From the sequence record SRR16203515_1468: a stretch of DNA of 47,298 nucleotides. The stretch is one strand, 5' to 3'. Shown here piece after piece: positions 1 through 47,298 of this stretch (position 1 is the stretch's first letter; each line of letters opens with the position of its first letter). The translations under genes were made by a program, and so were the position numbers. The notes beneath the pieces were generated by a model. That model worked only from the letters and a program-made list of their open reading frames with translations. It was not told the DNA's origin and made no database searches.

Positions 1-33
1 AAAAAGCCTGCTTTATAAAGCAGGCTTTTTTTC
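1..33. terminator. Intrinsic terminator hairpin of a gene upstream of the window
   Basis: aaaaagcctgcttt-at-aaagcaggcttttt inverted repeat followed by a T tract. Confidence 0.75.
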
Positions 34-348
34 TCAAACTCAAGCAATTAAAACGTTCAGTCAAGCGACCAAAGCCAGCCAAACACTATGGTAAATGCAT
101 CTGTCGCTAATACAAATAAACCGGCTCTATTGTCACTTTAGATTGCAGCCGAAATTTAAAAACGTGTGCTCTATCACTACCGAAAAAAAGATTATTCGCG
201 ACTAAGTTCACGAATAATTTTGCTGCTAAAAACGCTGCGTGATCCAATTCAACTTTACAGGCTAATTATCACTTTATTGTTAGTTCAAGCCCGTTAAAAC
301 GAGCACAATATCGCAGCTTTAGCTGCACCAGCTAAAAATAGGATAAGA

Positions 349-1092
349 ATGATGAAACTAAAAATGATGTTCGGCATCGCCGCGTTAACTTCTACCGCTG
401 CTTTAGCTCAAGGGCCACAGTGCGATCACGCACAGCTACCATACCAGCAAATGACGCCAGTCCCGTACGACAGCACGCCATATGCGCCACAAGATACTAT
501 GCCTGCACAGTGTGCTAACCCAGAAGTTGAAGCCTATATTGCAGCTTGGGAAGCGGGTGAAATTGACTTTACTACTATCAAGTCAAATAGCAGCATTCCA
601 GCGGATCAGCAGTTCTGTAAGTCACTTGACGATGACGGTAACGTTCTAGAGATCGCTGACTGTGATAAATCTAAATCACCTGTTGGTTACATCTGGAAAG
701 AACTTTCAGACAGCCCAACTGTAATTGGTATTACTGATGGCGGCCGTTCAGACCACGCACCACACTTCCATGGTCAGCCAGAGTGTTACTACGTAGTCAC
801 AGGTGAAAGCCAAACATTAGCGCAAAACAAGTTCCAAAAACTATCTCTAGGTCAATACTTCTATATTCCTGGCGCAACGATCCACAACACGCCAATCCTG
901 AGCGACAAAGGTTTAGGTGTAATGTACTGGTACCCAAACAACGCACACTTTAACGGCTTTAAGTACTACTGGCGTAAAGACGTGCAAAATCTACGCGTAG
1001 CTGAAGAAGCTTTCGACCGCGTAGATGAAATCCGTAAGCGTGATCTAAACTTAGGCCCTTATGGTACTAACGAAGCTATCTTCAAGAAGTAA
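349..1092 (+). CDS. Secreted cupin-domain protein (C-terminal cupin resembling DddK/DddW-type metal cupins)
   Basis: N-terminal Sec signal (MMKLKMMFGIAALTSTAALA); cupin motif 1 PHFHGQPECYYVVTG and motif 2 YIPGATIH; AGGA RBS upstream. Confidence 0.75.
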   Translation: MMKLKMMFGIAALTSTAALAQGPQCDHAQLPYQQMTPVPYDSTPYAPQDTMPAQCANPEVEAYIAAWEAGEIDFTTIKSNSSIPADQQFCKSLDDDGNVLEIADCDKSKSPVGYIWKELSDSPTVIGITDGGRSDHAPHFHGQPECYYVVTGESQTLAQNKFQKLSLGQYFYIPGATIHNTPILSDKGLGVMYWYPNNAHFNGFKYYWRKDVQNLRVAEEAFDRVDEIRKRDLNLGPYGTNEAIFKK

Positions 1093-1121
1093 GCTTTATA
1101 AACGAGCAACATCGTTAATGT

Positions 1122-1146
1122 AAAAGGGCCTAATAGGGCCCTTTTT
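1122..1146. terminator. Bidirectional intrinsic terminator between convergent genes
   Basis: aaaagggcc-taatag-ggccctttt hairpin with A and T tails. Confidence 0.75.
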
Positions 1147-1165
1147 CGTTTGCTGTGAAACTAAG

Positions 1166-2368
1166 CTAAAATGCTTCATTAACGTTAAAATAAAAGCCAC
1201 TATCACCATCACCCCACGCCATGTCTAAGCGCAAATTAACCCGAGGTTTGACTTCAAACCGATAACCAATCCCACCGTTAGGTAAGATTTTATTGGCGTC
1301 AAAGCCACTAATATCATCGGCAATCACACCGGCTCCGCCCCAAAAAACCATGCCGTGACGCCCCGGTAAATTGAGCCGATATTCAACTTGGGTCATCAGC
1401 ATCTGCTTATCGCGATAACGCCCAGATGTATAACCGCGCAGTAAGTCACCGCCCCCCGCTTTTGACAGTTGGTCCCATGGCACGTCACCGCTAGTGAATC
1501 GCCCACGAACCTGCCAAGCTAAGATATCTTCGCCACGCCCTGTTTGCATGTATTCACTATAAAGCGCGTTATACACATCAAAGTCTGTTTTACTGCCTAA
1601 ATACTGACGATAAAAAGCGGCATCTATCTCAAGAATACGGCCAGATTGCGGGTTTAATACATTGTCGCGGCTATCGTGATTTAACAGCACATTTAAGCCG
1701 ACACTGCGAGAGCTTTCATCAAGCAAACTTGGATCGACAGCAGAATCTAACGGGTCAATTTTACTGGCATCGGCATAGCTAAAATCAAAGCCAATACCAA
1801 CAAAACTCGTTGGGCTCATCCGCTGCAATAACATAGGGTTGATTGACAATATGCGCTGATTAAACTCAACCCTATTCGCCTGTTGATGGTTATCATCGTA
1901 ACCAACACCATAAAAAACATCTGGGGCATCAAATATTTCGGCATTGAGATAAAACCTTTGCTGATCTTGGTTGATAAAGGTTTTATTGGCCATGGCTACA
2001 CCTAACGCCCCATTAGTCGATGCCAGACCATTAATCACCAATGAAGATAGCTGGCTAACCTCATCGTCTGGATCAAATTGGTACAAACCTACTGCCGAGA
2101 TCCCAACACCTAAATCCATTTCAGGATTATAAAATGGCCCCGGAAGATAGCTAAAATCGATAAGCTTGTTTGGGTCAAACTCACCATCTGCACCTAAGGT
2201 TTGTAAAAAATCTTCAACCCATCCCTGCGACTCTTGGTTATCAGCTGCTTCAGCATCCTTTGCAATCTCCTTAGCCACCACATAGGTTGCGGGTAAAGCA
2301 AGGCAGGCTAATATGAGCGAAAATCGACTACACCTAATAAAATAGGACGCTTTGCTCATTTCCGTCAT
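1166..2368 (-). CDS. BamA/TamA (Omp85) family outer-membrane beta-barrel protein without POTRA domains
   Basis: Signal peptide; Omp85 hallmarks DSRDNVLNPQSG and LRGYTSGRYRD; C-terminal FYFNVNEAF beta-signal. Confidence 0.8.
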   Translation of the reverse strand: MTEMSKASYFIRCSRFSLILACLALPATYVVAKEIAKDAEAADNQESQGWVEDFLQTLGADGEFDPNKLIDFSYLPGPFYNPEMDLGVGISAVGLYQFDPDDEVSQLSSLVINGLASTNGALGVAMANKTFINQDQQRFYLNAEIFDAPDVFYGVGYDDNHQQANRVEFNQRILSINPMLLQRMSPTSFVGIGFDFSYADASKIDPLDSAVDPSLLDESSRSVGLNVLLNHDSRDNVLNPQSGRILEIDAAFYRQYLGSKTDFDVYNALYSEYMQTGRGEDILAWQVRGRFTSGDVPWDQLSKAGGGDLLRGYTSGRYRDKQMLMTQVEYRLNLPGRHGMVFWGGAGVIADDISGFDANKILPNGGIGYRFEVKPRVNLRLDMAWGDGDSGFYFNVNEAF

Positions 2369-3666
2369 TTCACCTCCAGTGGATTAGTAACCTCATTTGC
2401 CGATTCTGATTGCTGATGCTGTTGCAGCTCAATGGTGTCTTGAGCTTGGTTATATTGGCTTATGAGTTTGAAATCAGCTTGAGTAAAACCGTTTTGCCAA
2501 AGTGCTGGCGGAATATGCTTAAAGTTGTGTTTAAACTTATCAGCCACTATCAGCTTTTGCGTTGCAACTTTATCAATTTCAATACCATGCACTGTGTTAC
2601 TAAGTGAAAGTGAGTGCGCTTGATTGTGTTTTGCATAAAGTGGCTTTACCTCTTGCCAACTAGCATGTTGCTCAGCAAGTTGTTTTGATACTAGGTAAGG
2701 TGACTGCTTATCGCCGAGTTCATAATGGCGTTTCAGCAGCATAAACTTACTCGGTAATGCTTGGTTAGAGTCCCACCAATAACCATCAATCACATCAAAA
2801 AGTGCATTGGTTTGCGCAATAGAAACCGGCTCTAACCAAGCAAGCGTGGCCGCCAACCATTGGGTCATATGTTGGTTGTAAAGCTCTTTACTCATAGCAA
2901 GATTATTATTTAGTAAACCTAACGCGATTTTCGCCCCAAGCATGTTTGAGTAGAGATCTTCTGGGGAGTAAGCTGAGACGGTTTCAGACCAAGGCGCCCA
3001 ACTTCGGTAGCCATGCCACTGCGCAACCTCATGGGCTTCAGCCATAAAGTATGCCAGCCTTACCGCTATGGCGGCGGCAGATTCCCAACGCTCTCTAGGC
3101 GTGAATGACGACGTATCAAATTCTTTAAGCTCAATGACTCGTGGGCCGATTTCATCGGGCAGTTTAATTGTTTGCGATAACCCTAGTTGAGGATAGATAC
3201 GATAAAACAGTGCTATTGCATTGTCTGCAGTATCACGAACATGGGCCAAGTCGATAAAACCGCCCTTTAGTGTATACATTTGGCCATTATGCTCAGTGCC
3301 ACGTTTGCCATTAGGCGCATCTTTTTGAAAACTAAACGTACCGGCTTCGAACGCATGAGGGCCAACACTATCAACAGCTAACGTGTTCGCATAACGAAAA
3401 AATGGGATCGGCACTGGGCCAACCTTAACTTTTTGCGCATTACCAAACGCACAGCAAGGTCGAACCGCCTCAGGAATAGGCACTAAAGGTAGCTCTTGCA
3501 GTGACAACGCATGCAGCTGATTAAGGTCGGGCTCATCATCTAGCACTGCACTAACCGCAGCCTCACTAGGTAAGGCTCTCACTTGCCAATCATTACTGCT
3601 ACAAGCACTGAGTAAAGCGATGGCTATAAAACCTGTGACATGAGTTAAGCGCTGACAAAAACTCAT
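2365..3666 (-). CDS. DUF4056-like lipoprotein
   Basis: Lipobox LSAC; RPCCAFG, GGFIDLAHVRDTAD, HEVAQWHG and SAYSPEDLYSN motifs, which I recall as DUF4056; 4-bp overlaps with both neighbours. Confidence 0.6.
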   Translation of the reverse strand: MSFCQRLTHVTGFIAIALLSACSSNDWQVRALPSEAAVSAVLDDEPDLNQLHALSLQELPLVPIPEAVRPCCAFGNAQKVKVGPVPIPFFRYANTLAVDSVGPHAFEAGTFSFQKDAPNGKRGTEHNGQMYTLKGGFIDLAHVRDTADNAIALFYRIYPQLGLSQTIKLPDEIGPRVIELKEFDTSSFTPRERWESAAAIAVRLAYFMAEAHEVAQWHGYRSWAPWSETVSAYSPEDLYSNMLGAKIALGLLNNNLAMSKELYNQHMTQWLAATLAWLEPVSIAQTNALFDVIDGYWWDSNQALPSKFMLLKRHYELGDKQSPYLVSKQLAEQHASWQEVKPLYAKHNQAHSLSLSNTVHGIEIDKVATQKLIVADKFKHNFKHIPPALWQNGFTQADFKLISQYNQAQDTIELQQHQQSESANEVTNPLEVK

Positions 3667-4583
3667 TGCACGAACGCCTTAACAGATTGAGTCACTATTT
3701 CTGGATAATCGTTACTTAAACCGTGTGCAGCCTTGGGAATAATCACTATCGGCGCACTTAAATAATCGGCTAATTGAATGCCTAAATTGAGCGGGAACAC
3801 CTTATCATTCTCGCCCCAAATCAACATACTTGGCGGCAAAGACTCAACTGATACTTCAGCTGCAATCCGGTCTCGGTCAGCAGGTAAACTATCAATTAAT
3901 TGGCGTTTTTCATCGAGGTAGCCAGCAAAGTACTTTTCAAAAATACCTGCGTCGATAAACCCAGGATACCAAGGGAAATCAACAAAGGTGCCATCGAGTA
4001 AACGGCGCATTTGCTTTGGATTTTGCGGCACAAAAATATCACTGGCTTCATCAACATTAAAACGCTGATTCATTAAAGCCAGTTCGCTATCTGGGAACAG
4101 TACTCCAGGACTGGCAAGCAATACCGCTTTTTCTACTTTCGGCTCAGTGATCATCAAATCAAAAGTGACAAAGCCACCGTAAGAGATCCCGACTAGATTA
4201 ACCTTATCTAGATCAAGCGCCGCAATCAGTTGCCTAACCGCCTTGGATTGCGTCGCTAAGCTCGCAGCCCCTTGACTATATGACTCTCCAAACCATGCAA
4301 GATCAGGGGCAATCACCCGATAATCCTTACTTAGGTTTATCATCACATCTTGCCAACTGGTTGCTGCAGTGCCACCAAAGCCATGCAGCAATAATATCAC
4401 TTCACCTTGGCCAGCTTGCCAATAGTTAAGCTCGCCGCCCTCTTGCAATGTGAGCTGATGTTGTGCAAAGCCCACATCTTGCAAAGCTGCTTTATCGCGA
4501 GCATCCACTATATCGACAGCTGAGCATCCTGCTAGTAAAAAACCAAGCATCACGCTAATGATAATGCGCATATTCATCTCCAA
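3663..4583 (-). CDS. Alpha/beta-hydrolase lipoprotein
   Basis: Lipobox LAGC; HGF oxyanion motif, GISYGG nucleophile elbow, WGENDKV acid, AAHG catalytic His; true start may be a downstream Met. Confidence 0.85.
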   Translation of the reverse strand: MEMNMRIIISVMLGFLLAGCSAVDIVDARDKAALQDVGFAQHQLTLQEGGELNYWQAGQGEVILLLHGFGGTAATSWQDVMINLSKDYRVIAPDLAWFGESYSQGAASLATQSKAVRQLIAALDLDKVNLVGISYGGFVTFDLMITEPKVEKAVLLASPGVLFPDSELALMNQRFNVDEASDIFVPQNPKQMRRLLDGTFVDFPWYPGFIDAGIFEKYFAGYLDEKRQLIDSLPADRDRIAAEVSVESLPPSMLIWGENDKVFPLNLGIQLADYLSAPIVIIPKAAHGLSNDYPEIVTQSVKAFVQ

Positions 4584-4615
4584 AACATTTCAAACAACCA
4601 GCGGCAAAACACACT

Positions 4616-5509
4616 TTAAAAGCGATAGCCAACACCCATCATAAAGCTGGTACGCGTCCCTAAGCCAAACTCCATCAATAGATCGATATTGTTAGTTAAA
4701 CTAATCTGGCTACCGATTAAACCATTCCACTTATCGGCTAAATGTTGGTTCACCTCAAATTTGGCATTGCCTAGTGGAATGCCAATATCACGCAAGTAAC
4801 CACTGAAGTTTTGTTCCACATTTTGGTACATGGCGCCCACCCAAATTTGTACATCACGATTGTTATACTCAGTGCGGTAACCAGCACGAGGAGACACAAC
4901 AATGCTGCTTATCTCACCATCGAGGATATTCAAACGGGTGTTGGTATAATTAACATCAAGCAAAGCAAACCAATTGCCAATTCCGCCAACTATGGTTCCG
5001 CCAACACCATAGGTAGTGCCTTTAAAGTCCAATATAAAATCAAAAGCTGGGCTAGTAAGATTACATGGGTTGAACTTACAAAATAGCGGCGGTAGCACCT
5101 CTGTTAAATCAGCTTCCAGCTTAACGTTAGCGATACTGCTTCCTTTGGTGTGACCAATAACCCCGTATAGATTTAAAAATGGCAATACCCACATATCACC
5201 TCTCAAAGAGAGTGTTTCTGAGGTTTGCTCCGCTAGACTTCCTTTGATACTGAGAATGTCGTCTAAGCCAGCTAAACCTGAAAAGCCAACCGAGTCGACC
5301 ACCAAGGGCTGATCCATGTTCATGTAGTTCAATGTGAAGCCGTACGGTTTAGGTAACTCATAACCTAAATCAATCGCTTCTTGAGCCCAAATAGGAAATG
5401 TTCTGTCGTAGAGCTCTTTATGCGGCTCTCTTTCAATAGAGTCTGCTTGGGATGGAGAAACAAAAAGCAGCACCGAAAGTGCTGCCAAAATAGAAATCAT
5501 TTTAAGCAT
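4616..5509 (-). CDS. Outer-membrane beta-barrel protein of unknown function
   Basis: Signal peptide, amphipathic beta-strands, C-terminal GVGYRF. Confidence 0.7.
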   Translation of the reverse strand: MLKMISILAALSVLLFVSPSQADSIEREPHKELYDRTFPIWAQEAIDLGYELPKPYGFTLNYMNMDQPLVVDSVGFSGLAGLDDILSIKGSLAEQTSETLSLRGDMWVLPFLNLYGVIGHTKGSSIANVKLEADLTEVLPPLFCKFNPCNLTSPAFDFILDFKGTTYGVGGTIVGGIGNWFALLDVNYTNTRLNILDGEISSIVVSPRAGYRTEYNNRDVQIWVGAMYQNVEQNFSGYLRDIGIPLGNAKFEVNQHLADKWNGLIGSQISLTNNIDLLMEFGLGTRTSFMMGVGYRF

Positions 5510-5736
5510 TTATAGATTAAACCTTTACTTGAAGAAAAACATCGATTGCAGTAAATCAAAAAACATCATGATGAGTGAAAAGACACATAAGACCATATAC
5601 CGCAATTATTACTTAACAAACTGAACTCAGACTTAAATACACCAATAGTAACAAAAGTGCAGAGTAAAAAACCAAGTTACAACAAAGCTCACCAACTTTA
5701 TAAGACATCTGCCAAATTAACCAACATTTTATATTA

Positions 5737-7089
5737 CTAGCTATTATTAAGTTGTTTGAAATCTCCACCTGCATCAGTATTTATTAAAGTAAATAGATTT
5801 GGATGGCGCTTTCGAGTTAATACGATATCAATAATGCTGGTTTGATCTGGCTGGAGCAGCAATGCAACCTGCTTAGGTTCAGAATGAAATTCTGCACTGC
5901 GGTAATAGCACATGCCATTATCTGGCCTAGGCTCAATCCGCAAACCTAGCTGACCATTACTAATATTAGCGAGTTTATTGCTATCAAGGTAAAAACTCAC
6001 AACATGGCTATTTTTCAAGTTTTTTTGCCTATCTAGCATGAAGCCTTTTTTAAACTTACCCGGCAAAAAATCAGCACCTGAAAGCAACACAATATCGAAG
6101 TCCTCAATCGGATTGCCTAAATCATCACTAACCCGCACTACCAACATACTGCCACGAAACTGCTTTCGGTGGCCGCTCTCGCTTGCCGTTGCCATCAAGC
6201 TAGAAAGCTGCTGATATTGCTCGGTATTACAGGTATTTAGGCATTGTAAAATCCGCTGCACCACAGGCTTTTGCTTGGCATTACGAGACGTCACAGAAGT
6301 CATAATGCCTTTGCTATTGCCACTGTGACTGGCTTTTTTAATCACCTCGAAAGCAACCTTATGCTGTGGGGTAACATATTGACTCTGTGAAAGTTTAACA
6401 ACACAGCGCGCATCAAAACCATTACAGGATTCGGCACTTTCCACTAACTTAACATAGGTAAAATTAAGATTTGCAGCAGCAACTCGAACTACACCATCTG
6501 AACCTGACTCCGCAGTATAACTATTAAGATAATCGTAAAGCTTATCGTCAATAGTTTCGCCTGTTAGCACAAAGGGCCAAGGCCCCTCACCTAGCTTAAA
6601 CTCCCTCAACCAATCCAAGTTAAGTTGCAATTGTTGAGTACTGCCAAGCTCCAGCCAATCTAAAACTGCTTGCCCCGGTTCGACTCCAGCAAAGAAACTC
6701 TTAATTCGCGCCACTCGGGATTTTCCTAACTGCGCCAGTGCAGAGCCATGATTGGCAGGCGCCAACATTATTAGGTGAGTAAGCGGACAGGTTTTAATAT
6801 CGGTGCCAGAAAAAAACATTTGTAACCACTGGCGCATTACTGGTGCCCCCGTGGAGTGAGTAATGGCGGCAAAAGGTTTATTAGCTAACAAACTTAACCG
6901 AGCATCATCAAACGCTCTTGCAATGTCGTCGAGTCGAACCTCATCGTCAAAGCTAATATATCGCCCCAAATGAATATGGTGCACTGATAATTTTGAGTCT
7001 GCATCAGACAGCTTTTCTAGTACCTGTGGCAACTGACCATAAGTGTCGGTATTGGTTACATTCCATCCATGAACAAAAACTAAATCCAC
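5737..7089 (-). CDS. Alpha/beta-hydrolase fold putative lipase/phospholipase with extra C-terminal domain
   Basis: VFVHGW, THSTG nucleophile elbow, LAPANHGS, SDGVV, ASHSG; GTG start. Confidence 0.7.
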   Translation of the reverse strand: MDLVFVHGWNVTNTDTYGQLPQVLEKLSDADSKLSVHHIHLGRYISFDDEVRLDDIARAFDDARLSLLANKPFAAITHSTGAPVMRQWLQMFFSGTDIKTCPLTHLIMLAPANHGSALAQLGKSRVARIKSFFAGVEPGQAVLDWLELGSTQQLQLNLDWLREFKLGEGPWPFVLTGETIDDKLYDYLNSYTAESGSDGVVRVAAANLNFTYVKLVESAESCNGFDARCVVKLSQSQYVTPQHKVAFEVIKKASHSGNSKGIMTSVTSRNAKQKPVVQRILQCLNTCNTEQYQQLSSLMATASESGHRKQFRGSMLVVRVSDDLGNPIEDFDIVLLSGADFLPGKFKKGFMLDRQKNLKNSHVVSFYLDSNKLANISNGQLGLRIEPRPDNGMCYYRSAEFHSEPKQVALLLQPDQTSIIDIVLTRKRHPNLFTLINTDAGGDFKQLNNS

Positions 7090-7327
7090 ACAATCCTCTG
7101 CAATTATTTTTGACAGCAGCTCGATGATTTCCCGCTTTATGGTAAAGACATCAATCTACTCAACATTATTTTTCAATAAGTTACCAGAAACTCACAGATA
7201 GCTATATAGCAAAATACTCAACATAAGCGACTGTTAATATCATTCAGTTCTTATTCAGCAAGCCTCGCCTATGATGTGCCCAACAAAACGCAACACCGAA
7301 ACTATTTATCCTACTTTGGAGTACAAC

Positions 7328-7948
7328 ATGAAAACTAAAGCACTTATCCTAGCGTCTGTAATGGCAACAGCAATCTCAGCACCGACTATGGCTGCAGACT
7401 GGTTTATTGGTGGCGGTGTTGGCGCACAGCAAAATTCTTACAAAGGTTCATATGTGCCTGATATTCAAAATCCAATTGCTGGAGGTCCTCAGACAACACA
7501 TGTGAAAGAAACTGAAAATAATGCCGTTTACGAACTAAGAGCTGGTGTTTACTTAAATGACGCTAACCGTGTGTATGGTACGTACTCTTACAATTCAGAC
7601 GATTTTTCAAAGCAACAAAGTTTCTTGATGTCTTACGACTACTTAGTTGGCCTGGGCGACAGCAACAAGCTTAACTGGTTTATTGGTGCAACAGCGGGTG
7701 TAAACCACATCAGCCCAGATACTAGCGCAGTAGATTCTGACAACCGTTTTGTATGGGGTGGTCAAACAGGTGTTATGTATAAGATTAATGACAACCTAAG
7801 CACTGAAATTGGTTACCGCTACTTGAAGCAAGATTACGACGTAAACAATCAGCCAGTTCCTACACCATATAATGCTGTAGCTGGAACAGAAACAGCATCA
7901 CTCAACGACAGCCAACAACTATACCTATCGGTTGACTACCGTTTCTAA
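7328..7948 (+). CDS. OmpA/OmpW-like 8-stranded outer-membrane beta-barrel protein
   Basis: ATG at 7328 with GGAG RBS; signal peptide MKTKALILASVMATAISAPTMA; ends VDYRF. Confidence 0.8.
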   Translation: MKTKALILASVMATAISAPTMAADWFIGGGVGAQQNSYKGSYVPDIQNPIAGGPQTTHVKETENNAVYELRAGVYLNDANRVYGTYSYNSDDFSKQQSFLMSYDYLVGLGDSNKLNWFIGATAGVNHISPDTSAVDSDNRFVWGGQTGVMYKINDNLSTEIGYRYLKQDYDVNNQPVPTPYNAVAGTETASLNDSQQLYLSVDYRF

Positions 7949-7964
7949 GCTATAAATAAATACC

Positions 7965-8004
7965 AAAAAGCCGGCAACTAATTTGTATTAGTTGCCGGCT
8001 TTTT
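7965..8004. terminator. Bidirectional intrinsic terminator
   Basis: aaaaagccggcaactaat-ttgt-attagttgccggcttttt long perfect stem between convergent genes. Confidence 0.85.
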
Positions 8005-8013
8005 GTTAGTGAA

Positions 8014-9501
8014 CTATTGGCTCACAAGGGCAAACTTGCGGGAGCGCTTATGATAAATTGCCAGCATAGAAACAGCGGTAACAATCACTGTTAACCAAGC
8101 CCAAGCAGTGGTAACCCCAATATTGAGCAGTTGAAACCCTAGCAATGAACTTATTGCAGCAATAATCGCAAAGGGTAATTGAGTAATAACATGATCGTGT
8201 GGCTGACAGCCTGAACTGGTTGCGCTAATCACGCTCGTATCTGAAATCGGCGAGCAGTGATCACCAAATACAGAACCCGCCATTACAGCACTTAGGCTTG
8301 CTAGCAATAACTCTGGATTAACAGCAAGCGCCACCTCGGCGCCAATAGGGATCATAATCGCGAATGTTCCCCAACTTGAGCCGGTTGTAAACGCCATAAT
8401 CGCGCACAGTAAAAAAGTGCCAGCAACTAACATCTCTTTCGACAAAAACTGCTCAGCCCAACTTGCGAGCATTTTTGCTACGCCTAAATCGGCAATTACA
8501 GCGCCAATTAGCCAAGTACAAAGCAAGATAGAAATGGCAAAACTCATAGCACGGGCGCCAGAGACCAAATCGCCCAATAACAAACTTAAGCTGCGGCCAT
8601 TTAGCTTTAACAGCAAGATCGCGAGCGATGTCGCTAACAAACAAGCATTTCGCATGGCTTCGCCTATATCTGCAGACGTAATCCAATCACTAAGACTTGA
8701 ACCTTGTGCGTTTTGCGCGCCGGAATATAAAGTTAAGCCCACGGATGCAATTAACAATGTCATCATGGGCAGCCCCAACAACCACGGGCTGCCTGCATCA
8801 ACGTCATCGACGCCACTTGAATTTATAGTTGCCGCAGCATTAAAACCAACACCAAACCAAGCAATTAGAAACGATAGTAGGATAACTGTAATGGCATAAA
8901 AATTGGTTTTGGCAATCTCAATTAATGACTCTAACGGCGTTAAAGGTAACAGAGTAATACCCGCCAAAATCGCCATTACGTATGGTCCCCAATTTGAAAA
9001 AGGCAACAAAGCACATAGAGGCGATGCGTTGGAATCAACCAAGTAGGCTATTTGTTCACGCGACATATTGTATCGCTGACTTAGAGGCTGACAAACATGA
9101 CCCACAGCTAAGCAACTAAAAATGCCATCAATAAATACCACCCAACCAAGTACTACCACACCGATGCGTGCCTGACGGCCGCTTTTAATCCGGTGATATA
9201 GCCAATCAGCAAATAGTTTTACCGCTCCACCTCGAGCGAGCAGTTGCGTCATCATGCCCAACAGCAACATAGCGGCCAACACGTTCAAATGCCATGCTTG
9301 CCATTGACCATCGCGGTAAAATTGCAGCCAAGCTTTATCGCCAAGATAAGCCACTGCTTCAGTAAAATGGAATTGGGTTAAGATCAGTGCGCCAGAGACG
9401 ATACCGACACCTAATGCAACTAAGGTTTTACGAATTATTAGCGCTAAACTCAGGGTTAACAGCAGAGGAATCAGTATCAGCAAACTGTCGTTCATCACCA
9501 A
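8014..9501 (-). CDS. Na+/H+ antiporter NhaC family transporter
   Basis: Many TM helices; AFTTGSSWGTFAIMIPI and GSVFGDHCSPISDTS signature motifs. Confidence 0.85.
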   Translation of the reverse strand: MVMNDSLLILIPLLLTLSLALIIRKTLVALGVGIVSGALILTQFHFTEAVAYLGDKAWLQFYRDGQWQAWHLNVLAAMLLLGMMTQLLARGGAVKLFADWLYHRIKSGRQARIGVVVLGWVVFIDGIFSCLAVGHVCQPLSQRYNMSREQIAYLVDSNASPLCALLPFSNWGPYVMAILAGITLLPLTPLESLIEIAKTNFYAITVILLSFLIAWFGVGFNAAATINSSGVDDVDAGSPWLLGLPMMTLLIASVGLTLYSGAQNAQGSSLSDWITSADIGEAMRNACLLATSLAILLLKLNGRSLSLLLGDLVSGARAMSFAISILLCTWLIGAVIADLGVAKMLASWAEQFLSKEMLVAGTFLLCAIMAFTTGSSWGTFAIMIPIGAEVALAVNPELLLASLSAVMAGSVFGDHCSPISDTSVISATSSGCQPHDHVITQLPFAIIAAISSLLGFQLLNIGVTTAWAWLTVIVTAVSMLAIYHKRSRKFALVSQ

Positions 9502-9675
9502 GATCCAATAAGAAATAAATAGAAGAATACTAACGACTTACTAACAAGTGCAAAAAAAAACCTTTCACATCTATTTTATCGCCTCTTTTTTGTGCATTTA
9601 GCATAATTAGCTATTCAGCAATAGCCCGTCACTGCTAGAATCGGAGCTATCATCTCGCTATTAAAGGGACTCCTC

Positions 9676-9879
9676 ATGAGCCTAGAACTTTTATCGAAAT
9701 TGGAAACAAAAATCCAAGCTGCATTAGAAACTATTGAGCTACTAAAAATGGAGCTTGAGGAAGAGAAGCAGGCAAATACAGGCTTGTCAGAGCAGAACCA
9801 ACAACTACAGCAAGAACTGAACTCGTGGAACGAGAAAGTGACTGGCTTAGTTGGTCTACTCAACGACGAAGTAAACTAA
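9676..9879 (+). CDS. zapB: Cell division protein ZapB
   Basis: [31 protein letters not shown]...W...LVGLL short coiled coil typical of ZapB. Confidence 0.9.
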
Positions 9880-9893
9880 TAAAATTTCAAACG

Positions 9894-10106
9894 TTATGCA
9901 GTTTGCATCTCGTTGCTCTGAGACTCAATCAACTCGTTGAGCTCTAAAATAGCCTGCTTAACCTTAGGCAGGCTTTTTCTTGGCAGTAAAAACCTACCTT
10001 TATCAAATTCTAATCGCCCTAAATCCTTCACCCAGATCACTCCAGTCAAGAATATGCGCGCGTGCTTTACAATCAGTTTCGGTGCATAGACAGGAAAAAC
10101 TCTCAC
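9894..10106 (-). CDS. DUF1107 (YtfK-like) family small protein
   Basis: GTG start at 10106 preceded by GGGAGG; MRVFPVYAPKLIVKHARIFLTGVIWVKDLGRLEF. Confidence 0.7.
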   Translation of the reverse strand: MRVFPVYAPKLIVKHARIFLTGVIWVKDLGRLEFDKGRFLLPRKSLPKVKQAILELNELIESQSNEMQTA

Positions 10107-10431
10107 AAGACCTCCCGACAACTTTGTTTGTTGTTATTAATTTTTAAGTTGGACAGGTGTTTTACCATGAGAGTTTCATTTATTTGAGCATTTAATTGTA
10201 AATTTTTGAATCAGAATGTTATTAAAAATAAAATATTCTTGGCAATCAAACGTATAACAAAATTAGGCAATTTTTATTGTCAGCCGCTAATTTTTTGACT
10301 CCCTAAAATCAGTTGAATTTATCTTCTGTTTCTCGACTTCCACGCCGTTTTAGGTACCAGAAACTATTTTACACCGCAGGTTAATTATTAGGTTGATATT
10401 TGCTCAGCGGTAAATTAATCACCGCCAACAA

Positions 10432-10454
10432 AAAAGGAGCCATAGGCTCCTTTT
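10432..10454 (-). terminator. Intrinsic terminator of dsbA
   Basis: aaaaggagcc-ata-ggctcctttt hairpin just downstream of the dsbA stop. Confidence 0.75.
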
Positions 10455-10477
10455 CGATTTAATTGCTTTTAGGTTGC

Positions 10478-11089
10478 TTACTTTTGCGTTGCTAAGTAGT
10501 AAGCAATATCTAATAGTTCTTGGTAAGACTTAATCGCGCCGGTTTCAACACGGTACTTACCGTTTACAACGAGTGCTGGAACACCTGCAATTTTAGCGTT
10601 TTCAGTGTCGCGCTTCATTTTAGACATCTGCGCATTCACCATAAATGATTTAGCTGCTGCATCAAATGCTTTAGGGTCTACACCATTAACAATGAAAAGA
10701 CCTTTAATGTCTTCAAGACTAGTGAATCGCTGCTTCTTATCTTGAATAGCAGAGAACAGTGCATGCTCCATCTTTTCTTCAATTTTTAGCTGGTGAGCAA
10801 TAGCAAATGCGCGTGACATTTCTACACCCATTTCACGACCAATAAAATCAACGTGATTTTGCTTAAAAGTCACACCTTCAGGAATAGTAGCCTTAATTTT
10901 TGGCACCTGTTCTTTGGCGAATGTATAACAGTGTGGGCAATAGAAAGAGAAAAACTCAGCAATCTCTGGCTTTGCCGTACCTGGGCCTTCATTAATAACT
11001 GTGTAATGCACGCCTTCTTCAAACTGAGCTGCCATTGCAGCCATAGGCGCCATCAATAGTGCAAATGCAACTAATAGAGCTTTTTTCAT
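10478..11089 (-). CDS. dsbA: Periplasmic thiol:disulfide oxidoreductase DsbA
   Basis: Signal peptide, EFFSFYCPHC active site, GVP cis-Pro loop, VNGKY. Confidence 0.95.
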   Translation of the reverse strand: MKKALLVAFALLMAPMAAMAAQFEEGVHYTVINEGPGTAKPEIAEFFSFYCPHCYTFAKEQVPKIKATIPEGVTFKQNHVDFIGREMGVEMSRAFAIAHQLKIEEKMEHALFSAIQDKKQRFTSLEDIKGLFIVNGVDPKAFDAAAKSFMVNAQMSKMKRDTENAKIAGVPALVVNGKYRVETGAIKSYQELLDIAYYLATQK

Positions 11090-11219
11090 TTAACTTCCCC
11101 TCGATGCAAATATTGCATCACGCTAGTAATTTCGACATAACATAATGTGCTTTTGAGTCGACCTCAAGCGCAAAAGTTCATTTTTCTGTTACAAAGTACG
11201 TGGCATAAGCCTTTTAAAA

Positions 11220-12245
11220 TCAATATTGCGGCGTCAAACTCAAAGGCATTTCATCCAATGCGGCTAATTGCTCTTTAAATGCGAGGATCTGCTGCTCCCA
11301 GTATTTATCTTCCGCAAACCATGGGAAGTTCATTGGAAACGCAGGATCGCCCCAACGGCGACTAAGCCAAGCGTTATAATGCAGCATACGCATAGCTCTT
11401 AAAGGTTCTATAAGCTTTAACTCGCGAACGTCAAACTCACAAAACTCTTCATAACCTTCAAGTAAAACCTCTAACTGCAATAGCTGCTGCGGTCTGTCAC
11501 CTGCAAGCATCATCCAGATATCTTGTACGGCAGGTCCCATTTTTGCGTCATCAAGATCCACAAACCCTGGCCCGTCTGGCGTCCATAAAATATTACTAGG
11601 ATGCAAATCACCATGTAAACGAATAGAGCTGTAGTGATCAGGCAGCCATAAAGCTGATGATTTCTCGAGAATTTGTTCAACCACAGTGAAGTAAGGCAGC
11701 TCTAAACTGGCTGGAATATGCCCTGAGCCTTTAAGCCACAGCAATGATTCTTCACCAAGTAACTTAGGTGACATGGTATCGCGATAACTAAAGTCAGCCT
11801 GCTTTGAGTACTGATGAATGCGACCAATAAAACGGCCAACCTGCTCTAATTGATCAAGGTTATCGACCTCAAATGCCCGACCACCAATAGATGGGAACAG
11901 TGCAAATCTAAATCCTTGATATTCATGTAAAGACTTGCCATCGATAATCACAGGTGTCGCAATAGGTACCTCTTGTTCAGCAAGCGCGGCAGAGAAATCA
12001 TGTTCCTCTTGAATTTGCGCGTCACTCCATCGCTCCGGGCGATAGAACTTCACCACATAGCGCTGGCCGCGGTCACAACGGAATTGGTAAACCCTATTCT
12101 CATAGCTGTTTAACGCCAACAATCCAGTTTCAGGATAAATCCCCAATGTTTCTATGGCCGTTAAAATTAAATCAGGCGTTAATGCCTGATAATGAAAAGC
12201 AGAACTCGATTGCTCTGCTGATGATGACGGTGGGGTTATATTCAT
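11220..12245 (-). CDS. srkA: Stress response Ser/Thr kinase SrkA (RdoA/YihE)
   Basis: LNSYENRVYQF, VVKFYRPERW, RLHGDLHPSN, FVDLDD, DPAFP; upstream of dsbA as in enterobacteria. Confidence 0.95.
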   Translation of the reverse strand: MNITPPSSSAEQSSSAFHYQALTPDLILTAIETLGIYPETGLLALNSYENRVYQFRCDRGQRYVVKFYRPERWSDAQIQEEHDFSAALAEQEVPIATPVIIDGKSLHEYQGFRFALFPSIGGRAFEVDNLDQLEQVGRFIGRIHQYSKQADFSYRDTMSPKLLGEESLLWLKGSGHIPASLELPYFTVVEQILEKSSALWLPDHYSSIRLHGDLHPSNILWTPDGPGFVDLDDAKMGPAVQDIWMMLAGDRPQQLLQLEVLLEGYEEFCEFDVRELKLIEPLRAMRMLHYNAWLSRRWGDPAFPMNFPWFAEDKYWEQQILAFKEQLAALDEMPLSLTPQY

Positions 12246-12296
12246 AGCAATTTACTCATAAGCAAATGACACCTGCCATTTGCATCTAAAATCGAC

Positions 12297-12593
12297 TTAA
12301 AGCTGGTAAGGCTTCATTAATTCAGCCAAATATACCAAGACTTCAAATTCATCTTCTCTGTCGGTAGATAACCAGCAGATATCACCATAAAACTCATAAT
12401 TGAGCTGTAGGTGTGAACCTTCAAATTCAAGCAACCATTGATGACGATCTGCGCCCCATTGCCTTTCAACCACTCGGCAGTCTAGCGCCTTAGCAAAAGG
12501 CTCTGCGAATAGCTCAAACTGCTCAAAGTCGATGTCAGACTGCACCGATAAACTTAAGGTTTCACGATCTAATTTGATGGACGTTAACTTCAT
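12297..12593 (-). CDS. DUF3630 family protein
   Basis: WGADRHQWLLEFEG motif. Confidence 0.7.
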   Translation of the reverse strand: MKLTSIKLDRETLSLSVQSDIDFEQFELFAEPFAKALDCRVVERQWGADRHQWLLEFEGSHLQLNYEFYGDICWLSTDREDEFEVLVYLAELMKPYQL

Positions 12594-12634
12594 TAGTTTA
12601 CTCTTATTATTATATTTTTACCGACAAAGCAGTG

Positions 12635-14128
12635 TTAGCTGCTACAAGACATAATTAAACCTTGGCCCCAATCTGGTGGCCGTTTAGCAAAATCATCAAA
12701 CTCTGGCTGCTCATCAAAAGGCTTTTGTAACACTTGCTGTAATTTATGCAGTGGAGTTAAGTTACCTTCTTCAACAGCAACAATGGCTTCCTGAGCAAGA
12801 TAGTTACGCAAAATATATTTAGGGTTGACGCTATTACGCTGAGCTTGCCACTGTTCAACATTATGGATATTTTCCACTCTTTTTTGATAAGCCTCAAACC
12901 AATTATCGAAGCCATTGACATCAATAAAGTCATCTCGTAACGAGCTATGTTTAGAGTGAGGATCAAGCTGGCCAAAGCTGCGTAAGCTATTGGTATAATC
13001 TAAATGATTACGCTCCATTAGCATGGTCAAGCCGCCTATCAATTCAAGATCGCTATTATCAAGCTCTGTATCAACAAGTCCCTTGTCGGACTCTGCTTCT
13101 GGGCTTGCGGCTTTAGCAGCAGAAACTGCCATACCTAGCTTTGCTCGCATTAAGCGTAAATACAGTTGCACCAACTCAATTTGGTATTGATTAAGCGCCG
13201 CGATAAGATCATCTGATGCAATAATAGGAGCTAATGCTTGCGCTAAACGCTGCAGGTTCCATAACCCGATCCCCGGCTGCTGCGAAAACGCATAGCGACC
13301 TTCAGGGTCGGAGTGATTACAAATAAAGTCTTCTTTGAAAGTATCTAAAAACGCGAAAGGACCAAAATCGAATGAGTCGCCGAGTATCGACATATTATCG
13401 GTATTCATAACGCCATGCGCAAAACCAATCGCCTGCCAATGAGCTATCATTTTAGCAGTATCGCGAACCACCTGAGTAAACCACGCTTTATAGCCTGCAG
13501 CGTCACAACTGAGATCAGGGTAATGCTGTTTAATCGTAAAGTTAACTAGCTGTTTAAGCTTATCTGGTGCGCCGCGCTCACTGTGGCAAAAAAACTCAAA
13601 GTGACCAAAACGAATATGACTTTTTGCTAGACGCACGGTTATAGCTGCAGTTTCTTGGGTTTCACGCCAAACAGGTAAGTCAGAGCCTATAACCGCTAAT
13701 GCTCGAGTTGTCGGCACATGCAACTGGTGTAAGGCTTCAGATATTAAAAACTCACGTACCGCCGAGCGCATAACCGCCCGGCCGTCACCGTGTCGTGAAT
13801 ACGGAGTTGGTCCACCGCCTTTTAACGCAACATCCCAAGCACCTTGTGGCCCAATCGCTTCACCAAGGATAATTGAGCGGCCATCGCCTAATTGCGGCGA
13901 ATAACCACCAAACTGATGACCACTATAAACTTGGGCATAATAGCTGGCATCGGCTATTTGCGCGTTACCAGATAATCCTTGCAGTAACGCATCGCTAGGT
14001 TTTTCAATCGCAATTAAATTAGCTGCATCTTGGCTCCAAGCGAGCCAGTGTGGGTTACTTATTCCAAGGGGAAACACCTGTGAATAAAACCCTGATAGTT
14101 GCTCAAAAAAATCCTGTTTTAACTGCAT
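12635..14128 (-). CDS. selO: Protein adenylyltransferase SelO (YdiU)
   Basis: [45 protein letters not shown]-terminal SCSS. Confidence 0.95.
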
Positions 14129-14205
14129 ATTTTACCAATCCTAGTATCTGTTTTGCGACTAATGCCAACTACCTCTGCGTAATACCCTCAGTGAGTTTCA
14201 CTTTA

Positions 14206-14499
14206 TTATTCTTGTGCTGTGACCACATTTTTACAGGTCAGAGACTTATCACTCGCTTCACACTGGTAGCCACATAAATAACTATCACCCGCATCACCGT
14301 TTAAACGGATCAAGCCTTTACCTTTGGCATTGCACTGCTCAATCGTTTCGTAATAACCAGTAATAAACTCTGATGAATCGGCCACGCTTGGTTTAACTTG
14401 CCCCTCAGGGTAGTAAAGCAAAGTCCATTCTGGCGACTGCGTGCAAGCGGTAGCGACTAATGCCACTGCGCCAGCTAACCAAAGCTTTTTAAAGTTCAT
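14206..14499 (-). CDS. Small cysteine-containing lipoprotein, hypothetical
   Basis: Lipobox ATAC; four further Cys in the mature part. Confidence 0.7.
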   Translation of the reverse strand: MNFKKLWLAGAVALVATACTQSPEWTLLYYPEGQVKPSVADSSEFITGYYETIEQCNAKGKGLIRLNGDAGDSYLCGYQCEASDKSLTCKNVVTAQE

Positions 14500-14526
14500 A
14501 TTACTTGTCCTATTAAATTTAACGCG

Positions 14527-14571
14527 AAAAAAAAGCGAGCCCCGGATCTTTCTCTGGAGTTCGCTTTTTTT
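14527..14571. terminator. Intrinsic terminator-like hairpin downstream of 14634..15668
   Basis: aaaaaaagcgagc...gttcgcttttttt imperfect stem with A and T tracts. Confidence 0.6.
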
Positions 14572-14633
14572 GCTAACCCTTGCAGTTATTCTACACTGCT
14601 TGATTAGTAATGGCAGAGCTTTACGGGCTAGCG

Positions 14634-15668
14634 TTATTTACTCGCTTTAGCCTTCGCCTTTTCAATGCGAGTAATACGCCCCTCAAAACCGGTTACGGTT
14701 CCATCAGCTAAGCCATATTCAATCGCTGTTTTACAGATTGAAATTGCACTATCAAACTCACCGTTATCATTGAGTAACGTTGATAGGTGCATCATAGCAG
14801 TACCTTTAACTTCTGCATCAGGATTTTCAGCTTTAACGCCTTTAACAAACGCTGCAAATACTTCTAGGTATTGTTGCGACAAACCTGCACCATATTGCAC
14901 ATATTCAGCCTGCTTACGCTGCTTGTAACATTCAGCAATAGCGGCTGAAATTGCTAGGTGCTCCGCAGGAGAATCTTGAGCAACGTCAAGTTCGCTAATT
15001 GATTTGGTTAATTTCGGGTTAGCCCAAGATAGATCCGCTTGTGTTTGTGACTCAGTACTTACTGCTGGCTCAGCCTCAACATTAGCTGGCGATTCAAGCT
15101 CTATGCTTACTGCAGGTTCTATTACTTGCTCAACAGGAGCTTCTACGGCTTTTTCAACTAGCGGCTCGACGGTTTTTTCAGCGGCTGGCTCAATGTCAAC
15201 TCGCGGTTCTACCTTAGCAACGCTCTCAACTTTGGCCTCAGTTTTAATCTCAGCTTTATCGGTGACTTCAACAACAGATTCAGACTGAGTTTCAACCGCC
15301 GAGTGAGCCTCAACGATCTCTTCTGCTTGAACTGGAGTTTCTGAAACTGGCTTATCTTTAGCAATAGGCTCTGCTTGAACTTCCGTTTCCCTGGTTTTAA
15401 CCGGTTCTGGCTCTGAATCTAATTTAACTTCAGAATCCTGCTTAGACTCAGAATCCTGCTTAGACTCAAAAGTTACGCCTTCAACAGTGGGTGTCGACAC
15501 TTCAGCAGCATCAGGTGTCACATCCTTCATTTCAGACTCTGCAGCTTCTTGAACGGGCTCAGCTTGTTTCGCTGCCTGTTCCTTTTCAGCTTTTGCTGCT
15601 TTCTGAGTGCGCGTATAGAGGTAAACACCTATTACAATCAGTAATATAATGGTTGCTTCTGTCATCAT
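14634..15668 (-). CDS. Membrane-anchored protein with long acidic low-complexity linker and C-terminal helical (TPR-like) domain
   Basis: N-terminal TM IILLIVIGVYLY; ~190 aa rich in E/V/P/A/K; C-terminal AIAECYKQR...LSTLLNDNGEFDSAISICKTAIEYGL. Confidence 0.7.
   Translation of the reverse strand: MMTEATIILLIVIGVYLYTRTQKAAKAEKEQAAKQAEPVQEAAESEMKDVTPDAAEVSTPTVEGVTFESKQDSESKQDSEVKLDSEPEPVKTRETEVQAEPIAKDKPVSETPVQAEEIVEAHSAVETQSESVVEVTDKAEIKTEAKVESVAKVEPRVDIEPAAEKTVEPLVEKAVEAPVEQVIEPAVSIELESPANVEAEPAVSTESQTQADLSWANPKLTKSISELDVAQDSPAEHLAISAAIAECYKQRKQAEYVQYGAGLSQQYLEVFAAFVKGVKAENPDAEVKGTAMMHLSTLLNDNGEFDSAISICKTAIEYGLADGTVTGFEGRITRIEKAKAKASK
15430..15468. repeat. 18-bp in-frame tandem repeat (2 copies plus 3 bp) encoding ESKQDS
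   Basis: tcagaatcctgcttagac repeated twice. Confidence 0.85.
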
Positions 15669-15861
15669 CTTCCACCTGGTTTGGCCATAAAAACATCCGC
15701 TGCATAGACAGACTCTAGTGCGGATAAGCTAAAACAATACATTATATCTAATGCATTGTTTTTCTATATATCCGGTATTTATATCTCTTTTTTAATCGGG
15801 TATCAAAAATATTCGTTTTTTTGAATGTTTTAAAGGATAAATAACCTAATCGCTAACCGAA

Positions 15862-17871
15862 TTAACTAAGCAAGTTCTCAACAGGCATAGGTTTGGCAAT
15901 ATAATACCCCTGCACTAAATCAACGCCACAATTTGCGATAAATTCATATTCTTGTATGTGTTCCACACCTTCAGCGACCACTTTACAGTTAGCAATTGTC
16001 CCTAGCTTGGCCACTAATTTATATATCTCTCGGCCTTTCTCTGATGTTGCATCCAGCAGCAATGATCGATCAATTTTGACCTTATTAAATGGGTATTGCA
16101 GCAAATGCGGAAACGAGGCATAACCAGAACCGAAGTCATCCATTGAGATGGTTATATTTTTTGCCTGCAATTCCTGCATGACCTGCGTTAAGTAAACCTT
16201 GTCACTTAACATTGCTTCCTCAGTAATTTCGATCTCAATCTTTGCTGGAGAAATGTCGTAATGTTCAAGACGTCCGAGTAAATGATTAACAAAATCAACT
16301 TGTTCTATCGAGGCAACTGAGACATTAATAGCGACCCGTGAACCATTTGGTAATGCCAGTGTTTTGATGTCAGCAAGTACTAGTTCTAGCACTAGTTTAT
16401 CTAGCAGAGGCATGGCTTTTAGTAACTGAAAATCTTCAATAAATACTGGCGGGCACAATTTACCGCTCTCATCAACATACCGCACTAGTGCTTCATAGTT
16501 ATATTGCGATGGTTCCTGCAATGACTGAATCTTTTGATAAAACATGACCAGCTTGCCTTGACGTAAAATCTTAGCAACCCGTTTCTGTGCTGATGACTGA
16601 GTAATACTATTGTTAGTTGAGTCCCGCACACTGCGCAGCACATTATTAAATATTGAGCCTTCTGCAGCGGCATATTTAGTATTAGGGTCAACCGAGACCA
16701 GATGTTTACCCACATAAGCCAGATAAAAAGGCCTATAAATAAAGATGCCTATCGCAATGACGATTATTTGCAATATGGCGCCATCTAGTTGTTCACCCAT
16801 AGCAAAATAACCGCTAAATATAGGCGGCGTTAACCAATTAACAATGCTCACAATAGGCGACACTATGCCTAAGGCGATACAGGCATAAACAATCACGAAG
16901 CTGACCAAAGGTACTAATATAAATGGCACAATCATGATCGGATTAAACAGAATAGGCAGGCCAAAAAGTAGCACTTCATTGATATTGAACATCACCATAG
17001 GGATCGCCACAACAGCGAGCATTTTATGGTTATATTTTTGACTAAAGAGCAGCACGCATAATAATAAACTAATGCAGTTTCCTGAGCCGCCCATCGACAA
17101 AAATGCATCATAAAAGCCTTGGCTAATAATATTCACCGAGGCTTCACCCGCATTCCATGCATCCAGATTCGTCAGCGTGTCGGCATAAATTTGCTGCTTA
17201 ACCGCGAATAGCATGTTATGGCCATTTATACCTACAGCTCCCAATATGCCAAGAAACGTTTGATACAACAGGCCACCAGTAAAAGTCAGTGGATCTAAAC
17301 CTATTGAGGTGACCCCCTCTTTTAGGTAGCTACCTATATGCAAAACTAATTGAGATAACAGTAATGCCAAAATAGAAAAACAAAAAATATGCACTATATA
17401 TTTCATCAATCTAGAGGCGAAATCGAACGAATTGGGATCCAGTAAACGGATGGGAAAATATAGAAAATACAAGTAAGTCACGAGTGCACTTAACAACGCT
17501 AATAACGGGTTATTTGGCAAGGTATAGCTAGTAGAAAGATCGAGATGCCCTATCGATAAGATATAAAACATCACTAAACCATAAATAATAAAAATCGCAC
17601 TCGATGCGTTAGTTTTTTGTGACAGATAATAACTGGCAATAATACAAAATGTGGTTGGATACAGATTAATTAATATATTAGAAATATAAAACAGTAGCTC
17701 CGAGACATAATCAATCTCAAGCGCGCTAAAGCCATGACCAAGCAACATAGCTAGCGAGTTAGCTAACGTAATAGGCAGTAGCAACAAAGCAATTGCCGCC
17801 AAATCCGATAAGTAGAGCTTGGAGTCTTTACTCCAATTTGAAACTCTCGCAAAAATATTGCTTAAAATCAT
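15862..17871 (-). CDS. PTS EIIC (cellobiose/chitobiose type) membrane domain fused to EAL c-di-GMP phosphodiesterase
   Basis: ~10 TM with GGSG and FNINEVLLFGLPILFNP EIIC motifs; EAL domain with EALVR, INVS, EITE, DDFGSGYAS, KIDRS, EGVE, QGYY. Confidence 0.9.
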   Translation of the reverse strand: MILSNIFARVSNWSKDSKLYLSDLAAIALLLLPITLANSLAMLLGHGFSALEIDYVSELLFYISNILINLYPTTFCIIASYYLSQKTNASSAIFIIYGLVMFYILSIGHLDLSTSYTLPNNPLLALLSALVTYLYFLYFPIRLLDPNSFDFASRLMKYIVHIFCFSILALLLSQLVLHIGSYLKEGVTSIGLDPLTFTGGLLYQTFLGILGAVGINGHNMLFAVKQQIYADTLTNLDAWNAGEASVNIISQGFYDAFLSMGGSGNCISLLLCVLLFSQKYNHKMLAVVAIPMVMFNINEVLLFGLPILFNPIMIVPFILVPLVSFVIVYACIALGIVSPIVSIVNWLTPPIFSGYFAMGEQLDGAILQIIVIAIGIFIYRPFYLAYVGKHLVSVDPNTKYAAAEGSIFNNVLRSVRDSTNNSITQSSAQKRVAKILRQGKLVMFYQKIQSLQEPSQYNYEALVRYVDESGKLCPPVFIEDFQLLKAMPLLDKLVLELVLADIKTLALPNGSRVAINVSVASIEQVDFVNHLLGRLEHYDISPAKIEIEITEEAMLSDKVYLTQVMQELQAKNITISMDDFGSGYASFPHLLQYPFNKVKIDRSLLLDATSEKGREIYKLVAKLGTIANCKVVAEGVEHIQEYEFIANCGVDLVQGYYIAKPMPVENLLS

Positions 17872-17983
17872 GCATTAAACCTTGGGCTAGCCCAAAAATA
17901 TTGAGTGATATTAACTATTCACCAAGCCTAAAGCCGATAATGACGTCTTTAGGCCATTTGTGCAAAATGAACCTATCTATCAA

Positions 17984-20632
17984 TTAAAACCGAATTGCCA
18001 AACCTAACTTATAACGCGCTTCACCTTCAGCGCTAAACACGGGGTAATTATTTTTAAACTCAGGTTTTACCTCGGCTTCATCACTAGCAACACCAAGTTG
18101 AATACTATCGGCCGCGAGTAGGTTTACCACTTCAAAAGTAATCGCTAGATAATCAGTAATATTGAAGCTACTACTAAAATCAATGCTGCCGTAGGCTTGG
18201 TGCTCGCGATTACCGTAATAGCCAGGTAACTCTCGGATCATATAAGCACTGCGCCAGTTATAAGCAAGACGCGCGGTAAAGTCGTCATCTTGGTAGTAAC
18301 CGACCAAGTTAACTGTGTGCTTCGATGAATCCGAAAACACGCCGATTTGATCTGGGTAATAATGTGCAGGTGCAGTTGAATCTGCAAACGTATAGTTTAC
18401 CGTATAGCCAAATCCGTTTTCATAACCCGTTTGCAACTGCAACTCAACACCCTGTATCAAGCCGCCTGAGCCATTTTTCTTAGTCGAGACTGTCCAACTA
18501 TCCTTGCCAGAATCAGGATCAACAATACCAACACTCTGCTCTAACAGCTGTTCAGAGGTAATAAATGAACTGATATCTTTAATAAAATATGTCGCAGAAA
18601 CTAAGCTAAGTGCATTGAAGTACCACTCTACTCCTAACTCTGCTTGGGTGGCTTTAAAGGGCTTTAATGCGATATTACCTTTATCAACCACTTCATTATC
18701 AATGATATTGTCACCAAAACCCGACAATGCTGATGAAGCAAACATATCGTCATAATTAGGTCGTGAAATCACTTGCGATGCAGCCGCACGCACAATCACA
18801 TTATTCGACACATCATAAGCAATATTGATACTGGGTAAAAAATCACTATAACTTGAGCTTTGAGTACTCAAATCATCGGCATAAGTACCATCTGCTTTAA
18901 GCTGATAATAGTCAGATGACACATCTGTCGAGATATAACGTAGGCCAACATTACCTCTAAGGCGCTCTGACTTGAAGTTCGCCATTAGATATATCGCCAA
19001 ATTTTGCTCAGTTATAGTGCCGTAGCCCGATTTATAAACCTGACCGCTGCCGTCAAAATGGCTAATTGCTGCTTTAGCGTCATTGAGCATTGCGTCAAGC
19101 ATTGGCTTAGGTAAAGTAAATCCACCACCAGAAGAAACCGTTCCTGCATAATAAGCCGAGGCATTTTTTGCAATAAGATTCGGCTTTACTATGCCCTCAA
19201 ATGACTCTTGTTTTACCTCATGATCTGCCCAACTAGCTCCGGCTTTAACCGCTGTAAATACCCCCAACTCAACAGGCACGGTTAAATCAAATTTTGCATA
19301 AGTTTCGCCATCTGAATTAGGTTGCTTTCTTAGCGACCAAGCTTCTGGTGCTAATGGCCCATTAAAGTCGTCTGCGCCAAATACCTTATTCGCAATATCA
19401 ATATTAATCATATTGCCAGTGGCGTCATAAGTACCCGCAAAGTCACCCGGTTGCCCTAACCAAAAACCATAGTTTGCCGTGGTGTTAGTGCCACCTTCGG
19501 ACTGAGTGTTACCCACTAAGCCCTCAAGGGTGTAATAATCAGTTTCATAGGTAAAGTCTAAATCGTAGGTATTAGAGTCCATACTGGCTTCGCGTACCCA
19601 AGTTTGCCCCCAAGCAGGACTGCTATCATAGGCATCGCGACGATAAAAAATACAAGTGCCTGCTGCATTTCTTTGTTCACAGGCCGCTTCTTTATCATCA
19701 GCAAACATCAAAAATAAGGAGGTATTAGCATTGTTAGCCTGCATGTCCAATTGCATGATGTTCAAGCCAAACTCTAAGCTTTCTGTCGGGCGATACTGTA
19801 AAACGGCATTGATGGCTGTATGCTCCCTTTGCTGCTCAAAGGTTGTCGGTACAATATCGCCCCAACCAATTTGTGACTCAATACCGTTACGCTGATATTG
19901 TGTTTTAGAGTCGGTTGCTGCCAGCAAAACACCAAGGCTTTCTGCGTTATTTTTCCAGCTATATAAACCTGAAAACTCCGGGTCAAGCTCTTCAGATACT
20001 GAGCCATAATCTTGCTTACTACTGAAGAAAATAGAATTAGCTGCCAACTCTAATGGTTTACGAGTGTTAATAATGACGGTGCCACCCACACCACCTTCAG
20101 CGATGTCAGCTTGAGAAGATTTATAAACTTCAATTTCACCTATCATTTCAGGCGGCAGCAAGGTGTAGTTAAAGCTCCGGTCAGTGGTTTGTTGATCAAA
20201 CCATCCCGTCGAAGCAACTGAATGACCATTTAATAGGGTGCTAGTCAGTTGATTTGATGCTCCACGAATAGAGACTTGTTGGCCTTGACCAAACTGACGA
20301 TTCACCGCTACACCCGGTACTCGCGCCAAAGACTCACCTACATCACTATCGGGAAACTTGCCTATATCTTCTGCAGTCACCACATCGACTACAGCATCAG
20401 CAAACCTTTTACCATTTATAGAAGCCTTCATCGAGGCTTGAATACCACGTACTTCTATTATTTCCATCGTTGGTTCGGCAACATCACCGCTGTGCTCAGC
20501 GGCTGTAGCGAAAGATACTGGCAACATTGAGTACAGAATTACGACTTTAACCTTCAACACGTTAGACTTAAGAGCAAATTGTTTTGCCGCTTTACAGGCC
20601 AATAAAAACGCATTTTTAATATCAATATTCAT
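17984..20632 (-). CDS. TonB-dependent receptor (carbohydrate-uptake-like subfamily)
   Basis: TonB box EIIEVRG; AEDIGKFPD..VGESLARVPGV plug; EVYKSSQADIAEGGVGGTVIINTRKP; C-terminal Phe. Confidence 0.9.
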   Translation of the reverse strand: MNIDIKNAFLLACKAAKQFALKSNVLKVKVVILYSMLPVSFATAAEHSGDVAEPTMEIIEVRGIQASMKASINGKRFADAVVDVVTAEDIGKFPDSDVGESLARVPGVAVNRQFGQGQQVSIRGASNQLTSTLLNGHSVASTGWFDQQTTDRSFNYTLLPPEMIGEIEVYKSSQADIAEGGVGGTVIINTRKPLELAANSIFFSSKQDYGSVSEELDPEFSGLYSWKNNAESLGVLLAATDSKTQYQRNGIESQIGWGDIVPTTFEQQREHTAINAVLQYRPTESLEFGLNIMQLDMQANNANTSLFLMFADDKEAACEQRNAAGTCIFYRRDAYDSSPAWGQTWVREASMDSNTYDLDFTYETDYYTLEGLVGNTQSEGGTNTTANYGFWLGQPGDFAGTYDATGNMINIDIANKVFGADDFNGPLAPEAWSLRKQPNSDGETYAKFDLTVPVELGVFTAVKAGASWADHEVKQESFEGIVKPNLIAKNASAYYAGTVSSGGGFTLPKPMLDAMLNDAKAAISHFDGSGQVYKSGYGTITEQNLAIYLMANFKSERLRGNVGLRYISTDVSSDYYQLKADGTYADDLSTQSSSYSDFLPSINIAYDVSNNVIVRAAASQVISRPNYDDMFASSALSGFGDNIIDNEVVDKGNIALKPFKATQAELGVEWYFNALSLVSATYFIKDISSFITSEQLLEQSVGIVDPDSGKDSWTVSTKKNGSGGLIQGVELQLQTGYENGFGYTVNYTFADSTAPAHYYPDQIGVFSDSSKHTVNLVGYYQDDDFTARLAYNWRSAYMIRELPGYYGNREHQAYGSIDFSSSFNITDYLAITFEVVNLLAADSIQLGVASDEAEVKPEFKNNYPVFSAEGEARYKLGLAIRF

Positions 20633-20690
20633 TTTACTTGTGGTGTCACATCTATCAGCTTTAGATCTTAATTCAGCACAACGCGGCCCA

Positions 20691-20714
20691 TAGGAATAAC
20701 AGCTGTTATTCCTA
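20691..20714. promoter_or_regulatory. Perfect 24-bp palindrome upstream of the TonB receptor (candidate operator or RNA hairpin)
   Basis: taggaataacagctgttattccta is its own reverse complement. Confidence 0.5.
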
Positions 20715-20950
20715 GAATTAAGTGAATTGGGTTTTCTTGGACTTACCAGCGACTTAAGGAAGGTGCATTGGAAGTTAACGGTATTACTAATAAAAAATCA
20801 CGGGTCTATAAACTTAATTTTAAGCATAAAAATCATAATCTTGAGCAATGAAAGGCTGGATAGTTTAAACGAGTAAAAAGTATCCTTGGCTCAATATTTA
20901 TTTACGCTAATTTGCCGCCGGCAATGTATCAGCTCAAAGCAGGGCGGCGA

Positions 20951-20980
20951 ATTTTAAGCCAGTGCGGATCATTCTGACAA
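20951..20980 (-). promoter_or_regulatory. Candidate sigma70 promoter with GC-rich discriminator
   Basis: Minus strand TTGTCA-18 nt-TAAAAT followed by tcgccgccc. Confidence 0.4.
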
Positions 20981-21165
20981 GCGGTAATTTTATCATCAGC
21001 AACAAAATATTGATTTACAGCAATTTAAGTACTTAGACCAAGCCTACATTTGCTAAAGTTAAACCAATATTTTGTGCACATCTTCAAAGTTTAACGCTTA
21101 AATTTTGTCAGCTCATACTAAGCCTTTTATTATATGAATAACCCAGTAAGGCACTAAGGTATCCC

Positions 21166-21561
21166 ATGGCATTTGAACAGCTTCTCAGTGGCAAGCTTCT
21201 TCGCGAATTCGAAACAATTTCCGCTATGGTGAAAATCTATTGCAAAGCTCACCATAAGGATGCATCCGCTCATCCATGCGTCGAGTGCGATGACTTTATC
21301 GAATATGCTCACACCCGCTTAGATCGTTGCCCTTACGGTCAAGAAAAGCCAACTTGCAATAAATGTCCAGTGCATTGTTATAAGCCACATATGAAAGCTA
21401 AAGCACGCGAAATTATGATTTTTGCAGGCCCTAGAATGCTGCTACCACATCCAATAATGGCTATACGTCACTTGATGTCGGAACGTAAACCTGCGCCAGG
21501 AAAACCACCTAAGGCACACTCTAATCGCCATCAGCGAATTAGCATTTCTAATCAAGATTAA
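21166..21561 (+). CDS. YgbA-like 'nitrous oxide-stimulated promoter' family protein
   Basis: RE..TI.AMV.IYC, C.EC, YA..RLDRCPYG..KPTC..CPVHCYKP, GPRMLL.HP. Confidence 0.85.
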   Translation: MAFEQLLSGKLLREFETISAMVKIYCKAHHKDASAHPCVECDDFIEYAHTRLDRCPYGQEKPTCNKCPVHCYKPHMKAKAREIMIFAGPRMLLPHPIMAIRHLMSERKPAPGKPPKAHSNRHQRISISNQD

Positions 21562-21604
21562 TATCTAAACTTGCCTTCGTTCTTGCAAGTAAATTAACAG
21601 CCCA

Positions 21605-21629
21605 AAAAGCCTTGTTACATAAGGCTTTT
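21605..21629 (+). terminator. Intrinsic terminator after the YgbA-like gene
   Basis: aaaagcctt-gttacat-aaggctttt. Confidence 0.65.
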
Positions 21630-21778
21630 ATTCTAAATTTATAATTTTTTCAATCCAGTTCCAGCGCTGTCCTTGTCGTATACAGAATTCACTACTAGAC
21701 TTTTGAAAAGTAAAAGGACTTATTCCAAACTGAGGCTAATTTAGCTCAGTTGCGGTTTACGGCACGGAGGCTGGTAGT

Positions 21779-22981
21779 TTGAGCAAAGAAATCCTACTCG
21801 TTGAAGATAACAAAGTCATGCAACTATTGATGACTAACAAACTGTCTTCACGAGGTTACCAAGTAGTCACAGCACTCAACGGTGTTGAGGCGCTCGCTCA
21901 ACTAGAAAAGCACCCTTCTATTCAACTTGTGTTGAGCGACTGGATGATGCCTGAGCTAAACGGTATCGAACTTTGCTTCCATTTAAAATCCCCCGATTAT
22001 GGCCGCTATATTTTCTTTGTCTTATTGTCCGGCCGCGATGATGATGACTCTATCGTTGAGGGAATTAATGCTGGTGCCGATGACTTTGTTGCCAAAGAAA
22101 CCAATATCAATGAGCTCGATGCTAGGTTAAAGGCAGGGTTTAGAACCTTAGAGTTACATAATCAACTGGTCGCCAAAAATATCGAGTTAGACCGCGCTTA
22201 CGCCACCATTCATCAAGACTTAGACTCGGCCAACGCGCTAATTCAGCGCATGTTACCTAGTCAAACCACCTTTCCCGGAGTCGAACTACATTATACCCAT
22301 GTACCCAGTGCGCAAATTGGCGGTGACATGCTAGGTTGCATGCAACTCGATGAAGAGCATGTCGCAGTTTACTTATTTGATGTTGCAGGGCATGGAGTAG
22401 CCTCTGCATTAATGTCTTTTGCCATCCAGCAAAGTATTAGCGCTAACTCAGGTACCCATTCCAATGTAAAACGAAAGAAAGATACCGACCCGTTTTATAT
22501 GCTGAGAGATCCTAGCGAGGTACTTTCTCGCCTCAATCAAAGTTATCTAAGCCAAAACAATAACAACCTATATTTCACCATGGTCTACGCGGTGTTAAAT
22601 ATCCGTAACGGCACCTTAAGCTACGCCAGTGCCGGTCATCCTCCGATGATTTGGTTGCAAACCAACAAGCAATCCTCGCAGTTTATTGAACAAGACAGCT
22701 TTGTCGCTGGCATGTTTGATTTTGCCAGTTACAAAACAGAGCAGGTGCAACTTAATCACGGCGATCGCCTATTTCTATATTCAGATGGCATAACTGAAGC
22801 CGAATCGGCCAGTAAACAACAATACTCAGAGCTCGGCCTTAAACAACTAGTACAAGAGCTCGCTCACAAGCCTGCAAATGCGCAAACCGAAACCATAGTT
22901 AATATTGTAAAAAACTGGTGTGGCATTGAACAATTTGACGACGACATCAGCTTGTTAACCTTTGAATGGAAAGGTAATTAA
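21779..22981 (+). CDS. Response regulator with PP2C (SpoIIE/RsbU-type) phosphatase output
   Basis: TTG start with GGAGG; REC domain (VEDN, SDWMMP); PP2C motifs GGD, DVAGHG, YSDGITE, DDISL. Confidence 0.9.
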   Translation: MSKEILLVEDNKVMQLLMTNKLSSRGYQVVTALNGVEALAQLEKHPSIQLVLSDWMMPELNGIELCFHLKSPDYGRYIFFVLLSGRDDDDSIVEGINAGADDFVAKETNINELDARLKAGFRTLELHNQLVAKNIELDRAYATIHQDLDSANALIQRMLPSQTTFPGVELHYTHVPSAQIGGDMLGCMQLDEEHVAVYLFDVAGHGVASALMSFAIQQSISANSGTHSNVKRKKDTDPFYMLRDPSEVLSRLNQSYLSQNNNNLYFTMVYAVLNIRNGTLSYASAGHPPMIWLQTNKQSSQFIEQDSFVAGMFDFASYKTEQVQLNHGDRLFLYSDGITEAESASKQQYSELGLKQLVQELAHKPANAQTETIVNIVKNWCGIEQFDDDISLLTFEWKGN

Positions 22982-22994
22982 AAGAGGAAATATT

Positions 22995-23327
22995 ATGCAA
23001 TTCGAAATAATTGAGAAAGGCCAATATACAGTCATTCAGGTCAATGAAGCTCGATTTGATGCCAAACTTGCCCCCTCTTTTCGAGAGGAGCTTGAAAGTA
23101 TCAAAGGCAATATACGCGACCATTTAGTCCTCGACCTAGGTGGAGTGCGCTTTATGGATAGCAGTGGGCTTGGTGCCGTGATGGGGGCGTATAAAATGCT
23201 ACGCAATACTAAGATCAGTATAGTTAATCCACAAAAACCTATTGTCGATCTCCTCAAGCTCACCCGTATGGATAAGCTAATTCTCAGCCACCCAACAATT
23301 GAAGCAGCAGTCGCAGCAACCGCTTAA
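22995..23327 (+). CDS. STAS-domain anti-sigma-factor antagonist (RsbV/SpoIIAA-like)
   Basis: ATG at 22995 with GAGG; LDLGGVRFMDSSGLG containing the phosphorylatable Ser. Confidence 0.9.
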   Translation: MQFEIIEKGQYTVIQVNEARFDAKLAPSFREELESIKGNIRDHLVLDLGGVRFMDSSGLGAVMGAYKMLRNTKISIVNPQKPIVDLLKLTRMDKLILSHPTIEAAVAATA

Positions 23328-23343
23328 TACAGAGGTAAATATA

Positions 23344-24537
23344 ATGAAAGGGATGATCCTCGCCGCAGGGAAAGGCACACGAATAAAACCTATCTCTTAT
23401 GCGATTCCAAAACCTATGATTCCTATCCTAGGCAAACCAGTGATGGAATCAATGATCCAACTATTTGCTAAGCATGGTATTGATAAGGTTGTTATCAATA
23501 CTAGTCACTTAGCTGAAGTCATTGAAAACTACTTTGGTGATGGCCACCATTTCAATGTACAGCTTTCCTATTCTTATGAAGCCAAAGAGGTTAACGGTAA
23601 ATTTATTAGCCAAGCCCTAGGAAGCGCTGGCGGGATGAGGAAGATCCAAGATTTTTCCGGTTTTTTTGACGAAACATTTGTCGTAGTGTGTGGTGATGCG
23701 TGGATAGATCTGGATCTAAAACAAGCCATTGAACACCATAAAAAACATGGTGGACTCGCCACTATTATTACCCGCGAAGTCGACCCATCGGAAGTCAGTA
23801 AATACGGCGTAGTCGTCACCGACAAATTTAATCAAGTGACCAGCTTTCAAGAAAAGCCTGCTGCAGAAGAAGCACTATCTAACAACATCAATACAGGAAT
23901 TTATATCTTTGAGCCGGCAATTTTTGATTTTATACCCAAGAACATTGAATTTGATATAGGTAGCGACCTATTCCCTTTGCTCGTAGAAAGACAGGCCAAC
24001 TTCTACGCGATAAAAATGGACTTCCAATGGCTCGATGTTGGTAAGGTAAAAGATATTTGGGAAGTTACCAGCGACATACTTAATGGCAAGGTAAAGGGAT
24101 ACCCGATCCCCGGCACTCAAGTTTCTCCTGGTGTTTGGGTCGGTATTAATACCCGAGTTGATATCAGTCAATGCAAAATCACTCCACCAGTACTCATCAG
24201 TAGCGGCTCTGAAGTTCAAGATGGTGCCACCATTATAGGCCCAGCCGTTATTGGCGCTAACTGTAAAGTTGAAAGTAAGAGTTTGGTTAGTAACACCCTC
24301 ATTTGTGATTATATTCACTTAGCTGACGACGCCTATATTGTGAATAAAACCATGTTTGGCGATTACCTATTAGGCCATGATGGCTACACCCAAAAGTTAG
24401 CCGAGTGCCAATACGTCAATATTCTTAAAAACCGTAATGTCTCTAGGCCATTACTCGCAAAATCAAATATCGAAGACGCTGAAAATCGACCGCTAAACTC
24501 AACGAGCTCTTCGGCACTTTTGCAGCAAGTCAAATAG
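23344..24537 (+). CDS. Sugar-phosphate nucleotidyltransferase, CugP-like (probable UDP-glucose pyrophosphorylase; often auto-annotated as mannose-1-P guanylyltransferase)
   Basis: MILAAGKGTR.KP...IPKPMIPI, LGSAGG..KIQDFSGFFDETFVVVCGDA, FQEKP, INTGIYIFEP, C-terminal left-handed beta-helix repeats. Confidence 0.8.
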   Translation: MKGMILAAGKGTRIKPISYAIPKPMIPILGKPVMESMIQLFAKHGIDKVVINTSHLAEVIENYFGDGHHFNVQLSYSYEAKEVNGKFISQALGSAGGMRKIQDFSGFFDETFVVVCGDAWIDLDLKQAIEHHKKHGGLATIITREVDPSEVSKYGVVVTDKFNQVTSFQEKPAAEEALSNNINTGIYIFEPAIFDFIPKNIEFDIGSDLFPLLVERQANFYAIKMDFQWLDVGKVKDIWEVTSDILNGKVKGYPIPGTQVSPGVWVGINTRVDISQCKITPPVLISSGSEVQDGATIIGPAVIGANCKVESKSLVSNTLICDYIHLADDAYIVNKTMFGDYLLGHDGYTQKLAECQYVNILKNRNVSRPLLAKSNIEDAENRPLNSTSSSALLQQVK

Positions 24538-24547
24538 GAATTTTTCA

Positions 24548-24991
24548 GTGAATACAAGGACGTTTCACAAACAATATACCAGCAGTTTAGAAGCCTCGCG
24601 CCTTGTGGCTGATGATCTAGTGCCTTTTTGGCAACAACTTAATGTAGATCTCAGCGTTATTGGCCAAATGGAGCTTTGCCTAGTTGAAGTTGTTAATAAC
24701 GTCTTTGAGCATGCTTACGGCAATACTGAAGGGCCACTATTCGACATAAGCTCATATCTCAATCACAAGCAGCAACTCACCATTGAGATCTCTGACTATG
24801 GCAGCGCCATGCCTAAACATATTCTCGAGAACTTGCCTACAGCAGAGTTTGTTGAGCCAGTAGCTGATGATCCAACAACTTGGCTGCAAAGCAGTAGAGG
24901 CTTGAAGATCGTACAAGAGTTAACTGACACCATAGAGTACACATCAACAGATAAACGCAACACATTCAAACTCTTAAAAGAAGCAGGTTAG
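24548..24991 (+). CDS. Anti-sigma-factor Ser/Thr kinase (RsbW/SpoIIAB-like HATPase)
   Basis: ELCLVEVVNNVFEHAY N-box, ISDYG G1, SRGLKIV G2-like; GTG start. Confidence 0.85.
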   Translation: MNTRTFHKQYTSSLEASRLVADDLVPFWQQLNVDLSVIGQMELCLVEVVNNVFEHAYGNTEGPLFDISSYLNHKQQLTIEISDYGSAMPKHILENLPTAEFVEPVADDPTTWLQSSRGLKIVQELTDTIEYTSTDKRNTFKLLKEAG

Positions 24992-25061
24992 AGCTGGATT
25001 GATGCCTTTAGCCCTGCTAGCTGATGGCTAAGCTAACAGTACGTATACGGAGAATAGCTAG

Positions 25062-26918
25062 ATGGATTTTTACTTCAACGAGTTTGAAAAGCGTAAGCCA
25101 CCGCAAGCAACGCCTTATAGCCTGCCGAGAGAGCTGCTTTATCAATACCTAGCAACCTGCAATATCTGCCTCGGACTGTGGTATCTCATATGGCGCTGGG
25201 GCTTTGCTCTAAACTATGACGCTATGTGGTTTTCACTGCCGCTAGCCTTTGCCGAGTCATGTGCATTTATCGGTACCATCTTATTTACTTTTAATCTTTG
25301 GAAAACCAAAGACGAGCCACAACAAAGCCCACCAAGCTCAATCAATCAATGTATTAAAGAGCCAATGGATGACAGACCTGTAAGTGTCGATATTCTATTT
25401 CCCACTTATGATGAAGAGCCAGAGCTTGTTGCTTTGAGCATTAAAGATGCCCTCAAAGTAACCTACCCACACGATATTGAAATCCGCATTTTCATTCTCG
25501 ACGACGGGAAAAGACCAGAGATGGCGCAACTGGCAGCCGATCTCAATGTTGAATACATTACTCGAGACAGCAATATTGGCTATAAGGCAGGTAACCTTAG
25601 GAACGCTTTAGAACAAACTTATGGCGACTTTATTGTGATCTGCGATGCCGATACTCGGCCCTTCCCCAACATACTGACTAATACCCTAGGTTATTTTAAA
25701 GATCCCGATGTTGCCTGGGTACAAACACCACAATGGTTCTTTGATCTCCCAGCTGGTGAGCGTTTACCTTTATGGCTCAAGCGTCGCCTAGGAACACCAT
25801 TTGGCTGGCTCGGCAGTGCTTTTGAAAAACTCTATGGCCCGGTCACATTAGGCAAAGACCCATTCGCCAATGACCCACAAATGTTTTACGACGTCATTCA
25901 ACGCAGGCGTAATTGGGCCAATGCATCATTTTGCTGCGGCGCCGGCTCGATTCATCGCCGTGAAGCAGTCATGGAGGCAGCGCTGCGTAGCTATAGTCAG
26001 CAAATTAGCCAAGAGCATGACGCGGTAGAAAAACAAATTCGCAAGCTGACTAAAGAAAAGCAAGTCGATAGCAGTATCTCCAGTAACCTACGCCAGGAGA
26101 TCATCTTTGATACTGAGTTTACGCCCTACAAATTCCATGTCTCTGAAGACATTTATACCTCGCTTATCCTACATGGCGACACTGAACGTCAATGGCGTTC
26201 CATCCAGCACCCACAGATAGAAAGCAAAATGCTCTCGCCGCAAGATTTACAAAGCTGGACCGTGCAAAGATTTAAATATTCTGGCGGCTCTATCGATATC
26301 TTTATGAACGATAACCCTTTATTTAAAAAAGGCATGAGCCTCAAACAGAAGTTTATGTATGGAGCAAGCTTCTGGTCTAACTTATCGGCTATTTGGAATA
26401 TCATTTTCCTCGCCTGCCCCATTGTTTACTTTCTCACAAGCATCGCGCCTGTTAGTGCTTACGACACCGCTTTCTATTTGCACTTTTTACCCTTTGTCAT
26501 TACTGCTGAACTGGCCATGATGGTCGGAACCTGGGGCATTGCAGGGTATCAAGGTAAAACCAACTTTTTATCGTTTTTCCCTGTCAATTTAAAAGCTTTA
26601 TGGACGGTATTACGCGGCAAGAAAATCAGCTTTCCTACCACACCGAAAAATCGACAACAGGGACGTTTTTTACACTTAGTGATCCCACAGATTGCCGTCC
26701 TAGCATTAAGTGCTGCCAGCATGGGATTTGCCTGGTATGCCTATAGCGCACAGCTATTTGGTAACTACTCTCTCGGCGGCTTAATTTTAAATAGTTTTTG
26801 GGCCCTAAATAACATGATGGCGATGTGGGGAATGATCGCCGCAGCTTGCTGGTCGCCACCAGCGTCAAATGAACCCAGCCAAGTAAACGTAGAGGAGTTA
26901 AATTATGGAATCGACTAG
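25062..26918 (+). CDS. Processive membrane GT2 glycosyltransferase, cellulose synthase-like, lacking PilZ
   Basis: 2 N-terminal TM; PTYDE, DDG, KAGN, DAD, QTPQ, FCCGAG, SED, QRFKY; several C-terminal TM. Confidence 0.85.
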   Translation: MDFYFNEFEKRKPPQATPYSLPRELLYQYLATCNICLGLWYLIWRWGFALNYDAMWFSLPLAFAESCAFIGTILFTFNLWKTKDEPQQSPPSSINQCIKEPMDDRPVSVDILFPTYDEEPELVALSIKDALKVTYPHDIEIRIFILDDGKRPEMAQLAADLNVEYITRDSNIGYKAGNLRNALEQTYGDFIVICDADTRPFPNILTNTLGYFKDPDVAWVQTPQWFFDLPAGERLPLWLKRRLGTPFGWLGSAFEKLYGPVTLGKDPFANDPQMFYDVIQRRRNWANASFCCGAGSIHRREAVMEAALRSYSQQISQEHDAVEKQIRKLTKEKQVDSSISSNLRQEIIFDTEFTPYKFHVSEDIYTSLILHGDTERQWRSIQHPQIESKMLSPQDLQSWTVQRFKYSGGSIDIFMNDNPLFKKGMSLKQKFMYGASFWSNLSAIWNIIFLACPIVYFLTSIAPVSAYDTAFYLHFLPFVITAELAMMVGTWGIAGYQGKTNFLSFFPVNLKALWTVLRGKKISFPTTPKNRQQGRFLHLVIPQIAVLALSAASMGFAWYAYSAQLFGNYSLGGLILNSFWALNNMMAMWGMIAAACWSPPASNEPSQVNVEELNYGID

Positions 26919-28230
26919 CTCATGGGTTAAAGCGCGCCACCACATTGTTTTTTTAGCCGGCCTTTTTACCGCTTTAGTCATTGCATTTACGATTGAAACC
27001 CGCGAATACAATCAAGTGTTGGGTAACCTATCGTTTACCCCAAGCGAGCCAATTCCATTTCGAGAAAGCCGAGTATTAACCGATGAGGAATATCAATGGG
27101 CCAATATTGCATGGCAGTATTTTGAAAATAACTACCAAGACAACACCGGCTTAGTTAATTCTGTTGACGGTTACCCATCGACAACCATGTGGGATACGGC
27201 TTCATATTTAATGGCCTTAATTTCAGCCCATAGGCTTAATGTCATAGGCTTTGAGGAATTTAGCCTTAAAACTGAAAAAGCCCTTAATTCACTCGCGCGC
27301 CTACCATTAGTAAGAGACGAACTCCCTAATAAAGCCTACAACACTCAAACATTGGCCATGGTTGACTACGACAATACCCCAGTAGAAGGCGGCATCGGCT
27401 GGTCGGCGATTGATATTGGCCGAATATTGGTGCCGATGAATATTTTAATCTGGCAGTACCCGCAATTTAATCGCCAAGTAAATGCGGTATTAGAACATTG
27501 GCAAATTACCGCGATGACCATAGATGGATACATGTATGGCTCGAGGCTCTCCGCTAGCAACACAATAGAGCTGGTGCAGGAGGGGCGTATCGGCTATGAA
27601 GAATATGCTTCTAAAGCATTGAGTTTAATGGGGCGCGATGTATTTAACGCCCTTAAATATGCTGACTATTTAAAACTTATCAACATTAACGGTGTAGATA
27701 TTCCAACCGATAGCCGCGATCCTGCCAAGTATCATGCTCATAACTATGTTGTGAGTGAATCTTATATTCTCGACAGCATAGAATTTGGCGGTGACAGTAT
27801 CTCTAAGGTATTTGCCTATCGTGTTTATAAAGCGCAAGAAGCGCGCTTTCAACAAAAAGGTATTCTTACCGCTGTAAGCGAAGACCACATAGACCAAGCC
27901 CCGTATTTTGTTTACAACACAGTGTTTTCAGATGGCAAAAAGTGGAACTCAATTACCGATACAGGCGAAGATGCTTCTGCTTATAAAACCCTTTCAACCA
28001 AAGCAGCCTTTGGCTGGTACTCGCTATACGACACCCCTTATGCAACCAAGTTAATCAACGGCGTCAACCAACTTAACTCCGACTCCGAAGGTTGGTATTC
28101 AGGCTTATATGAAAGCAATGGTGAAATAAATAAAACACTTACAGCAAACACCAACGGCATTGTTTTAGAGTCACTCGCCTATATCCAGAGTGGTTCTTTA
28201 CTCAATATTGGTGTTGACGCTCAACAATAA
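26905..28230 (+). CDS. DUF3131 family protein, paralogue 1 (N-terminal membrane anchor)
   Basis: AWQYFENN...TGLVNSVDGYPSTTMWD, ELPNKAYNT, GWSAIDIGR, QEGRIGYEEYA, TANTNGIVLE. Confidence 0.8.
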   Translation: MESTSSWVKARHHIVFLAGLFTALVIAFTIETREYNQVLGNLSFTPSEPIPFRESRVLTDEEYQWANIAWQYFENNYQDNTGLVNSVDGYPSTTMWDTASYLMALISAHRLNVIGFEEFSLKTEKALNSLARLPLVRDELPNKAYNTQTLAMVDYDNTPVEGGIGWSAIDIGRILVPMNILIWQYPQFNRQVNAVLEHWQITAMTIDGYMYGSRLSASNTIELVQEGRIGYEEYASKALSLMGRDVFNALKYADYLKLININGVDIPTDSRDPAKYHAHNYVVSESYILDSIEFGGDSISKVFAYRVYKAQEARFQQKGILTAVSEDHIDQAPYFVYNTVFSDGKKWNSITDTGEDASAYKTLSTKAAFGWYSLYDTPYATKLINGVNQLNSDSEGWYSGLYESNGEINKTLTANTNGIVLESLAYIQSGSLLNIGVDAQQ

Positions 28231-28240
28231 AGGGGACTGT

Positions 28241-29635
28241 ATGCGCTTAGTACCACTATTATGCTTAACATGTGCCCTGACGGCTTGCGGCAATAGCTAT
28301 CAAGGCTTTTCAAATGACATAGTCAAACGACATAACCACTGGGATACACCTGAACCGCGCTCAGGAGATCTCACCGAAAAAGAACTGGAAATGGCAACCA
28401 TTGCCTGGAAGTACTTTGAAAATAACTATCAAGAATCCACAGGGCTGGTTAATGCGGTAAATAACTATCCATCGGTTACCTGGTGGGATGCATCATCTTA
28501 CTTAGCTGGCATGGTAAGCGCATTAGAGTTTGGCATCATTAAGCGCGAAGAGTTTGATCGCCGCTTTACCAAGTTTATCACCACTCTCAACACCATAGAT
28601 CTGTTTATGGGTGAGCTGCCCAACAAAGCCTACAACACACAGAATGCAGCAAAAGTAGATTACGCTAACCAGCCTGGTGAGATTGGCTATTCTGCTTTAG
28701 ATCTTGGGAGACTGCTTATCTGGCTGCACATCATTAAACATCGTTTTCCACAATATGCCAGTGCTATCGACTCAGCAGTTTTACGCTGGAACTTTTGCAA
28801 TGTTGTTGATGAAAACGGCACCATGTTTGGCGCGCTTCTAGAACCTGGCAAGCCAGTTCAGTACTTACAAGAAGGCCGCTTAGGCTATGAAGAATACGCA
28901 GCCAAAGGATTCGAATTGTGGGGGTTTAATGCCGATCAGGCATTGATGCCTGAGCCTTACGCAACAATCAATATGTACGGCTATGATATCCCTTACGACA
29001 CACGAGATCCCCGCAAACTCAAAGCTCATAGTTATGTAGTGACAGAAAGCTATGTTTTAGATGGTATTGAACTTGGCTGGGACGTTACGAGTGATAGAAC
29101 TGCTCACGATGACGATTATAGCCACGACTGGGTCGCTGATTTTGCGCTGCAAATCTATCGAGTTCAAGAAAAGCGTTATCACGAGACCGGCATTATTACC
29201 GCTCGTACTGAGCATCAATTAGCAGGCGCGCCCTACTTTGTTTACGACACCATTTATACCGACGGTTTTGCTTGGAATACCATTTCAGAAGCCGGAGAGT
29301 TCTTACCCCAATATGCGGCGGTAGCGATTAAAGGCGCCATGGGTATGTGGGTATTATGGGATACTGAGTATACCGATTTGCTGTTTGAGCATGTGAGTAA
29401 TGTTTACGACCGAGAGAAAGGCTTTTACGAAGGTATTTATGAAAATGGCACAGGCTTAATCAATACTTTCACCTCAAACAATAACGGCATTTTACTAGAG
29501 ATCTTACTCTACAAAAAACAAGGCAAGCTACTGCAATATCAAGATAAAACAGCACCAAGCCTTTGGGACAAAGCGCTCAATAATCCTTTTGAATATCAAA
29601 ACCAATGCTTACCTAAACAGTTAGCATCGCAATAA
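28241..29635 (+). CDS. DUF3131 family lipoprotein, paralogue 2
   Basis: ATG at 28241 after AGGGG; lipobox LTAC; same motifs (AWKYFENN, GYSALDLGR, QEGRLGYEEYA). Confidence 0.8.
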   Translation: MRLVPLLCLTCALTACGNSYQGFSNDIVKRHNHWDTPEPRSGDLTEKELEMATIAWKYFENNYQESTGLVNAVNNYPSVTWWDASSYLAGMVSALEFGIIKREEFDRRFTKFITTLNTIDLFMGELPNKAYNTQNAAKVDYANQPGEIGYSALDLGRLLIWLHIIKHRFPQYASAIDSAVLRWNFCNVVDENGTMFGALLEPGKPVQYLQEGRLGYEEYAAKGFELWGFNADQALMPEPYATINMYGYDIPYDTRDPRKLKAHSYVVTESYVLDGIELGWDVTSDRTAHDDDYSHDWVADFALQIYRVQEKRYHETGIITARTEHQLAGAPYFVYDTIYTDGFAWNTISEAGEFLPQYAAVAIKGAMGMWVLWDTEYTDLLFEHVSNVYDREKGFYEGIYENGTGLINTFTSNNNGILLEILLYKKQGKLLQYQDKTAPSLWDKALNNPFEYQNQCLPKQLASQ

Positions 29636-29643
29636 GGCCTTCT

Positions 29644-31026
29644 ATGCACAGATATGGTGCGCTAGCGCTAATCGTTGTTTGTCTACAAGGCTGTGGTCTT
29701 ATCTATCAAGGGGTGCAGTCAGGCGTTTCAGGGGTGAATCAGTCACAACTGCTTCGCCAAGGGCGCCATGGGGAGCTCAACGAGCAAGAGCTTGTGTGGG
29801 CCAATACTGCATGGCGTTATTTCAGCAATAATACCCAACTCGCTACCGGACTCGTTAATTCTATTGATAATTATCCAACTATGGATATGACCTCATTAGC
29901 AGACTATTTGATTGCATTGCAGGCCGCTAAACAGTTCGAGCTGATTTCATCACGAGAGCACGATGAGCGGCTCACCATGGTGATCGATTTTTTGGCAAAC
30001 ATGCCGCTCACTCGCCAAGGTGTGCCCAATAAAGTTTATTCCACCAGCAATAGAGGCATGGTCGATTATGCCAATCAAAGTGCAGAACTTGGTTGGTCAG
30101 CCATCGATATTGGTCGCTTACTTATTTCGCTGGCGATAACCAAACAGAATAATCCCCAATTTGCCGAATACATAGATAAAGGCGTACTGAGATGGAATTT
30201 TTGTAGCCTTGTTTCTGAACAAGGTGAGCTATACGGCGGTAATATTTCTGGGGGCCAAGTTCACCCATACAAAGAGGGACGACTGGGTATAGAAGAGTAT
30301 GCATCTTATGGCTATTTAGATTGGGGGATTATTCCCCATAGAAATATAAGCCTCGAACCCTATGAAGTGATTACTATCAATGGCATTGATCTACTCTTTG
30401 ATGGCAGAGATCCACGCTTTACCGATGTGCTGAGACCTGTTTTTAGTACACCCTACCTGTGGCTAGGATTGGAATTTAATTGGGACGATATCGATGATCT
30501 CAGTTCATCCGATGCTTCTCATAGCAATGATGGCTTAGCCGCAATGGCCGACTCTATTTATTTAGTGCAGCAAAGCCGATGGCAGCAAGAACGTATTTAT
30601 ACCGCCAGAGGTGAGCACGTTGTCTCGGGTGAGCCTTACTTTGTTTACGATGCAATTTACGCACTTGGCACTCCTTGGATAACGGTAGCTGAAGATGGCA
30701 GTAGCCATGATCAGTTGGCATTAGTTTCAACCCGAGTCGCATTTCAAATGTGGGCTCTTTGGAAAACTGACTACACCGAAAAACTACTCACCTTAGTGCA
30801 AGAGATGTATCACCCTCAGCGCGGCTGGTATGAAGGGCGCTATGAACGCTCTAGTGCCTATGAAAAAAGCATTACCTTAAAAACTAATGCTGGAGTATTG
30901 GAAGCCTTGCTCTATAAACAGGTAGGTAAGTTGTACCAGCCAAATAGCGACAAGCAATATCGTGACGTTCGCTTTAACTCGCGCTTTAATCATCCCGGAA
31001 AATGCCTAACGGAGACCTTCAAATGA
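29644..31026 (+). CDS. DUF3131 family lipoprotein, paralogue 3
   Basis: Lipobox LQGC; AWRYFSNN, GWSAIDIGR, KEGRLGIEEYA. Confidence 0.8.
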   Translation: MHRYGALALIVVCLQGCGLIYQGVQSGVSGVNQSQLLRQGRHGELNEQELVWANTAWRYFSNNTQLATGLVNSIDNYPTMDMTSLADYLIALQAAKQFELISSREHDERLTMVIDFLANMPLTRQGVPNKVYSTSNRGMVDYANQSAELGWSAIDIGRLLISLAITKQNNPQFAEYIDKGVLRWNFCSLVSEQGELYGGNISGGQVHPYKEGRLGIEEYASYGYLDWGIIPHRNISLEPYEVITINGIDLLFDGRDPRFTDVLRPVFSTPYLWLGLEFNWDDIDDLSSSDASHSNDGLAAMADSIYLVQQSRWQQERIYTARGEHVVSGEPYFVYDAIYALGTPWITVAEDGSSHDQLALVSTRVAFQMWALWKTDYTEKLLTLVQEMYHPQRGWYEGRYERSSAYEKSITLKTNAGVLEALLYKQVGKLYQPNSDKQYRDVRFNSRFNHPGKCLTETFK

Positions 31027-31961
31027 GTAAACGTTATCGCTGGGCAATTACGCTAGTGAGTCTTAGTCTGCTCATTAGCCTTGCAGCCTATGCGCTGCCA
31101 CAGCCACTTTCTCTTAAACCCTTTAGTAAAGGCAATTACCTCGTTAAAAAAGGCGCCTACGATCAAGCGGCTACACATTGGCATCAGCTCAGTATTCAAT
31201 TTATGGGTAATTCACAAAACCTTTCTCCACAGCAAATGTGGCAAGGCGCCGGTCTCGCGGCCTCTCTAGCAGCCATTGCCGCCGATAAAGCTCAAGATCC
31301 AATAGCCTATCAATACTGGGCTGATAGTACCCGCTATTTACTCACAGGTGGAACAAACTGGTCGCAGTTACAACAGCAATTACATCAACGTTTTGAAACA
31401 GCTAACACCCAACTGTCAGTCGCGATGCAAGTGAATGACATTAATGCTGGTATAGATGCGTCACTGGATCTGGAGCTTAGCGTATTACAAGTATGGGATG
31501 ACAAATTAGCCGTTTTTGAATTTATGTCTCCGCGACTTGGACTCAACCGTCTAGAGCAAAATAGCGATATAACGGCTGTAGTTGCTACCCCCTATTCGGC
31601 AGAACAAATCCAGCAAAACGCGCAACACAGTGGTGAGAAAAAACTATCAGGGCTCCAAACTAATGTATCGCAGACACCTGCTTTTACCATTGCGCCAGTT
31701 TTAGCAGAAGACACGCTTACAAAATCTGTCGAGCAAGAAAATTTACCGCAACAACAAACAGAACAAGTTAACTCATCTGCGACAGAAATATCAGCTGCTG
31801 CACAACAAAGTCCAATGGCTAAAGGAAATCTGTTACCAACACAAAACCCTCAAGTTGAAGCAAAACAAAAACGCCAAATTGAGCCTATCCCATCTCAGCC
31901 AGAATCACAGCCAGCGAAAACAGACCAGCAAGAAAAGCCCTCAGAGAAAAACCGGAACTAA
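31023..31961 (+). CDS. Exported helical (TPR-like) protein with Q/E/P-rich C-terminal tail
   Basis: ATGA overlap with the previous stop; signal peptide; Ala-rich helices then a low-complexity tail. Confidence 0.6.
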   Translation: MSKRYRWAITLVSLSLLISLAAYALPQPLSLKPFSKGNYLVKKGAYDQAATHWHQLSIQFMGNSQNLSPQQMWQGAGLAASLAAIAADKAQDPIAYQYWADSTRYLLTGGTNWSQLQQQLHQRFETANTQLSVAMQVNDINAGIDASLDLELSVLQVWDDKLAVFEFMSPRLGLNRLEQNSDITAVVATPYSAEQIQQNAQHSGEKKLSGLQTNVSQTPAFTIAPVLAEDTLTKSVEQENLPQQQTEQVNSSATEISAAAQQSPMAKGNLLPTQNPQVEAKQKRQIEPIPSQPESQPAKTDQQEKPSEKNRN

Positions 31962-32104
31962 AAGCAATTTACACAAGACAAATCGCCTAGAAACTTGCTG
32001 TTTTTTAAATCTATTACTAGCCTAATAGGTAACGGCTAGATTCTATTTCTAAATAGTTTTGCCGCCGTTTAACAGGAAGAGCAGCACCATAGAAAGGACT
32101 CGTT

Positions 32105-33382
32105 ATGATGACCCCCAGAGAAGATCTAGAGCAACTTTACCGCGCGGCAAGCAACCAGTTTGACCTAACCGAAGCTTCTCACCAAGAGGCGCTGCTAGAA
32201 TTAGCAGACTCTTTACTCGATCTGCAACGAACTCCGCCAGAGCAGCTGATTTTGCTATCGCAAAAAGAGGACTGCCCGCTAGCCTTTCGTCTTGCAGTTA
32301 AGCTTGTGCTTTCAAGACAATATGCCGAACAAATTAAACAACCAATCACAGTGGGTGTCGTCTTTGCTATGTGGGGAGAACACCATAGATTATTGGGTAA
32401 ATCCAGCAACAACCCTAACGGTGAAAACTCATTGCTAACCAAAGTCAATCAATTAGATTGGATCTGCCGCGACACCCCCATCGACTGGCGCTTATATCCA
32501 GTTGACGATGGCTGCCCTCACGCAAGTTTCGATATCGCTACTCGGATAGCCGAAAACTCGGTCCAAAGCGCTAAAATTCAGGTACTAAAACTCAGCGATG
32601 GCATTAAGCTTGAGCACGGCCCTTTGGCAAACCTGCAGCATGTTGATGACTCCAAAAAAGGCGGCGCGATTATTCACGGCTGTGTAAAAGCCTTAGAAGA
32701 CAATGTCGATGCAGTGCTATATACCGATGCGGATAACTCAGTGCATATGGGGCAATTAGGCCTAATACTGCAGCCCTTTATTGAGCAACATGCACAAGTC
32801 GTACTGGGCAACCGAAAACATCCAATGTCAGTGTTGGTAAAACAAGAACAACGCTGGGGAGTAGGGATCAAGACTCTGCGCCATATGCAAAGAATGGTCG
32901 GTTCGAGTATCTTCTCTAAAGGCATTCACGATACACAAGCGGCCTATAAACTGTTTAGCCGTGAAGCACTTTTTTGCATTTTAGCTAAACCAAGCGTATT
33001 TGATTTTTCATTCGATACTGATTGGATTCTAGCGGCTATGCAGCACAACCTAAAAATAGATACTATCCCCTTTGCTTTTGTTGATTCAGCAGCTGAATCA
33101 GCCTCTATCACTCAAGGGCCCATGAGTACTTGGTTAACCTTGTTACAGGGGCTCGTTACCGCCCTAAGAGCTAGAAATATTTATTACAGTAAAGAGATGG
33201 CACAAGTGATTGATGAGCATGTTAGAACTGCTGAAGATCTTGAATTAATCAGAGATACGCTACCCGATGAATTACTGGATGCCAAAGACTGCGAGCTTGG
33301 CAATGAGGCCTTAATGACCCCACTGGCATTATCCACTTGGTTAGCCAAGGTCAAAGCGGCGCCATTTGAGTCCAGCTTATAA
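32105..33382 (+). CDS. Soluble GT2 glycosyltransferase, Alg5/Dpm1 (polyprenyl-phosphate glycosyltransferase)-like
   Basis: VDDGC, KGGAI, YTDAD, GNR, DTQAAYKLF, FSFDTD. Confidence 0.75.
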   Translation: MMTPREDLEQLYRAASNQFDLTEASHQEALLELADSLLDLQRTPPEQLILLSQKEDCPLAFRLAVKLVLSRQYAEQIKQPITVGVVFAMWGEHHRLLGKSSNNPNGENSLLTKVNQLDWICRDTPIDWRLYPVDDGCPHASFDIATRIAENSVQSAKIQVLKLSDGIKLEHGPLANLQHVDDSKKGGAIIHGCVKALEDNVDAVLYTDADNSVHMGQLGLILQPFIEQHAQVVLGNRKHPMSVLVKQEQRWGVGIKTLRHMQRMVGSSIFSKGIHDTQAAYKLFSREALFCILAKPSVFDFSFDTDWILAAMQHNLKIDTIPFAFVDSAAESASITQGPMSTWLTLLQGLVTALRARNIYYSKEMAQVIDEHVRTAEDLELIRDTLPDELLDAKDCELGNEALMTPLALSTWLAKVKAAPFESSL

Positions 33383-33425
33383 CCTCAACAAATACATTGG
33401 ATGTAGCCAAGCAAGGAAGCGAGTG

Positions 33426-33752
33426 ATGATAAAAATTGAAGAACTTAAGGCAATATGCGGTGATGATGACTCTATGGTGGAAATGCTGCTGAACCTATAC
33501 ATGGAAGAATATGGTCAATGCGATAGTGTCATTCAACAAAGGTACACGAGTGACGATCTCGATGGTTTGTTCAAAATATCCCATGAATTAAAAGGTATGT
33601 TTAGCAATCTCTGTGCGCAAGATGCTATGACTTTAGCCCAAATCGTAGAGTCTAGCTCACAAGCAGGTACATTACCGGAAGAGAGCGCCATCAAAGATCT
33701 ATGCCAAGAAATTCGTGCAATTAATCAGCAAATCAACACTATATTAGCCTAA
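33426..33752 (+). CDS. Stand-alone Hpt phosphotransfer protein
   Basis: FKISHELKGMFSNL His motif; AAGGA RBS before GTG/ATG at 33423/33426. Confidence 0.85.
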   Translation: MIKIEELKAICGDDDSMVEMLLNLYMEEYGQCDSVIQQRYTSDDLDGLFKISHELKGMFSNLCAQDAMTLAQIVESSSQAGTLPEESAIKDLCQEIRAINQQINTILA

Positions 33753-33771
33753 GTAATGATTCAGTGATGGC

Positions 33772-35253
33772 ATGCCCACAACTCACCACTCAAGCTATTA
33801 TTTCTTGGTTTTCCTGTTCGCGGCACTATTAAATACTTGTGCCGCGGCTTCAGGTTCTGAGTTGCCAGCCCAACCACAAACCATTTCACGTAATTTACAA
33901 CATGCAAAAGACTCACCTCCAGTAATCATCCACTTTCAACGCCGAGCGGTGATCCCGAAGGTTAGTCATGACTCAGAATTAGTCATTCAAGCAGTTCAAA
34001 CTAATCAGACTAAACAAGCATCCACGAAAATTTCCCCAACAGTTGCCGAGCTAACCCCAGCTAAGCACACAGCCGTTATTGAGTTAACTCGCCATGAAAA
34101 ATTACTCATCAATAAAGCCAAACGCTATTTTGATAGAAACTGGAATGCAACGACAGGTTTGATTGATTCAGTACAAGGCTACACTCACGCAACCATGTGG
34201 GATGTCGCTAGTGGTATCGGCGGATTATTAGCGCTTGAAGCACTATCTGAAAACTCGCAACAACTCACGGAATTCAGGCTCGAAAAAATGCTCGATACGC
34301 TACTCGAGTTGCCGCTATACAAAGCGACCTTACCCAATAGACAATATAATACTCGTACAGCTCAGCCCTCAGGCAGAATGAGTCAAACAGCTGCTAATGG
34401 TAATGGCTGGTCTGCACTAGACTTAGGCAGGCTGTATATTTGGCTGGAAATACTCAAGCGCCACAAACCTTTTCTGGCCAATAAAATACACCAACTCAAA
34501 TCTAAGTGGTTGCTTGAGCGTGCTACTCACAAGGGCAACTTATACGGCACTAAGCTGACCTCTAAAAAAGAATACTTTCGCCAAGAAGGCCGTTTAGGCT
34601 ATTTACAATATGCTGCAACCGGCTACCAACTTGCGGGCCTAAATGTTGCTACCGCTTTTGAATGTGACAAACTCGAAACCACTGAATTGGATGGTATTAA
34701 GCTGCTTATTGATAAAGGCAATTTACCCTTTTTCACTTTAGACCCTTACCTACTCTACGCCATAGAAATAGGCTATGAGGAATCATGCTGGAATCAGCTT
34801 TTATCTCTATATCAATTGCATAAACAAAATGCGCAAACGACTAGCAAACTCTCAGCCTACGCTGAAGACTCGTTAAACAAAGCACCTTGGTTTTTATACA
34901 ACAATATCACTTACCAAGGTAAGCCTTGGCAAAGTGTATCTCACTCAGGCAAAGCTGTTAGTTACCCACAAACCTTTAGCAATAAAGCGGCATTTGCTAT
35001 GAGCGTTCTTTTTGATGAAGCCTATAGCCAACAGCTTGCCGATCTCGTTATTAGTAATAGCGCTCGTCATAACGTTATCCCAACTGGCCTTTATGCCAAC
35101 GGTAAAACAAATACCGCCTATAATATAAATACTAACTCACTGATCTTAGTCAGTCTTTGGTATAAATCTCGCGCCCAGCGGGCAATTCTCCCCTCCTTGG
35201 GGCAACGAGAGACTAAACAAGAAACTACGGCTATATCAGCCATAAACCATTAA
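33772..35253 (+). CDS. DUF3131 family exported protein, paralogue 4 (divergent)
   Basis: Signal peptide; YFDRNWNATTGLIDSV, TMWD, LPNRQYNT, GWSALDLGR, QEGRLGYLQYA, NINTNSLIL. Confidence 0.75.
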   Translation: MPTTHHSSYYFLVFLFAALLNTCAAASGSELPAQPQTISRNLQHAKDSPPVIIHFQRRAVIPKVSHDSELVIQAVQTNQTKQASTKISPTVAELTPAKHTAVIELTRHEKLLINKAKRYFDRNWNATTGLIDSVQGYTHATMWDVASGIGGLLALEALSENSQQLTEFRLEKMLDTLLELPLYKATLPNRQYNTRTAQPSGRMSQTAANGNGWSALDLGRLYIWLEILKRHKPFLANKIHQLKSKWLLERATHKGNLYGTKLTSKKEYFRQEGRLGYLQYAATGYQLAGLNVATAFECDKLETTELDGIKLLIDKGNLPFFTLDPYLLYAIEIGYEESCWNQLLSLYQLHKQNAQTTSKLSAYAEDSLNKAPWFLYNNITYQGKPWQSVSHSGKAVSYPQTFSNKAAFAMSVLFDEAYSQQLADLVISNSARHNVIPTGLYANGKTNTAYNINTNSLILVSLWYKSRAQRAILPSLGQRETKQETTAISAINH

Positions 35254-35354
35254 AAAATAATATGGCGGTAGCAGCCACAATCACTGCAAGATACACAGTA
35301 TATAATCATTTATAGGGAGCGCAGGCAGCAAGCGCATTCAGGCAAGGAAGCAGA

Positions 35355-36374
35355 TTGACTCAACGTTTAATGTGGAAAAACAGTAGCAATACTAAAGTTG
35401 TTACCTTGCTAGGTATCAGTTCTCTGCTCACATTTTCGAGCAGCGCCGCTGAGCACCAAACTCAAATGGCTAAACATGCTCCTAAGAGTAATCCTGCAGC
35501 CATTATCAATGCGCCTCCAACACCTACCACAGATAATCCAAGTGAGAGCGAAGCTGAGCTAGTTTGGAAAGGGATAAGTAGTTCGTTTATGCTGCCTATC
35601 GAAGAGTGGGATGCTGATATACCTTGGTACAAGCGTTGGAGTGCTAGCATCAACCTAGGCTATCCGTTAGTAGACACGCCGGCAGTATTACCCGCAAACT
35701 CGACCACTGGACCAAGTAATCAAAACTTCACCGCTAGCCTGTCATTAAAATATGCCATCATAGGTAATTGGTTTGTTTCAGCCACCGCTTATCACTATTT
35801 TGATAAAGATCTGCAGCAAGCGTGGAACCCGGACTTTACCTATGTGTTTGGTTATAGCGACTGGCGACCATATACATTTAGCCTGCTCTACTCAAATTAC
35901 GGTGGTAACCGCTTCAACCCAAGCGATGGGGTTAAGCGCACAGAGTTCTCGCAAGGAACTTGGTCATTAGGTTGGAAGTTTCCTGTGACTAAACCCTTTA
36001 TTGACTGGCTATCGTTTACTGATGATGGCGCTATTGGCTGCCAAATTGATTATAACTACACGCCTGAGTATTTCGATTTAGAAAGTGTTGAATATAAAAC
36101 GCAACATCAAACCGTTAGTTTAGGTTGTAAGTATTCCATTGTCGGGAATTGGTATGTCAACGCAACGGCATTTTATTATTTAGATAGTACGCAGAAACAG
36201 CCCTGGAACCCCGACTTTACTTATGGCTTTGGCTACTTTGACTGGCGCCCAGGCACGATTACTGTGCAATACAATAACTACTCAGGTAATCGCTGGAATA
36301 GTGCAGATAGAGGACCTGATACCGGCCGCTTTAAAGATGGCTCCATCAGCATTAGTTACTCATTCAAGTTCTAA
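35355..36374 (+). CDS. Outer-membrane beta-barrel-like protein with internal two-fold duplication
   Basis: Signal peptide; two repeats KY.I.GNW.V.ATA..Y.D...Q..WNPDFTY.FGY.DWRP.T....Y.NY.GNR; C-terminal SYSFKF. Confidence 0.7.
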   Translation: MTQRLMWKNSSNTKVVTLLGISSLLTFSSSAAEHQTQMAKHAPKSNPAAIINAPPTPTTDNPSESEAELVWKGISSSFMLPIEEWDADIPWYKRWSASINLGYPLVDTPAVLPANSTTGPSNQNFTASLSLKYAIIGNWFVSATAYHYFDKDLQQAWNPDFTYVFGYSDWRPYTFSLLYSNYGGNRFNPSDGVKRTEFSQGTWSLGWKFPVTKPFIDWLSFTDDGAIGCQIDYNYTPEYFDLESVEYKTQHQTVSLGCKYSIVGNWYVNATAFYYLDSTQKQPWNPDFTYGFGYFDWRPGTITVQYNNYSGNRWNSADRGPDTGRFKDGSISISYSFKF

Positions 36375-36401
36375 CACTCCACTCGCTAGCAATCTAGATT
36401 A

Positions 36402-36659
36402 TCATTTCAAACGATTAAATATCTTTTGCTGGCAGTGAGGACAAAAATAAGAATGCCGATGGATCTTAGCGTGGCACTCTGGACAAGGAAGCTTTCGGCG
36501 GTCTTTACTGAATAAAAGTAATAACACGCCAATTGGTCCCAATACATAACCTAATAGCGCCCCTGCTACAACATTGCCCTTGCTATAACCAATAACGGTT
36601 GAGAGCACTAGCATTGCCAAGTAAAAAACTAGCCAAAATAGAATGTTATCCATAATCAA
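36402..36659 (-). CDS. Small membrane protein with C-terminal zinc ribbon
   Basis: Two TM segments then CPEC...CPHC. Confidence 0.7.
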   Translation of the reverse strand: MIMDNILFWLVFYLAMLVLSTVIGYSKGNVVAGALLGYVLGPIGVLLLLFSKDRRKLPCPECHAKIHRHSYFCPHCQQKIFNRLK

Positions 36660-37693
36660 AATACAAAATTGATGCTGAGGGTCACTAAATCAACATCTGA
36701 GCTTTCATCGTATTCAAGGGGCGATGTAATAAATTGCCCCCGATTTCCCTCCTCGCTGGAGAAGACCATTTGGTACTCTAAATTTAACGAAATGGTGGAT
36801 GTCGCATCGTATCTAACGCCCGCAGTTACCCCTTTACTCTTGCGGGACTGATGACTTTCGGCGTAGGTTAAATAAGGAGAGAAATCATCAAAGGTATAGA
36901 TCATAGAGGCATACCAATTAGCTTGAATACGATCAACCTCAACCTCTGCCATCCATAACCATGACTCATAACTGTATTCCGCACCTAAGGTGTAAATATC
37001 AAGTTTTTCAGTTACAGGAAAGGGGCGTTGAGTATATTTAACTTGCATATAGCCACTGTGAACTCGGTAATTGAAGCCAACTAAGTCCACATACATTCCG
37101 GCCATATATTCGGTATCAAACTCTAACTTTAGATTACCTAAATCCACTTCATTTAAGCGTTCAAATCCATAATAAGGTGACACGGTTAGCTGCAAACCAT
37201 CAGATAACTCGTAGTTCCAGGCGAGTGATAAACCATCGTATGAAGTGAAGCCCAAAATACTGTCATAAACTTCTTGTGGCGGGCGAGCCCAAGGATAAGC
37301 TTGTCCCACATAATAGTACTCAGAGGCCAAAAATAGTGGCAACCTCAATCGCCCTGCTCTTACCTCAAACTCGTTGTGCTCATAAGATAAGTAAGCCCAT
37401 TCAAGCTCAGGATCGCTCCATTTATCTTGAGTGCGTTTAACCACTTGGCCAGAGGCCGCAAAACCATCAAAAATATCCACATCTAACTGCAAACCAAAAA
37501 CCGTATCGCAGTCATAACAAGCTTCATCAGTAATTTCGCGACTAATGAATAATGGCATGCGATTGTCAGTTTTACTGATTGCAGTAGAGCCAAAACCACT
37601 TAGGTTAATATTATCGGTGAGCTCAATAGCAGCCATTGCAGGGCTAAGCAGCAACATAGGTAAAGCAAAAGCGGCAATTCGACGAAATAACAT
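36656..37693 (-). CDS. Porin-like outer-membrane protein
   Basis: Signal peptide; LSGFGS, LEWAYLSY, AGRLRLPLFLASEYYYVG.AYPWARPPQEVY; ends NFVF. Confidence 0.75.
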   Translation of the reverse strand: MLFRRIAAFALPMLLLSPAMAAIELTDNINLSGFGSTAISKTDNRMPLFISREITDEACYDCDTVFGLQLDVDIFDGFAASGQVVKRTQDKWSDPELEWAYLSYEHNEFEVRAGRLRLPLFLASEYYYVGQAYPWARPPQEVYDSILGFTSYDGLSLAWNYELSDGLQLTVSPYYGFERLNEVDLGNLKLEFDTEYMAGMYVDLVGFNYRVHSGYMQVKYTQRPFPVTEKLDIYTLGAEYSYESWLWMAEVEVDRIQANWYASMIYTFDDFSPYLTYAESHQSRKSKGVTAGVRYDATSTISLNLEYQMVFSSEEGNRGQFITSPLEYDESSDVDLVTLSINFVF

Positions 37694-37695
37694 GG

Positions 37696-38184
37696 CTACT
37701 CTCCCTGTGGCACGGTTATTAATATGTTCACTTCTTCAGGTACTGACTCAATAGGCGCATAAGCAATACCATTAGGATTATCGTTTAACCATTTTAAAAT
37801 TTGCTTGATATCGTCACTATCTAGTTCTTCAGGTGGGGAGCCCTTGCCAGAAAAAGCCAGCCCAGCCCAATAGCCATTCATTTGAGAAACGGACTTACCT
37901 AATAACATTTTATAGAAGTCTTCACGATGAATAGACGCCTCGGGCAAATCGACCAAAACGATCTTTAAACTACCTGAGATCCGCTTTGACTTTCCGCGAT
38001 AAAGCATACGTGCTTTGCTTTTACTTAACGGTGGCAAATCATTGTTTAAACTAAAAATTGCAAATTCGACATCGCCATTTTCAGCAACAACGGCTGACGC
38101 GTTAACTGAGGCGAAAAGGAATAGAAGTACGACAAAAAACGAGCGGTATAGCAGCCGTATCAGCCTGTTTAGTCCCTTAAACAT
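37696..38184 (-). CDS. Small periplasmic protein resembling a single phosphate-binding-protein-like domain
   Basis: Signal peptide; FY..LLGKS..QMNGYWAGLAFSGKGSPP, NPNGIAY. Confidence 0.6.
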   Translation of the reverse strand: MFKGLNRLIRLLYRSFFVVLLFLFASVNASAVVAENGDVEFAIFSLNNDLPPLSKSKARMLYRGKSKRISGSLKIVLVDLPEASIHREDFYKMLLGKSVSQMNGYWAGLAFSGKGSPPEELDSDDIKQILKWLNDNPNGIAYAPIESVPEEVNILITVPQGE

Positions 38185-38286
38185 TAAAAACCCTCAGTCC
38201 TAGATAGTTTTGTACTATGCTGAATATAGTAAAGCCTAGTTTAAACCACAAGATAACCGCTAACTTGTTCAATTCATGGAGCAGAA

Positions 38287-40947
38287 ATGAACTTATTGAA
38301 CCATTTTTCAATAAAAACACGGATGTTGGCGCTTGTCCTTTTGCCTCTTATCTTCGCCTCGTTTTTATCTGGCTTAGAAATCAAAGCCCAAAGAAGCCAT
38401 GTTCAGCAATTAAATACGGTCAATCATAAAATCGACTTTCTGCAATCATTATCAAATTTAAATAACAACATTAACCAAGCGAGAGAGGAGCTATTTAGAC
38501 TTGGCGTTAATGTCGATTTCAACCAATTAAATGCAGCGATTAAAGATGTAGAGCAGCAGTTACCAAAAGCTTTTACACCTCAGTATGCTGCAGAGATGCA
38601 ATCTTGGCTTGAAAGTATGACTAGTGCCACAGGTGAGCTTGCTGAAGTTGATGCCTTGGGGCTAAATGATTGGTCTGTTTGGATCAATGAACTACAAGTT
38701 CAAGCCATTAATACCTTAGAGAAAGATCGCTCAGACGTTAGTGAAGAAATTACTCGTGAACTCGCCATCTTATATCAGCTGCAATGGCTTTCATTATGGT
38801 CAACCGAAGAAAAATGGTTAATTAATCAATTACTATTAAATCGCAACAGCAGTGAATTACTCAACCAACTTAATACCATCACCGAACGTCAGCAGCTTTA
38901 TGTTGAAAGGTTTATTGATATCAACGCCAAACCAGAGCAAGTATCACTACTGCTCAACACCTTTTCTGATAAAGCATTCGAACAAAGTTACCAGCTTAGG
39001 AGCCATATTTTAAATGGCGATACCTTAGCTGAAGATCCACAACAAAGTCTGGCAGCCTTTGCCCAGCGCCTAAGCTCGATACAATTTGTTGTTGGGACTT
39101 TTTCTAGCCAATTAACGAACAATATTCACAACGAAATCGAGCAATCAAAAAACCTAATTCTGTTATTTTGCGCAGCACTGTTCATTTCACTGTTAATCAT
39201 TGGCTTGATAGGCGCCAACTTATATGGCCGTATCATCAACTACTTACGTCATGTCATAAAAACCATGTCGCAAATTGAAGAAACCCACGATTACTCGAAA
39301 AAAATCAATGAAAGTGGCCATGATGAACTAAGCCTGTTTTCCAACAAACTTAATAACCTGATTAACGAGCGCCATCAAAATGAGCAAAAGATTCTTCGAG
39401 CAAAGTCCGAAGCAGAAAAAGCCAACCAAGCTAAAAGTTCATTCTTGGCCAATATGTCTCATGAAATTAGAACCCCGCTAAACGGTATTATTGGTATGTC
39501 AGACATTATGGCTGGCACTAAGCTAACAGCCATTCAAAATGAATATCTGCAAACCATTGAAACCTCATCGCAAACCTTATTGCTATTAATTAACGACATC
39601 CTCGATTTATCAAAAATCGAATCAGGAAATCTGTCTATCACCAATACGGACGCCAATATTACCGAGGTAATTTACGACACTTTAACCATAGTGCTGGCAA
39701 AAGTTGCAGAGAAAAATCTCACTTTAGAAGTGGAAATTGACGATGAAATCCCTTACCTGATCTCGCTCGACGAACATCGTATGCGACAGGTGTTAATGAA
39801 CTTATTCTCCAATGCAGTCAAATTCACTAACGAAGGTAGCATCAAAGTCGTAGCTAAATGCACTAAAGACACTGCTGGCTATATTGATATGCAAATAAGC
39901 ATTCACGACACTGGAATAGGGATTGCCAAAGAGAAACAAGAGCAAATATTCTCTCCTTTCACCCAAGAGGATGACACTATTACGCGCCAATTTGGCGGCA
40001 CGGGCCTTGGATTGGCAATTTGTAAGCAGTTAGTCGAGTTAATGGGTGGAACGATTAGCATCAACTCAGTTAAAGGTGAAGGATGTTGCTTTACCATAGC
40101 GCTAAAGTCACAAATCATCACTATGGAAAAACCGACTTCGAATCAATTCGAAGGGTTAACTGCAGCGCTTATCTCTAATAACTCTCAGTTAAATCAGCTG
40201 CTAGATAAAGAGTGTCAACAGCAAGGATTCAACCTCAATTATCACTACCAATCATGTTTTGACTTGCTCCAAGATAAGCAAACATTCGATTTACTGTTTG
40301 TAGATAGTTCATGCTCGACCAGAGATGCTATTAGCACTTTGCCTGAATTACTGCAGCAAAAGAATATTTTCACCATTGCGGTAAACACGCCTACAGAAAA
40401 ACGAACTCAAGACAATATGGATGCGACTATTACTCTGCCGCTGCTGGGTAACCGCTTTAAAAACGCAATTCACAATGGTATTGAACGCCGTGACTTACGC
40501 CTAAAACAACATTGTGCAACATCAGATATTAGCGGTAAAAATAGCAATAAAACTGACAAAGTTAATGTGGTTATTTTGATCGTTGAAGATAATCTAGTGA
40601 ATCAAAAGGTCGCATCATTACTGATCAAGCAAGCAGGCTTTGATTTTATCATCGCCAATAATGGCCAAGAGGCCTATGAATTTATCAGCACAGGAGAAGC
40701 AATTCACGCCATCTTGATGGACTGCATGATGCCAGTTATGGATGGGTTCACTGCAACCGAGAAAATTAGAGCCTGGGAAAGTGACAACTCGCAGCAACGC
40801 TTACCTATCATTGCCCTAACAGCAAGTGTGCTCGATCAAGATATTCAAAAATGCTATCAGTCAGGTATGGACGACTACCTTGCTAAGCCATTTAAAAAAG
40901 AAGCCTTACTGCACAAGCTAAGAGCAATTCCCAAACTGGCCAGCTAG
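38287..40947 (+). CDS. Hybrid sensor histidine kinase (periplasmic helical sensor, HAMP, HisKA, HATPase, degenerate REC, REC)
   Basis: [42 protein letters not shown]...ILMDCMMP...LAKP. Confidence 0.93.
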
Positions 40948-41103
40948 TAAACTAAGCAAGTTTATTACTTACTTCTACACTAAGAGAACGGTGGCAATAA
41001 TAAGTTGCCACTTGCTCTCAGAAAAGGTTAGAAGTTATTATTCAAAGTCGTCTATTTATTCAACACTTGCATCTCATCTAGTAATCAGTTGAAATAAAGT
41101 TAC

Positions 41104-42000
41104 ATGAATGAGTTTAATGAGCTTTTTTCACAAGGTTATTGGTGGATCTCTTTGCTTGGCGGTATTCACTGCTTAGGCCTAGGTTTATATATCCGCTATA
41201 TTTACAGTGAGCGCAGTGGTAATCATAAAATCCTCGGTGCGATTTTTAGCTTAATGGCACTGTACTTTTTTACCGGTTTGCTCACCAACAGCAACGCTCC
41301 TGCGCCTCTTCAGCTATTGTTTATTTTAATCATCCCCGTCTATTTTTTGATGATGCCACTGCTTTACCTGTATTGTGATCGCAGCTTAAATGACATTGAG
41401 CAGCCCATTGGATTCTCAGCTCATTTTTATTCCGCTATTCTAGTCGCTATATTAGTCATATTTACCGCGGCTTTCCGGCTGATATTTGGTCACAACTGGC
41501 CACTATTCGAATTAGCACATTTATCAAAACTGACAGACTTACATCTGCTTAGCCTATTACTTCCAGCACTGCTTTTCATTCAAACTGCGCTTTACTTTTT
41601 TTACATCATTAAGATGTTGAGCCGCTATCCAGGGCGAACCTCCAGAGTACATCAGGACTCATTAAAAGATATCAAGTTTCGCTGGTTACTGGTGCTAACA
41701 CTTGCACTTATGAGTAACTGGTTACTGAGAGCCTTACTTATCATTATCCCTTTCTATATCGACGACCAAGTATTTATCGTTAACCAAGCCGCGACAACGT
41801 TAATACTGTTACTAACCATTTATTTATTGGCAATATACGGTTTAAAACAGATCACTCGCGCTGCATTTTTACGTGGAAAATTAGCTCAACAACCTAAAAA
41901 GCCAATGCAGGCAAGCCAGCAACTACTTAGCTCTGAGGAACTAGCCTATTTGCAGCAATTGATGCAAGAAGATGAACAGCAAAAAGAAAGTAGAAATTAA
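41104..42000 (+). CDS. Polytopic membrane protein resembling the membrane part of AraC-type regulators, without HTH
   Basis: ~7 hydrophobic segments, PLLYLY and FRWL motifs, ends LLSSEELAYLQQLMQEDE. Confidence 0.55.
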   Translation: MNEFNELFSQGYWWISLLGGIHCLGLGLYIRYIYSERSGNHKILGAIFSLMALYFFTGLLTNSNAPAPLQLLFILIIPVYFLMMPLLYLYCDRSLNDIEQPIGFSAHFYSAILVAILVIFTAAFRLIFGHNWPLFELAHLSKLTDLHLLSLLLPALLFIQTALYFFYIIKMLSRYPGRTSRVHQDSLKDIKFRWLLVLTLALMSNWLLRALLIIIPFYIDDQVFIVNQAATTLILLLTIYLLAIYGLKQITRAAFLRGKLAQQPKKPMQASQQLLSSEELAYLQQLMQEDEQQKESRN

Positions 42001-42113
42001 TCAGTTTGTTATGATTTTATATTGTTTGCAATAAGTCTGACCAAAAGCCATTCACTTTCCGTTCAGTAAGCGTATGCTAAGGTTTAGCTTGTTTGTACGA
42101 TTAGGAGAATGGA

Positions 42114-42680
42114 ATGACTCACTTTATCAAGAAAATTGCCACCAGCTTATGTCTGCTTGCCGGTATTCTATTAGTCCCACAAGCTTTAGCAGAAGATAGC
42201 TATGCCCAAGCTAAAAGCACTTTTCAACAAGCTAATGAAACTCAGAAATTCTTTAATAACGCCTACGGTTATGCGCTATTTCCTACTGTAGGAAAAGGCG
42301 GCATTGGTATAGGAGCCGCTTACGGTAAAGGCCAAGTTTATCGCGCTGGCACTTACACAGGCGATACCAGCCTAACTCAAGTATCATTCGGTTTTCAGCT
42401 AGGCGGCCAAGCCTACAGCGAGATTATCTTTTTTAAAGATGAAAAGGCCTATAACGAATTCACTAGCGGCAGTTTTGAATTTGGTGCCCAAGCCTCTGCA
42501 GTCGCCATTAATATTGGCGCCAATGCACAAGCAGGAACAACGGGTAATTCCGCTGGCGCAGGTAAGAGCGCAGCTAAAGCCGCCTACATTAACGGTATGG
42601 CGGTGTTTACTGTCGCAAAAGGCGGTTTGATGTTTGAAGCTGCACTTGCCGGACAATCATTCACGTTTGAAGATAAGTAA
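42114..42680 (+). CDS. Secreted SYLF/Ysc84-like domain protein
   Basis: Signal peptide; FPTVGKGGIGIGAAYGKG, GFQLGGQAYSEIIFF, KGGLMFEAALAGQ. Confidence 0.85.
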   Translation: MTHFIKKIATSLCLLAGILLVPQALAEDSYAQAKSTFQQANETQKFFNNAYGYALFPTVGKGGIGIGAAYGKGQVYRAGTYTGDTSLTQVSFGFQLGGQAYSEIIFFKDEKAYNEFTSGSFEFGAQASAVAINIGANAQAGTTGNSAGAGKSAAKAAYINGMAVFTVAKGGLMFEAALAGQSFTFEDK

Positions 42681-42697
42681 CTTTTAAAGTAAAAATC

Positions 42698-42724
42698 AAA
42701 AGCCCGCAAAATAGCGGGCTTTTT
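42698..42724. terminator. Bidirectional intrinsic terminator
   Basis: aaaagcccgc-aaaata-gcgggctttt. Confidence 0.8.
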
Positions 42725-42794
42725 AGTAACTACACCTAGAGCATTAGAAGCTCGAAATCAGTTTTGGCGATCAAATATTTACCCGCAGCGCAGA

Positions 42795-43376
42795 CTACTT
42801 ATGACCCCAAGGTACTGGCGGTAAAGCCACCGGCTTAGTGAGATCGAAATCGACTCTAAAGTCGCGATTTTCTCGGGTTAGGCGGTAGGTAAACTCTTGT
42901 GGCTTAACATACATGTGCCATACGTTAGTCACTGACACATCTAAACCATTTTCTCTAAAGTTGTTAATCGAGTAGGCATCAACTGGGAATGATTGCTCTG
43001 TGTCACCGCCCATATCAGCAGTCATTCCGCCGTACATGGTCACCTTGTCCTCAGAGCCATCTTTATGACGATGATCATGAGCCAGATGTAATCCGTAAGG
43101 TGTTTTGGTTATTACCCAAGTACGAGAATGGTCGTCACCTACGTGAAATGGCACTTTCAGCACAGTGTCACTGCATTCACGCACATGCATGATAAGTTCT
43201 TTGCCGCTAAAGGCTGAATCTGCGGTATTACCCGCTGTCACCGTACCGGCAAACGCTTTACCACAATGGGCAGCAAGGTTATCGAAAAAAGCATTCTGTT
43301 CAACTGTAGTGGCCATTGCTGGTGCAGTAAAGCTAGCAGCGACTAGTGCAAGGGCTGAGTATTTTATTGTTTTCAT
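42795..43376 (-). CDS. Conserved secreted hypothetical protein
   Basis: Signal peptide; CGKAF.G, PFHVGDDHSRTW, HDHRH.DG..D.VTMYGG, C-terminal PPVPWG. Confidence 0.75.
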   Translation of the reverse strand: MKTIKYSALALVAASFTAPAMATTVEQNAFFDNLAAHCGKAFAGTVTAGNTADSAFSGKELIMHVRECSDTVLKVPFHVGDDHSRTWVITKTPYGLHLAHDHRHKDGSEDKVTMYGGMTADMGGDTEQSFPVDAYSINNFRENGLDVSVTNVWHMYVKPQEFTYRLTRENRDFRVDFDLTKPVALPPVPWGHK

Positions 43377-43458
43377 TATTATCTCCGATGATTTGTGACT
43401 AACACTATCACAAAGAGATAAATTTTAACTGAAGCAATTTGCTTTGATTAAACAGAAG

Positions 43459-43491
43459 AAAAGCCCCTCAGCCAAACATAATACTGAGGGG
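43459..43491 (-). terminator. Intrinsic terminator downstream of the molybdoenzyme gene
   Basis: Minus strand cccctcag...ctgaggggcttttc. Confidence 0.6.
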
Positions 43492-43600
43492 AAGGTTGCA
43501 GGATAAAACAAAAATTTTGAGCCGGACAAATCAGTCTATCTCGAAGCTAACGAGTTGTTAGTTTGTTAGCTTAGAGACTCTTTTCAATCTTAAAACGCCA

Positions 43601-46600
43601 TTACACTTTCTCGACACGGATCGGAATACCATGACGGCAGTTTGCCCCAGTCCAGTAGTCATTAAGCATACTTGCTGATTGTTTACGAGTAGGATCTGAT
43701 GGGATCATTTGATTAATCGCAACGCCACCGGCACGCTCTTTTAGCGCAGCTAGCTTTTCACCATTAATCACCCGGTCATCACCACCAAAACCTTGTGAAT
43801 GACCAAAACCATGGGATACACACACTGCTCCAGGCGCAACGCCAAAATCAGTTTGCAGCAACCCCTCTGCGGGTTTACCGTTCGCAGTTACCAGTCTTAC
43901 TGTATCGCCGTCTTGTAAGTTTTGCTGCTTAGCCGTTTCTTGATGCATAAATACAAAGTTGGTTGGGCTAATCTCTGCGATTCGCTTATACGCTACGGCA
44001 TAGTTTGAACGAACTGTGGCCTTGTAACTTGAAAACAGCAACGGATACTCAGCAGCAGGCCAGTGACTTTCCCAACTATCGCCATTCCAGAAACGGTGCT
44101 CATGATAAGTAATCGTGCCCGGATAATGCTCACCAGAATAGGCATGACGCAACTGGGCGACCGCCTCATGATAAAGCTGCAAACACTTAGGACCTGCTCC
44201 TTTAATAAAGTCACCGTCATAACGTTCATCTGCCACGTAATAACCACCGCGCGATAATAATGCTTCAACTTCGACAGCTTCACTAGCATTGAGCTTAGGC
44301 ATCAAGGGGGTCATTGCATATTCAAGACCTGCCCAATGTCTATCTTCAGCGGTTACTGTTGGTAAGTTTTCACACTGCGCAGCCACGTTCGCTAAATACT
44401 TAGCATGCCAATCTTCAAAACAAAGCAGATCGGCTTTTGTACCATCTTCACGGGCAATGGCACCTTTACCAAAACCGGGGAGCTGCATATCGAGTGCAAT
44501 ATCGACCAATAACTGTTCCATACACACATGCTGTCCAGCGGCATTTTTAACGGTTCTTGGCGTCACCAATGGCGCAGCTGCCACCACACCTAACATGTGC
44601 GATCCCCACATTCTATCTGCTGCATATTCCTCAAGCATGGAGCGGTCTGGAATAAAGTAATCAGCGTAACGGTTGGTCTCATTCATATGACAATCAATGC
44701 CAATAATCAGAGGTAGACGCTTAGGATCAGCGATACTTGCTACGACTTCTTGGCTGATCGATGCGGCGCTATAAAGAAAGTTATTCCGCCAATTAAATAA
44801 CACTTTAGCTTGATACGGATCGTTATTAGCATGGCTAGTCCATTGCTCTGCAGCATTCATTGCAGGCAAAACTTCATGCCAAGGCGTGCTAGCAGGATAA
44901 GGGTTTTGTCCCTTAGCTAGTTTTTGTTTGTATTCAGTTGATGACTCATAGGCGCCATCTCGGCAGGCATTCACCACACCATCAAGGCTGACACCATTAT
45001 CGATATTCGCCAGATCGTAACGGCCTTCCATGCCGCCAATTGGGCCATTACCGTAAATTGCGCCGCCTTTAGCGTCATGACTGCCGACTAAGGTATTTAA
45101 CGTCGCCCAGATCCAGCCCATTACAAAACCGTCTGAAGAATTGGTACCACCATTACCAGCAACACAGGCCTTACGACCATATTTTCCTAAGTCTTGTGCC
45201 ACTTGACGCATCGCATCAACACTAATGCCTGATTTAGCCGCATACTGTTTCATACTGGTACGCTGCGCTTCAGCTCTTAATAGGTAAAGAGAAGACGCCA
45301 ACTTCACTTTTCTGCCGCGACTATCTTTAAGGGTTTTACTGACAAATAACTCAGCTTTATCACCGCTTTCTGCAGAGACCAGACGATTGCTGCCAGCTTT
45401 TACAATAATGGCTTCATCATCACCTAAACCAAAGTCCTTAGCCTTAGCAAAACGGCGATAATCAGGATGTTTAGGATCAGTAATAACCAAATGTCCCGCA
45501 TTGGTATAGTTAAGTTCGCCAGCGGCTTTAGCCGCTTTTTCACTCGCACCTTCAAGGTGCACTTTATTAAACCAGCCCTCTTCTAACATGGTACGAATAA
45601 CACCAAAAGAAAATGCGGCATCTTGGCCTGGTTTAACAGCTAACCAAGTGGCGTTGTTATCTGCAGCCACTGTGGTACGCAGCAGTGGGTCGACACACAC
45701 ATACTTAAACTTTCTCTCAACGCGGCTATCAGCAAGTCCGCGGCCAACACGGTTAAGACTAACCCCTGATGAGCCTGGGCTGGTCCCCATAAATAAACCG
45801 TACTCGACGTTTTCCCAGTCAACGTCATTGAGCCATTCTTCAAAGCCTGCTGCCATACCTAGGCTATAACCTGTTGCCTGCGCCGCACCGCAATAGGCAT
45901 GTTTAGTGCCCAAGTTGCTTGTGCCCCAAGCCTGCTGCATAAAACGGGCATAAAAGCTGCCACGCAAGGTATCTTCGGCGCAATAAGTTGCAAATAGATG
46001 GTTGGCCGCGCTACCAAATTCAGGGAACCCCGGTTTAGCTGGCTTATCGAGCTGGCGCAAACTACGTAAGCCCTCAACATGACCTTCACCAAACAGATCT
46101 CCACCTTGTAAAATCTCCTGTAATGCTTGCTCATAACTAATAGTGACCCAGCGGCCTTCACCCCGTTTTCCATCACGCTTAAGCACTTGAGTCACTCGGC
46201 GCTCATCATCAACAGAGTCTGCACAACTAGCGCCTTTGGCACAGGTGGTAGCACGATTGGTTAAGCCTTTTTCGCCGGCAAGTGCGATATAGCTTTGCTT
46301 TACGCTAGTTTCGATTGGTAGTGGAGAGCCAGAGTTATTCTCACAATAAGGGTTCCCCCCCACCTTTAGCACTTTGTCATTCTTGTCATCAATACGTACA
46401 CGTAAGCCACAAATGTTGTAGCAGCTAAAACAACGAGAATAGGCGGTACGTATGCCAGGAGTGAGTTGCCAATCGCCCTTAGCGTCTTTCTGACATTCAG
46501 CCGGAATAGGATGGCCAAAGCAGCTCACATCTTGACTACGAGTCGGGTGAATTGGAGAGCTTTTATCACTGCAGCCTACTGTTGCAGCAGCCACAGAAAC

Positions 46601-46636
46601 AACGCCTGCTTGAGTTAAAAATTTACGTCTGTCCAT
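43601..46636 (-). CDS. Tetrathionate-reductase-A-like molybdopterin oxidoreductase catalytic subunit (Tat substrate)
   Basis: MDRRKFL Tat motif; CFSCYNIC...C [4Fe-4S]; GGDLFGEGHVEGLR and HAYCG typical of the TtrA clade; C-terminal molybdopterin-binding HGFGH. Confidence 0.8.
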   Translation of the reverse strand: MDRRKFLTQAGVVSVAAATVGCSDKSSPIHPTRSQDVSCFGHPIPAECQKDAKGDWQLTPGIRTAYSRCFSCYNICGLRVRIDDKNDKVLKVGGNPYCENNSGSPLPIETSVKQSYIALAGEKGLTNRATTCAKGASCADSVDDERRVTQVLKRDGKRGEGRWVTISYEQALQEILQGGDLFGEGHVEGLRSLRQLDKPAKPGFPEFGSAANHLFATYCAEDTLRGSFYARFMQQAWGTSNLGTKHAYCGAAQATGYSLGMAAGFEEWLNDVDWENVEYGLFMGTSPGSSGVSLNRVGRGLADSRVERKFKYVCVDPLLRTTVAADNNATWLAVKPGQDAAFSFGVIRTMLEEGWFNKVHLEGASEKAAKAAGELNYTNAGHLVITDPKHPDYRRFAKAKDFGLGDDEAIIVKAGSNRLVSAESGDKAELFVSKTLKDSRGRKVKLASSLYLLRAEAQRTSMKQYAAKSGISVDAMRQVAQDLGKYGRKACVAGNGGTNSSDGFVMGWIWATLNTLVGSHDAKGGAIYGNGPIGGMEGRYDLANIDNGVSLDGVVNACRDGAYESSTEYKQKLAKGQNPYPASTPWHEVLPAMNAAEQWTSHANNDPYQAKVLFNWRNNFLYSAASISQEVVASIADPKRLPLIIGIDCHMNETNRYADYFIPDRSMLEEYAADRMWGSHMLGVVAAAPLVTPRTVKNAAGQHVCMEQLLVDIALDMQLPGFGKGAIAREDGTKADLLCFEDWHAKYLANVAAQCENLPTVTAEDRHWAGLEYAMTPLMPKLNASEAVEVEALLSRGGYYVADERYDGDFIKGAGPKCLQLYHEAVAQLRHAYSGEHYPGTITYHEHRFWNGDSWESHWPAAEYPLLFSSYKATVRSNYAVAYKRIAEISPTNFVFMHQETAKQQNLQDGDTVRLVTANGKPAEGLLQTDFGVAPGAVCVSHGFGHSQGFGGDDRVINGEKLAALKERAGGVAINQMIPSDPTRKQSASMLNDYWTGANCRHGIPIRVEKV

Positions 46637-46645
46637 TGTCAGCTC

Positions 46646-47298
46646 CTAGCGTTGCCATTCAAGAAAGTTAAGTGACAAAATCTGTTTGTCCTGCGGTTGT
46701 TCAGGCAAGCCTATGTAGAAAATATTTGGTTTGGTCCCTTCAGCTGCCAACATGGCGTATACCTTATTGTCGCGAACAAGTTGCGACACAGTACTAGTGG
46801 GATCATTTAGGTCGCCAAAGTTACGCGCTTCACCAATACAGGTTTCGACACATGCCGGCAGTAAACCCGCCGATGTGCGGTGAATACAGAAATTGCATTT
46901 CTCTGGTGGTGAATTTAAGGTTTCATCTTTACGGCGAGCGCCATAAGGGCATGCATCAACACATAATTGGCAATGAATACATTCGTCATGGTTAATCACC
47001 ACTATGCCGTCTTCTTCGCGTTTATAAGTCGCCTCTACAGGGCAAACATAAACACAAGCAGGGTTATCACACTGATTACATTGGTTAGGAACCGCCAGTG
47101 TCGCAAAGCCCGTTGATGTTTCAATAGCAGCTTGATTCACCCGAGTACGACAACGTCCTGCATCCGTTTGGTTTTCCATAGCGCAAGACACAGTGCAAGA
47201 TAGACACCCAGTGCAACGGCGAACATCAAACACCATCGCTAACCTTTTACCAGAAGTTTTAGCTTGAAGTTGAGCACTGGGGATCAGCGTTAACATTG
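46646..47298 (-). CDS. 4x[4Fe-4S] electron-transfer subunit, TtrB/NrfC/PsrB-like (5' end probably outside the window)
   Basis: CTGCLSCTVSC, CNQCDNPACVYVCP, CIHCQLCVDACP, KCNFC..R...GLLPACVETC, TKPNIFYI. Confidence 0.85.
   Translation of the reverse strand, partial: MLTLIPSAQLQAKTSGKRLAMVFDVRRCTGCLSCTVSCAMENQTDAGRCRTRVNQAAIETSTGFATLAVPNQCNQCDNPACVYVCPVEATYKREEDGIVVINHDECIHCQLCVDACPYGARRKDETLNSPPEKCNFCIHRTSAGLLPACVETCIGEARNFGDLNDPTSTVSQLVRDNKVYAMLAAEGTKPNIFYIGLPEQPQDKQILSLNFLEWQR

Follow-up and report, generated by a model that had tools for sequence, protein, structure and literature searches.

Four diverged copies of DUF3131, placed at different stations of the cell envelope, probably divide the processing of a glucan chain between them, within a locus that probably makes and tailors an envelope beta-glucan. 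To this reading, in which we infer the substrate, the chemistry, the partner contacts and the role of regulation, we give somewhat better than even chances. It draws on a fold shared with beta-1,2-glucan-active enzymes, on a general-acid position kept in every copy, and on anchors and residue changes that are fixed copy by copy.

The four-copy locus and its distribution

The window analysed is the 47,298-nt stretch SRR16203515_1468, in which an accessory Shewanella locus of roughly 19 kb spans positions 21779-40947 (Table 1). The first-pass annotation had called four DUF3131 paralogues, and all four are open reading frames on the plus strand where it placed them. Their PF11329 scores (475.4, 413.9, 329.5 and 295.2 bits for D1 to D4, over model positions 1-366, 1-367, 2-367 and 5-366 of 367) lie so far above the gathering score of 20.3 bits that a chance match is excluded. 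The proteins are stand-alone and 441-493 residues long; D2, D3 and D4 are 41, 35 and 30 % identical to D1. For D2, the ATG at 28241 is preferred over a longer GTG reading frame from 28190, because an AAAGGGG Shine-Dalgarno-like stretch precedes it and the N-terminus then opens directly with the lipoprotein signal. The family comprises 1,270 representative clusters (50 % identity, E ≤0.001). In the literature searched, DUF3131 receives passing mentions only, with no activity, substrate or product, and we found no experimental study of the locus or of a DUF3131 pathway.

Table 1. Features of the locus, in positions of the window
Feature	Position	Strand	Match or remark
Response regulator fused to PP2C/SpoIIE phosphatase	21779..22981	+	PF00072 6e-22, PF07228 5.3e-42
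STAS anti-sigma-factor antagonist	22962..23327	+	TIGR00377 1.3e-15, above cut-off
Sugar-1-phosphate nucleotidyltransferase, left-handed beta-helix tail	23299..24537	+	PF00483 3.7e-55
RsbW/SpoIIAB-like anti-sigma serine kinase	24548..24991	+	PF13581 4.3e-16
GT2a, BcsA-like membrane GT2 synthase without PilZ domain	25062..26918	+	PF00535 7.5e-15
D1, DUF3131 copy 1, N-terminal membrane anchor and (alpha/alpha)6 barrel	26905..28230	+	PF11329 1.5e-142
D2, DUF3131 copy 2, lipoprotein	28241..29635	+	PF11329 7.3e-124
D3, DUF3131 copy 3, lipoprotein	29644..31026	+	PF11329 3.2e-98
unk319, exported/anchored conserved protein, low-complexity tail	31002..31961	+	overlaps D3 end
GT2b, second GT2-like glycosyltransferase, soluble	32105..33382	+	PF00535 2.8e-05
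Hpt phosphotransfer protein	33366..33752	+	PF01627 2.7e-08
D4, DUF3131 copy 4, signal peptide, variable linker and barrel	33772..35253	+	PF11329 9e-88, residues 115-467
OMunk, conserved outer-membrane beta-barrel	35355..36374	+	YSFKF C-terminus, internal duplication
Porin_4-type porin, conserved with locus	36656..37693	-	PF13609 1.5e-08
unk162, small exported protein	37696..38184	-	hydrophobic N-terminus; conserved with porin
Hybrid sensor histidine kinase	38287..40947	+	HisKA, HATPase_c, Response_reg matches

Several neighbours travel with the four copies. The PP2C response regulator, which is the input arm of a partner-switching module, has an orthologue in 35 of 44 loci (two short loci, L034 and L045, are among the nine without it), and an NCBIfam scan of 17 products (21166-40947) showed no sigma-factor gene. 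The hybrid kinase has hydrophobic segments at residues 6-34 and 286-318, which enclose some 250 periplasmic residues. unk319, present in most loci compared, matched nothing in Pfam or NCBIfam and gave only weak TPR-like leads (scores <0.9); unk162 had no Pfam match. GT2b, in which hydropathy shows no hydrophobic segment, is conserved in Shewanella and Vibrionaceae loci. OMunk, likewise without a Pfam match, occurs in 30 loci at at least 85 % coverage; its AF2 model (pLDDT 67, about 12-13 strands) resembles OmpG (Foldseek 3.9e-06), NanC, FapF and KdgM best. In Vibrio fortis the porin orthologue adjoins the kinase. A TonB-dependent receptor gene lies at 17984-20632 of the window.

The set is patchily distributed and always complete. 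Exactly four copies were counted in genome G001, in five of the five genomes reached through loci, and in all seven strongly positive genomes (G001 included) among 201 sampled in the order; no locus-bearing genome examined had lost a single copy, and one of 12 sampled Shewanella was positive. The core gene order, of which the nucleotidyltransferase and the second GT2 are part, is kept in Shewanella, Vibrio, Photobacterium and Aliivibrio, and the four-copy set stands unchanged next to a BcsA-like synthase in the latter three. The stop codon of GT2a overlaps the start of D1 in 39 of 40 loci, as it does in a distant genome and in Pantoea. In Pantoea, Salmonella and Klebsiella, related loci are carried by plasmids or islands.

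Relationship to the SGL clan and the position of the general acid

Structure comparison used the AF2 model of D1 (pLDDT 95.1), which has a helix at residues 4-39 and an (alpha/alpha)6 barrel at 58-438. With VIA-align the best match was 8WY1 of GH189 (Z 35.8, rmsd 2.8 over 347 residues); Cgs 8RF9 gave Z 32.0, GH144 entries 31.3-32.0, XcSGL 30.3, GH194 28.5, GH192 28.3 and GH162 24.4, with the best unrelated (alpha/alpha)6 fold at 21.8. The unassayed structural-genomics entries 4QT9, 4GL3 and 3EU8 ('putative glucoamylase') we take to be members of GH144. All 17 Foldseek matches listed up to rank 20 belong to SGL-clan or GH189 families, with E values of 3e-10 to 1e-06 to the SGL-clan beta-1,2-glucanases. 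A profile of 87 DUF3131 sequences matched 8WY1 (E 4e-05) as the sole family. Single DUF3131 proteins as queries gave no sequence-level match to SGL-clan families, and PF10091 (Glycoamylase, GH144), looked for over the C-terminal half of the barrel, matched none of the four copies at E ≤0.01; it matches three GH189-like proteins from other genomes at 1e-18 to 1e-23. The tie to beta-1,2-glucanase-type families drawn earlier is thus borne out by superposition of the D1 fold on GH144, GH162 and GH189 and by the profile match, and DUF3131 seems to add a further family to the SGL clan (clan GH-S).

The residues that define this clan are a general-acid Glu together with a Phe and a Tyr (F286 and Y367 in XcSGL; PMC12102758), the Glu being E239 in XcSGL, E211 in CpSGL and E1356 in TiCGS. 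Among the DUF3131 copies, the motifs noticed at first are indeed invariant when the four sequences are aligned: Y72, F73, N76, T81, G82 and L83 in YF..N....TGL, S167, A168, D170, G172 and R173 in SA.D.GR, and E226, G227, R228 and G230 in EGR.G (D1 numbering). The variable acidic strings also read as reported (GYEEY 230-234, SESY 284-287, SED 325-327), but their proposal as catalytic candidates is not supported, for the only confident profile alignment puts the general acid at the invariant E226. In hhalign against the three GH189-like proteins, which lack the GH189 insert (probability 96.9, E 1.6e-10), QEGRIGY (E226, R228) pairs with tEaRLGS of these intermediates, which in turn aligns with LLASEARQAS of TiCGS, containing the acid/base E1356 (construct numbering); NESRLAA of EeSGL1 was aligned to the intermediates as well. 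By sequence alignment, then, the clan general acid maps to E226, and since E226 is common to all four copies, the variable acids are second-tier positions. Without exception, the orthologues retain E226, R228 and D170 (41/41 of D1, 42/42 of D2, 43/43 of D3 and 13/13 of D4; 139 in total), and all four copies keep D170, E226, R228, D269, E293 and an acid at 326.

Assignment of the remaining catalytic residues is more tentative. E326 (TAVSED) falls at the position of the GH189 nucleophile E1442 (WGISES) in the best local alignment, which is not significant (E 0.31); this register recurred in the low-confidence part of the intermediates' hhalign and in another run (E 0.42), and one run with the C-terminal half put the alignment in another register (E 0.0095, probability 4 %). 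Position 326 is Glu in 74 and Asp in 11 of the 87 sequences. Y287 (Tyr in 57 and Phe in 22 of the 87) is a candidate for the clan Phe, from C-terminal-half alignments that are not significant, and D170 may, from its spacing only, correspond to the proposed base of GH144, GH192 and GH194. Because E226 and D170 are kept and a Glu stands at the tentative nucleophile position in all, all four copies could be active enzymes, either hydrolases or transglycosylases of the GH189 kind.

DUF3131 shares with GH189 its N-terminal half, including the S..D.G motif, and, through the intermediates, the acid/base E.R motif. The GH189 domain of cyclic glucan synthase is cytoplasmic and forms the middle of a 2,800-2,900-residue synthase with GT84 and GH94 as partners, whereas DUF3131 proteins are stand-alone, exported and partnered by a BcsA-like GT2. 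The His-His pair beside the GH189 nucleophile (H1536, H1537 in MAHHQGM) was not recovered; it pairs with Asn-Thr of TANTNG in low-confidence regions, where positions 415-417 are Asn, Thr and Asn in 72, 80 and 86 of the 87 sequences. The intermediates, of hydrolase type, have a Pro (WGLSPSS) where DUF3131 has an acid. GH189 also carries an insert of about 170 residues (574-residue chain, 347 aligned; DUF3131 barrel 58-438); its long alpha5 and the extra helices between alpha4 and alpha5 (PMC12102758 section 2.4) are missing from DUF3131, and hhalign shows the large insert only in Cgs. With GH144, GH162, GH192, GH193 and GH194, as described in PMC12102758, DUF3131 shares the (alpha/alpha)6 barrel and the general-acid motif, as well as a length of about 440 residues and export signals; its genes differ in lying in a synthase operon instead of a utilisation cluster.

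Targeting and fixed differences among the copies

The four copies are predicted, from hydropathy, lipobox patterns and the conservation of both, to be targeted differently, as the first-pass annotation had it, and each anchor type is fixed in the orthologues. In D1 a single hydrophobic segment spans roughly residues 10-33 and a lipobox is absent; the anchor sequence is kept in all full-length orthologue N-termini listed (41/42). The lipobox of D2 (LTAC, Cys16) is present in every orthologue N-terminus listed, and that of D3 (LQGC, Cys17) is conserved among its orthologues. D4 has a signal peptide followed by a variable linker of about 110 residues before the barrel. A lipoprotein assignment for D4 was rejected, its Cys23 not being conserved (Gly in locus L006, no matching Cys in L007-L009). 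More distant representatives follow the same pattern: 27 of 31 D1-like proteins have the hydrophobic segment without a lipobox, 11 of 14 D3-like proteins have a lipobox, and 5/5 D4-like proteins combine a signal peptide with a 110-160-residue linker.

Each copy also carries its own substitutions. The D1 barrel has the full family consensus. D2, the best conserved copy across genera (77-82 %), keeps the consensus acids, with D327H and T416N fixed in its 42 orthologues (H327 in 42/42). Across 43 D3 orthologues W96 is replaced by Ser, Thr or Asn, D97 by Gly, Ser or Asn, E285 by Thr (42/43), D327 by His, K366 by Arg and N415 by Lys or Gln; in the 13 of D4, E232L (13/13), E233Q and E285D are fixed. 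In a tree of 106 rows the copies occupy four separate deep clades, that of D4 (7 rows) with support 100. dN/dS is 0.006-0.062 for D1-D3; for D4 it is 0.04-0.09 in the barrel and 0.6-0.8 in the linker. With a deep clade, an anchor type and fixed substitutions of its own for every copy, a recent duplication was rejected. The earlier suggestion that copy 4 may be inactive is not supported, as it retains E226; its barrel is under strong purifying selection. Of the subfunctionalisation proposed, stable specialisation is supported by clades, anchors, fixed residues, purifying selection on all four copies and complete sets, and the catalytic reading of the variable acids is not. Loss of D170, E226, R228 and E326 sets the anchored first copy of Pantoea stewartii apart from the D2-like copy, where all four residues remain; this agrees with copy 1 being a partner of the synthase and copy 2 being catalytic.

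A possible glucan route and its alternatives

In the route that we favour, the nucleotidyltransferase would supply the donor sugar, GT2a would polymerise the chain and push it through the inner membrane, and the four barrels would act on it at different stations. D1, tethered in the inner membrane and translationally coupled to GT2a, would most likely work at the synthase; gene overlap and anchor conservation are what suggests that the two may bind. D2, as the most conserved copy and a lipoprotein in which the conserved acids are all present, would probably be the main enzyme. The altered residues of D3, also a lipoprotein, may change its subsite specificity or leave it mainly a binding protein, and D4, with its long variable linker and the family-specific acid E232 lost, would be soluble in the periplasm. 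The hybrid kinase, Hpt, PP2C response regulator, STAS protein and RsbW-like kinase would probably switch the pathway on and off.

The synthase bears on the identity of the polymer. GT2a matched TIGR03030 at 3.8e-61, below the cut-off, and OpgH at 3.4e-05; against E. coli BcsA (7LBY, 1.8e-33) the alignment takes in the GT2 core and the membrane helices, with VSED on VTED and QRFKYSGG on QRIRWARG, so that the acceptor-binding motif QxxRW becomes QRFKY and its Trp is replaced. As GT2a is far nearer to cellulose synthase than to OpgH, the linkage may not be beta-1,2. The locus recalls BcsA-BcsB-BcsZ in its BcsA-like synthase, in a single-pass anchored periplasmic partner encoded directly after it, and in a periplasmic (alpha/alpha)6 glycosidase within the operon (BcsZ appears at a Foldseek E of about 5e-05). 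It differs in the altered QxxRW and in having no BcsB, no BcsC and, by Pfam match in GT2a, no PilZ domain. D1 moreover is a glycosidase-fold barrel with an N-terminal anchor, and the anchor of BcsB is C-terminal; c-di-GMP controls BcsA by way of the PilZ domain, and the DUF3131 locus appears to be controlled by a phosphorelay and a partner switch.

OpgH with OpgG and OpgD likewise pairs a GT2 membrane synthase with periplasmic glucan-processing proteins; OpgG and OpgD belong to GH186, of another fold and family (PF04349), and GT2a is only marginally like OpgH. OpgG was found in none of the locus-bearing genomes (0/5, 0/7); this is uninformative, because two of three genera lack OpgG altogether (0/12, 0/11) and, of 12 Shewanella sampled, 8 carry neither system. 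Further likenesses are that OpgC adjoins the Klebsiella and Salmonella versions of the locus (PMC12974863; PMC3401170) and that swp_2164, swp_2165, swp_2169 and swp_2170 form a module in S. piezotolerans salt shock, with 'Protein of unknown function DUF3131' as its enriched term (PMC8371737 table 5).

The polymer may be something other than beta-1,2-glucan, or no glucan at all (cellulose-like, mixed-linkage or mannose-containing), with a DUF3131 specificity unlike that of its structural relatives; we think this unlikely without dismissing it. Besides the closeness of GT2a to BcsA and its QRFKY motif, it accords with the nucleotidyltransferase, whose NCBIfam matches all fall below cut-off, leaving the sugar uncertain, the best being mannose-1-phosphate guanylyltransferase (6e-51). 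PMC12102758 also describes substrate-binding residues that vary among SGL-clan families (section 2.6) and a Group 4 protein inactive on beta-1,2-glucan. Against it, all structural neighbours with Z >24 act on beta-1,2-glucan or are the unassayed 4QT9, 4GL3 and 3EU8, and the enterobacterial versions (PMC12974863; PMC3401170) carry OpgC, a modifier of periplasmic glucans.

A joint reading, an undescribed envelope-glucan route that pairs periplasmic DUF3131 transglycosylation with D4 as a glucan-binding reporter or chaperone, seems to us improbable as a whole. Here the BcsA-like synthase would extrude the chain and the barrels would release, resize or cyclise it by energy-neutral transglycosylation, DUF3131 doing in the periplasm the work of the cytoplasmic GH189 domain of cyclic glucan synthase; D4 would be linked to the hybrid kinase, Hpt and the PP2C partner switch, which would gate donor supply. 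D4 adjoins Hpt here and lies directly upstream of the kinase in Vibrio fortis, and E232L is fixed in the whole D4 clade.

Very improbable is a catabolic locus, in which DUF3131 would degrade external beta-1,2-glucan or a related polymer for uptake and the synthase-like gene would be unrelated. The characterised stand-alone enzymes of the SGL clan that PMC12102758 describes are all glucanases, the locus has two outer-membrane channels, one like oligosaccharide porins, and the TonB-dependent receptor is nearby. However, the products scanned (21166-42000) include no sugar ABC or PTS transporter, phosphorylase or beta-glucosidase, the overlap of GT2a with D1 recurs across loci and distant taxa, the nucleotidyltransferase and second GT2 belong to the conserved core, and D1 is held in the inner membrane instead of being secreted. 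That the copies are redundant isoenzymes of one activity, their anchors and acids having drifted neutrally after duplication, is likewise very improbable: they share one fold family and the conserved set from D170 to the acid at 326, but at only 30-41 % identity, in four deep clades with clade-specific anchors even in distant representatives, with fixed differences (L232 in D4, T285 in D3, H327 in D2), dN/dS far below 1 and no copy lost from any genome examined.

Periplasmic glucans, those with beta-1,2 linkages among them, are important in osmotic adaptation, symbiosis and infection, and their enzymology has opened up only recently (GH144, 162, 189, 192-194). DUF3131 is a large, exported family, coupled to an enzyme resembling cellulose synthase and not to Cgs or OpgH, the synthases known so far. 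Patchy in its order (seven of 201 genomes) and in Shewanella, and found on plasmids and islands, the locus may be a portable envelope trait. Its four-copy form is a natural experiment, with one fold set at four places in the envelope and known residues exchanged, in which what decides between hydrolysis, transfer and mere binding in the SGL clan becomes directly testable.

The locus and its four DUF3131 copies

The window derives from a Shewanella: its first DUF3131 copy, D1, shares 99 % identity with a database cluster, as does the locus with that of Shewanella sp. 1CM18E. Neighbouring genes of the locus overlap or are separated by 8-19 bases, with two wider gaps of ~100-140 bases. When 20600-38400 was scanned for promoters and terminators, sites were no commoner than in shuffles (20 vs 35.8; 18 vs 17.3).

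Features of the locus and of related loci (window coordinates unless an L number marks a locus in another genome)
Feature	Coordinates	Strand	Details
TonB-dependent receptor, upstream of locus	17984-20632	minus	
Locus, genes 1-4	within 21779-36374	plus	Response regulator-PP2C phosphatase; STAS antagonist; sugar-1-phosphate nucleotidyltransferase; RsbW-like kinase
Locus, genes 5-9	within 21779-36374	plus	BcsA-like GT2 (GT2a); three DUF3131; unknown exported protein
Locus, genes 10-13	within 21779-36374	plus	Second GT2; Hpt; fourth DUF3131; outer-membrane barrel
Downstream of outer-membrane barrel			Porin, small exported protein, hybrid kinase
Partner-switching set	within 21779-24991		PP2C response regulator, STAS, RsbW-like kinase
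GT2a, QxxRW signature	25062-26918	plus	Residues 402-406; reads QRFKY
D1	26905-28230	plus	41 orthologues, consensus throughout; dN/dS 0.023, 0.006, 0.035, 0.028
D2	28241-29635	plus	42 orthologues; fixed D327H, T416N; dN/dS 0.029, 0.013, 0.014, 0.025
D3	29644-31026	plus	43 orthologues; W96 to S/T/N, D97 to G/S/N, D327H, K366R, N415 to K/Q, E285 to T (42) or S; position 326 E in 36, D in 7; dN/dS 0.027, 0.013, 0.046, 0.062
Exported protein unk319	31002-31961	plus	
Hpt	33366-33752	plus	
D4	33772-35253	plus	13 orthologues; fixed E232L, E233Q, E285D; dN/dS 0.479 (only 20 non-synonymous, 12 synonymous differences), 0.099, 0.119, 0.079
Outer-membrane barrel	35355-36374	plus	No Pfam family match
Hybrid kinase	38287-40947		
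298-residue protein, after kinase	41104-42000		~7 hydrophobic segments; no Pfam family match
GH189-like intermediates	L050 1054-3084; L051 1289-3346; L052 1098-3248		~700 residues; three other gammaproteobacteria
Type I secretion insert, between D4 and outer-membrane barrel genes	L085 7450-14286; L086 4118-12674; L087 5882-16595		Vibrionaceae
Pantoea stewartii pDSJ10, first copy	L088 8688-10019		Membrane-anchored DUF3131

The synthase GT2a matches BcsA best (E. coli 7LBY, 1.8e-33), and Pfam finds no PilZ domain in it. QRIRWARG of E. coli BcsA pairs in alignment with QRFKYSGG of GT2a; among 35 orthologues, one of them at 42 % identity, R403 and F404 never vary, with Q402, K405 and Y406 at least 90 % conserved. 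Replacement of Trp by Tyr where the acceptor stacks may influence which linkage is made. The stop of GT2a and the start of D1 overlap in 39 of 40 loci, as they do in Pantoea and in a distant genome with one DUF3131 copy. Between the STAS and RsbW-like genes, the nucleotidyltransferase gene is found in 35 of 44 loci, which are those with all three detected. An NCBIfam scan of the 17 products of 21166-40947 revealed no sigma-factor gene, and the partner switch may target the enzyme instead of transcription. A model of the outer-membrane barrel, of middling confidence (pLDDT 67), resembles OmpG, NanC and KdgM-type channels. This protein consists of two similar halves, with the pattern NW[FY]V.ATA.[HY]Y.D ... 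WNPDFTY.FGY.DWRP ... YSGNR[FW]N present twice.

PF11329 matches running near end to end (E 1.5e-142, 7.3e-124, 3.2e-98 and 9e-88) bear out the four DUF3131 reading frames of the first-pass annotation. Its assignment of targeting also stands (a transmembrane anchor for D1, lipoproteins for D2 and D3, a signal peptide for D4), and the shared motifs and variable acidic strings read as it described them. D1 has a single hydrophobic N-terminal segment without a lipobox; the lipobox is LTAC in D2, whose true start at 28241 is preceded by the Shine-Dalgarno-like AAAGGGG, and LQGC in D3; the Cys in the D4 signal peptide is not conserved.

Fold, clan membership and candidate catalytic residues

The AlphaFold2 model of D1, built on an 87-sequence alignment (pLDDT 95.1, pTM 0.91), comprises a long N-terminal helix (4-39) and a paired-helix barrel (58-438). 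All 17 Foldseek matches listed up to rank 20 are beta-1,2-glucanases or cyclic glucan synthases (Cgs). On superposition with VIA-align, a check that had been proposed against GH144, GH162 and GH189, the GH189 cyclisation domain of TiCGS (8WY1) ranked top (Z 35.8), followed by Cgs (32.0), GH144 (31.3-32.0), XcSGL (30.3), GH194 (28.5), GH192 (28.3) and GH162 (24.4), with all other barrels at 21.8 or below. A phmmer search with D1 against PDB sequences returned no match at E 0.01 or better; the DUF3131 family profile (87 sequences) matches 8WY1 at E 4e-05 over residues 61-154. Given the structure ranking of the D1 model and this profile match, DUF3131 appears to be another SGL-clan family, one that lies closest to GH189 and falls outside all named families.

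Passages of the TiCGS paper and its printed alignment give the acid/base as E1356 in LLASEAR, the nucleophile as E1442 in WGISES, and further E1400 in MFEY and H1536 and H1537 in AHHQGM. With the full length or the C-terminal half, hhalign of DUF3131 against GH189 was confident only for D1 ~54-180; owing to the GH189 insert, confidence extends only up to the S..D.G motif. Three proteins (L050-L052) combine a DUF3131-like N-terminal half with a PF10091 C-terminal half, match 8WY1 at 5.6e-43, lack the GH189 insert and carry Pro at the GH189 nucleophile position. These proteins, possibly GH193-like, are useful intermediates between the families. The DUF3131 family aligns with them through residue 231 (probability 96.9, E 1.6e-10), and its QEGRIGY sits on their tEaRLGS, a motif that reads LLASEAR in GH189 and NESRLAA in EeSGL1. 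From this correspondence, the general acid of the clan is predicted to be E226 (D1 numbering throughout), within the shared EGR.G motif, and the variable acids put forward in the first-pass annotation would thus lose their standing as the catalytic candidates. Mapping by eye had placed the general acid at E232 of GYEEY, and was rejected on the confident alignment with the intermediates. E226, R228 and D170 are kept in all four copies and in 139 of 139 orthologues. E232 and E233 align opposite hydrophobic residues in the relatives; they are family-specific, and the Leu of D4 is similar to the outgroup state.

C-terminal-half alignments to GH189 were not significant (E 0.31 and 0.42). Along a path that recurs in them and in the low-confidence part of the alignment with the intermediates, TAVSED falls on WGISES with E326 at the nucleophile position (Pro in the intermediates), the SES region comes close to MFEY, and AHHQGM is matched by TANTNG; one run took a different register. 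On this sequence path, E326 is a tentative candidate for the nucleophile. By the secondary structure of the D1 model, helix 231-241 has E232/E233 at its N-terminal end and helix 285-294 has E285 there. Six-hairpin enzymes generally have their pocket on the side of the helix N-terminal ends, which in D1 would be the side of E232/E233 and E285.

Lineages, anchors and distribution

A tree was obtained by IQ-TREE quick search under LG+G4 with SH-aLRT support only; its 106 rows combine the 87 sequences of alignment A2 with orthologues taken from six loci, other orthologues being omitted as redundant. D1 falls in a large clade with family-consensus residues, D2 and D3 form neighbouring subclades within a 35-row clade (support 100), and D4 belongs to a 7-row clade (support 100) in which all members have L232, Q233 and D285. 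The four copies are four deep lineages. Cross-genus identity is highest for D2 (77-82 %), with 67-73 % for D1 and 66-72 % for D3. Values of dN/dS (Table) were calculated by the Nei-Gojobori method for four pairwise comparisons per copy. Splitting D4 gave 0.094 and 0.038 for the barrel compared with 0.63 and 0.82 for the first 110 residues, indicating a constrained protein with a free linker and not a decaying gene.

Across the orthologues of 44 related loci, there is almost no variation in the D1 anchor or its flanks, the lipobox is kept at every D2 and every full-length D3 N-terminus among those listed, and D4 N-termini vary freely. The D4 orthologue of Shewanella sp. DAU334 (ORF of 632 residues) has a linker with tandem Pro/Ser/Thr-rich repeats, PLSS.TSNSTPRT..K. 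Of 31 distant D1-like representatives, 27 carry a hydrophobic segment at the N-terminus and no lipobox, one has a lipobox and three are weaker; about half show, by eye, a GL..AR.H..F..GL-like motif. In 11 of 14 distant D3-like proteins, a lipobox leads into G and a short run of conserved sequence; a lipobox occurs in two of seven D2-like proteins, and a signal peptide plus 110-160-residue linker in all five D4-like proteins. The anchors are old, clade-specific traits.

Exactly four DUF3131 copies are present in the nearest genome searched and in all five genomes reached via loci (Photobacterium aphoticum, Vibrio fortis, an Aliivibrio, Vibrio nomapromontoriensis and Shewanella sp. DAU334), which may duplicate sampled genomes. 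Four copies also occur in each of the seven strongly positive genomes, the nearest included, among 201 sampled in the order; an eighth has one weak match. The set of four is a unit. Restriction of D4 to Shewanella, as 10-kb flanks had indicated, was rejected by whole-genome searches, which revealed a fourth copy in four of four Vibrionaceae genomes, at a distance of 14-20 kb from the others. In V. fortis, D4 is followed by a kinase, a small exported protein and a porin, next by a type I secretion pair and an RTX protein, and then by the outer-membrane barrel and the core. The insert in three Vibrionaceae genomes (L085-L087) encodes an ABC protein, an HlyD-type adaptor and an RTX-repeat protein of 569-1618 residues; Pfam confirms ABC, HlyD and RTX repeats in L085 and L086, and the L087 ORFs were assigned by size and position. 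Shewanella has no secretion/RTX insert between D4 and the barrel.

Distribution of the locus is patchy: sampling of the order found it in 7 of 201 genomes and in 1 of 12 Shewanella, and a class-wide sample of 201 genomes gave three strong cases. Plasmid pDSJ10 of Pantoea stewartii carries three DUF3131 copies, followed by a globin gene and a GH2 gene; an excerpt of PMC12974863 likewise describes three copies in the Klebsiella version. In Shewanella sairae (L007), GT2a, D1, D2 and D3 are 97-99 % identical to window 25062-31026, compared with 68-90 % for flanking genes (RsbW-like 69, unk319 71, Hpt 76, D4 68), and this mosaic suggests recent recombination of the core block. The locus and OpgG did not overlap in genomes (OpgG in 0 of 5 and 0 of 7 locus-bearing genomes), a result uninformative on replacement of OpgG by the locus, since OpgG is missing throughout two of the three genera and neither system occurs in 8 of 12 sampled Shewanella.

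Proposed roles of the copies and of the locus

Because the clan-defining acid is kept in all four copies, no copy can be called dead. The earlier suggestion that copy 4 may be inactive is not supported: this copy retains E226, the predicted acid, and its barrel is constrained. The first copy of Pantoea, which is anchored, no longer has D170, E226, R228, E232, E285 and E326 (now G, K, S, R, L and T), and the second, D2-like copy keeps the full residue set. Loss of these residues from the anchored copy indicates that the anchored position has a role for which catalysis is dispensable, the simplest being that of a synthase partner, and the D2 type appears to be the core enzyme. Six conserved positions are altered in D3 and three in D4; the substitutions are fixed and old, and point to altered specificity, an altered hydrolysis-to-transfer balance or binding roles.

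In the literature library searched, none of the papers that mention DUF3131 is a functional study, and none of the titles listed concerns this locus. 'Pfam' and 'DUF' do not occur in the main text of the paper defining the SGL clan (PMC12102758), and cluster members of representatives are labelled 'hypothetical protein' only (seven members of the P0153 cluster; ten representatives looked up). New from the window are the distribution of anchors over four stations and the great age of that pattern, the D4 class, the location of the predicted general acid within the shared motif, and the Pantoea contrast between anchored and D2-like copies. Taken together, the genes probably form a regulated biosynthetic locus for an envelope glycan. 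The DUF3131 barrels would act as periplasmic processing enzymes of this glycan, a logic comparable to that of BcsZ in cellulose synthesis and of OpgG/OpgD in periplasmic glucan synthesis.
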